From positions 33,976,001 through 34,040,000 of the forward strand of contig OX597830.1 of assembly GCA_951406725.2 (NCBI GenBank): a stretch of 64,000 bases of DNA, written 5' to 3'. Below are positions 1 through 64,000 of the stretch, piece by piece (the stretch's first letter is position 1; every line of letters starts with the position of its first letter). The notes beneath the pieces were generated by a model, which did no database searches, was not told where the DNA came from, and was given only the letters and a program-made list of their open reading frames with translations. A program made the translations under genes and the position numbers. This DNA is from Octopus vulgaris. Lineage: Eukaryota.

Positions 1-160
1 TACACTAAGCACCAGCCTGCTAGAAAGTGGAAGTAAAAACTTCCAACTTAACCACAAATCTTACTGAAAATATGTAACAGACCAACAGAAATTGGGCAAA
101 CAAGTGGAATTTAATGTATTTTCTCAGCTAAAAAGCCTTAGAATAAGGTTAATTTTTCAG

Positions 161-278
161 GTTGAGCCAGTGGATCAATATAGCTTCCTTGAATAAAGAT
201 TTCCATTATTCTTCACTGAGGCCTGTATTGAGGTGTCTATCTCTTTGGTAGTGCTACCTCATTTGATTAGGAAGAAAC

Positions 279-315
<37 letters not shown>

Positions 316-511
316 TAAATAGATAGATATATACCTGGGTTCAGTGTTTATTTTTACTTTCTGATCTATCTTTATATCTATTTCTTCCATCCTTCCACCT
401 ATTTTTCTATATACTTTTCTTTTCAAGTCCCATTGGACATTTTCCTATCAGCATTATTTCTTCATATTTCTCATGCTGTCTCATAAATGAAAGCCTCTAT
501 ATGTGACACAC

Positions 512-546
<35 letters not shown>

Positions 547-1797
547 TAGACTACCCGTGACCTGTTGAGTCACTGGGAAACTCTGAATTTCCCAGCAACA
601 GAGTTTTGTTTTGTGGGTTCTTTTCTTTCCCAGGTTATTTTGCTTGCTTTCAATGAATGTGACATTGAAATCACATGTAAATGGCTCCTTTCCACAGAAA
701 AGGAAAGATTTAGTTGCTATTTCTTGTATGCCCTGCTACCATGTAACAGGTATTTCGGGTTCTTTATCGCAAATAGCTGTTACGTGGTAGCAAGGCATGC
801 TAGAAATAGCAGCCAAATGTTTGGAAGTGAGATACGTTGAATACACTTGAAAAAAATCGATGGGGAAAAACTATTTCACACCAAGGTTATGGACGAGTCT
901 TTTATGAAATATTTACCATATTTTTAAAGTTATTTTAACTTTAAAATATTTTAAAAATATGCTAACAGAAATTTTTGGAATGGTATACACTTGAAAATAA
1001 TTGTAAAAAACATAAAAATATTATCTGTTTAAAGAAAGCTAAAATATAAATACTTACTGCACAAACAGATTACATGTTTGATGTCACATTCACTTAAAAA
1101 TATTTCTAAATTATTGAACTATTGTGTTTAAAAGAAGCAAGAATAGAAACATTTACTCTAAAGAATTTGTATTTTTTCCCTTATCAAGTCACTGTCTCTC
1201 ATAGAAAGATATGAGTTTCTTCCCTTTCAGGATGAAGATTATTTTCGGAATATTTTCCCATTATGCACCGTTTTGAGTATTTATACCTGAAAAATCTCTA
1301 ATATTTTTAAAACTACGTGTCTTATGTATGTGAAACTTGTTTTATTCCGTCCGTATTAACATTTCAGGGTAAACTTTATTCATACTATTTTCCCATTATC
1401 TGCCAGTTTGGCTGGGTAACATTGCAAGCAAGCAAGCAAGATTCAAACTGATTTTTAATGTATTATAGATATACATATATATCCCTCTGATATACATATT
1501 ATTTTTAACACAGCATGTCTATAAGAGATTTTATCTGGGATGAAAACTACAGCATCTTTTCTGCCAATGGTATATTTAGATTAAGAATGACACGTTGACA
1601 GCTATTTTAATTTAACATTGTTTTGTTTCAGTTGTGTACACCAGATATGTGTGTGTGTGTCTGTGTGTCATGAAGTCAAACCAAGTATACTTCTGAAAAC
1701 ATTTAATATGTGTATTTCAGATAATTGTGCAATAGATAAAAATGGAATTTCTCTTCTTAAGCAATATCTTCCTCAGTTAATACATATCAGAATATAA
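161..1797 (+). pseudogene. Possible F-box/leucine-rich-repeat gene fragments (exon-like pieces)
   Basis: Three tttcag acceptors are followed by LSQWINIASLNKDFHYSSLRPVLRCLSL (161-248, F-box-like), DEDYFRNIFPLCT..EYLYLK (from 1231, needs a frameshift) and NCAIDKNGISLLKQYLPQLIHIRI* (1721-1797, LRR-protein-like C-terminus). Motif resemblance by eye only. Confidence 0.25.
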
Positions 1798-2109
1798 ACA
1801 AATTGATGGAAACCACTCTTTCTATATGGTCAGGGCAGTTTAAGTTACTTATTAGAAAAGGAGAGGAGGTGGTCAGGAGGAGTAGAAAGTCTATAGAGTA
1901 GCAAAGAGAAGAGAGAAGGAGAGAGAGTGCATGGGTGGGGGAATTGGTAATGTAGGCTTAAGGGCAGAGGAAAGGTGAGAAAGATGGAACCCTAGGTAAT
2001 ATAGTTTAGTTAATATAAATGAATGCAGGGAATATTGAATGAACTAATTAGGAGCAATTATATAGTGAGAAAAAGTTAATGGTGAAAATTATTTTAGTTA
2101 TTTTTGCAG

Positions 2110-2505
2110 AAGTGGCAGTATGGTAAGTATCTTGCTTACCAACCACATGATTCTGGGTTCAGTGCCACACAGTGGAACTTTGGGCAAGTGTCTTCTACTG
2201 TAGCCTCTGGCTGACCAGCATGACCAAAGCCTTGTGAGTGGATTTGGTAGACGGAAACTGAAAGAAGCTTGTCGTATATAAATATATATATATATATATA
2301 GATACACATATGTGTGTGTCTGTGTTTGTCCCCACCACCATTTCCTGACAACTGATGTAATTACGTCCTTGTAAATTAGCGGTTCAGCAAAAGTGACCAA
2401 TAGAATAAGTACTAGGCTTACAAACAATAAGTTCTGGGGTCGATTTGCTTGATTAAGGTGGTGCTCCAGCATGGCCACAGTCAAATGACTGAAACAAATA
2501 AAAGA
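2110..2505 (+). mobile_element. tRNA-derived SINE (dominant family in window)
   Basis: A/B-box-like head (TGGC..TGGTAAG, GGTTCAGTGCC), internal TA/TG microsatellite, and 3' end GGTGCTCCAGCATGGCCACAGTCAAATGACTGAAAC. At least 12 copies in the window. Confidence 0.85.
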
Positions 2506-3916
2506 ATATTATATTTACAGTTATGAAATACCATGGTAAAATTAAAGAAAGGACATTAAGTACATGTTTTAAGTGTTTCGAAAGCTAGAATCTATTGTTC
2601 GTGATTTTCTACCAGAGAAAAATTAGTTGGCTGAAGAAAGAGCCACTTTATGTGATAACAACTTGCTATTTGGTTTAGCATTTTTGGTTAATGTTAATTA
2701 TCTAAATTTGAAAATGTAGAAGATGAAGAACAAATAGTTTTTTTTTGAGCTAAGTAAATGATAACAATGCTTTCGAAATGAAATTGAAACTGTTCCTCTC
2801 ACAGCAAAAAAAAAAAAAAAACAACAAATATATAATAATGAGGATTTGAATCAGATTTCACATTTAGAAATAGCTGAGTAAATGTGCTGAGGATAATGGT
2901 TATCTTGCAAAATATGTTGACAAAGAGAGAAAAAAATAAGAATGAGTAGGTTATCTCAAAATCATTTAAAAGTCGTTTTCTTGAATTTACAGAAAAATGA
3001 ATGCTGTGCCTTTATTACATGTTCTCTCTTGTAAGTAATCTATTGTACTTTATAGTAAGCATTCAGAGTAAATTTCTTGTCTAAGCCTAACTCCCTCTTT
3101 TATTCTGCCAGTCTTGAAAGTCTGAGAATGGTAATGGGTGCTACCTTTGCTCCTTTCATTAAGTTATTGAACTCCCTCCAAAAATGTAAACCTATGAAAA
3201 CACTGGAAGAAGTTTATTTCCTTTCTACTTCATGCTATGAAATCATATTTAATTTTCTATCCATTCACATTTAGATTAAAATATAGTTTAGTTAATATAA
3301 ATGATTGCAGGGAATAATGAATAACTAATTAGGAACTAATTATCATTAATTGTAGGGTGAGAAAAAGTTAATCGCGGATAGTATTTAAAATAATTTATCA
3401 AGTATAGGAGACAACTCTTCACATATTTCAGTCTTATTGGACCTCATCATCAAAGATTTAAACAGTTTGTACCTTTATTTCCAATACAAGTCACTGCTTT
3501 GAATTACATGTGAATCAACAATTTTAGCTGGATTTAATAATGTAAATGATATTTTCATTGTTAAGTTAAAGCTTAGATAATACAATATAACAAAATGGGC
3601 TTATAAATTTATAAGGGTCAATTTAGATTTAAATATAATCACTTCAAATTGAAAAATTCTGTTTGAGACATCTCAACTTTGTAAAAAGATCGCAGCTGGT
3701 AAACTGAATAATTCTCATTTACCCTAAAGCATACAAAATTTCATTTCATGAACGTTATAATAATGTATCAGCAAAGCAATTAATTTGATAATTATTAAGT
3801 TGGTTTCTTTTATTACTTTTTTTCTTTTTTTGCTGACATTTAGATTTAGCAGTTTCATCCAAATTTACTGTATACTTTGATTTATTTTCTTAAAGAATTT
3901 GTTGTGGTTAAATACA

Positions 3917-3967
<51 letters not shown>

Positions 3968-3990
3968 TATATATATGTGTATATATATAT

Positions 3991-4038
<48 letters not shown>

Positions 4039-4060
4039 ATATATATGTGTATATATATAT

Positions 4061-4107
<47 letters not shown>

Positions 4108-4150
4108 CATACATATATTTATATATACATATATATATATATACATACAT

Positions 4151-4480
4151 GTCAGTGGTTAGAGCGTCGAGCTTACGATCGTGAGGTTGTGAGCTCGAAT
4201 CCCGGACCGGGCTGCGTGTTGTGTTCTCGAGCAAGGCACTTTATTTCACGTTGCTCCAGTTCACTCAGCTGTAGAAATGAGCTGCGACGTCACTGGTGCC
4301 AAGCTGTATTGACCTTTGTCTTTCCCTTGGATAATACTGGTGGCGTGGAGAGGGGAGGCTGGTATGCACGGGCGACTGCTGGCCTTCCATAAAACAACTT
4401 GCCCGGACTTGTGTCTAGGAGGGTAACTTTCTAGGTGTAATCCCATGGTCATTCATGACCGAAGGGGGTCTTTACCCTTT
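4151..4480 (+). mobile_element. tRNA-derived SINE, second family
   Basis: tRNA-like head CAGTGGTTAGAGCG...CTCGAATCCCGG. Diverged copy on the minus strand at ~34478-34795. Confidence 0.8.
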
Positions 4481-4496
4481 ATACATACATATATAT

Positions 4497-4533
<37 letters not shown>

Positions 4534-4607
4534 CATATATATGTTTATATATATATATATATATATATACATACATATTTATATGTATATATGTATATAT
4601 ATACACA

Positions 4608-4648
<41 letters not shown>

Positions 4649-4679
4649 CACACACACAATTATATATATATAAATCTTA

Positions 4680-5075
4680 TGTTTGTTTCAGTCATTATTG
4701 GACTGTGGCCATGCTGGGGCACTGCTTTGAAGTGTTTACTCAAACAAATCAACCACACAAATTAATTTTAACCCTGGTATTTATTCTATCAGTCACATTT
4801 GCCAAATTGTTAAGTTACAAAGATGCAAATGAACCAACATCGATTGTCAAACAGTGGTGGGGGCTAAACACATGCAGAAAGACACTCATTACTATATATA
4901 TATATATATGTATACACGACAGGCTTCTTACAGTTTCTTTCTACCAAATCCACTCACAAGGCTTTGGTCGCCCTGACGCTATAGTAGAAGAGACTTGCCT
5001 AAGGTGCCATGGAGTGGGACTGAACCTGGAATCATGTGGTTAGTAAGTAAACTACTTACCACACAGCTATTTTTG
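4680..5075 (-). mobile_element. SINE, dominant family
   Basis: Reverse-complement match to 2110-2505. Confidence 0.8.
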
Positions 5076-5114
5076 CTCCTATATATATATATATACACAC
5101 ACACACATATGTAC

Positions 5115-5174
<60 letters not shown>

Positions 5175-5289
5175 TCAGTAAAAGCAATTAAGATTCAAAT
5201 GAGTTCTGTTGAATTCACATGAATGCGGTACTTAACTTAGATGCACCAGAAATCTATATGGTGTTAACCATAAGATAATGCGGGGTGAT

Positions 5290-7050
5290 TATAAATAAGA
5301 AAAAAGCAACAAGAATGGATCAATATTTCGGTACAATTGCTTCGTACAAAGACAGCTTTATTAAGGCTGCAAATATTGCAGTAAATATAAGTGACCTGTA
5401 CTCATCAGCCGAAAAAACATCTGAGTTCTCCAAACATCTAAGGGGGTGATGTTACACTCCTGAAACATCAGGGATAGTTCTATAAAAATACGATTTAGGT
5501 AACAAATGGACTTCTAGGTGTTTCATAAAAAAAAAGTATTTTAAAAACCTTTTAGTTTTCCTCTTAGTTTTCCAGAAAATGAAAATGAAAATGAAGATGT
5601 AAATCCATCCATATTGAAAAAGTTTGATTTCTGGAAATATGAGGAGAGGTATCATACTCACAGAATATGCCTTTATCCATACTTAGTCCATAATAAAGTG
5701 TGTTTCCTGATGTGTGATGATATTTTGGTTACGTTTCTGAGAATTTCTAAAACTGCTATGTTAGAATTAAATTTGTTGAAGGAGAGTTAGTGAAGCGTAG
5801 AGACAATCCTTCACATAGGGTATATTTGGGTAACTGAGAGGGGAAGGGGATGTAAATGTCCAACTGCGCAGAACAGTTTATTTCAGTGGAGACGAACTGA
5901 CTGATTCAGAATTTGCAAGAATCAAAGAGCTTAAAGGAGGAATGCTTATTTTGACCACCTTGCTAAAGAGGATATGAGAAGGTAAAGAGGGGTCAAAGGT
6001 TGTCACTATAGGAAAAAACCATTAACAGATTTCAGTGCAAACACTCGAACGGAGGTCATTTAATTTATTTCTTTATTTATTAATGTTACTATTAATACAT
6101 TGCCCGGCTTTGGGACTACATTAAGGGGTCAAAAGAAAGGATTGAGAGTTATTTTTCATAATGAAAAAACGTTATATTATTTTTATGGGATTAGCAATAT
6201 TTACTAGTAGTATATATAAAAGAACTATGAAGTCTAATTAACTAATTTGCTATAAGTTGGTTTACTTAAAATAGATTAAAAGTTAGATAGAATTAATTTA
6301 AATCATCTATATAGTCTATTAGAATGAAAATCTATTTGCAACTAATTTATTTCTTTAAGTTTCAAACCTGGTACAGTTAGAGAGAAAATAACCATAGCCT
6401 ATGAGATAGTAGCTATCTAATTAAATATATAATATATAAGAGTATTGCTTTATTAGTATAAGCAAGATAGACAAATCACAAAATGATTTTTATATACGGT
6501 TATCATTCAAAATATTTTAGAGTCTTAATTCTAGCGTGGATACAAGAGTGACACAATTTTATCCGGTTATTCAACAAATTATCATTTCTTTTATACATTA
6601 GTATTTCAAATGTTTCCATGGAGCAAAGTTGACAACCAACTCTGCTATTTTTATAAGGTATCGCTCTTCTAACTAATTCCCAATTAAGGTTATACTTAAT
6701 ATTATTGTTTTTGAGTTCCCAGATCTTACTTGAAAGTGTGGGGCTATCAGCTTTATGATGTAATTTGAAAGATGATTGCTAAGACGTTTCTTAAAATTTA
6801 TAGTACATCCTAAATAGATAAATTTGTTATTCTCTGTGGTTATGGTACATTTATATATTACGTTATTTAACCCGCATAGACCAGGTGCCGGGCATTTTGA
6901 TCTAATTCTACAGTTACACCCAGGGGGATTATTTTCCGATGTGGAATTATTCGAGGATAAATGTCTCATATTACTGCTATTCATATTACTGTCTTCATAC
7001 GAAACAATTGTACCGAAATATTGATCCATTCTTGTTGCTTTTTTCTTTTA
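5290..7050 (-). mobile_element. Penelope-like retroelement relic (Neptune-type GIY-YIG endonuclease, frameshifted) with inverted pLTR pieces
   Basis: CNCR..CP..G.C..NVIYKC..YLGCT..FKKRLSNH (ORF 6673-7029). After a frameshift it continues as SSKIWELK..WELVRRAIPY..CQLC..E..LLNNR..CIH..K* to ~6503. A ~65-bp inverted repeat links ~5297-5355 with ~6989-7047. Confidence 0.85.
5326..5414 (-). ncRNA. Type I hammerhead ribozyme motif in a Penelope pseudo-LTR (GAAA>GAAG variant)
   Basis: Minus strand reads uuucgg CUGAUGA guac-(50 nt)-guac GAAG c aauu g UA^ccgaaa: perfect 6-bp stem I and a palindromic minimal stem III. Confidence 0.75.
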
Positions 7051-7218
7051 TATATATATACACACACACACAAAGGGCTTCTTTCAGTTTCCATCTTTCC
7101 AACTACCAAATCTACTCACAAGGCTTTGGTAGCCAGTGGTTATAGTAGAAGACTTGGTGCCAAGTGATGTGGCAGAACCTGGAATATGTGGTTTGGTAGC
7201 AAACATCTTACCTCATGT

Positions 7219-7258
<40 letters not shown>

Positions 7259-7327
7259 CTAATATGTACATTCAGTTAAATGTTATTGTAGCTAGGTGCC
7301 ATATATTTTAATGAGATACATCTTGTA

Positions 7328-7410
7328 ATCACCTGAAAAGACACATCTACACCAACAGATACACCTAAACCAGGGATCAATGCTAGATGTGTTGAAACAA
7401 TTGTAGTGAT
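7328..7410 (+). ncRNA. Degenerate type I hammerhead ribozyme motif
   Basis: aucac CUGAAAA gacacaucua...uagauguguu GAAA c aauu g UA^gugau, followed by AATAAA at 7412. Core has A in place of G8. Confidence 0.65.
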
Positions 7411-7884
7411 CAATAAACATTTTCGTATCTTTCATCTTCCGTCATTAATCAAGTATATATATCGTTAGATAGATATGTGTGTTAAGGTTACCTTATGTTT
7501 CATGTTTAAATAAGTAGAAAATATTCTAATGTCTGGTATCTTAATTTTTTAAGCCAATCACATGGAAAAAGGCGTTCACCTCCATTTTGGAAAACAGCCT
7601 TGTTTAGTTCATGGAGATTCTCGTGAACTCATGTGAATAAAACAGTAGATCAATAAATCAAAGGATGTTACTGTTGGGTAGCATATTTTTGATGATTGTC
7701 TCTTTTAGATTTGTCTTTTGGGCAAATTGTTGTGTGGTCAATTTGTTTACATTATTTTGGTTTTGTTCTGGGCATGGTGTTCCTATATTTGTGTGATAGT
7801 TTGTCATTACACACAGATATATATATGCATGTATGTATATAAATATATATAATTATATGTATGCATGTATATATATATAATTAA

Positions 7885-7918
<34 letters not shown>

Positions 7919-8694
7919 GCCTAGGTATGTATATGTGCATATATATATAGTGCCTAGCTACTATAATATCAAGTTGATTGTATATGGCTTAACTATTCTC
8001 ACTGACATGAAAAAATAAGCAGGTGTATGTGTGTGCACATGTGTGTAGGTGATAGCATGATGATGTGGTTAAATGGTTTGCATCGTGAGTGAAAATTGAT
8101 GACTGGAAACTAAAAGAAACCTATTATCTCAAGCATAGTTGTGGGGTTAAGAAGAAAGATTGAAGCCGTTTCAGGTGGAAATTTTAATAAGAATTACAGT
8201 AAAGACATCAGACTTTACAGATTTTCACTAAAAGTTGTTCCAAGTAATTTTTAGCGATTGTATTTGGAAAACAAAACTAATAATTCTCTCTCCCCCTCTC
8301 TCTCTCTATCTTTCACTCTCTCAATCACTCACTCTCTATCCCTTAGCATATATTCTTTCTTTTATTCTTTTATACTTTTACTAGTTTCAGTCATTTGACT
8401 GCAGCCATGCTGGAGCACCACCTTTTAGCTGAGCAAATCGACCCCAGGATTAATTTTTGTAAGCCTAGTACTTACTCTATCGGTCTCTTTTTGCCGAACT
8501 GCTAAGTTATGGGGACATAAACACACTATCGGATGTTGAGCGACGTTAGGGGGGGGGGCAAACACAGATACACAAATACACAGACACATATAATTTTATA
8601 TATACATATATATGATGGGCTTCTTTCAGTTTCTATCTCCCAAATCAACTCACAATGCATTACTCAACTTGGAGCTATATTTGAAGTCACTCAA

Positions 8695-8748
<54 letters not shown>

Positions 8749-8750
<2 letters not shown>

Positions 8751-10180
8751 TCCCAGGAAGGCTAACTGGGAAGATAGTTTTTGTATGTGGCAGATGCTCA
8801 GGAGCAATAAACACTGAAAATCTGCAGAAAACAACTTCCGTCACTTTCCAGGGGGAAAAAACTAGAAGTAGTTGATAGCTTCTATTATCTAGGTGACCAG
8901 GTCAGTAGCGGGGGTGGGTGTGTTGAAAGTGTAACTGCTAGAGTAAGAATAGTCTGGGCAAAGTTCAGGGAGCTCTTACCTCTGCTGGTGACTAAAGGCC
9001 TCTCGCTCAGAGTAAAAGGCAGACTGTATGATGTATGTGTACGAACAGCCATGCTACATGGCAGTGAAACATGAGCCGTGACTGCTGAGGACATGTGTAA
9101 GTTCATGAGGAATGAAGCCAGTATGCTCCGATGGATGTGTAATGTCAGTGTGCATACTCGACAGAGTGTAAGTACCTTGAGAGAAATGTTGGACCTAAGA
9201 AGCATCAGCTGTGGTATGCAAGAGAGACGATTGCACTGGTATGGTCATATGGCGAGAATGGATTAAGATAGTTGTGTGAAAAAGTGCCACACCCTAGCGG
9301 TTGAGGGAACCTGTGGAAGAAGTAAACCCAGGAAAACCTGGGACGAGGTGGTGACGCACAACCTTCGAACTTTAGGCCTCACCGAGGCAATGACTAGTGA
9401 TCGAGACCTTTGGAAATATGCTGTGCGTGAGAAGACCCGGCAGGACAAGTGAGTCCATCCCAGCCAGCCCACTTATGCATGCCTTTCCTTCCCTTGGACA
9501 CACGATGACCTGTTGAGGCAAGCGAAGTCGAAATCGAACCTCATCCGACGACAGGCACCCATGCCAACCTCCCTTCATTGGGCACTAAACTCTGCTTGTG
9601 AAGACATGTTGGGGCAAGTGAAATAGAAATCGAAATTGAACCAATCCTATGACTGGCACCCAGCAGTTGCGAGGACCACTGGACTGACTCGTGTGCAGGT
9701 GGTAAGTAAAGAAACACTGTTTCAACCCTGTGCTTGAGGAGATCCATTGAGTAAAGTACACCAACATCAAAAATCAATGGGAACTGCAGTTGTGATCCCT
9801 GTGCTGGTGGTACGTAAAAAGCACCATCCGAACGTGGCCGATGCCAGCGCCGCCTAGACTGGCTTCCATGCCAGTGGCACGTAAAAAGCACCATCCAAAC
9901 ATGGCCGATGCCAGCTCTGCCTTGACTGGCTTCCGTGCCGGTGGCACGTAAAATCAACAATCTGATCGTGGCCGTTCCCAGCCTCGCCTGGCATCTAAAA
10001 AGCACCCACTACACTCACGGAGTGGTTGGCGTTAGGAAGGGCATCCAGCTGTAGAAACACTGCCAGATCAGACTGGAGCCTGGTGCAGCCTTCTGGCTTC
10101 CCAGATCCCCGGTCGAACCATCCAACCCATGCTAGCATGGAGAACGGACGTTAAACGATGATGATGATGATGATGATGAT
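8749..10180 (+). mobile_element. RTE-clade LINE, 5'-truncated, with 3' UTR and (GAT)n tail
   Basis: ORF2 C-terminal motifs VKGRLY..VR.AMLHGSET, MLRWMC, RRLHWYGH..RM, KPRKTWDE.V, DRDLWK with stops; ends GGACGTTAAAC(GAT)n. Confidence 0.88.
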
Positions 10181-10477
10181 ATATATACTCACACAAAGTA
10201 AGTTTCTATTCCAGTTTACTAAATCCACTCACAAGGAAATGCAGTAGTTACTGAAACTAGAAAGATGTAGTTGCAACACAAGCTTCTTACTATCCAGCCA
10301 CTCTTATGTGATGGCCTTCCAGAAATTTCTGTCAACGAAATTCCCTCACAATGCATTGCTCAACTTGGAGCTATAGTTGAAGTCACTCACCCAAGTTACT
10401 GTGCAATGAAAATGAACCCAAACCCATGTGGTTGCAGGGCTTCTTCACCACACAACCATACCTGATATATATATATA

Positions 10478-10862
10478 TCATCATCATCATCATCATTTAA
10501 CGTCTGCTTTCCATGCTGGCATGGGTTGGACAGTTTGGCTGAGGACTGGCAACCCAGGAGGTTGCACCAGGCTCCAATGTGATCTAGCAAGGTTTCTACA
10601 GCTGGATGGTCTTCCTAACGCCAACCACCCTGAAAGTGTAGTGGGTGCTTTTTATGTGCCACCAGCACGGGAGCCTGTCCAGCTATACTGGCATTAACCA
10701 TGCTCAAATGGTGCTTTTTACATGCCACTAGCACAAGTGCCTGTCCGGTGGCACTTGCATCAGCCATGATAACGATTTCACTTGACTCAACAGGTCTTCT
10801 CAAGCACTGCATATTGCCTGACAACCGAAGGGTACTCTCAAATGGGTCAGTTATGTGACACT

Positions 10863-10865
<3 letters not shown>
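10478..10865 (-). mobile_element. RTE 3'-end fragment / RTE-tail SINE
   Basis: (CAT)n TTTAACGTC start and homology to 9980-10180. Related copies at ~49657-50030, ~53700-53925 and ~57113-57375. Confidence 0.75.
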
Positions 10866-10916
<51 letters not shown>

Positions 10917-11632
10917 AATATATATATGGATGGATTAGTGGTTCGAGGATCTTGAACATGATGAGAGTACTCAATAACTGTGGTAGGGGCTATATATATA
11001 TGCCATCACGGATAAACAGATGTTTGTTGTTGTTGTTGTTTGTGGTGGTGGTGGTGGTGGTGGAGGGTGAGTTGGTGATGACGGTAAGACTGATGCTGAT
11101 GATGACGATGATTATGATAATGCATTTATTAATGTTTGGATTAAGCATCTCCAACATTCATTACTAGAGTTTCATGTGAGCTAGAGGCAATCTTCAAAAG
11201 AAATGTTTTAATTTTTAAAATATTTTTTCTGTTATATGCACGCACATGTGTGTGTATGTGTGTTTGTCTATGTGTGTGTGTAAATGCATGTGTTTGTAAT
11301 ACATATACAAACACATATATGGAAACTTAAGGAAAAGAGTATAAATATATGCACTTAAACGCACACATACAGATAAAGCTATATTTACTCTCTCTGATTC
11401 TCTCTCTCTCTCTCTCTCATACACACATACATTTGCTAACTCATTCATGCATATAGGCATACCAACACTGTTTCCTTCTTCTTCTCTTTCCTTACCTTGG
11501 CTCTCTGTCTTTCTCTCTCTCGTTCTCTCTCACCTGTATACATATCGGAATGCACTCTAACTGAAGATTGCCCATAGCAGGGATGAAACTTGAGTAATGA
11601 AGCCTTGAAATTTGAAATCTTAACATAATTAA

Positions 11633-11705
<73 letters not shown>

Positions 11706-11938
11706 GTAAATATATGTATGTATGTATATGTAAATATATGTATGTATATGTAAATATATGTATGTATATATGTAAATATATGTATGTATATATATATGTA
11801 TATATGAATACATATATATATATGTATGTATGCATGTATGTATATGTATATATATGTGTGTGTATGTATGTATATATATATATATATGAATACATATATA
11901 TATATGTATGTATATGTATATATATGTGTGTGTGTGTG

Positions 11939-11975
<37 letters not shown>

Positions 11976-12200
11976 GCATATATATATATGAATACATACA
12001 TATAAATATATTTATATAATAATATATATATATATACATGTGCATACACACACATCTATGAATACATACATATATAGATAAATCCACATGCTCATCAACA
12101 TGCACCCACATGCACACACAAATATATACATGTATAGATACATACATGCATACATAAATTCTTCTTCATATACACAGATTGATATATATATACTCATAAA
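11633..12200. repeat. Compound (TA)n/(TATG)n/(TG)n microsatellite (representative of dozens in the window)
   Basis: Direct. Similar tracts at 3919-4150, 4480-4670, 26150-26570, 30565-30890, 48036-48470 and 62264-62490. Confidence 0.95.
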
Positions 12201-13732
12201 AATTTTGCAGAATATCCTCCTCCCTCTCCTCCTCCCCGTCTTTCCCCGTCTCTCCTTATCTCTCTTTCTGTCTATCTGTCTGGTTATCCATCCATCTACC
12301 CTTGTAGCTATCTATCAACATACCCACCTATCTAACTTCATACCTACCAAGTGACCGACCTACCTACTTACCCACCTGTCCACTTGCTGTTCTTTTTTCC
12401 TCCCTACCAACATTACTTCAGCTATTCACACTTATCAACCTATTTACATATTTACTAATTTAATCTATCCACATATCTACCTATATACACCCCACCCCCA
12501 ACTCTGCATGCTCAGATGTAATTTTTTGTGTGTTTTACTAATTTTAATATTTGTAATTTATAATTAACATTGATAATTACTCACACTAAAACAAAACTTT
12601 GTTTTTGCCTTACCTCCTGCTCCTCCCCCCTCTCTCTCTCTCTTTCTCTCTAATCTCTCTTCCTCTCCCCTCTCTCCCTTTCCCCTCTCTTTCCCTCTAC
12701 CCTCTCTCCTCTCTCTCTGAATATTAATCCAACAACATCACAAACTATCACCACACTCACTGTATCACAACAACCATTCTTACATCGGGCCAACTACCAA
12801 CATATCAACTCCACCACCACCACCACTACCACCTCCATCACAACTATTATAATGGTCGTCATTGTTATACATACTATCAAATATTACCACATCACAACTC
12901 CCACTACACCTCAACTGCCATACACATCACAACTACCACCACCACCACCACCACCACCACCACCATCAGTCATCAACCTATCTACTTACACTGTTAACCA
13001 CCTCACCCAACCAACACACCCTCTACCATTTCACAACCTCAGATACATCACTGAACACCACTGCTACTACCATCAACACCACCACCACCACCACTATAGC
13101 TACAACTCCAATTACATCAGCGACCCTACCACCCCACCACAACCCTCACCATCGCAGATTGTCAGAGTAACAGAACAGCATAATGATCATCCATGTAGAA
13201 GATCATCATCAATATCATCATCATTAACATCATCATCATCGTTGTTGTCATCGTCATCATCATCATTATCATCATCATCATCATCATCATTATTATTTGT
13301 CTTGTTTACTCCGTGATTTATCCTGCTTTACTGTTTATTATCCATGTTGCCAATTTTCATCCATTAATTAATTCTTGTCTAATTAGAAATCTTTCCTGCT
13401 TTGACATGGAACTTATTTACTGAAAATTCCGAAGAAAACAAATTCTGATTATATGTTATTTCTCTCTTACCATTCTTTTGGCTCACTGCATTGCAGTCTT
13501 TTAGCCAATCTGTCTTGTTTAGTTTTTTTTTTTTAATCTTGCATGTAGTCAGATAGGAAGGGGACAGATCGGCTGTGCATTTAACCTTTGAAAGATCTCT
13601 TGAGACCAGTGATGTGGAGAAGATAGAGAAACGAAGTCAGAGATCCACAACATGTGTAGGAAGCAGAACAACTGTCTTCCAACTCATAACTTGGTCCAAC
13701 AGCTTGCTGCTACATTGACCTCTGATCTTTGA

Positions 13733-13937
13733 CCTTTTAGCATTTAAACCAGCCATATCTGGCCCAAATATTCAAACTGTTTTATGGTCAAACCAGCCAC
13801 ATCCTGCCTTTGACGTCTATCCTGCAATGTCATTCTAAAATTAAACAATCTAATCATCAAAGTCCTGAAGCTATGAGATTATGCATGATTAATTCAAAAG
13901 TATGTGAAGAAATATGAGTAATCTTAATGCCAAAGGG
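13733..13937. mobile_element. piggyBac-type MITE (second family)
   Basis: TTGA|CCTTTTAGCATT ... AATGCCAAAGGG|TTAA terminal inverted repeats with a (degenerate) TTAA target. Confidence 0.6.
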
Positions 13938-14339
13938 TTAAATTTGGCTAGTTTCATTCCAGTTCCATCTTGGCCTTTCCCAACAATTCTCTAATGAAAC
14001 ATCAATTGGTGATGTCTGCTAATTAAAGGTTAGGAAGATAATAGTTTTGAATTAAAACATAGAAACAGAACAGCTTCTGCTTAAAATATGCTTTATACCA
14101 TTGTCAGATAGTGGTGATAGTTAAAAGATGGGAAACATATTTGGCCAGTTATTCAAGTCTTGAGATTTGTTCCTGTAGATGTGGTGAAAAGGCAAAAAGA
14201 TAATTATTCTATCAGTGCCAGGCATGAAGATAAAAAAACCAAAAGCAAGTTTATTAAAGGTACATTGACCATACAGATCAAGCAGAAATGTTTTGACTGA
14301 TACCATACTGGATTTGGTTTAGCTAAAAACATTGAAGTA

Positions 14340-14501
14340 GGTGCAGGTGTAACTGTGTGGTAAGTAGCTTGCTTGCCAACCACATGGTTCCAGGTTCAGT
14401 CCCACTGTGTGGCACCTCGGGCAATTGTCTTCTACTATAGCCTTGGGCTGACCAAAGCCTTGTGAGTGGATTTGGTAGATGGAAACTGAAAAAAGCCCAT
14501 C

Positions 14502-14533
<32 letters not shown>

Positions 14534-14740
14534 ATGTTTATGTGTCTGTGTTTGTTCACCCACCATCGCTTGACAACCGATGCTGGTGTGTTTACGTCCC
14601 TGTAACTTAGCAGTTCGGCAAAGAGACCAATAGAATAAGTACTAGGCTTACAAAGAATAAGTTCTGGGGTCGATTTGTTCGACTAAAGGCGGCGCTCCAG
14701 CATGGCCACAGTCAAATGACTGAAACAAATAAAAGAATAA
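14340..14740 (+). mobile_element. SINE, dominant family
   Basis: Full-length match to 2110-2505. Confidence 0.85.
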
Positions 14741-15871
14741 AATGAAAGAAAAAGAAATAATGCAAGAAGATAATGGGAAAACTTCTTTCTGGGACTTTGG
14801 AACATTTCAACTGTGTCAGCAGCTGCTTTGCCATTTATTGTACTTCCATTTGTTGTTGGAATGACTTGTGAAATGAAGAGAATGAAGTAAAACTTCATAA
14901 GAAGTTTAGGGTCCAGGTCAGGGGTTTGAGGTGAAGGGTTTTATTGACACTCTCCATCCCAGTACTTGACGGCTACTTCATTTTATTGACCCTGAAAGGA
15001 TGGAAAGCAAAGTTGAACTCAGTGGAATTTGAACTCAAACCTAATGACCCAGAAGAAATACTATTAAGCATCTTGCAATGCTTTTGACTGAAAATGATAA
15101 CGGTTTCTGATTTGGGCACAAGGCCAGTAATTTGAGTGGGGCTGGTTTAGTTCATACCATCAACCCCCAGTACTTGACTGGTACTTTATTTTACTGACCC
15201 CGAAAGAAGGAAAGGCAAAGTCAACCTTGGTAGAATTTGGACTCAATATATAATGATTTCAAATTTTGGCACAAGGCTAGCAATTTTAGTGAGGAGGTAA
15301 GTTGATTACATTGAGCCCCAAAAGGGTTCTGCCAGCTCACCGCCTTAAGGTTTCAGTATATAATGAACTGAAAAAATGCCCCAAAGCATTTTGTCCAAGG
15401 CCCTAATGATTCTTCCATCTTGCTGCCTTGGACCAAAGAACAATAATGACTTCTGATATAATCACAAGGCCAGCACTTTGAAGGGTGGGGGTCAGTTGAT
15501 GCCACTGCCCTCCAGTGCTTGATTGGTAGTTTATTTCATCGATCCCAAAAGGATAAAAGGTAAAACTGACCCCAGCTGGATTTGAGCCTAGTACTTTAAG
15601 AGCCTGAAGAAATACGACAGAGTATTTTTTCTGATTCACTAACAATTCTGCCTAAATAATAATCATAAGTACCTTGTGGTGTTCAAATTCTCTCCAAGCT
15701 GTAATAATTTAGTCCAAAGTCAACTCTGACCATTTATTTTTTTTTGTGAAAAGATTTCTGAGATTAATGGAAGAAACATGGACATCCGTCTCAAAATTCT
15801 TTCAACAGAACAGGTTCTGCTAAAGACAACCAAGAGTTGGGGTGGAGTTTAAACCTTCTTATAGATTACTC

Positions 15872-16076
15872 TTTTACTTGTTTCAGGCATTTGACTGTGG
15901 CCATGCTGGAGCACCACCTTTAGTCGAGCAAATCGACCCCAGGACTTATTCTTTGTAAGCCTAGTACTTATTCTATTGGTCTCTTTGCCGAACTGCTAAG
16001 TTACAGGGACGTAAACACACCAGCATCGGTTGCCAAGTGATGTTGGAGGTGGGGACAAACACAGACACACAAACAT

Positions 16077-16127
<51 letters not shown>

Positions 16128-16262
16128 CGACAGGCTTCTTTCAGTTTCTGTGTACCAAATCTACTCACAAGGCTTTGGTCAGCCCAAGGTGCCACACACT
16201 GGGAATGAACCTGGAACCATGTGGTTGGTGAGCAAGCTACTTACTGCACAGCCACTCCTGTG
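15872..16262 (-). mobile_element. SINE, dominant family
   Basis: Reverse-complement match to 2110-2505. Confidence 0.85.
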
Positions 16263-16844
16263 CCTAATTAAGTTTATTAAACAAACTCCAAATTAAAGAC
16301 GTTCCATATATGAGCATCCTTTCTGTTTTGGTTTTTTATTCATACATAGTGCATCTTGGATTATATTATCTAATGTGACTTTCATTTCTTATATTTCTCA
16401 CTCAGTTATTCTCCATCACTCATTCACTCTCTTATTCATTTACTTCATCACTCATTCAATCACTGTCACTCAGTTCCTCTCTTTCACTCACTCCTTCACT
16501 CTCACTCACCATCTTTAACTCATTCTCTTTTACTCACTCACACTTTCTTTCTTAATTACTCATTCATTCACTCATTTACTCTACTTTTCTTGCTCTCATT
16601 CATTCTCTATTTCACTCTCACACAAACTCTCTCTTACTCTCTCACCACCCACTCTGCCTCACTCGCTTTATTTCCCTTTTAGTTCTGTCTTTCACTCTCT
16701 TCCTCTTTCTCTCTCTCTCTCTTTTGCCACCCCCTCTCTTTCCCAGCAGAACACTTCCTTATCTCTACTCTTCATTTTTCTCTCTTTCTCTTTCACTTAT
16801 ACTAACACTTTCTCAACTGTGCCTCCTCACACACATTTTAAGCA

Positions 16845-17528
16845 TACACTACTACCACCACCACCACCACAACAACAACAACAATCACCACAACTACTAT
16901 AACCAACACCACCACCACCACCACAAACAACAACAATCACCACAACCACCATCACTACCACTGCTATCATCACGATCACCACCACAACCACCACCACTAT
17001 GGCCAACACAATCACCATCGCCACCACCACAATTGCCACCATAACAACCACCACCACCACAACCACCACATCTACCATAACCAGCAACAATACAACCAGC
17101 ATAACTACCACCACCACCACCACCACCACTACTACCTCCATCGTTACCATCACCACCATCACTACGCCTGCCCACACTTTACCTAGTGCCAACTACTCCC
17201 CATCAACCTCCTCTTCCTCCTCCTCCTCCTCACCACCACCACCACCACCACCACCACCACTCTCTTGTTTTCCATTTCTCTCATTCAACCATTGCTATCA
17301 TTTATAATTCAATTTTCACACCCAAGAACATTCTGGACAATGTTTTCCATTCTAGTAATTTCTATTTGTCAACTCAGCTTGCTCTTTATCAGCTGACGTC
17401 ATCACTGTGTATATGTTTCGTGCACTGTAATGGCTCTGACAGCAATAACAACAGCAACAACAACAACAAAAACCTAATAATGAGAAAGTTAATTAAGGAC
17501 GATGATGATGATGGTAATAACAATACTA

Positions 17529-17572
<44 letters not shown>

Positions 17573-17616
17573 GATGATAATGACCAGCATAATGTTATCA
17601 ATAATTTCTAGCAACA

Positions 17617-17679
<63 letters not shown>

Positions 17680-17803
17680 AATGATAATAATGGTAATAAA
17701 AATATTATTAATAATAATAATGACGATGCCGACCAGCATGATGTTATTTATAATTTCTAGCAACAATTAATGATGATGATGGTGGTGGTGATGATAATGG
17801 TGG

Positions 17804-17834
<31 letters not shown>

Positions 17835-18283
17835 GGTGGTTATGGTGACGATTGTGGTGATGATGATTATAATGGTGTCTCGTTTTATGTTATTTCTAAA
17901 ATATCAAAAATTATTTCTAAGAGTAGAAATAATTTTTTATATGTTAGAAATAAGGTTTCAGATTTTTTTTGACATGCGACCAGCAATTTTAGGTGGAAAG
18001 AGGTTATAGTTGGTTACATTGACCTCAGTATTCAACTGGTACTTTATTTTATCAGACCCCCCCCTCCACCACCACCACCACCACAAAAGACTGAAAAACA
18101 GAGCTGACCTTAACAGAAATTGAACTCAGGATCTAAAAGGACCAGAAGAAAAGGCAATTGAGCATTTTGTTTGATATGCTAACAATTCTGCCAGCTTGAT
18201 GTCTTAGTAGTAGTAGCAGTAGTAGTAGCAGCAGCAGCAAGGGTAGTAGGAGTAGTAGTAATAGTAGCTGTAGTAGTAGTGGC

Positions 18284-18314
<31 letters not shown>

Positions 18315-18337
18315 ATAGTAGCTGTAGTAGTAGTGGC

Positions 18338-18396
<59 letters not shown>

Positions 18397-18510
18397 CAGT
18401 AGTTGTAGTAGCAGTAATAGTAGTAGTGGCAGTAGTAGTAGTAGTAGCAGCAGCAGCAGCAACAGTAGTAGTAGTAGCAGCAGCAGTAGTAGTGGTGGTG
18501 GTAATAATGA
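16845..18510. repeat. Cluster of trinucleotide tracts (CAC/CAA, AAT, GAT/GGT, AGT/AGC)
   Basis: Direct; these tracts generate the poly-T/V/L/N ORFs in the track. Confidence 0.9.
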
Positions 18511-18593
18511 TTCTCTCTAGCATATGTGCAAGGCCTGAAATTTAGGGGAGGGGGATGGTTAATTACATTGAGCCAGTATACAACTGGTATTTG

Positions 18594-19825
18594 TCAGGTC
18601 ATTAAGAATGAAACATCCGAGTTTCTTATGCACCAAGTCTGACAGTCGTTAACTCTAGTGTTTTATCCTGACAATCCTTTGTTTTACAACATTGATGGAT
18701 TACATCATCACTTTTCGAAATGCAATTCATGATGTCTGATTATATTGTGAGTTTTCTCTCGTAAATCAATTTTTGTGAATCCATGGATAGATCAAAAATT
18801 CTTGTTGTTTATGAATATGAGTTCTGTCGTGGAATCGATGCATCCCAAACAGCTCAAAACATCAATGAAGTGTTTGGTGAAGATGTGACAAATGAGCACA
18901 CTGTACGTCGATGGCTTGAAAAGTTCCGGTCTGGTGACTTTACTCTTGAAAATCAGCCCTGTGGTAGACCTGAGACCAAGGCGGATAATGATGAGCTGGA
19001 AACTGTAATGGAAATGTGTACGTTCCAAACTATGTGTGAGTTAGCACCAAGGTTTGATGTTTTGATTCCAACTGTATTGGACCATCTGAAACAAATCAGC
19101 AAGGTAAAGAAGCTGGATGAGTGGGTGCCATACGAACTGAATGAGCATCAAATGACACATTTTGAAACTTGCTGTTCTTTGCTGTCATGGCATAAAAGTG
19201 AACCATTTTTGCCTCATATTGTTATGTGAGACAAAAAATAGATTCATTTCAACAATAGCAAGCATTTTGCATGGTGGTTGGAAAGAGACAAAGTGCCAAA
19301 ACACAATCCAAAAAAGAATATTGACCAAGAAAGGCTAATGGTGTCTGTTTGGTGGTTCAGTACTGGTATCGTCCATTATAGCTCCATGAGACCTGGAAAG
19401 TCAATTACAGCAGATGTATACATGAACCAACTGAATGAACTTGCAATTAAACACCTGAGATTGGTCACTAGATAGAAACAGGCCAATTTTCTTGCAAGAC
19501 AATTCTCAACCACATCTTGTACAAAGAACACTACTCAAGTTACTGGAACTGAACTTGGAAGTACTCTGTCATCCACTGTTTTTACCAAACCTTGAACCAA
19601 CTGACTATCATGTTTTCTAAGCATTTTTGCAAAGAAAAATTTCAAATCTGAAGAAGATACAAAAACAGCCTTTCATGATTTCCAGAATTTCCAGAATTCT
19701 TTGCTGCCAGCATAAATAAGTTACCAATAAAATGACAAGATTGTGTTGATAATTCAGGTGCATACTTTGATTAACTGCATTGCTTTTTCAGTTCAAAATC
19801 GAACATTTCATTCTTGATGACCTGA
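18594..19825 (+). mobile_element. mariner (DD34D) transposon, full-length but transposase pseudogenised
   Basis: TIRs TCAGGTCATTAAGAATGAAA / TTTCATTCTTGATGACCTGA with TA on the right (TG on the left); 1232 bp. HTH plus WVPYEL (ORF 18783-19229), then LQDNSQPH and PNLEPTDY motifs in broken frames. Confidence 0.92.
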
Positions 19826-19954
19826 TATTTCATCAACTCTCAAACAATGAAATACGAAGTTGACCTCAAAGGAATTTGAACTCAGAACAGATGAAAAGGC
19901 ACTAAGTATTTTCCCCAGCATGCTAATAATTCTGCCAGTTCACCACCTTAATAA

Positions 19955-21214
<1,260 letters not shown>

Positions 21215-21709
21215 AATAATAATAATAAATGCCCTGATGCAGTACCAGACAGTGGCTCTCATGGCTCCTGATCTTAACTGATTGGAAGTGTTATCATGTA
21301 CATGGTTTTGTCTTGGTATAAAAGATGGGCTACAACAAATATTCTACTCAATATCACAGATTTGCTTGTCATTTGTTTGATCTTCACCAGTTGAGCATGG
21401 CCCTTAGTGGCTGACGATATGTGCACCTCTGATCACAAGCAGAAGTAGTGAGGGAGCATCATAGTCATGTGTTGAGAGGGATTCTTTGGGGTTTGAATAA
21501 TTCAAGGGTGTTTCATTCAACATCCTTAAACAATCCTTATTTGGGGACCTTTTGAGCGGGATGGGCTATTCGACCAGAAGAAAATTCTAACTGGGCCCCA
21601 CCTGCAAGGAGGAATTTGAACTCAGGAAGTAAAGATGGACAAAATGCCATTACACATTTTGCTAAGTATGTTAACGATTCTGCCAGTTCACCACCTTATA
21701 ATAATAATG

Positions 21710-21765
<56 letters not shown>

Positions 21766-21768
<3 letters not shown>

Positions 21769-21970
21769 GGGCACTTTGCAACAAGTATGGACTTGACAGA
21801 GCAAATAATTGGTACAACCACAAACTCGAAGGCATCATTGAAAAAATAATGCAAAGATCCTATAATTCAGTGCGACCATGAGATAGAGAATAGGAAGCCA
21901 GACATAGTCTTAATTGAGAAAGAAAACAAACTATACTGGGTCATAGATATAGCATGCCCAGCTGACAACA
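21766..21970 (+). mobile_element. Second R4/Dong-like endonuclease fragment
   Basis: IQCDHEIENRKPDIVLIEKENK..VIDIACPADN, starting directly after an (AAT)n tract. Confidence 0.7.
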
Positions 21971-23224
21971 CCACCTTAAAGGGTCTTTAGTTGAGAAAAT
22001 CAACCCCAGGACTTATTCTTTGTAAGCCTAATACTTATTCTATCAGTCTCTTTTTGCTGAATGGTTAAGTTACGGGTACATAAACATACCAACATGTTAA
22101 ACGATGGAGGTGGGACAAACACAGGCACACAGACATATATATACAATAGGCTTCTTTCAGTTTCCGTCTACCAAATCTACCAGCTTTGGCTAGTCTAGGT
22201 TATAGTAGGAAACTTTTAGCGTATGTACATCTTAACTCTATTATGTCTGTGGCTGTATGTACATCTTAACTCTATTATGTCTGTGGCTGTATTCTTTCTT
22301 GGGAATAATCATATGAGCCCCTACAGTGTCCCTTCTGCTCCCCTGGAAATATTTTATTGTCTTGTTACCTGTTTGTTCACTGCAATGTTGCAACAATTAA
22401 GGCTTTGTGCATTATAAGCAGACATATGATGGGTTTGTAGTTTTAAGAATTTGTTGTCCCTGTAGATATGGGAGTTAAGATGATTTTCCATTAAGTGAAC
22501 CAGATATTATTTCTGGTTATGCCAGCATCTTATTAAACTTCTTTGCAAGCGCCTTATGAGTCCTTGTTTAATATTTTAATCAATAAAGGCAGCGAACTGG
22601 CAGAAATGTTAGCACACCAGGCAAAATGCTTAGCAGTATTTCGTGTCTTTATGTACTGAGTTCAAATTCCGCTGTGGTCAACTTTGCCTTTCATCCTTTT
22701 GGGGTCGATAAATTAAGTGCCAGTTGCATACTGGAGTCAATCTAATATTAGGCCTTGTGCCTAGAGTAGAAAAGAATATTTTAATTAATAGGTGAGGATC
22801 ATGTCCTATTCTGGTGTCTTCCAGTTGTTCGTTTTCATTTCTGTAGTATCTGGGCTTTTGCTGTTGTTGATGTTGTTGTTGTCCATTTGTAAAACAATCC
22901 TTCTCCAAAACTATGCAAATGATGAAAGTGGCAATTGTTAAACATGTTAACATGAATCTGAAGTCCTAGATTTATGTAAGATAGGAATGTGAGTTTGAAG
23001 CATTCATACTTTTCCACACAAGCAACAGAGTGGTGGCTTTGTCATATATAACTCAACCATATTTACTTTGATTAGCTCACAGATATATTAATAAGCCGAC
23101 CAATTGGCAGTATCATTATTAGAGAAATGAACAGAAGGTTTTGCAGTAACTATTTTAGTTGTCTGCATTCTGAGTTCAAATACCACTGAGGTTGACTTTA
23201 CCATTTATTTTGTTTTTTAGGGTT

Positions 23225-23870
23225 AGGCATGGCCATGTGGTAAGAAGCTTGCTTCCCAGCCACATGGTTCCGGGTTCAGTCCCACTGCATGGCACCTTGG
23301 GCGAGTGTCTTCTACTATAGCCTTGAGCTGACCAAAACCTTGTGAGTGGATCTGGTAGATGGAAACTGAAACAAGCTTGTTATATATACATTTATGTGTG
23401 TGTGCATGTGTGTGCGTATGTGTGTATTTGCATGTCTGTGTTTGTCCCCTGTCATCGTTTGACAACCGCTGTTGGTGTGTTGACATCCCCATAACTTAGC
23501 AGTTCAGCAAAAGAGACCAATAGAATAAGTACTAGGCTTACAAAGAATAAGTCCTGTGGTTGAATTGTTCAACTAAAGGCAGTGCTCCAGCATGGCTGCA
23601 GTCAAATGACTGAAACAAGTAAAAGAATAAAAAAGTAACATAGATGCAGGAGTGGCTGTGTGGCAAGTAGCTTGCTTAGCAACCACATGGTTCCAGGTTC
23701 AGTCCCACTGCATGGCACCATGGGCAAGTGTTTTCTAATATAGCCTTGGGCCGACTAAAGCCTTGAATAAGTACTAGGCTTACGAAGAATAAGCCCTGTG
23801 GTCAATTCATTTGACTAAAAGAGGTGCTCCAGTATCACCACAGTCAAATGACTAAAACAAGTAAAAGAAA
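23225..23870 (+). mobile_element. Two tandem SINEs of the dominant family (second internally deleted)
   Basis: Heads at ~23225 and ~23645; both end in ...CAGTCAAATGACT(G/A)AAACAAGTAAAAG. Confidence 0.8.
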
Positions 23871-24561
23871 AAAGAACAAAAAGATTAAAAAAGAAACAAT
23901 ATTGTACTGGAGTTGATGCTTTTGTCTCTCCTCTTTCTCTCTAAGGGAGAAATCAGTTGCAGTTGGACCTGGAGTGGGATGAACTCATCCAGGCCTAAAA
24001 ATTCCCAAGAAATGTTGAATTTCACAATGGAATTCCTACAACTCCAGCAAGGAGTTGAAGTGATAGGGAAAGGTATATTTATATCTAATCTCACAACTAT
24101 TTCCTTTTATATTGTAAAAGTCACATCACAATGTGGAAAAGCTGTACAAATAAAATAACTGAGAAAAAGCATCTAAAATTAAACAATATAATTTATCCTC
24201 CTTTTTTAATTTTTTTTTTACATTTTTTTTTCCTACTTCTATTAATTGGAGGCAGAGAACCTTGGCTTTACAGGGGTGGGAAGAATAAGGAGGAAATTAA
24301 TGCATGCCCTCACCCTCCCACTAGCACCCTCAAATGTCCATACACTGCAGATTACTTAATACATATCACACTAGAACATTAACATCAATAACAATGATAA
24401 TAATAATAATAATGATGACGACGACGACGATGATGATGATGATAATAACAATAGTAATAAAAACATATAAAAAAAAATTACCCACTGAAAATTAAAAACA
24501 GAAGTACATAAGTGGAAACAAAACTGAGAGAAATAACAAAAACAAAAAAAAAATCATATCA

Positions 24562-24624
<63 letters not shown>

Positions 24625-24625
24625 C

Positions 24626-24670
<45 letters not shown>

Positions 24671-25457
24671 GTTGCTGCCATACTGTCGAATCATTTTGTC
24701 AATAAAGTAACTGTTTTTTCAAGAGTCAATTTTTATGTTATTTGGTGGCAAAGTGTATGTCCTGTTAGAAAATTCTTATAATAGCCGCCAAGCTAATTTC
24801 CGGTCAAGAGGAATCAACAATCTTTATTGGTTCTTCACAATCAACTGCCTTTAATCATGAAATCCACTGGAGAAAACTCTCTCGATGAATAAGTTTGCCA
24901 TCTTTATACAAACAAGGTCACGTTTTAACATTACTTTTGCTTTTCTGTTACGCCTTACGCATTTAATTCTTAATGCGGTACTGTGCAGTGAAAGCTGGAC
25001 TTTTCGTATAATAGACTTAATTTTCCATTGCTTATCAAAATAGACTTTTGGATTAAATAGTTAATTAGTAAGTCTCATATTTCGAATGCAATCTGTTTGT
25101 ATTTCCAGCGTTCCTTATATTTCTCATCGAAGAATAAAAGAAAAGGAAAGCAAAGAGAAAAGAAAAGTAATGAAAGAAAGACTTATTCCCTGAATATTTT
25201 ATAGCCGATCGAATCTTTTAATCAATTCATCAATTCTTATCAATATGGAAGAAAATGTCCAATTAACTAGACCAGTAAAATATTTTCATGTTTTCACTTG
25301 CTCTTTCGTTGACTCTATTAACTTGCTGCTGTATGGCGTTGCCATAATTTGGCGCAGCTTTATATCTTCAACCTATGTGCTTCCATCTATGCCGCTCCAC
25401 CACCACAGCCAACACATTGCCGTCACCACATCACCATCGCCATAACGACTGTTACAC

Positions 25458-25488
<31 letters not shown>

Positions 25489-25727
25489 GACAAAAACAAC
25501 GACAACATTCACTGTTATTAAGGGATTTCTTCTGCAGCTCTTTCTTTCTTTCTTCTATTTATTTTTTTTTTCCTCATATTCATTTATTTTATTTTATTAT
25601 TTTTTTCTTCAATGTGCAGCTGCGATGTTTATCCTTTGCTGCTTGATAATATGCATAATTTCCTTCCCCAGAGATTTCCTTAAACCTTCATGCCATACAA
25701 AAAAAAAAAAGAAAAGAAAATAATAAC

Positions 25728-25773
<46 letters not shown>

Positions 25774-25806
25774 GTTGTAGTAGTAGTAGTAATAATAATA
25801 ATGATG

Positions 25807-25845
<39 letters not shown>

Positions 25846-26290
25846 GTTATAGTAGTAGTAATAATAACAATAATAATAATGATAGTAATAATAATAATAA
25901 TGATAATAATAATGAGTAACTAAATAAATATATAAAGGTTTAAAAGTTATTTTCAGCCAAATAACATGCATACATAATCATTCCTTCTTGAAAATTGCAT
26001 CTTTTACGAGCATTCATTTACTCTGTCTGTCCTTTATTCTATCTTGTATTATCATTACACAGTTGCTGCTGCTGCTGCTTGTTGTTGTTGTCGTTGTTCT
26101 TCTTCTTCTTCTTCAATTGCTACCATTGATATTGTGACATTGCAATCGAGTGTGTATATATACATATATATATATATATATGTGCATATGTGAAACTAAC
26201 ACACGGTATTAGCCATACCCACACACAGAGACGTATACATACACACACTTATATACATAGTTACATACATAATATATATATATATACACA

Positions 26291-26328
<38 letters not shown>

Positions 26329-26475
26329 CATACATATGCATACACACACACACTTATATACATAGATACATACATACATATATATACATATATACATACA
26401 TACACACATTTCTATACATAGATACATATATACATACACACACACACACACACATGTGTATGTATATATACACAG

Positions 26476-26517
<42 letters not shown>

Positions 26518-27381
26518 GCATACAACTACCACACACACTGGTAGTCTTATATGCAAATGCATATATATGCACACAGATGATTATCTACATACAGGTAATT
26601 AACAATAATTGTATACAGTCCTCTTTGTTAGGACTGCCTGCATTGCTCTAGAGCTCAATCAACTTTATCATCGTCACCACCACCATCACCACCACCACCA
26701 CAACCACCACCATCATCATCCTCATCATTATCATCACTGGACTTTATCAAACATTCAGCCAGTGAAATCTCAGAGGAATGATTGGAATAACTTACCAAAG
26801 TAAGTCTTTAATTACCATTCCATAAATGACTTCTCTCAAAAAGAGAAAAAGAAGTAAAAAAAAAAAAATGTGGAATGAGTATATTTTGAAATTGGTAAAA
26901 AGGAAAATAATTTCCATACATGATAGTTTTTTCGGTAAATTTTTTTTTTTTTCCCCCTGTAACTGATGTTCACGTGGGCAAACTGCATATATCTATGCAT
27001 GTGTCTATATATGTGGGTTAATTAGGATTACCAAGCATAAAGGTTTTATATAGGCTTCCTCCTACTGAAGCAGCAGAACACTTGTTAGTGTGTGAAGGGT
27101 GACTGATAGCAGATGATAGTTCATCATGTCATTCGGTACTGCATGATGTTCAGTATATATATCACAATCCAATTTTTAAAAATTAGTCCAAAGAAATTTC
27201 AGCACTGGGTATGTGGTTATGCTAGTCAAAGGTCAACACATTTTTTAGTTTTAATTACATTTTTGCCTCTTTTTTTTTTTTTTTTTTTTTCCTTTGCTGT
27301 CAATTATGTTTTCTGTGAACTGGTTGAAGAATTGCAGGTCTGTATAGCTTCCAATGTCTTGGCAATAGCATATTGGGGTTA

Positions 27382-27600
27382 AGGTGGCGAGCTGGCAGAA
27401 ACGTTAGCACGCCGGGCGAAATGCATAGCCGTATTTCATCTGCCGTTACGTTCTGAGTTCAAATTCCGCTGAGGTCGACTTTGCCTTTCATCCTTTCGGG
27501 GTCGATAAATAAAGTACCAGTTACGCACTGGGGTCGATATAATCGACTTAATCCCTTTGTTTGTCCCCTCTATGTTTAGCCCCTTGTGGGCAATAAAGAA
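27382..27600 (+). mobile_element. SINE with Deu/Nin-domain-like core (third family)
   Basis: GGCGAGCTGGCAGAAACGTTAGCACG head, GAGTTCAAATTCC B-box-like motif, and core GCCTTTCATCCTTTCGGGGTCGATAAA..GTACCAG. Further copies near 14950-15650, 17975-18200, 22587-22780, 55870-56390 and 58520-58720. Confidence 0.7.
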
Positions 27601-27794
27601 ATATATTGGGGTTAAGTAGTACAAACTAAATATCAAGGAATGAATCCTTTTTCAATCTTGGCTGTGTCTGTTATTCCTGTGACGATTTACTCACCAGATT
27701 TATAAAATCCTTAAAAAGGAGCTGGTTAATATTTTACCAGTTGAACGATCTGAACAGACAATTTGAGTATGTATATTTGTATCATCACCATAAT

Positions 27795-28260
27795 TCTCCC
27801 CTTCCTCCTCTTCCCTTCCCTCTTCTTCCTCTCCTCTTTCCCTTCTCTTCTTTCTCTTCTCTTCCTTGTCTTTTCTCTTCTTCTGCTTCCTCCTCCTCCT
27901 TTTCTCTTCCCCTTCCCCTCCTATCTTCCTCCTCTTCCTCTTCTCTTCTCTCCTTCCTCTTCTCTTCCTCCTTTTCTTTTCTCCTTCCTCTTCCTCTTTT
28001 CTTCCTCCTTCTCCATAACTTCCTTTTCCCTTCCACTTCCTCCTCTCTTTCCTTTTCTCTACCGCCTCCTCTCCTTTCTCTCTTCCACTTCCTCCTCTTC
28101 GTCTCTGCCTCCACTTCTCTTTCTCCCCTCCTCTCCTCCTGCTTCTCTTCTTCCTCCTGTCCGCCTTCTCCTCTCCTTTTTCTTCTCTCCTCTCTTCTTC
28201 CCTCCTCCTCACAATCATCATCACCATCATCACCACCACTACCACCACCATCATCATCAG
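27795..28260. repeat. Polypyrimidine (CTT/CCT) low-complexity tract
   Basis: ~420 nt almost exclusively C/T on the + strand, followed by (CAT/CAC)n. Confidence 0.9.
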
Positions 28261-29009
28261 TTTATGCCTTTCCATTGGTGACATCAAGTGAATGAGTCAT
28301 CACAGCCCCACTAAATTCTCCTTTGATGTTTCTGTCCCCTCAATGAGTAAAGCAGTTTCGCTGTTTAGGCTACCTGGTGTAATATGTATAGTATTCTAGT
28401 TCTGGAAAGGTTTGCCATATCCCTGTATGGCATAAGAGGTGACTAAAAGAATTGGGAACAGGAAGGGCTGTAAGATACGACCTCACAAAATCAGTCCAAC
28501 TCATGCAATGATGGAAAAGAGTATATGATACAATATCAACATCAACAATGATGGTGATGATATATACCTACATCCTATACATATACACCTCTCTTTCTCT
28601 TCAGCCTTTTTTTAAAAATTTAGACACAGGAGGAATAATATCTAAAATCACTCAGCCATTTCTGTCCCTATGAACAGATATATAAATTTGATATATAGAC
28701 TTCGTTTTCTTTTTTAAATAAACACTGTTTAGCATGATAATTTTTTTTTTTTTACTTGTTTCTATCATTTGACTGTAGTCAAGCCGGGGTGCCACCTCGA
28801 GTCAAGTCCAGGACTATTTTCAAGCCAAAGTACTGATTGATATCGTTCTCTTTTGCTAAACCACTAAGTTACAAGTACATAAATACACCAACACCAGTTG
28901 TCAAGCAGTAGAGGAAGACAAACACAGACACAAAGACACAGACACACATAGATACAAAGACACATACACACTCACACACACATACACACACACATCTTCT
29001 CTTATCTTC

Positions 29010-29248
29010 TCTTACTTGCTTCAGTCGTTTGACTGCAGCCATGCTGGAGCACCACCGTAAGGGATGTTAGTCGAAGAAATCAACCCCAGGACTTATTCTT
29101 TGTAAGCCTAGTACTTATTCTATCGGTCTCTTTTGCTGAACTGCTAAATTACGGGGACATAAACACACCTGCATCGGTCGTCAAGCAATGGCATGGGGGA
29201 AAAACACAAATACATACATACTTACATACATACATACATACATACACA

Positions 29249-29287
<39 letters not shown>

Positions 29288-29440
29288 GGCTTCTTCCAGT
29301 TTCCATTTGCCAAATCCACTCACAAGGCTTTGGTTGGCCCAAGGCTATAGTAGAAGACACTTGCCCAAGGTGTTACGCAGTGGGACTGAACCCAGTACCA
29401 TGTGGTTGGGAAGCAAGCTTCTTACCACACAGCCGCACCT
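29010..29440 (-). mobile_element. SINE, dominant family
   Basis: Reverse-complement match to 2110-2505. Confidence 0.85.
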
Positions 29441-30231
29441 GCACCTATATATACATGATGGTCTTCTTTTACTCACAAGGCTTAAGTCACTCCCCCAAGG
29501 TGCCACACAGTGGGACTGAAATTGGAACCATGTGGTTTGAAAGTAAGCTTCTTACCACACTGCCACAAGTGGGGAAAAATTATTACAAACATACATTCTG
29601 TGAAATGGTTGGCATTAGGAAGGGATTAGAACTTTAGAAATCATGTTAAAGCAGACACTAGAACTTGGTACAATCGTCTGTACAACCCATTCCAGCATGG
29701 AACATGGACATTAAACAATGATGATGATAGTTTGTGTAAATAAAAACTAAATGGTAAGGTCAAAAGAACTACAGCAGGCTTGAACTCATGACCAATCGTT
29801 TGTCAATTATCTATCCATGTGAAAATTTCTCTTCTAAGTAAAGAAACAAAGGCAGAAAAAAATAAATAGGTGACCTAGAATTACTCCAATATAAGAAGAA
29901 AAGCCAAGTAATGAGAAGTTTGATAAATATTTTCTTAAAGTTAAATTAATTTACAAACAGAAAGAACAAGAAAAAAGAAAAGAAAAGCGAGAGAGACAGA
30001 GAGAGAGAGACAGAGAAATAGAGAGGGACAGAGAGTGAGTGAGAGAGAGAGGAAATGAACAGAATTGCAGTAATCAGGGAGAAAAATGAGTTCATTTTCA
30101 ATAGATTTCACTGCCAACAACCCCCAATTTGAAAAAAAAAATTAAAAAACACTATACTTTCAATTAAACCCAAATTTTATTTTAATTTTCTAAAACAAAA
30201 AGACAAAACACACACACACACACACACACAT

Positions 30232-30266
<35 letters not shown>

Positions 30267-30714
30267 CACACACTAAAAAAAAGATGCAAACAGACAAGTG
30301 GGAGGGGAGATCCCAACATTTTTGCTTGGAACAGAGACGGAATTCCTAACCAGGGAATTGGTAGTAAAGTAAATTATCATTAAATTCTAAGAGGTTTGAT
30401 TCCTACAGTTTTTTTCATTACCATTTATTTGATAAATATAAAACTGAAAAAAATAAAAAAAACTTTCACAAATGAGTGAACAAAAACAAACAAAAAATGA
30501 GAAAAGTGAAAAGCAGAATCAAGAACATACTCATTTAATCAAGAGTTATATTCCAATGTGTATGTGTGTTTACACGCACATACACACACGCACACACACA
30601 TATATATGGATGTTAGATGATGATGAGAATGATGATACATACGTGTGTGTATGTGAGTATGTGAATACATATATAAATATATATATATATATATATGTAT
30701 GTATATATACATGC

Positions 30715-30756
<42 letters not shown>

Positions 30757-31396
30757 GTATATATGAATATGTATATATATGTATATGTACACATATATAT
30801 ATATATGTATATACACATGTATGTATGTATATATATACATGTATATATACACACACACATATATATATATATATATGTATGTATTATATAGGGCATTATT
30901 TTTCATCTGTTTTCAAAATCCTTTTGGGAATGCAATGGAAAATTTATTGAAGAATATAATTCTGCTGTAAACGAGCCGATAAAACAAATAGTAAACACGC
31001 TTAATGAAATCACAACACGTACTGTGAATCTAGATCGATAGTCTTCTCTTTGCTAATTACTCTCTAGATATATTAAAACTCTCACGTAATTATTATTCCT
31101 TGCTACTTAATCTGTGTGGGAGTAGAGTTTGTTTAATTATCTTTTTGAGAGTAACGTACGTGTGTGTGTATATATGTGTGTGTATGTATGCGTGTGTACT
31201 TCTACTGAGTATGTAGTATGTATATGCACACTTAGTACACACAGACAGGCGCACGCACATGCATACTTATATTGTCTGTGTATAATTATTTCTTAATTTA
31301 GTTGATTGGCTACTAGCAGATATCTATCTATGTGCATACATACCTGTGTATGTAGATAGACAGATGCATGCATGCGCATGTGTGTGTGTATGTGTG

Positions 31397-31436
<40 letters not shown>

Positions 31437-31524
31437 CATATATGTACACACACGTATATAAAAGCTTGGATGTGTGTATGTGTAGAACTATGCTATTATA
31501 GAGCTAGATATTTGTGTATAGGTT

Positions 31525-32180
31525 GTTTTTGTAATAGCACAGTTCAAGCAAAAGTTCTTCATGCCAGTGAGACATGGAAAATCACAATGAAAATCAAATC
31601 AGCAGAAAGCTAGATGTGTTCCTTCAAAAATGGTTGGGAATGATTCTGAGAATATACTGAGAAGACTGCATTACCAATGAAGACAGTTTAACTCTTTCAT
31701 TACTGTGTTTATTTTGAGATACTCTGTGTTTCTTTCAATTACTTTAAATTTAACAAAGAATTTAGTAAAATAACTTAGTTATCATTAAGCTAGTGTTAGG
31801 AACATAAATTGTGACTAAGGTTTGGTGAAAGATTTTAATTGAGAACTTATGAAAACAAGACATTTGTATTCAGAACTAGAGCCGGTTTCAGCCAGGTTGG
31901 TAACGAAAGGGTTAAAGAGAACGAACACAAGACCACTTAGTGAGATCATCACGGAAGGAAGATCAAAACTAGAGGGTCACATATGCCAGTTACCAGAACA
32001 AAGCATTCTAAAACAGCTTTCAAAAAGACACCACTGGAGGGGAAAGGAATGGCAGAAATATTCATAAAAGAAATGAGAAAAGCCAATATTACATGCCCCA
32101 TTGCAGAGAAAAGCACAACTAGCAGAAACCAGTGGTATCAACTTGCTGCCCAATGTGCTCAAGAGCACAGAAAGAAATGA
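31525..32180 (+). mobile_element. Old RTE-type LINE fragment interrupted by a MITE
   Basis: VLHASETW.IT before the MITE; RTNTRPLSEII..GRSKLEGHI after it. Confidence 0.6.
31692..31911. mobile_element. piggyBac-type MITE with TTAA target duplication
   Basis: TTAA|CTCTTTCATTAC ... GTAACGAAAGGG|TTAA; 220 bp; closely related copy at 42041-42261. Confidence 0.85.
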
Positions 32181-32220
<40 letters not shown>

Positions 32221-32221
32221 G

Positions 32222-32590
32222 AGCACAATGGCCCAGTGGTTAGGGCAGCATATTCACAGTCATAGGTTCATGGTTTCAATTCCAAACTGGGCATTGTGAT
32301 TGTTTATTGAGTGAAAACACCTAAAGCTCCACGAGGCTCTGGCAGGAAGTGTTGGCAAACCCTGCAGTACTTTTTCATTACAACTTTCTCTCCTCTTTCC
32401 TGTTTCTGTTGTACCTGTATTTCAAAGAGCCAGCCTTGCCACACACTGTGTCATTCTGAATCTCCCCAAGAACTACGTTAAGGGTACACATGTCTGTGGA
32501 GTGCTCAGCTATTTGCATGCTAATTTTATGAGCAGGCTGTTCCGTTGATCAGATCAACTGGAACCCTCATCGGCCTAACCGATATAGTGC
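32222..32590 (+). mobile_element. tRNA-derived SINE (fourth family)
   Basis: TGGCCCAGTGGTTAGGGCAG head; shares GAGTGAAAACACCTAA(A)GCTCCACG with the copy at ~34841-35135. Confidence 0.7.
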
Positions 32591-33018
32591 TACGATATAT
32601 ATACACATATATATATATATGAAATCAAAATATGCAGCAGGATATCAAGTAGTGATGCAGCACAACCATTTGAAGCAGCTCCATTTAATTGAACAATGCA
32701 ATCATTACATCGATTTAAATGTGGTGCCATCTTCAGCAGTGCAAATAAATAAATAGAATTTTAGCCAGCTGGACACGTTAATATAACTTTTCTCAACTAT
32801 TTTAGCAGACCAGATGGAAGAAATTCATGTTGTCATTATTGTAGCTAAGAATAGATAATACCAGGCTGACTTGGTGCTTCAACTGAAGTACCTAATTAAA
32901 CTGAATCTCAATTATTTCTATATATATATTAATAATAAAAAGGTAAAATAAATTAATTAATAATTTTACCAAGTAGATTGGTACGTGAAAATAACCCTTT
33001 TAGGTAAAATTACACGAA

Positions 33019-33229
33019 TATTCTATAATTATAAACATAATTATAATTAGGGGTCAGCTAATTGCTTCACCACGTACCAAATTTAGAAATAGGAGTTAAA
33101 ATTCCTTTTCTACTACTGTTAGATTCTTACAGTAGTAGAAAAGGAATTTTTAACTCATATTTCTAAATTTGGTACGTGGTGAAGCAATTAGCTGACCCTA
33201 ATTATAATTATGTTTATAATTATAGAATA
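33019..33229. repeat. Near-perfect fold-back inverted repeat (~100-bp arms, minimal loop)
   Basis: 33019-33119 is the reverse complement of 33129-33229 with only a few differences. Confidence 0.95.
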
Positions 33230-33242
33230 GTTTGTGTGTGTG

Positions 33243-33336
<94 letters not shown>

Positions 33337-33873
33337 GTTTGGAGGTGATGTACACATTTTTTCCCTTTGAAAACATTTTTCTTTCAGACCCTCTGGTGAG
33401 CTGGCTGAACCAAAGTAAGCATCTGTTCTAGCCACCTACTTAAAAATATTCTTTTTCTTTATCTCTTGTTCAAAACACTTCCTTTCAGATACACAGGTAC
33501 ATGCACACACACACACTCTCTCTCACTTTCTCCCTCTGCTATCTCTCCATTCCTCTCCCACTTTTCCTACCCTTTACACACCACATTACTCTTTCCCCTC
33601 TCTCTCTCCACCCCAACCCATTCACTAATACAATAAAAAGAGACAAATCCCTTCACACAATTTAAATCTGAAGAATCTATTAGAGTAGATGAAAATATGT
33701 GATTTCTAAAAACATTTGACATGTTAATAAATATTTGTATATGTACAACCATCCAGATCTCTGAATACCTTATTTTTTCTAATATATATAAACAAACACC
33801 TTCCATGCTGCAATTGTTTTCGTTCCAGCACATGATCTCAGATCAGGTGACTTGCTATGCAAGTACACCTCTG

Positions 33874-33927
<54 letters not shown>

Positions 33928-35349
33928 AATGAACACTGGGCAACGACGTGTCAGTTAAGCAAAAGGTACATTAATTGAAGCTGAAACACCTTTGGTTATA
34001 GTTTTTGTTTTGTTTTTAACTGTGCCTCTGGTGATATGGTCATTGTTTTTTTCAATCAGAAAGGAAGAGCAATGTCCATGATTCTTCACAGGGTCTCTAA
34101 GGTTGATGGGAGAGACCTGCTCTGAGTATTTGTAAAAGAAGTCACTTTTATCAAAATAAAAGGGCAAGGCAGTAGCATTAAGCTAGGTAACAGATTATTT
34201 ATCACAGACAAAAAGGCCATGACATAACTGGAATTGAGAACACAAAGACCCTGAACAAATATGCTGACATGGTCAGGCATCTCCTCTGATGCTTTAGAAT
34301 TTCTGCCAGTTCACCGTCTGATTTGATAAAGATTTAGCTGTTATTTCCAGCAAGTAAATTGATTTTGCTGTGGAAGATTATGGAGAGAATTTGTGTGTAG
34401 ATGAATTTAAAACAGCCTGTTCACAAATCATTTGAAGACCATACAAAAAAATATGATTTATGCTGTAGGGATGATGGGGGAGTAAAGACCCCACTTCAAT
34501 CATGAAACACTTTGAGGAACAAGTCTAAGCAAGGTTGTTTTTATGGAAGGCTGACAATCACCCATCCATACCAATCTTCCCTCTCCATGCCACTGATGTT
34601 GTTCAAAGGAAAGGAAAGGTAAACGCCAATACAGCTTGGCCCCAGTGATGTCACAACTCATTTTTACAGCTAGGTAAACTGGAGCAATGTGAAATAAAGT
34701 GTCTTGTTCAAGAACACAACACAACCTGGTTCAAGAATTGAACTCACTATCTCATGATTGTGAGCCCAATGCTCTAACTACTAGCCATGTGCCTTAAGAT
34801 CTATATGGTAATTTAATGCAGTTACTTACCAAAGAAGTGGAGGCACACATGGCCTAATGGTTAGAGCAGTGGACTCATGGGTTCAGATCTCAGACCGGGT
34901 GATGTGAGTGCTTATGAGTGAAACACCTAAGCTCCACGCAGCTCTGGTAGAAGGTAAGGGCAAACTTCTGCTGACTCTTTTGCCGCAATTTTCTCTCACT
35001 CTTTCCTCCTACATCTAGCAGCTCACCTGCGATGGACTGGCGTCCCATCCTGGTGGGGAACGTATAATCCAATGAAACCAGGAAACCAGCCTTTTTAAGC
35101 CAGGCATGGCTTGAGAATGAACAAACAACAACAACACTTACCTATGAATATGTAAAATAAAGATTCATTTCTTTTCCTTGCCAAACATGTAATCTTACAG
35201 ATTCTTACATACTTGTAATTCACTCTTCGTAGTAAAATGGTCCCCTGCTCATGACAAAGATACTCCTTCACTGGTTTTTCTTACTCTATTGTCTATTATA
35301 TGTAGCTTCTAGTCTATGATAAGTTGCAGCATTTTACTGCTTTACATCA

Positions 35350-35380
35350 TTTGTTTTTCTTTTCTTTTTTTTACTTGCAG
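35350..35380 (+). promoter_or_regulatory. 3' splice acceptor of a 5'-UTR intron of the repeat-CYTH gene
   Basis: Long T/C tract followed by ttgcag|G, 66 nt upstream of the ATG. Confidence 0.7.
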
Positions 35381-35446
35381 GTGATTTCTTCAACATAACT
35401 CACATCAATATTTGAAAGTAATTTTGAGAATTTTAAAAGGATAATA

Positions 35447-38400
35447 ATGGAGGATCAGTCCCTTAACTGCTACGTTGACCATTTTGAACAGAAATTCACG
35501 ATTAGTAGACCAAGATACACTCGTTCAGATCTGATTGCAAATGTAGATTACGAAAGAGTGGACCGCTCTTGTAACTTTGCTGAAGATGTTTCTATCAAAG
35601 AGCAAGTCTCTCATTCTGTGGAGAGTACTCCAGTTGCCGCAATGAAAGCAAATCCTGCTGATGGAAATGATGCAATGAAAGATCAAGCTTTCTATACAAA
35701 CGAAACCTTTCCAGGTGTTGATAGGTTTGAAAATTTCTTGCTCGACTCAGATATCCACAAAGATAAGGTGATTGTAAAAGCTAGAGATTTTGTTGAGGGA
35801 GAAGTTGTGCATCAGGAAACAATTGAAATATTGCTCAAAACTCAAAAGAATATTGAAGTTGATATTGATGAAATGCAAGCTGATGATAAAGCTAAGGAGA
35901 CAGCTACAACAAGTTTATACATCAACCCTGAAAAGAATATTGAAAAGAGTCTTCAGAAAATGCAAGCAGGTGGTAGAGATACGTCACCTGCAGTAAGAAA
36001 TTTAGCCCTCAGTCATAAATTTGGAACTGAAGCCGATTTAAGGATAAAAGATATCAAGTCTGCAAAGACTGTTGAAGTAGGAATTAGTCCAAGACAAGCT
36101 GGTAGTAGTGACACACCAAATGCGAGCAAAAGTTTAGCCTTTACACCTAAACTTAGAACTGAAGCTGAATTAGGTGTTAACACTCTCAGATCTGAAAAGA
36201 ATATTGAAAGTAGTGTTGGTCTAAAACAAGTTGGTGGTATGGATACATCAACTGAATCCAAGAATTTAAGCTACACTCCAAAGTTAAGAACTGAAACAGA
36301 ATTAGGAATTAAAAATCTAAAATCTGAGAAAGCAATTGGCGTTGGGGTTGATTCAAGACAAGCAGGTGGTCTAGATACGTCGACTGAATCAAAGAATTTA
36401 CAATATACTTCGAAATTCGGAACTGAAGCAGAGTTAGAAGTTAAAAAACTCACATCTGAGAAAACTGTTGGCATTGGAATTGATTCAAGACAAGCAGGTG
36501 GTATGGATACATCGATTGAATCCAAGAATTTAAGCTACACTCCGAGATTCGGAACTGAAGCAGAGTTAGAAGTTAAAAAACTCACATCTGAAAAAACTGT
36601 TGGCATTGGAATTGATTCAAGACAAGCAGGTGGTATGGATACATCGATTGAATCCAAGAATTTAAGCTACACTCCGAGATTCGGAACTGAAGCAGAGTTA
36701 GAAGTTAAAAGACTCACATCTGAAAAAACTGTTGGCATTGGAATTGATTCAAGACAAGCTGGTGGTATGGATACATCGATTGAATCCAAGAATTTAGCCT
36801 ACACTCCGAGATTCGGAACTGAAGCAGAATTAGAAGTTAAAAATCTTAAATCTGAGAAAACAGTTGGTGTTGGAGTTGATTCAAGACAAGCTGGTGGTAT
36901 AGATACATCAATTGAATCCAAGAATTTAACATACACTCCGAAATTTGGAACTGAAGCAGAATTAGAAGTTAAAAAACTCACATCTGAGAAAACTGTTGGC
37001 ATTGGAATTGATTCAAGACAAGCAGGTGGTATGGATACATCGATTGAATCCAAGAATTTAACATACACTCCAAAATTCGGAAGTGAAGCAGAACTGGAAA
37101 TTAAAAAACTCACATCTGAGAAAACTGTTGGCGTTGGAATTGATCCAAGACAAGCTGGTGGTATAGATACTTCGACTGAGTTGAAGAATTTAAGTTACGC
37201 TCCTCCGAGATTTGGAACTGAAGCAGAATTAGAAGTTAAGAATCTCAAATCTGAGAAAACAGTTGGCGTTGGGGTTGATTCAAGACAAGCAGGTGGCATG
37301 GATACATCGATTGAATCCAAGAATTTAGCCTACACACCGAGATTTGGAACTGAAGCAGAATTAGAAATTAAGAATCTCAAATCTGAGAAACCAGTTGGTG
37401 ATGGAGTTGATTCAAGACAAGCAGGTGGTATAGATACATCGATTGAATCCAAGAATTTAAGCTACACTCCAAAATTTGGAACTGAAGCAGAATTAGAAAT
37501 TAAGAATCTCAAATCTGGGAAAACAGTTGGCGTTGGAGTTGATTCAAGACAAGCAGGTGGTATAGACGCATCAATTGAATCCAAGAATTTAAGCTACACT
37601 CCGAAATTCGGAACTGAAGCAGAATTAGAAATTAAGAATCTCAAATCTGGGAAACCAGTTGGTGTTGGAGTTGATTCAACTGAAGCAGAATTAGAAATTA
37701 AGAATCTCAAATCTGGGAAACCAGTTGGTGTTGGAGTTGATTCAAGACAAGCAAGTGGTATAGACGCATCAATTGAATCCAAGAATTTAAGCTACACTCC
37801 GAAATTCGGAACTGAAGCAGAATTAGAAATTAAGAATCTCAAATCTGGGAAACCAGTTGGTGTTGGAGTTGATTCAAGACAAGCAAGTGGTATAGACGCA
37901 TCAATTGAATCCAAGAATTTAAGCTACGCTCCGAAATTCGGAACTGAAGCAGAATTAGAAATTAAGAATCTCAAATCTGAGAAACCAGTTGGTGTTGGAG
38001 TTGATTCAAGACAAGCAGGTGGTATAGACGCATCAATTGAATCCAAGAATTTAAGCTACGCTCCGAAATTCGGAACTGAAGCAGAATTAGAAATTAAGAA
38101 TCTCAAATCTGAGAAACCAGTTGGTGTTGGAGTTGATTCAAGACAAGCAGGTGGTATAGACGCATCAATTGAATCCAAGAATTTAAGCTACACTCCGAAA
38201 TTCGGAACTGAAACAGAATTAGAAATTAAGAATCTCAAATCTGAGAAAACAGTTGGCGTTGGAGTTGATTCAAGACAAGCAGGTGGCATGGATACTTCGA
38301 TTGAATCCAAGAATTTAAGCTACACTCCGAAATTTGGAACTGAAACAGAATTAGAAGTTAAAAATCTCAAATCTGAGAAAACAGTTGGCGTTGGAGTTGA

Positions 38401-39473
38401 TTCAAGACAAGCAGGTGGTATAGATACATCGATTGAATCCAAGAATTTAAGCTACACTCCGAAATTCGGAACTGAAGCAGAATTAGAAATTAAGAATCTC
38501 AAATCTGAGAAAACAGTTGGCGTTGGAGTTGATTCAAGACAAGCAGGTGGTATAGACGCATCAATTGAATCCAAGAATTTAAGCTACACTCCGAAATTCG
38601 GAACTGAAGCAGAATTAGAAATTAAGAATCTCAAATCTGAGAAAACAGTTGGCGTTGGAGTTGATTCAAGACAAGCAGGTGGTATAGACGCATCAATTGA
38701 AACCAAGAATTTAAGCTACACTCCGAAATTCGGAACTGAAGCAGAATTAGAAATGAAAGCTAGAGGTTTTGGTGCTGATTTGAAAACAAAAGTATATGAA
38801 TCAAATTTTGATTCTTGTAAGGAGATTCCTAAATGGAATTTCGGAGAAGAGAATAAAATTGAAACCTCAGTTACTCAGGGTCAAACATTTGATCACAAAG
38901 GCCGACCAATGGTAGATCAGAAATTTAATCTGACTTCAACCAATATCTCTCAATCAATTGCAAAAGCTATTTTGCTAAGGCGGAAATTTCAATTTGATAA
39001 TTTCGATCTTGAAAAACTTGTTCAAGCAAAGGGCGTTGAAATTTCAGAAGAAAGTTTTGAAGATGTCTATTACGACACTAAATTTTATGATTTAATTCTC
39101 TCTGATAGCTGGCTGCGTATGAGAAATGGTAAATGGGAATTGAAATTGCCAGAAACTGACGATAAAGCAAAGCTTTATACATGCAATTACATGCAAGTGG
39201 AGAAAGAAAATGAAATCCAAAAGGCTTTGAAAAAGTGGCCTCATTTGGGAACAGCTACAAAGGAAAACAAAACATTTTTGGAAGAGTTTCAATTGAAGCC
39301 ATTTGCAGAATTCTCATCAGTAAGAAAAACCTACCAGCTGCCAATGGATTACATGGTTGTTGTGGAATTTAGTCGTTTTGGATTTAATGTCGCTGTCATT
39401 GAAAAGAAGATAGAATATGAAGGAGACATCTGTGAAGCCACAAAGAACATCAATAATTTGGCAAACCAATTTG
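35447..39473 (+). CDS. THTPA: Large coding exon: ~21 x 44-aa tandem-repeat region fused to a C-terminal CYTH / thiamine-triphosphatase-like domain (probably catalytically degenerate); C-terminal exon not located
   Basis: 1346-codon open frame. Polypyrimidine acceptor ttttttttacttgcag ends at 35380. In-frame TAA at 35396-35398 precedes ATG 35447. Donor TTTG|GTAAGT at 39473|39474 (the unspliced frame stops at 39485-39487). The C-terminal ~170 aa (from ~38969) carry THTPA-type motifs RKF, FEDVYYDT, SDSWLRMR, WELK, FAEF-x-x-x-RK, FGF-x-V-x-x-x-E and I-x-x-LA-x-x-x-G. The symbol means THTPA-like; orthology is not shown. Confidence 0.85.
36017..38755 (+). repeat. Coding minisatellite, 132-bp unit (consensus KFGTEAELEIKNLKSEKTVGVGVDSRQAGGIDxSIESKNLSYTP), ~21 copies
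   Basis: Units counted directly from the translation. There is one +3-nt unit (YAPPRFG, ~37200) and one exact 66-nt half-unit duplication (37613-37678 / 37679-37744). Degenerate partial copies extend 5' to ~35835. Confidence 0.97.
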
Positions 39474-40384
39474 GTAAGTTTTTCTGATTCAGTTTTCTCT
39501 TCCTACTTCTTTTTATTATTTGTCTATGTTATGTCTCATTTTATTTTATTTACTCTCATATTGTTTTATCTTTCTACTTTAACAATTTCCATGCTTGAAT
39601 TCATGTGGTGGTGCTTTGTATACATACGTAAGTGTATACATATATATATATATATGTGTGTGTGCTTACATATATAAGTACACATGTTACATAGAATATT
39701 GTTGATTTGTTAAGGATACCTGTTTCTAATGGAATATGCAGCATGTTATGTGATAATTCAATAGGTAAGTAGTGCTATTGATCTGATGATCATATGGCTG
39801 GAAGACTCATTCATGAAAATCAAGAGGAGTCTATTATATATATGCATATACATAAATATACACACGCACTAACAGATATACACGATATAACAGTTATAAA
39901 GAATAAAAATGAAAACGAGATCATACAGTTTATATTAAAATATATCAAAATACACAATTGATATGTAAGACCATGGAATATTGTTGCTAACTGGCTATCT
40001 GATTGAATTGCGTAAAATGAAGGTAGTAACTCTCCATGACTTTAACATTTTGGTCTGAAAAAAGTTCATTTAATTTGGCTACTAAATATTTTGCAACAAG
40101 AAATTTTGTATATGTCATAGCTGAATTCTTGTTAAATATATACATCCATTGCCAGAAATATAAAGAGTGAAGATATCTCTCTCTTGACTGGACACTTTTA
40201 CAAAATTATTGTTGCTGTCTTTATTTGATTTATAAATTTAATTATTTTTCAAATACCAAATGTAGTTAGACAAAGTTGTTTCAGTCCATCTGACTGAAGT
40301 TCTGGATGCATACACATGTTGGCTATATCTTAATTTGAATGGATTTACTGTTAACCCAAATGTAATTATTACCAGCTAATAGCA

Positions 40385-41438
40385 CCGCGAATGGCACTGT
40401 GAGTGTTGCATTGCTCCCAAGCAACTATGCTGTCCTGGGTCGACCATGAGCGACTTTATCACAGCGAAAGCATTCTATAGGGGATTAGTGGAGGATAGGT
40501 ACGATGACGATCTCGGGCAAGCCTGGGCATCGACGAGGAATACCCGACCTGCCTGTTCAAGATGACTTTTGGGCCAGGACCTATGGACAACTTCCAGAGA
40601 TCCCTGGCCTGGCAGTGATATTGAGAAGCGTTATCCGTTCGGGATAAGCTCTTCAGGCATGGCTCGAGAAACACAAGGCCCGACCTGTCTGAGATGCGGT
40701 CAGAGCAATGAAACCATCCTGCATGCACTCATACAGTGTCAAACCATTTCTGACCTGTGAGCCTATGTCGAACGACTGTTATCGTGGGTGGGATGAGTTG
40801 GTTTATCAACCGAGTCTATCGTGAATATTGTCGTGCCTCCTTCCTTGAAACGGGAAGGAAGAGCCATTTTCATCGTACTTGTGGCTATGGCAAAAGAACG
40901 TGTATGGTGGATGCATCTGAAAAGTCTAGTGACAAACACTTTTCTCTCTGGTCAATCTCTCATCAACTTCTTCAAGTATCACTTGAAGAGGAAGTTGAGA
41001 GTAGAGAGGGAAGTTTTGTCAAGTGCATGCATCAAAAGAAGATGGGTGAATGTACCAAGGATGGTACGTGTGAATGATGGAGCCAGCTTGAGCATTATCC
41101 TATGAACACCCCCAAAAAAACAAAAGGAAAAAAGAGAGCCACTTACTGTAATGTGTTTTCTTTTGCATGACACTATTGCCCAAGGTTCCCATGGTCTTTT
41201 CCGTAGGCTTTTCTATCCATGGACAAACCTAATCTGTTTTCCCTTTTTACATTGACATTTCTGTGATACATGATCCCGATTGATTGGCCCCAGTTTTTTT
41301 TCTTTTCATGATCCTTTTTCATTGAAATTCGACCCCCTTTATTTATTTTATTCCTTCTCTTCTTCCCAAAACGAAAAGAAAGCTCTACTTTGAATTTTTC
41401 CCTTCTGTGTTCAGCCCTGCGTGGCCAATAAAGAAATC
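40385..41438 (+). mobile_element. 5'-truncated Tx1/L1-type LINE with 18-bp target-site duplication
   Basis: zf-RVT-like CLRCGQSNETILHALIQC; AATAAA near the 3' end; TATTACCAGCTAATAGCA at 40367-40384 and 41439-41456. Confidence 0.85.
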
Positions 41439-41487
41439 TATTACCAGCTAATAGCAACTAGATCTTTAGGAGGAAAACTGATACTCT

Positions 41488-41887
41488 TTTACTCTTTTAC
41501 TTGTTTCAGTCATTTGAATGCAGCCACGCTGGAGCACCGCCTTTAGTCGAGCAAATCGACCCCGGGACTTATTCTTTGTAAGCCCAGTACTTATTCTATC
41601 GGTCTCTTTTGCCGAACCGCTAAGTGACGGGGACATAAACACACCAGCATCGGTTGTCAAGCAATGCTAGGGGGACAAACACAGACACACAAACATACAC
41701 ACATATATATATATACATATATACGACAAGCTTCTTTCAGTTTCCGTCTACCAAATCCACTCACAAGGCATTGGTCGGCCCGGGGCTATAGCAGAAGACA
41801 CTTGCCCAAGATGCCACGCAGTGGGACTGAACCCGGAACCATGTGGTTGGTAAGCAAGATACTTACCACACAGCCACTCCTGCACCT
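41488..41887 (-). mobile_element. SINE, dominant family (CpG-rich, young-looking copy)
   Basis: Reverse-complement match to 2110-2505 with many CpGs retained. Confidence 0.88.
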
Positions 41888-42040
41888 ATACTGAATATAT
41901 AATAGAATATGAAAGTTGTAAATGATATATTGGGTGACTGCAGCTACAAAGATGCATGGTATTTGAAGTAGTCTGGAAGTGTATTTAGTTTTCTTTATAG
42001 CTGATATCTTGTAAAGATGCTAAAAGTTGCTGTGGTTTAA

Positions 42041-42261
42041 CACTTTTGTTACTGTATTTATTTTGAGATGCTCTGTGTTTCTTTCAATTATTTTAAATAC
42101 AACAAAGAATTTAGTAAAATAACTTAGTTATCATTCAACTAGTGTTAGGAACATAAATTGTGACTAAGGTTTAGTAGAAGATTTTAATTCAAAACTTATG
42201 AAAACAACACGTTTGTACTACAGAACCAGAGCCGGTTTCAGCCGGGTTGATAATGAAAGGG
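42041..42261. mobile_element. piggyBac-type MITE with TTAA target duplication
   Basis: TTAA|CACTTTTGTTAC ... ATAATGAAAGGG|TTAA; homologous to 31692-31911. Confidence 0.85.
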
Positions 42262-43117
42262 TTAACTAATTTTGCTGCTCATTTCAGCTAAATATTTCTA
42301 ATATTTGTGATAGTTAGGAAAATATTTATTGATCAACTTATTCTGTATGTGGTCACACACACACACACACATTATGCACACATATGTGTGTGTGTATGCG
42401 TATATAATATATGTGTGTATGATATTAATAAAAATGTAAATAATGAACAGAAATGCTAATAAATAGTTATTTAAAAAAAAAAATTGGATGACTGTAAATG
42501 GGTGAATAAAAAAAAATAAAAGTAAAAGATTGTTAAAAAAAACAAACAAAGAAAAACATAAAAACATTATTAGATTTGTCTTTTCACTAACTATAATGTA
42601 AGTCTAATGGAATTAAAGTTGAAAATATTTGGGGGAAGTTTGAGAAGCGACTTGCTTTTTTTTCTCTTTCTAAATTTATGAACAATGGCTTATCTATAAC
42701 TAAATCAAAATTCAAATATATCATTCTCTATTTCCATTTTCCTTCTGGCCATCTTTAAAAAAAACGGTAAAAAAAAAAAAAAAAAAAATTTAATTCATAT
42801 CTTGTTCGCACACATTTTTTTTTTTTTTTCCTAAATTTCTTAATTAACAATCTTAGTTTTTTAGTTCTGCTTGACTGACCATAAATTCATATTACTGAAT
42901 GTAATTAGTTATTTTGATATCAGGCAAGTAAGTATTTTATGAAATATTTTTAAAAATGCTGGAATAATTATATAAATGTACCTAATTAAAGCAAATCGGT
43001 TTCAATCCTCAATGAATTTGCTAAAATTTCACCTGTGTTTCTTTTTCTTATTTTATTTTATTGTTGAGGGAAATGGTTTATTATCATACATTTTATCATC
43101 ATCATCATGATTATTAT

Positions 43118-43497
43118 AGGCACAGGAGTGGCTGTGTGGTAAGTAGCTTGCTTACCAACCACATGGTTCTGGGTTCAGTCCCACTGTGTGACACCTTGAG
43201 CAAGTGCCTTCTACTATAGCCTTGAGCCGACCAAAGCCTTGTGAGTGGATTTGGTAGATGGAAACTGAAAGAATCCCATCGTGTATGTATGTATATATAT
43301 ATATATGTATATATGTATATGTTTGTGTTTGTCCACCCACGATCGCTTGACAACCGATATTGGTATGTTCGTGTCCCAGTAACTTTGCAGTTCCGCAAAA
43401 GTGACCATTAGAATAAATACTAAACTTACAAAGAATAAGTCTTGGGGTTGATTTCTTCCAGCATGGCCACTGTGAAATAACGGAAACAAATAAAAGA
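43118..43497 (+). mobile_element. SINE, dominant family
   Basis: Match to 2110-2505. Confidence 0.85.
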
Positions 43498-43696
43498 ATT
43501 ATTATTATTATTAATATTATTATTATTATTATTATGTACTAATGTGAATGTATTCAACTTGCCCTCTGCCACTAAAATTTCAAGACTTGTACCTATAGTA
43601 AAAAGCATCATTATTATTATTATCTTAAGAAGACTGGACATGAATCTAAGATTGGACATTTGCAAAGGCGTTACACACTAAATTATATCTGTATCT

Positions 43697-46035
43697 CTGT
43701 CTGTTTGCCTAAAGGGCTTCTTCCATTTTCTATCTGTTTGTCCAAAGTGCTTCTTCCATTTTCTGTCCGTTTGCCTGAAGGGCTTCTTGCATTTTCTGTC
43801 TGTTTGTCTAATGGGCTTCTTCCATTTTCTGTCTGTTTGCCTAAAGGGCTTCTTCTGTTTTCTGTCTGTTTGTCTAAGGGGCTTCTTCCATTTTCTGTCT
43901 GTTTGCCTAAAGGGCTTCTTCCATTTTCTGTCTGTTTGCCTAAAGGGCTTCTTCTGTTTTCTGTCTGTTTGTCTAAAGGGCTTCTTCCATTTTCTGTCTG
44001 TTTGCCTAAAGGGCTTCTTCCATTTTCTGTCTGTTTGCCTAAGGGGCTTCTTCTGTTTTCTGTCTGTTTGCCTAAAGGGCTTCTTCTGTTTTCTGTCTGT
44101 TTGCCTAAAGGGCTTCTTCCATTTTCTGTCTGTTTGCCTAAAGGGCTTCTTCTGTTTTCTGTCTGTTTGTCTAAGGGGCTTCTTCCATTTTCTGTCTGTT
44201 TGCCTAAAGGGCTTCTTCCATTTTCTGTCTGTTTGCCTAAAGGGCTTCTTCTGTTTTCTGTCTGTTTGTCTAAAGGGCTTCTTCCATTTTCTGTCTGTTT
44301 GCCTAAAGGGCTTCTTCCATTTTCTGTCTGTTTGCCTAAGGGCTTCTTCTGTTTTCTGTCTGTTTGCCTAAAGGGCTTCTTCTGTTTTCTGTCTGTTTGC
44401 CTAAAGGGCTTCTTCCATTTTCTGTCTGTTTGCCTAAAGGGCTTCTTCTGTTTTCTGTCTGTTTGTCTAAGGGGCTTCTTCCATTTTCTGTCTGTTTGCC
44501 TAAAGGGCTTCTTCTGTTTTCTGTCTGTTTGTCTAAGGGCTTCTTCCATTTTCTGTCTGTTTGCCTAAAGGGCTTCTTCCCTTTTCTGTCTGTTTGCCTA
44601 AAGGGCTTCTTCCCTTTTCTGTCTGTTTGCCTAAAGGGCTTCTTCTGTTTTCTGTCTGTTTGCCTAGGCTTCTTCCATTTTCTGTCTGTTTGCCTAAAGG
44701 GCTTCTTCCATTTTCTGTCTGTTTGCCTAAAGGGCTTCTTTTTTTCTGTCTTTGCCTAAGGGCTTCTTCCATTTTCTGTCTCGTTTGTCTAAGGGGTTTC
44801 TTCCATTTTCTGTCTGTTTGCCTAAAGGGCTTCTTCCATTTCCTGTCTGTTTGCCTAAGGGCTTCTTCCATTTTCTGTCTGTTTGCCTAAGGGGCTTCTT
44901 CCATTTTCTGTCTGTTTGTCTAAGGGGCTTCTTCCATTTTCTGTCTGTTTGCCTAAAGGGCTTCTTCCCTTTTCTGTCTGTTTGCCTAAAGGGCTTCTTC
45001 CATTTTCTGTCAGTTTACTTAAAGGGCTTCTTCCCTTTTCTGTCTGTTTGCCTAAAGGGCTTCTTTTGTTTTCTGTCTGTTTGCCTAAGGGGCTTCTTCC
45101 ATTTTCTGTCTGTTTGTCTAAGGGGTTTCTTCCATTTTCTGTCTGTTTGCCTAAAGGGCTTCTTCCATTTCCTGTCTGTTTGCCTAAAGGGCTTCTTCCA
45201 TTTTCTGTCTGTTTGCCTAAGGGGCTTCTTCCATTTTCTGTCTGTTTGTCTAAGGGGCTTCTTCCATTTTCTGTCTGTTTGCCTAAAGGGCTTCTTCCCT
45301 TTTCTGTCTGTTTGCCTAAAGGGCTTCTTCCATTTTCTGTCAGTTTACTTAAAGGGCTTCTTCCCTTTTCTGTCTGTTTGCCTAAAGGGCTTCTTCCCTT
45401 TTCTGTCAGTTTACTTAAAGGGCTTCTTCCATTTTCTGTCTGTTTGCCTAAAGGGCTTCTTCTGTTTTCTGTCTGTTTGTCTAAGGGGCTTCTTCCATTT
45501 TCTGTCTGTTTGCCTAAAGGGCTTCTTCTGTTTTCTGTCTGTTTGTCTAAGGGGCTTCTTCCATTTTCTGTCTGTTTGCCTAAAGGGCTTCTTCCCTTTT
45601 CTGTCTGTTTGCCTAAAGGGCTTCTTCTGTTTTCTGTCTGTTTGTCTAAGGGGCTTCTTCCATTTTCTGCCTGTTTGCCTAAAGGGCTTCTTCCCTTTTC
45701 TGTCTGTTTGCCTAAAGGGCTTCTTCTGTTTTCTGTCTGTTTGCCTAAAGGGCTTCTTCCCTTTTCTGTCTGTTTGCCTAAAGGGCTTCTTCTGTTTTCT
45801 GTCTGTTTGCCTAAAGGGCTTCTTCTGTTTTCTGTCTGTTTGCCTAAAGGGCTTCTTCCATTTTCTGTCTGTTTGCCTAAAGGGCTTCTTCCATTTTCTG
45901 TCTGTTTGCCTAAAGGGCTTCTTCCATTTTCTGTCTGTTTGCCTAAGGGGCTTCTTCCATTTTCTGTCTGTTTGCCTAAAGGGCTTCTTCCCTTTTCTGT
46001 CAGTTTACTTAAAGGGCTTCTTCCATTTTCTGTCA
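43697..46035. repeat. 33-bp minisatellite (AAAGGGCTTCTTCCATTTTCTGTCTGTTTGCCT)n, ~70 copies
   Basis: Direct periodicity. Scattered 1-3-nt indels shift the frames, so the overlapping ORFs are not credible proteins. Confidence 0.97.
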
Positions 46036-47209
46036 ATAGAAGTCACTAAGAATTCTCTAGAATTATGTCACTCAAGGAATAATTAATTCTTATTTTTAGA
46101 TTGTAGGCTGTCATTCAAGGGAGATGTGGTTATTGATTACAATATTTTCTGGTTATTGTGTTTAACCCCAGGTATTTAGTTCTTGGTTAGTCTAGTTATG
46201 ATCATGCTACTTTTATTTTTCCATTCATATTACATAAGGAGCTACATTTTTAAGATATTTGGGTGCAGTTTGAGGGAGATCTGATTGCTATAGCTAGGAG
46301 ATCAAGCAACCATTCCGGGGCACTTATGTTGTGTGTAAGAAAGCATATTATCAATTTGTAATGGTATTTATTTGAACCAACATTTCAAAAGTAGCAAACC
46401 AGCAATCAGTAATTTGATACACTAACAAGTTAGCTCTTAGGTGGTCACTCAGCCTGCTAGAAACAGAAGCCAAATCTCCCTTAAATTGCACTCATATAGT
46501 TTTAAATGTAAAAGAAAGTGGATCCTCACAGTAAGAAAATCCTTAATCTGTTGGATCAAGGCTAACCTGGGGTTAAACATCAGCAACAATGATTAAGCTA
46601 TTCTTTCATTAATATATCTTTATAAAAGGAAATATCTATAAATGAAACACGAACATGTTAAATACCAAGTTAATGAAAATAATATATTAGATAATCAAGA
46701 TGTCTTCCATATTATGATCGACATTTAATTGCTAATTAAATGTCTGAGACGACTTGTCATTATTGAGATTATAATTTTTGCAGACTATTAGATGAAAAAC
46801 CATTATTACCACCACCATCATCACCATCTTCCTCATTATCATCGCCACCATCACCATCATTTTTACGTCTACTTTCTATACTTGCATGGGTTAGATGAGT
46901 TGTTGCAGTCCAAGTTATTTCTTATTCAGATTCACCGTGCTTCTAGATAGACTAGCAGACCAAATTTCACTCAAAATCTTCCTTTGCCAGCCCTGATCAA
47001 ACCTATGCCAGCATGGACAACAAACATTAAATGATGATGATACATTATTCACATTATTTACATTTGATGGATATTTGTCCTCAGTGGAACCAAACTTTCA
47101 ATCAAGTATTTACTTGCAAATACAATCATGCTTACACCTACATATTTAAAATTATATTTTAATTTGTTTGGTTAAGAGGAAGGGGCCATACTCAAAGCTT
47201 CCACAGCTA

Positions 47210-47530
47210 TCACTGGCTGATGAGACAGACAGAGCTATTGTTTTTTTTATATATCCACAAGTTAATGACAGCAAATGGAACATGAACAGGTAAGGAATTC
47301 CACAGGGTGAGGTTCTGGAAAAGAAGGATTGGGTGTAGTAGTCGGTGAAAGGCCAATATAAGTGATGAAATTAAAGGAGAAGAGTAAGTCAGAAATGTCT
47401 GAAGGATTGAGGCATGGGAACAGTCAGATTCAAGGAGCAGTGATCCTTCTTGTTGTGTCAGAAAGACCAGATTCGAGATGATGGCATGTATATAGACTAC
47501 TGTTTGGAATTTACTGGCAAACAATTTCAA
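47210..47530 (-). mobile_element. Old CR1/Jockey-like LINE 3' remnant
   Basis: LWNSLPVHV..INL..YK terminal motif in a degraded frame. Confidence 0.45.
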
Positions 47531-47556
47531 AACGATATATATATATATATATATAT

Positions 47557-47755
47557 GTGACCTCGTGTGTACCGTTGGCGATTTTTTCCCTCTGTCTTCC
47601 CTTCTCTGGATCTTTCCTTCTCCTATGTTTCCGACAAAGAGCTCCACTCGAAACGTCAAACCCTCCTTCTTCCCTTCTTTCCTGAGCGTCCAATAATACT
47701 ATATCTGTTCCACGTCCTCGCGTTGTTGTGTTTTTTTGTGTTTTCTTGTTTGGAT

Positions 47756-47761
<6 letters not shown>
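47557..47761 (+). mobile_element. Short Penelope-pLTR-like repeat between TA tracts, with hammerhead-like core
   Basis: CCGACAAAGAGCTCCACTCGAAACGTC at 47631-47657; a related motif lies on the minus strand at ~52495-52525. Confidence 0.5.
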
Positions 47762-47801
<40 letters not shown>

Positions 47802-48032
47802 ATGTACAGAGAGAGTAGAAATGTGAGAAAGGTCTCAATAACACAGATAAACATACATACATGCATGCAGACATTTATTCAACAAATCTCATATGGAAAC
47901 ATGCCATATACAGGGGCTAAAAGCATTATGAATCAAAATGAGCTTCATGCTAATTTCTAGGGTCTTGAATATATTTTATTAATATCAGGAAATTCAGCAT
48001 ATGTTTCTGCAACTCTCTATCTCACCCAACTT

Positions 48033-48071
<39 letters not shown>

Positions 48072-48155
48072 CATGAGTGTGTGTGTATATATATATATAT
48101 ATATGAGTGTACATATACACATATGTATAGATACATATATATCTGCATATATAAA

Positions 48156-48197
<42 letters not shown>

Positions 48198-48429
48198 CCT
48201 ATACACACACACATATATATATATATGCATATATATGAATATGTGTATCTATGTGTACATGTATACGTGTGTATATATATATATATATATATGCATATAT
48301 ACATACATAATTATACATTACAGATGGTTGGGTCCACACATTTTTGATTTGCATCTTAGCCCTGTTGCTGCTGCTACTACTACTACTGCTACTATTACAC
48401 ATGCACAAACATATGCATATGCACACACA

Positions 48430-48470
<41 letters not shown>

Positions 48471-49049
48471 ACAGAGTACCTCTGTTTCTGTTTGAACACA
48501 TTTCTACACACATCTCTACCTGTTCCAACTGATAAATTCTTAGCAAAATCCTTTCAACTCAACATTTCTTCATTACTCATCATATCTGCTAACAGACAAT
48601 CCATTCTTGGCGTTTTCGCTGTGTGATCCGATAACAACAGGATCCAAGATCCAGATAGATTGGTGATATAGACATGGTAATAGTTCAGTTGCAAATCATT
48701 CACTTCTTTTGTTATTTTTATGTTTTTTCTTTTTCTTTTTGTTGTTGTTGTTGTTGTTGTTATTGTTCTTGTTGTTCAATTTTTAGTTTTGCATAATCAG
48801 CATCTTCCTCCCCACCTCTTCACCATCTTCTGTTTCTTTTTCTGCCTTCTTATTGTTTTCTTCTTCTTCTTCTTCTTCTTCTTCTTCTTCTTCTTCTTCT
48901 TCTTCTTCTTCTTCTTCTTCTTCTTCTTCCATTTTTCTTTTTTCTTCCTCTCATCATCATCAGCAGCAGCAGCACCATCATCATCTTTTCCTTTTATTCT
49001 CCTCCTCCTCCTTTTTCTCCTCCTTTTTCTACTACTTTTTCTTCTTCTT

Positions 49050-49123
<74 letters not shown>

Positions 49124-50062
49124 AGACAGTAGTGAGAGAGCTAGAGAAAGAGAGAGAGAGAGAAACAGTGAGAGAGACAGACTGACAGACAGTGAAAAGG
49201 GAGACCACTTGTTTAAGGGGATATGAAAAAAAATACATACATACCATCCATAGAAAGAGAAGGAGAGAGGGAAGAGAAAGAGACCAAAGAGAAGGAAAGG
49301 ATAAAAGGGAAAAAGGCTTGTAAGGTAGAAAAATTTACCTGTTGTTGAATCTAATGAATTAGGGATTTTATGTCTTGTTGGCTGATTGGATGGATGGAGA
49401 AATGGGTGAATGGATGGATTAGTCAATAGTGGAACAATGTTGTTGTTGTTGTTGTTAGTATCAGTGTCTTTAACCTTGTTGTAGTTGTAGCTGACTGGTT
49501 AAGTAGAAACAGATATTATGTTTCTGAAATAATACATTTCTAATGAACCAGGTGAAGGTAAAAAATAAATAAATAAATATATAATATAAAGCACAATAAA
49601 AAAAACATGGGTATCATGAATTTAAGATGCATTAAGATGCTCAGCTTTATTTTTAACATCATCCTCATCATCATTGTTGTCGTTTAATGTACACTTTCCA
49701 TGCTGGCATGGATTGGACAGTTTAACTGAAAATTGGTAAGCTAGGAGGCTGCATCAGGCTCCAATCTGATTTGGCAAACTTCCTACAGCTGGATGCCTTT
49801 CCTGATGCCAATGACTACAAGAGTGCTTTTTATGTCCCACCAGCACAGGAGCCAGTCAGGTGGCATGGGAGCCAGTCAGGTGGCATGGGAGCCAGTCAGG
49901 TGACACTGGTATTGGCCACACTCAAATGGTGCTTTTTACGTGCCACTGGCATGGGGGTAAGTCAGGCAGCACTGGCATCAGCCATGCTCAAATGGAGCTT
50001 TTTACATTCCACTGGTACAGGTGACATTCAGGTACAAATCCAAACCGCATCTTGTCTTTACT

Positions 50063-50757
50063 AACTCTCTCCCTAATTAGTTGGGTTATGACCCTCTCTG
50101 TGACTTTTGTCACCTGGTCCAATTATTTAATACCTCTCTAATTATTTCTATCTGAGATGTCACCTTTACCTTTGTAGCAGTTGACTATGGTGCTGCTACC
50201 AGTTGAGTATGACTCCTTCATGTATCACCGGGTTAACTTTTTGGGTGACTAGACTATAGCCTATACTGCCAGAGTTTTTGAGCATCTCAGCAGTGATTCC
50301 TGATGGGCCAGGAGCTTTCCCTGTCTCCATAACCTTAATTACTTTCTCTACTAAGGTACTGTCAATTCAGTTAGCTAGTTCCTCTGTTGGGTTGATATTT
50401 GGCAGACTCTCTTTCTCCTGTTCACTCTATTCATTTAGCAACCTTTGATAGTGGTGGTTTCAAGTCCCTCTCTGTGCGGCATCATTAAATGGAAGTGAGT
50501 CATCATCTATGTGGACATATTTCTTGCCTTTGACATTGCGATTTTCTCTCACACACTGTCTTGCAATTTGAAATACTTTAAGTCACTGGTCCTCATGACG
50601 CAGAACATTGGCAAATTTTTTCTTATCTGCTTCCTCTCTGGCTAAGTAAACCTTCTCCCAGCTTCCCTTCTGGCTATCTGATACAGTTCCCTGCTACCAC
50701 CACACTTCCAGTCCTTCCATGCCTGTCTCTTTTCCCTAATTGCCCTGTCAATATCTG
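50063..50757 (-). mobile_element. RTE-clade LINE internal fragment (linker / RT N-terminus)
   Basis: Minus-strand translation VEKVIKVMETGKAPGPSGITAEMLK, with stops and frameshifts around it. Confidence 0.75.
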
Positions 50758-50858
50758 TCAAACTATGGATGTAGAATATAGTATGCATGCATATATAAAA
50801 TATAGAATTTATGTAAATATATCACTCAGCATGTGGAATTACATATCCATATATATAT

Positions 50859-51151
50859 AAAGGTATAATGAATGAATAGTCCAATCGGTGAAAACAACTT
50901 TATATCATTCCCAAATTATAAAAATCGAATATAAATATATATTAAAATAATAGGGCACCCAATGGGGAAACCCAATAGTATAAAATATACACATATACAT
51001 GAATAATTCGTGTGTATGTGTATATTTGATACTGTTGGGATTTACCATTACCTGCCCTATTATTTTAATATATATTTATATTTGATTTTGATAATTTGGG
51101 AATGATATAAAATTGTCTTGACTGATTGGAATGTTTATTCATTATACCTTT
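50859..51151. repeat. Fold-back inverted repeat (~145-bp arms, centre ~51005)
   Basis: AAAGGTATAATGAAT...CATGAAT a ATTCGTG...ATTCATTATACCTTT; arms complementary with scattered mismatches. Confidence 0.9.
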
Positions 51152-51261
51152 CAATTTATTTCTCCTTTCACCTCGGTGTCACCTAAGGACTTCCAAATGC
51201 AGTCCTATATTTATATTTGTGCTTTAGTTAAATGAAGTTATAAAATTATACTCTTATATAT

Positions 51262-52020
51262 GACGCGACCTTTCATGTACATGTTGCTAAACTGGCAATG
51301 AAATGTAGACGGCTGGCTGGATGGATTCTTAGAACCTTTAGAACAAGAGAACAAGAAACCATGATGGTCCTCTGGAAGACACTTGTCCTAAGCCACTTTG
51401 ACTATTGCTCTCAGCTATGGCCACCATCCAGTGTCAAGTTGATCACAGAACTTGAGGTGATCCAACGAAGCTACACGAAGAAGATAGCCTCTGTGCAGCA
51501 TATGAGCTACTGGGAAAGACTCAAGAGATTAAAGCTCTATTCCCTGGAGCGTAGGCGAGAAAGATATGCCATAATATATATCTGGAAGATCCTGGAAGGA
51601 CTTGTCCCAGACTTTGGCATCGAGAGTCACACAAATGCCAGAACCGGACGCCACTGCGTAGTACCAAGGACTCCAAATTTGCCATCAAGATGTAGGACAA
51701 GATATTGTGATAGCCTGGGCTTCAGAGGCCCACAGCTCTTCAATATCCTCCCGAAGAACCTGAGGGACCTGCATGGTGTAGATGCGGATGTCTTTAAAGT
51801 AGGACTGGATCTCTTCCTGTCAGGTGTCCCGGATGAACCAACTTCACAGCAGGAGGTGCAGATGAGGGCAGCTGCATCGAACTCTCTCATGCATCAGATG
51901 GTGTTTGCTAAAAAGCATTCGTGAGGTAAAATCGTGTAGCAAACCAAATGGTGGTGCCCCAGCATGGCCACAGCTCATTAGCTGAAACTGGAAAAATCAA
52001 AATCAAATCAAAATCAATCA
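51262..52020 (+). mobile_element. CR1-type LINE 3' fragment (208-aa open ORF2 C-terminus) with (AAATC)n tail
   Basis: LVLSHFDYCSQLW, LEVIQR, SYWERLKRLKLYSLERRRER, FNILP..LR motifs (ORF 51298-51924); short tandem tail. Confidence 0.85.
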
Positions 52021-52187
52021 TATATATATATATATAGGTTATGAGAGATAATGATGTCAGTGTGACCCAAAGGTGTCAAGTAATGCTGAATAAGTGCTAT
52101 GGATAGACCATAGTTGAGTTCCAGGTTTGGTGATTATGCAAATAAGGGGTCCAACGTAGATCATATAACAGCGTGTGAATATAAACA

Positions 52188-52376
52188 TTTTTTTTCCATG
52201 AGTTAAAAAACCAAGGCTGTGTAGATTTTAGATTTATTAGTAGAAGGTCTTACAGCTGTTTCTAGGATATTTATGAAGGGATATAAGGAATATCCTAGAA
52301 GCTGCTGTAAGACCTTCTATCTGTAAATGTTCTAAAATCTACACAGCTTTGGTTTTCTATCTCATTACGGAAAAAA
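52188..52376. repeat. Inverted repeat built from two Penelope pLTR 3' halves
   Basis: Arms carry ATATCCTAGAAACAGCTGTAAGACCTTCTA, the hammerhead GAAAC-AGCT-GUA half, exact in the left arm and degenerate in the right arm. Confidence 0.8.
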
Positions 52377-52569
52377 TTCATATATATAAATATATATATA
52401 AATAGTGAGAATTTATGAAAAAACAAAAGACAAAGATGGATGTATAAACAACAAACAGAAGTATTAGTTTAACGCTTGGGAAGTGAGAAAGTCTTTTATG
52501 TTTTGAGCTTACGCTCTTTGACAGAAAGGAACACAGATACAAAGAGAGAGAGAAAATCAAAAAGGTTTG

Positions 52570-53330
52570 GTGAACATATATCAGAAAAGAAGTACACTCA
52601 GAAGAATAGAGCAGTAACTATTAAAACAAAAATTTAAATTCTGGTCATAGAGCTACCAAAGGTTTCATATCCATGAAAGCCAAAGCCCTGTGGACAGCTT
52701 GTCAGACTCTATGCAAAGACAAAAAAAAAGTCAAACCTTCTACCATGTGGACGCGAGGAAATGCTCAGATATCGAGATTTAAGGCCTAATGTATAAAAAT
52801 TTTAATGAGGACGGATTGTCTCCCTTGGACCAGAGACTAAAACAACCCTTTCAGACCTGAAAAAGCCCAACCAGCAAATGGGAAGATCGAATTATCCAGT
52901 AGGTAGTGCTTGAAGTGGACACATTTAGAGAAACTTATTTATGACTATTTAATGTGCTAGGTTTAGTATAGTCCTTAACAATTTGGGTTCTCTCTGAATT
53001 GCAGATTTTGCAACGGCCACTCTCATTAGTATATGGGCCTGGATGATCTATTATTTTCCACCTGGTATCATATAGGGTCCCTTGATCTTTGAGGAACCAC
53101 AGATGGTGGGCCAGGGATATGACAAACCGTCTTTTGGGGACTCTGAAGAATGACTGGTGGTTGCAGAAGTGACATTTGAAAGATGTGCTGGCAAATCCGA
53201 TATATTTACAAACTTGGGATGTGGCTATATTTGCATTTCTGGTATATCTCTGATAGGCTCTGGGCCTGGGAATGCTGTTGGTAACATTGTTGCTGATACT
53301 GTTGATATGGCACAATGATCCAGCAGTGTT
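52570..53330 (-). mobile_element. Penelope-like retroelement relic (Neptune-type GIY-YIG)
   Basis: ORF 52935-53315: KYIGFASTSFK..NHQSF..LAHHLWFLK..WKII..PY..CKIC..E..LN. Confidence 0.8.
52646..52713 (-). ncRNA. Degenerate type I hammerhead ribozyme motif downstream of a Penelope GIY-YIG relic
   Basis: cauagagu CUGACAA gcugucca...uggauau GAAA cc uuu gg UA^gcucuaug; 8-bp stem I; G8>A fits CpG decay. Confidence 0.65.
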
Positions 53331-54535
53331 ATCACCATGGTTATCGTTTCTGGTGATATGGTTGATGATGCAGCTGCTAGCATTAGTGTAGGTGTAGCTG
53401 ATGGTAACATTGGCATTGGGCCAGTCATCCCATTGACATCAATGACAATTGTTTGCTCCTTTAACCTGAGATACATGAGATACATCTCTCCTTTAACCTG
53501 AGATACATCTCCACACATCTTCATCCTCATGCCTCTTTCACTCTCTTTCTCCCTTGCTCGCTTTCCAACTAGGCTTCTTGGATAGCAATGCATCTTCTCT
53601 ACAGCAAAGCATCCGTTTCTGTCCTGTCATACTCTAACTTCTCCTCACCTAGCACAAATTCATCTCACTCATTCTAACTCCATCTACATTTGAAAGGTTT
53701 TTGTCTCGTAAGTTACTTGGTCACCCCCACTGATGCTGGTGCCACACACAAAAAAAGCACCTAGTACACTCTGTAAAGTGGTTGGCATTAGGAAGGCCAA
53801 CCTACCATAGAAACCATACGAAATCAAATAGTACAGCCTGGCCCAGCCCTCTGGTTTGCCAGCTTCTATCAAACTGTCCAACCCAAGCCAGCGTGTAAAG
53901 CAGACATTAAAATGATGATGATGATGACAACAGTGATGTTGATGATGGTGATGATGATGATGACGGTGATGATGATGATTTATTAATATATTTATATTGT
54001 TGTTGATTACATCCTTATGCTTGATACAAATCACTCTAAAGTGATCTTTTTTGTTTGTTGTTTTCTTTCATATTTCTCATGTGTGCTGTCCTCAACATTA
54101 AGTTCCCTTGTGGTTCAAAAAGGAAATAATTATTGATAATATTATCAACAGCATCTTAATCATGATAATAATGATGATGATTATGGCCATCATCATCATA
54201 GACATGTTGTTTTATTAAAATATACATATATATCATATATAAAACACACACAAATATATATTATATATGTATAAAATACATTTATATAATATATACATAC
54301 ATACTTATGATATATATATATATATATATATATACCAACTTCAAAGTAAGTCTTGCTATTAAAATTGCTAAAAATGAATTATACATTCTTTTTTATTAAG
54401 AATCACTTGCTCACACAGGCACACACACCCACACACACACATGGATATATAGGCAAGTATTGTTCTTGTTGGCTCTGTTGCAAATAATACACACACATGC
54501 ACACACATACATACACACAAACACACACATACATA

Positions 54536-54568
<33 letters not shown>

Positions 54569-55629
54569 TCTAATTTATTTTTCTTGATAAATTTTATTGT
54601 CCATTTCTATTTCATGTTTCTTAAATTTAACATTTGCTAAAAATAAAACACCAACATCAATAATAAAACAATAGAAAGTAAAAAAAAAATTGTAATTAAT
54701 ACAGAAATACATAAATACACACACGCACACACACACACATACAAATTGCGTCATAAATTACTATAAAAAAGGACGAAAGGGAAGAAATATAAAAATATAA
54801 TGAAAAAATATTTTAAAAATAACAAATAAAATAAAAAAGGAAAAAAAAAACACAGCTACAACGAAACAATGTTTATTGCCTGGAATATATATATATTTTT
54901 AAAAAAACCTTAAAGTTTATGTGGGAGGAGAAGATGCAGATGATGATGATGATGACTATGATGTTGATGGAAATAATGATATTAGTGGGGTGTAGAGAGG
55001 AGTGTGGGAGAATTACCAATATCTTGCTGCAGATTAATGTTTATAATTGCCAAGTTTTATAATTAATTTATCAGTTCCCCCCTTTTTACCTTTCTTTCTT
55101 TATTTCGTTCTTTCTTTCTTTCTTTTTGTCTTTCCTCTTCGGTGAGCACTACCTTCACTCAACAACATTTTTTTGCCTTTGGGGTATTTCTCACCAAGCT
55201 TGTGAAATAATTCTTTCTCTCTGTCTGTCTTTCTCTCTCTCCCTCCCTCTTTCTCTCTCTCTCTCATACATCCGTCACCCTCACAACTTCCCAAACATCC
55301 ATTACAAATTTTCTTTCTTTCTTTTTTTCTTTCTCTATTTCTTTATTTGTTTAGGCTCTTACTCTCTCCATTTTCTCCCTCTTTCTCTCAGCATTATTCC
55401 TTATAATTTCTCATTAATATTTGTCCATCTGTGTGTTAAACACAATGTACACACACACATCTTGATCGTTGTCATTCACACAAGGATATGCTCTGCCTCC
55501 TATATATGTATATAATGGCAGATATGGTTGTGCTTCTAAACCACATGGTTTTAAGTTCAGTCCTACTTCACAGCAGTACCTGCAAGGGGCTAATATTTAT
55601 ACTCATAAATCTATCAAGGTTTGTCCATT

Positions 55630-55735
55630 ACGGAGCAACAGGACCTCCATAATGCCATGATGGACCGTGAAGTCTGGCGTAGCATGGTAAATTCCATTGT
55701 CTCGACCACAGTCGAACAATGATGATGATGATGGA
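55630..55735 (+). mobile_element. RTE-type LINE extreme 3' end
   Basis: AMMDREVWRSMVNSIVSTTVEQ* followed by (GAT)n. Confidence 0.6.
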
Positions 55736-57376
55736 TTTACTGGACAGACATTGAAAGTAGCCCCATAATGCCTCAATAACATTTTAATTATATTTCTACA
55801 TTGTCACTTTTAAACTTAGTACTTTCATGAAAAATATTATTGATAACTTTATTATCCTTTCTAATTATCCTTTCTACTGAAGGCACAAGGCCTCGGAATT
55901 TTTTGTTGGGTGGAAGGGACTAGTCAATTAGATCGACCCCAGTGTTTCACTGTTACTTAATTTATCGACCCCGAAATGATGAAAGGCAAAGTTGACCTTA
56001 GTGGAAATCGATCTTGGACTGTAGCAGCAGACAAAATACTGCTAATCATGTCACCCAGTATGCTAATGATTCTGACAGCTTATATGCAGCTAATTATCAA
56101 TTCCAAGTACGTAGTTAGCATCATTCAGGACAGAATTAACATCACAATATCTTGTTCCTTATTAATGTACTGGTTATTGCAGGTAGCAAGCTGGCAGAAT
56201 CATTAACATGCCTGACAAAATGCTTCATAGCATTTTGTCTGTCCTTGCATTCAGAGTTCAAATTTTGCCAAGGTCGACATTACCTTTTATCCTTTTGAGG
56301 TCAATAAAAGACATGCCAGTTGAGCATGTGGGGCAATGTAATTGCCTTGCTCTTTCTCAAACTTGCTGACCTTGTTTACAAAAATTGAAACCATCATATT
56401 GGTTTTTGAGTCTCAGTAAACAAGAAAGTGGTTAAATTGCTGCCATGTGCAATGGATGCAATGGAATCTATGCAGTGGTATGAAAATATGTCCACTGCTG
56501 CAAATGGTTTCAAATTGTGCACTCAGTTGATCTTGCCTTAAATTTTGCTTAGTTGATCAACTAAGGAATAGTCATCTACTGGAGTGTTAATTGACTACTG
56601 GAGTCATCTACTGGATGTGTTAATTGACTATAACCTTATTACTACAAATTTATGTTCTAATACCAAATTAAGGTATTAATATAATGTTAGTCATCTTCAT
56701 AATTAATTTTGTTGTTATAATCATTTAATTAATATTACTGTAAGTCCTGACTTTCACAATATATTAACACCTGCAGATCTTATATTATCCTAATAAAACT
56801 TACAGTAATTTCATTGCAATTATTTCCTTTTCTATTTAGATAAATATGTAACAAGGAAAGAAACTAATAAAAATTTAAAAAATACTAAAACAGTATCAGA
56901 AAAATATTGTAACAGCAAAACATAAATAGCACTTACGAACGAACACACACACATATCAAGAGTTATTCACAGTATACACACACACATATATATATATGCA
57001 TATATAATTGTTGATGTGTGTGTTTGTGCATGTGTTTATATATATATACGTATATGTGTGTATATGCATATATATAATCTCTGAATGAGATATAGACAGT
57101 AGCAATATGGAATCATCATCATCATCATCACTTAACGTCCGTTTTCTATGCTAGCATGGGTTGGACGGTTCGTCTGGGATTTGGGAAGCCAGGAGGATGC
57201 ACCAGGTTCCAGTCTGATCTGACAGTCTTTCGACAGCTAGATGCCCTTCCTAACACCAACCACTCTGTGTGTGTAGTGTGTATTTTTTATGTGCCACCGA
57301 CACAGGGGTGATAGGAGGCTGGCAATGGCCACAATTAGTTGGTGCTATTTACGTGCCACTGGCACAGAAGCCAGTT

Positions 57377-57706
57377 GCTAACCAAGTGTGGTGTCCTATA
57401 CGAGACAGTGCTAGTGATGTTTATAGCCCCAGAAAGACATCTCTTCCAGCTGGCTAAGGACACACATTCTGTGTCCGATTAGTATTTGCAAGGGGAGGTC
57501 ATCACTCCCATCTCTAGCCTTACATGATACACATGGACTCGAGTTTCTGTGTGTATCACATAAGGCTAGAGATGGAAGTGATGATCTCCCTTTGCAAATA
57601 CTAATCAGACACAGAATGTGTGTCGTTAGCCAGCTGGAAGAGATGTCTTCTTGGGGCTATAAACATCAGTAGCACTGTCCCATATAGAATGCCACACTTG
57701 GCTGGC
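57377..57706. mobile_element. Fold-back / MITE-like palindrome (~165-bp arms centred on CTCGAG at 57538-57543)
   Basis: Arms are reverse complements over their whole length; AGTT flanks both ends (possible short TSD). Confidence 0.85.
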
Positions 57707-57844
57707 AGTTATATGATATATATATGTATATGCCCTTATATACACACATAAATATAAAGCAATAATGTTGTATGTAATATATATATATATGTGTTTATGA
57801 TTACACATGAATATATATTTATACATACATATATATATATATAT

Positions 57845-58196
57845 TCTTTTACTTGTTTCAGTCATGAGCAAATCGACCCCAGGACTTATTCTTTGTAAGC
57901 CTAGTACTTATTCTATCAGTCTCTCTTGCCGAACCGCTAAGTTACTGGGACATAAACACACCAGTATCGGTTGTCAAGCGATGTTGGGGGAACAAACATA
58001 GACACATAAACTTATACACACACATACATATATATGATGGGCTTCTTTCAGTTTCTGTCTACCAAATCCACTCACTAGGCTTTGATTGGGCTGAGGCTAT
58101 AGTAGAAGACACTTCCCCAAGGTGCCATGCAGTGGGACTGAACTCGGAACCATGTGGTTGGTAAGCAAGCTACTTACCACACAGCCACTCCTGCAC

Positions 58197-58198
<2 letters not shown>
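57845..58198 (-). mobile_element. SINE, dominant family
   Basis: Reverse-complement match to 2110-2505. Confidence 0.85.
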
Positions 58199-58230
<32 letters not shown>

Positions 58231-59092
58231 TTAAAATATATGTCTGTCATCTACCTACCTCCTTCAACTCATGCATCATTTGTCATATTCCACTGTTATC
58301 TAGCGTTCATTACATCCACTCTTCAACTGGACTTCCTCTTACCATTCCACATCTCTCTCTCACCAATACACTCTTACAACCTCCACCCATCCTCACTCCT
58401 GGTTTCTTTGACCTCCCATTCCCTTCTCCCCAGCTCATACATTCATGGTCCACCCAAACATTGGCATCGATATTATTTTTATAATTTTTATAATTTTTAT
58501 AATTTTTTTTTATCATGGTTGGCTGGCCGAATTGTTAGCACACCAGACAAAATGCTTAGCAGGATTTTATCGGTCTCTATGTTGTGAGTTCAAATTCTGT
58601 TGAGGTCAAGTTTACCTCTCATCCTTTCAGAGTTGATAAAATACCGGTCAAACACTGGGGTTCATGTAGCTTATTAGCCCCTACCAAAAAATTTCAGGGA
58701 ATGTTCTTATAGCAGAAAGAATTACTCATACTCACAAGCTCATACATATATTTAGGTATTATTTATCACAAATATAAAATGAAGAAACCACAGAAAAAAA
58801 TATTTACTATTTTCTATTAAAGCAATTTCAAAAAAAAAAAAATTTTAATGTTCCATAGAAACTGTCACTCACTGATCAGTAATGAATAATACTGACATTG
58901 AGATAAAAAATAAATCTTATACAAAGTGTGTATTGGAGTATAATTCACCCTTTAGCTCTTACTGTAGTTAGTACAATATCTTGATATTTTTTCCACTTGC
59001 TTAATTAACCTTATCATCCTCTGCATATATACTATCATATATACTGCAAAATTTTAACAAAAATGTTATCCAGTTATTGTACTTCACTGAAC

Positions 59093-59710
59093 CTAATTTT
59101 GAATAACTCTTAGCCTCCTCCAGATTTGAGGTGGTTTCATGGCAAAGAATTCAGCAAGGTATCTTTTTACATCATCCAAGGAATTGAAATTTTTACAATT
59201 TAGACTGTTCTGCAGAGACCTGAATAAGTGGAAATCTGAAGGAGCAATATCTGGTGAATATGGAGGGTGGGGTAACACATCCCAGCCGAGCTGCAGCAAT
59301 TTTTTTCTGCTTCCCAAAGAAACGTGCAGTCTTGCATTATCATGTTGGAAAGCAACACCCTTCCTGTTGGCCAATTCTGGATGTTTCTCTTGAATTTCTG
59401 TTTTTAACTCATCCAGTTGTGTGCAGTATTTCTCAGAATTAATTGTCTGGTTACTTTGGAGTAGCTCATAGTACAGAATTCCTTTCCAATCCCACCAGAC
59501 TTTTTTAGGGTGAAGACCCGCTTTTGGGGTGGCTAAGGGTGGCTCATGTCGCTTACTCCAGGAACATAAACCTTCTTCCATGAAAAGATAGCTTAAACTG
59601 GGCTCTAAATGGAAGTGTAATCAAATCTTATTTTATGGACTCAACCAGGTTCTAAAATAAGTCGAAAGGTAACCTACTATAAATCAGCACGAACTTTCTG
59701 GACAACCCGA
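59093..59710 (-). mobile_element. Internally deleted mariner element (catalytic-domain remnant + one TIR)
   Basis: FQHDNARLH and HPPYSPDIAPSDFHLF in ORF 59093-59581; TA|TCGGGTTGTCCAGAAAGTTCGTG TIR-like end at 59710. Confidence 0.85.
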
Positions 59711-60915
59711 TACTTTACTCTCTGACTGTACACTATAGCTTGAGTGTTTTTGCACTTCATTTAAGTACCTATTTCTTTGAGAATCACACTATAAGTTTTA
59801 TATATTTTTCATTTTAACCACCTTTAATTAATCATTTGTAACTTTAGTTTAGTTATTATTCCTTTACTAATCTTTGTTTTGTGCAGAGACATAATTCATC
59901 TTATTTTAATAACAATGCTAACTCAGGTCATAGTTAATTCACACCGAACTGTAAGTTAATAAAAATTGTTATATAACAATACAAATATATATGCACATAT
60001 ATGCATGTATGCATAGGTGTGTGTATAAATATATAGATATTTATTTATTACATAGGGAATGGCTTTTGTTTTTAAAATTGTCTTAATGAAAACACGATTG
60101 TTTTTCAATCTTATATATTTTTAATTAATTTTTTTGTTTTGTATTTTCATATTAAATCTTTATATATTTACTTTGCTTTTTGTTTAAAATAAAGTTTCTA
60201 GATTCATTTATCTATCGATGTCTTTCTTGCATAATTGAATTATTAGTAGCAGTATTTATGATCATTTTAAGTGGAGAATATTTTGGGAATAATGCTGCTA
60301 TAATAATGATTTGAAATTCTTCTTTATTATTAATAACGTTTTTTTTACTAATCTGGAACTGGTTTTTGTTACTTACAACATTGTATACTATTTTGCATTG
60401 CATATCGGTGTTGTTATAGCTGCCATTGCCCTTTTTCTAGGTTTTATTTTCTTTATAGCTTTTTCTTATATCTTATAATATACTGAAATTGCAGTTGTGG
60501 TTGCAAAGACAGCTACAAATGATCAAGTGTTGTACTAGTATGTCTAGAATAACAATTAGTCATAAAGTTTTTAACTTTCATGTTATATTATAACATTTAA
60601 TGGCTTCTATATTTTTATTCTTCTTCAAGTTCCACTCAGAAATGTACGTCAGGGTGGAGAGAGACGTGGATTCCGCCAATGAGTTTTTCAAAATACGGGT
60701 GGCTGTGGTGAAAATGATTAGATGGATAGAACAACTCTAAGCATGTGCCCACACATTGGAAAAGAACAGTTTAGTGAAAGCTTGTGGCCTTCATGGCTAG
60801 GGTGATCATGAACCTTTTGGGTTTCAGGCCTTAATTGGTATCTCTCCTGAATCAGAAGGACTGCGTTTTTCATGAGTTCACATAGATTTTATACTAAGTA
60901 TTCTTTTATATCTCA

Positions 60916-61311
60916 CAAGCAGTATCGCCCGGCGTTGCTCGGGTTTGTAAGGGAAATAACTATATAAGCATTTTTAGAGATGTAAAGTATAATAGCCATC
61001 TCAATATGGCTAACCACAAAGGGGGGTGTTACTGTAGCTTTTTACGTTCTGAGATTTAATAATACATTTTTAGAGAGTTACTTCCCTTATATAATAGCAA
61101 AAAATGCATTAAAAATGGGAAAAAATTATGGTAATTTTTTTTTAAATTGTAGACTCATCATAGACGCGCACTAATACCCAGAAGGGCTCGATATGAATCA
61201 TGACTATAAGATACCCACTTTTGGTTAAACTGCATTGCAAAATGTGGGAGTAGTTAGGAATCTAAATCGTAGGAGACAGACAGCACACAACCTCACTTTT
61301 ATATATATAGA
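60916..61311 (-). mobile_element. Non-autonomous Helitron
   Basis: Minus strand starts A|TCTATATATATAAAA, has a subterminal hairpin CCCGAGCAACGCCGGG (60928-60943), and ends CTTG|T (CTAG variant). Inserted in A^T without a TSD. Confidence 0.75.
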
Positions 61312-61530
61312 TTTCCAACCCTTAATTTGATTGTCTGTTGCAGTGACAAAGGCTGAATAATATATTTAGTGTTCCCAAAGCTTTAAAATGAACAAATTTC
61401 AGAAAAATTTATTTTAGCTTGGGTTTTTTGTTTCTGAAAAATATTACAAAGATGTTTGTCTACACAAACTTTGACCAGCCTATGTATAAAACAGTAGCCT
61501 ATACCATGAACAATACATACATTCATTTTA

Positions 61531-61579
<49 letters not shown>

Positions 61580-62017
61580 ATAATCATAAGGATATAGAAT
61601 AATTTTGCTGAAGTCAACACAAAATATATCACAGATGAAAATATGTAGCCAAATTTCAGAATCTAAATTCTTTGTAAGATTTGTTAAAAAAATCTTATCA
61701 TCTAGGAGACAGAAAAGTGCTTTTTTTTTTTCAATATAGAAAAAATATAAAACAAATCGAAAAACAAGCATATGTAAAATATTATCCTCTTATCGTTTCA
61801 TTCTTCCACAAGTATCATTGTATATTTGGTTGTGCCACTACATATGTTGTAATGGTTTCTTAATTTCATCACAGTAAAAAGACACTGGAATTAAATGGAA
61901 TATATACAAAACATAACACTAAAAGCAGAAGAAAACATTGATAATACTGCCAGTACAGAAATAATTGTAATAATGATAATGAAAAATAATGATAATTATG
62001 ATGATATTAACGAAAAA

Positions 62018-62052
<35 letters not shown>

Positions 62053-62263
62053 AAATATGTATCAAAATAATGACAATAAGAATAAAAATAATGAAAATAA
62101 TAATATGAATTTTGAATGAAAATTGTTGGAAGAGAAGATTAAAATTTTCTTTCTTTTTTTTTTCTCTCACTGTCCAAATAATTTTCTCTTGGATATTATC
62201 GATGTTCTTACAGCATTTTAATAATGTAATATTTTTCGAACATGGCAAGGTGTTGGATGATTG

Positions 62264-62304
<41 letters not shown>

Positions 62305-63092
62305 TATATATATACACATATAAATATATATACAGACACACATATATATATAAATATATATATAATATATACATACATAAAATATATATGTATATATATA
62401 AATAAATATACATATATAAATATATGTGTGTGTGTGTATATATATATATGTATGTATACATATGTGTGTGTGTATGTGTTTGTGTATGCCTCTGTGAATA
62501 TACATCATAGAGATATACATACAAACCTTGTGTATACAGAGTGTGAAATGGCTTCAAATAATTGTGCACTAATTTTGTTGGTGGGGGGTGCTTTATTTAT
62601 TAGGATTTTTTAATGAAATCCTTTAATATATTCCAGCTTGCTTATTGCATTCTGTTTCAAAATAATATTTTTTTTTGTTCTAAACACTGCCAAGCTGTGC
62701 CTATCTATCCCACCTCATCCATTCCCAGTTCTCACAGCATGGGAACCTCACCACAACAATCACTAGCACCAACACTTTCCCCCCATCATGACCACAAATT
62801 CTTCTCTCAATCTTGTATCTATTATCTTACTGACGCCTTTGCCATTAAATATTTTCTTGCATTTTCTCCTCCCTCTTAGTTCTCTCTTTCTCTTTCAAAC
62901 TCCTCCTCCTCTCCCCTTTATAATTTACTCCCCCTTCTGGCATACCATGTAATATTTCTTGTTTCTAGACAAATTCTTAATCTTTCCTTCTCCTCCAACA
63001 AACCCAACATTTGCTTGTGCATCTATGTTGCTGTCCATCTCTTCATTTCCTTTTCTCTTGCTATCTTTTTCCTTCTGCCTCTCTCTATACAT

Positions 63093-63154
<62 letters not shown>

Positions 63155-64000
63155 ATGTATATGGGAGGTGGTATTTGTATATGTCAATACATATCTTTGT
63201 GTTTAAATATATGTATGCATATATGTATGTATGTACATATATACACACACGGATATCTATATATGAATAAATATATATTTGTGTTGTACTGCATATCATA
63301 CCATCTTTGGAAAGTGCATTCAAACATTTTCAACTTTTAGTAAATGGTACCATATCAGAGATCACCTAAGAGCCTTAGAATGGTGAGTCTAGCCAATTCT
63401 GAGAGAAGAGAGAGAAGGAGTGAGAGAAAGAGGGGGATAGAGAGAGTAAGTTGTGGATGGAATCAGCACAGAGCATGATTTGTACTTTAATGATGATGGA
63501 ACCATCAAAGGCACTATTGACCTTGCTGGGATTTGAACTCAAGAAGCAAAGAACCAATTTTAAAGCAGTCTTTTCTAACAAGTAAATGTTTACATCGAGT
63601 ACTGCACATTTCTCTGCAAATCCTCATATAAACATTAGCTTTTGCACGAATGATTATTATATATCAGCTCGTCCAACAGCCTTTCCATATTAAAAATCAT
63701 ACTAAATTTAAGAAGGAAAAAAGAACAATTTCCCATTAACTCATCAGAGAATCTACTTCAGCATTGATTTCACTTTGCTTCTCAATGTCACTTATTGTTC
63801 CCAATTAGACATTGCAATTTTTAATACATTTGCAGAATGGTTGAGTTTCTCTGCTGCATCGAACTTTCTAAAGCATCAAGCTTAGCATCCTAAATAATAT
63901 CTTTATAAAACTTTTCAAACGACTGCATTCACTTCTATATTGGCATCATTACTTTGGATGCAAGAAAGCTGTCATGGTATAGTATTACTGTATTTGTATC

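What the first reader, a model, noticed from the sequence alone, without database searches (positions are those of the whole stretch)
35447..39473. Thiamine-triphosphatase-like CYTH domain at the end of a ~900-aa array of a 44-aa repeat
Seen: one uninterrupted frame with ~190 aa of N-terminus, ~21 copies of a 44-aa unit (TEAELEIKNLKSEKTVGVGVDSRQAGG.D.SIESKNLSYTPKFG), a ~70-aa linker and a CYTH domain. Known: animal THTPA is a ~200-230-aa stand-alone triphosphate-tunnel enzyme. I do not recognise the repeat. Its alternating hydrophobic/polar segments (ELEIK, VGVGVD) separated by Gly/Pro turns could form a beta-rich repeat or an extended tether (inference). This may be a lineage-specific repurposing of THTPA as a giant repeat/scaffold protein.
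Basis: partly seen in the sequence, partly recalled or inferred. Interest (0 to 1): 0.85.

Follow-up and report, generated by a model that had tools for sequence, protein, structure and literature searches.

The report
Octopus thiamine triphosphatase turned repeat-tethered pseudoenzyme
The only detectable thiamine-triphosphatase gene of this octopus carries about twenty tandem copies of a 44-residue repeat and has lost the metal-binding residues the enzyme needs, so it likely works as a non-catalytic binding module on a long, variable tether rather than as an enzyme.

Summary
One 4.1-kb exon (35381-39473) encodes a 193-aa N-terminus, 20.5 copies of a 44-aa unit, a 79-aa linker and a THTPA-type CYTH domain. 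Contigs of four probable-RNA runs end at its splice sites and run from the tail of the last repeat through the CYTH part. The 17-codon last exon lies 388 kb downstream.

It is the only THTPA-like locus found in the genome. O. bimaculoides has the same layout with 8 units.

The long N-terminus is mollusc-wide: 20 of 22 long homologues start with a D[HR]xE motif and continue with an acidic, mostly non-repetitive linker.

Octopus has lost both EXEXK glutamates and the site-1 glutamate, and no canonical Lys-bearing tail exon was found. It keeps the basic and aromatic substrate-binding face, and the domain is 164/167 identical between two Octopus species. Four long homologues, one a named bivalve, lost EXEXK independently.

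Best reading: a likely THTPA pseudoenzyme (binding module) on a length-variable tether, analogous to vertebrate Jhc1. The beta-solenoid model of the repeat (1 of 5 AF2 models) is unreliable. Ligand, partner and tissue are unknown.

The parts
35381..39473 (+). Giant first coding exon (4093 nt). AG acceptor at 35379-35380, GT donor at 39474-39475.
   Evidence: Sequence. Contigs start at 35380 with 105-177 further letters in 3 of 4 runs. They end at 39474 with 208-457 further letters in 4 of 4 runs. Flanking bins 35148-35321 and 39498-40000 have zero depth.
35381..35446 (+). 5' UTR part of the exon, with an in-frame stop at 35396-35398. The upstream UTR exon was not located.
35471..35512 (+). Mollusc-conserved N-terminal motif, aa 9-22 (hydrophobic-hydrophobic-D-[HR]-x-E-x-K-hydrophobic-x-S-P type)
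   Evidence: Found in 20 of 22 homologues of 400 aa or more and 0 of 126 under 340 aa. D11 and E14 are invariant in alignment A1.
35447..36025 (+). N-terminal region, aa 1-193. Acidic and predicted disordered; its last 60 aa look like decayed precursors of the repeat (by eye).
   Evidence: FoldIndex -0.03. No Pfam match. 171/193 identical to O. bimaculoides.
36026..38734 (+). Tandem array of 20.5 x 44-aa (132-bp) units, aa 194-1096. The 5' units are diverged and the 3' units homogenised. 45-aa unit at 37082-37216; 22-aa half unit at 37613-37678.
   Evidence: O. bimaculoides has 8 units, including the same 45-aa unit. The repeat matches only this locus in the genome.
38735..38971 (+). Linker, aa 1097-1175. 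Met1103 is the start of the 257-aa O. sinensis RefSeq model.
38972..39473 (+). THTPA-type CYTH domain, aa 1176-1342. Changed (mouse numbering): E7>L1176, E9>R1178, E81>Q1250, E157>V1317, D147>E1307. Kept: K11, Y39, W53, R55, R57, K65, Y79, R125, E159.
   Evidence: AF2 model of the O. sinensis protein has pLDDT above 90 over most of the domain. Foldseek best hit 5a65, E=1e-14. VIA Z 13.6, rmsd 4.2, 181 aligned.
39474..64000 (+). Start of a 388,390-nt intron. The last coding exon (17 codons plus stop) lies outside the window at G000:C17:34403864-34403916.
   Evidence: Single genome-wide pattern match, with a polypyrimidine-CAG acceptor in the right phase. The same tail is in the O. sinensis and O. 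bimaculoides RefSeq proteins.

Best explanation
This is the octopus THTPA gene, whose CYTH domain has lost its metal-binding glutamates and likely acts as a non-catalytic binding module (pseudoenzyme) at the end of a predicted mostly disordered, length-variable 44-aa repeat tether. Shown: a spliced, transcribed exon; the only THTPA-like locus found; a THTPA fold in the model; EXEXK and the site-1 Glu lost; basic and aromatic pocket residues kept; strong conservation after a long octopus stem branch. Inferred: (1) It cannot hydrolyse ThTP. (2) The cationic tunnel still binds an anionic ligand (a thiamine phosphate, polyphosphate or an acidic or phosphorylated peptide) without turning it over. 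(3) The mollusc-conserved N-terminal motif docks on a partner. (4) The array is a spacer that sets the reach between the two ends and expands by unequal crossing-over.
For: Catalytic loss: octopus reads L-x-R-x-K where homologues read E-x-E-x-K, and V replaces the site-1 Glu. In PMC4641920 (sections 19, 21) the site-1 Glu is invariant in characterised TTMs, and mutating Glu2, Glu4 or Glu169 of AtTTM3 strongly reduces activity. A profile of canonical 'GK' tails finds nothing in the window plus the next 400 kb (best E 0.53), while a left-out Haliotis tail scores 3e-5. Constraint: the CYTH part is 164/167 identical to O. bimaculoides against 239/272 for the non-repeat flanks (Fisher p=5e-5), after a stem branch of 1.8 changes per column. 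The fold is confident and the spliced tail forms a helix aligned through mouse residue 203. Orthology: only this locus matches octopus, hemichordate or oyster THTPA queries. The 22 long rows fall on one side of a branch (SH-aLRT 88). Tether: homologous linkers vary from about 200 to 770 aa, are acidic and mostly score FoldIndex below 0. Unit number is 8 versus 20.5 in two congeners. Precedent: Jhc1, a THTPA-derived pseudoenzyme lacking EXEXK (bioRxiv 10.64898/2026.02.04.703868, parts 1-3 of 4 read).
Against: No activity, ligand, partner, tissue or protein-level evidence exists. E159, D37 and all basic catalytic residues (R55, R57, K65, Y39) remain, unlike in Jhc1. No contig spans the array, so a full-length mRNA is inferred, and the runs are only guessed to be RNA. 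The letters beyond the donor were not printed, so the join to the distant exon rests on RefSeq proteins and splice phase. Run X9 has two single-contig loose ends inside the exon (36315, 39205) that I cannot explain. The array's FoldIndex is slightly positive (0.04) and 1 of 5 AF2 models folds it. Selection among units is weak: pN/pS 0.41; transversions p=0.03, transitions p=0.39. In the 147-row quick tree the cephalopod rows did not group with the other molluscs. Genome searches score only the best candidates, so a very divergent paralogue is not fully excluded.
Confidence: 0.55

Rival explanations
1. The 44-aa units fold into a beta-solenoid or curli-like rod, possibly self-assembling, so the protein is a rigid structural fibre capped by a dead CYTH domain. 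This is compatible with the pseudoenzyme part of the best reading.
For: The best AF2 model of 4 units is all-beta, three strands per unit, pLDDT 80.7, pTM 0.66. Top structural neighbours are CsgA (Z 10.0, rmsd 8.3, 93 aligned), FHA (Z 7.4) and FapC (Z 6.8). Unit length is strictly kept apart from one +1 unit and one half unit.
Against: The other 4 of 5 models have pLDDT 27-31. AF2 gives confident false solenoids for near-perfect repeats (PMC11795689, abstract). Foldseek TM-scores are at most 0.22. The Atlas model of the O. bimaculoides protein has mean pLDDT 0.39. Other molluscs manage with non-repetitive linkers.
Confidence: 0.17
2. The array is a nearly neutral coding minisatellite tolerated in a disordered linker. 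What matters is only the C-terminal domain, perhaps also made as a short form from Met1103.
For: Copy number differs 2.5-fold between congeners. Selection among units is weak. RefSeq O. sinensis has a 257-aa model starting at this Met. Five other long homologues (of 20 non-Octopus rows tested) have their own unrelated 35-75-aa duplications.
Against: The N-terminal motif is conserved across molluscs. The 5' unique region is spliced and covered in the same runs. All length changes in 2.7 kb keep the frame. No contig shows a joint into the CYTH part (table 5 empty).
Confidence: 0.15
3. The domain keeps a residual or altered catalytic activity, for example metal-poor phosphohydrolase or Vtc4-like transfer chemistry, or it is completed by the N-terminal motif supplying an E-x-K strand.
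For: Y39, K65, R55, R57, R125, K11 and E159 are kept. Vtc4 lacks the acidic patch yet is active (PMC4641920, section 21). The N-terminal motif resembles beta-1 (E-x-K-hydrophobic).
Against: Vtc4 keeps the site-1 Glu, which octopus has lost. The likeness of the motif to beta-1 is weak: median rank 8 of about 184 sites, best site in only 8 of 86 domains. The motif is also present in orthologues with an intact EXEXK.
Confidence: 0.11
4. Assembly artefact or a decaying pseudogene.
For: The exact unit count rests on one assembly. No read set spanning the array was seen.
Against: Units differ by 0-51 nt, with only one identical pair among 19. Contigs match variant units, including the 45-aa one, with 0-1 mismatches. 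The same architecture is in O. bimaculoides. The frame is intact and the domain conserved.
Confidence: 0.02

Closest known systems
Mammalian 25-kDa thiamine triphosphatase (THTPA; PDB 5A64, 5A65, 3TVL)
   Same: Best sequence and fold match. W53, Y39, K65, R55, R57, Y79 and R125 are kept. It is the apparent orthologue.
   Different: About 1359 aa against 230 aa. EXEXK, E81 and E157 are lost. The canonical tail is replaced by a 17-aa tail from a distant exon. It carries an N-terminal motif and a repeat array.
Jhc1, THTPA-derived ciliary-tip pseudoenzyme of non-mammalian vertebrates (bioRxiv 10.64898/2026.02.04.703868)
   Same: THTPA fold with EXEXK lost, disordered regions, and a proposed protein-binding role.
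   Different: Jhc1 is a duplicate beside an intact thtpa, has internal IDRs, lost the basic residues too, and is reported absent from invertebrates. Here the single gene itself changed, the basic face is kept and the extension is N-terminal. I did not align to Jhc1. No ciliary evidence exists here.
Long mollusc THTPA orthologues (Haliotis XP_046550597/599, Patella KAK6185519, Saccostrea XP_061197312, Argopecten XP_069113896, Solemya KAL5021149, Potamilus KAK3596884), annotated as uncharacterised or CYTH-domain proteins
   Same: N-terminal D[HR]xE motif, acidic linker, C-terminal THTPA domain and a short alternative tail.
   Different: 18 of 22 keep EXEXK and none has this 44-aa array. Haliotis also has a canonical-type tail isoform.
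Mediator Med18/Med20 (non-catalytic tunnel fold)
   Same: TTM fold that appears to have lost catalysis (PMC4641920 passage). Weak fold hits (Z about 8).
   Different: Unrelated lineage with no THTPA signature residues.

Membership tests
CYTH/TTM superfamily | PF01928 match above the gathering cut-off | tested here: met
   34.4 bits against 23.2
CYTH/TTM superfamily | Eight-stranded tunnel fold | tested here: met
   AF2 model matches 5a65: Foldseek E 1e-14; VIA Z 13.6, rmsd 4.2, 181 aligned. This is a predicted model only.
Active CYTH metalloenzyme | EXEXK motif on beta-1 (metal site 2) | tested here: not met
   Reads L-L-R-R-K in both Octopus proteins
Active CYTH metalloenzyme | Invariant site-1 glutamate (E157 mouse, E169 AtTTM3) | tested here: not met
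   V1317; the neighbouring E159 is kept
THTPA | Basic and aromatic substrate residues Y39, W53, R55, R57, K65, Y79, R125 | tested here: met
   All 7 are present (numbering from the alignment, PMC4641920 and PMC8615392)
THTPA | Canonical C-terminal plug tail (GK-M motif, Met195) | tested here: not met
   No such exon in the window plus 400 kb downstream; the positive control was found. A substitute helix is predicted from the 17-aa tail.
THTPA | Orthology (only THTPA-like locus; groups with mollusc THTPA) | tested here: met
   Tree support is moderate (88) and the grouping was not recovered. Synteny was not tested.
THTPA | Mg-dependent ThTP hydrolysis | not testable with these tools
   Needs an assay; predicted absent
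Jhc1 | Loss of basic residues R55, R57, K65, and being a vertebrate paralogue | tested here: not met
   The basic residues are kept and the gene is a single-copy mollusc orthologue
Beta-solenoid / functional amyloid repeat | Reproducible solenoid fold of the repeat | tested here: inconclusive
   1 of 5 AF2 models; CsgA Z 10.0 at rmsd 8.3

The most novel reading that the evidence does not exclude
Molluscs turned THTPA into a two-ended tether (N-terminal docking motif, long spacer, tunnel domain). Octopuses and a bivalve clade then independently killed its catalysis while elaborating tandem repeats in the spacer. In octopus the 44-aa array forms a beta-solenoid ruler of species-specific length that positions a ThTP- or polyphosphate-sensing dead tunnel, and octopus would be a natural THTPA-activity knockout that accumulates thiamine triphosphate.
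Probability: 0.15. Interest if true: 0.8.

Novelty: new variant of a known kind. Interest (0 to 1): 0.57.

Why it matters
The role of thiamine triphosphate and THTPA is an open question. A review (PMC8615392, section 18) says all metazoans except birds have one TTM with ThTPase activity, with fish and pig nearly inactive.

Octopus appears to add a lineage where the only THTPA is catalytically dead yet strongly conserved. That points to a non-catalytic function of the fold and predicts ThTP accumulation, which is easy to measure.

It would be a second, independent THTPA pseudoenzyme after Jhc1, and possibly a third if the bivalve clade holds. It also exposes an uncharacterised mollusc-wide long form, and alternative last exons shared by a hemichordate and abalone. 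My ten literature searches found none of these described.

Tried and rejected
- Complex prediction of the N-terminal 36 aa with the CYTH domain: no answer (score 0.00; alignments were not used).
- N-terminal motif as a duplicated beta-1 strand: only weak likeness.
- Pfam hits on the repeat: PelB_C scored over its cut-off, but 0 stretches passed on their own; SNase and others were under their cut-offs. All rejected as summed-repeat noise.
- Atlas searches of the repeat and of the N-terminus: no usable hit.
- Second PF01928 hit on C5: an exon of a CyaB-like CYTH gene by its motif (recalled), not matched by THTPA queries.
- Word-based protein searches found no octopod beyond the O. bimaculoides/O. 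sinensis cluster, so the loss cannot be dated within Octopoda.
- Last exon inside the window: not there.
- Nested genes in the intron: the 150 longest of 202 complex ORFs of 95 aa or more gave 4 mariner fragments only. This is insensitive to small exons.
- BLAST self-comparison for repeats failed its own positive control and was replaced by a diagonal test.
- Two column labels were mis-numbered ('E78' is E81, 'D145' is D147) and were corrected. Rows P0105 and P0134 were mis-aligned there and re-read.
- One search dropped 5 of 152 rows (3 without the anchor motif, 2 too short). One search used a hand-picked 42 rows.
- No holder run is on record as RNA. I laid 4 of the 24 runs listed.
- Literature: 0 papers for octopus+THTPA, LOC106876779 (24), THTPA+mollusc (35), ThTP+squid (84) and cephalopod+CYTH (93). 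Nothing relevant on THTPA isoforms (90, listing only) or in PMC4624897 (34, 39, passages). Supplements of the Jhc1 preprint (its PSI-BLAST tables) were not seen and might list mollusc proteins.
- Earlier scan findings: none bear on this.
Full report
OBSERVATION. The frame 35399-39487 is open for 1362 codons. From ATG 35447 it gives 193 aa, then 903 aa of repeats (19 x 44, one 45, one 22), a 79-aa linker and a CYTH domain (PF01928 above cut-off). All 5 PDB sequence hits are mammalian THTPA. The repeat is far beyond chance (3365 against a shuffle maximum of 56) and matches nowhere else in the genome (18 matches, all in this frame). Units differ by 0-51 nt, and the first three are the most diverged.

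GENE STRUCTURE AND EXPRESSION. An acceptor precedes 35381 and a donor follows 39473. I laid 4 of 24 listed runs, from 4 studies; all are contigs and only guessed to be RNA. In 4 of 4, one contig runs from 38725 (the tail of the last repeat) through the linker and CYTH part to 39474 and continues with 208-457 other letters. In 3 of 4, a contig begins at 35380 after 105-177 other letters. The flanking intron bins have no depth apart from an interspersed repeat at 34.8-35.1 kb. This is the pattern of a spliced transcript, and no joint into the CYTH part was listed. No contig spans the array. X9 has two unexplained single-contig loose ends (36315, 39205). RefSeq proteins of O. bimaculoides (XP_052829955, 809 aa, uncharacterised) and O. 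sinensis (XP_036366379, 257 aa) end in a 17-aa tail. Its coding sequence occurs once in this genome, 388,390 nt downstream, behind a CAG acceptor in the right phase. The full protein would be about 1359 aa. O. bimaculoides has 8 units and shares the 45-aa unit, so the array expanded on both sides of it. The genome is evidently an Octopus close to O. sinensis (inference from near identity).

ORTHOLOGY. Octopus, hemichordate and oyster THTPA queries each find only this locus. The only other PF01928 hit is an exon of a different CYTH gene. The search of cluster representatives gave 621 hits, of which 150 were listed. Among those, 22 other proteins are 400 aa or longer with the domain at the C-terminus. 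I looked up 18 of these 22: nine are named, all gastropods or bivalves (Haliotis, Patella, Nucella, Babylonia, Gigantopelta, Solemya, Potamilus, Saccostrea, Argopecten), and nine are unnamed. Twenty of the 22 begin with a D[HR]xE motif that 0 of 126 short hits have. Their linkers are acidic and mostly predicted disordered. The two closest hits (45-46% identity, unnamed transcript contigs, probably squid or cuttlefish by inference) group with octopus (98). In a 42-row tree the 22 long rows lie on one side of a branch (88, not starred); the larger quick tree did not resolve this. So the long form is an old mollusc feature and only the array is octopus-specific. Five of 20 other long rows have their own short, unrelated duplications.

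ACTIVE SITE. Against mouse THTPA, octopus has L-x-R-x-K for E7-x-E9-x-K11, Q for E81 and V for E157. E159, Y39, W53, R55, R57, K65, Y79 and R125 are kept. The two cephalopod-like rows and 18 of 22 long rows keep EXEXK. Four rows forming one branch (91; one is Potamilus) lost one or both glutamates independently. PMC4641920 (sections 19-21 read) shows that these glutamates form the two metal sites, that the site-1 Glu is invariant in characterised TTMs, that their mutation impairs catalysis, and that the C-terminal plug helix lines the thiamine pocket. Saccoglossus and Haliotis each have two last-exon isoforms, a canonical GK-type tail and a short tail. In octopus, a profile of 26 canonical tails finds no such exon in the window plus 400 kb, although it recovers the left-out Haliotis tail at 3e-5. 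AF2 still folds the domain confidently, with the short tail as a helix, aligned to 5a65 through residue 203 (Z 13.6). The domain sits on a long octopus stem (1.8) but is 164/167 identical between the two Octopus species, against 239/272 in the non-repeat flanks (p=5e-5). That is the pattern of change followed by new constraint, not decay.

REPEAT. It has no credible Pfam or Atlas match. One of five AF2 models is a beta-solenoid (pLDDT 80.7; the others about 30), with curli and beta-helix neighbours. This is the artefact described in PMC11795689 (abstract seen), so it is inconclusive. Codon constraint among units is mild. Given the disordered, length-variable linkers of orthologues, a flexible spacer is the most likely reading.

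MECHANISM. Most likely (0.55) this is a dead THTPA tunnel that keeps a cationic, aromatic-lined pocket and binds an anionic ligand or partner without hydrolysis, tethered by the array to an N-terminal docking motif. Loss of activity is a strong inference from the residues. Ligand, partner and tether role are untested. Rivals: a folded solenoid rod (0.17), a neutral minisatellite with or without a short isoform (0.15), residual catalysis (0.11), artefact (0.02).

COMPARISON AND NOVELTY. By descent and fold it is THTPA; it fails the tests for an active CYTH enzyme. It works like Jhc1 (preprint, parts 1-3 of 4 read; supplements not seen) in being a THTPA-derived pseudoenzyme, but it is not Jhc1: the basic residues are kept, and it is the single orthologue rather than a duplicate. 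The protein exists in RefSeq as uncharacterised. Ten searches of the open-access library found no description, but subscription journals are not covered. Verdict: real, a new variant of a known kind, interest 0.57.

Noticed in passing
window:43696-46034: A 33-bp minisatellite of about 71 copies inside the THTPA intron. Several frames are open for 200-450 codons but are broken by indels, so it is probably non-coding. One 27-base probe was not found in the 56 loci fetched.
   Followed up: partly
L003 (G000:C5:105074982-105075104, minus): Exon of a second, CyaB-like CYTH gene with an intact acidic motif (E-L-E). The family assignment is recalled from the motif.
   Followed up: partly
P0020/P0180 (Saccoglossus) and P0034/P0178 (Haliotis): THTPA has alternative last exons (canonical plug tail versus short tail) at the same point in a hemichordate and a gastropod. 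Many other hits also end in short tails. This could be a conserved activity switch.
   Followed up: partly
P0084, P0094, P0105, P0134: A branch of long THTPAs (one is Potamilus streckersoni) that independently lost EXEXK glutamates; all four also carry 35-75-aa linker duplications.
   Followed up: partly
P0043, P0044, P0078, P0090: THTPA-like domains fused to an N-terminal module that looks like an AMPK-beta/CBM48 glycogen-binding domain. The label is recalled and was not scanned.
   Followed up: no
L014:1499-1557 (G000:C17:34403864-34403922): The last coding exon's stop codon is followed immediately by a consensus donor (GTGAGT), so a further 3' UTR exon may exist. Another frame of this exon is also open.
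   Followed up: no
window:18765-19229, 20078-21110, 51244-51924, 59093-59620: Transposon remnants: mariner-like at 18.8 kb and 59.1 kb (the latter PF01359); LINE-like at 20.1 kb and 51.2 kb (by appearance).
   Followed up: no
window:34870-35135: Highly expressed interspersed repeat (SINE-like) just upstream of the exon; it collects thousands-fold contig depth from other loci.
   Followed up: no
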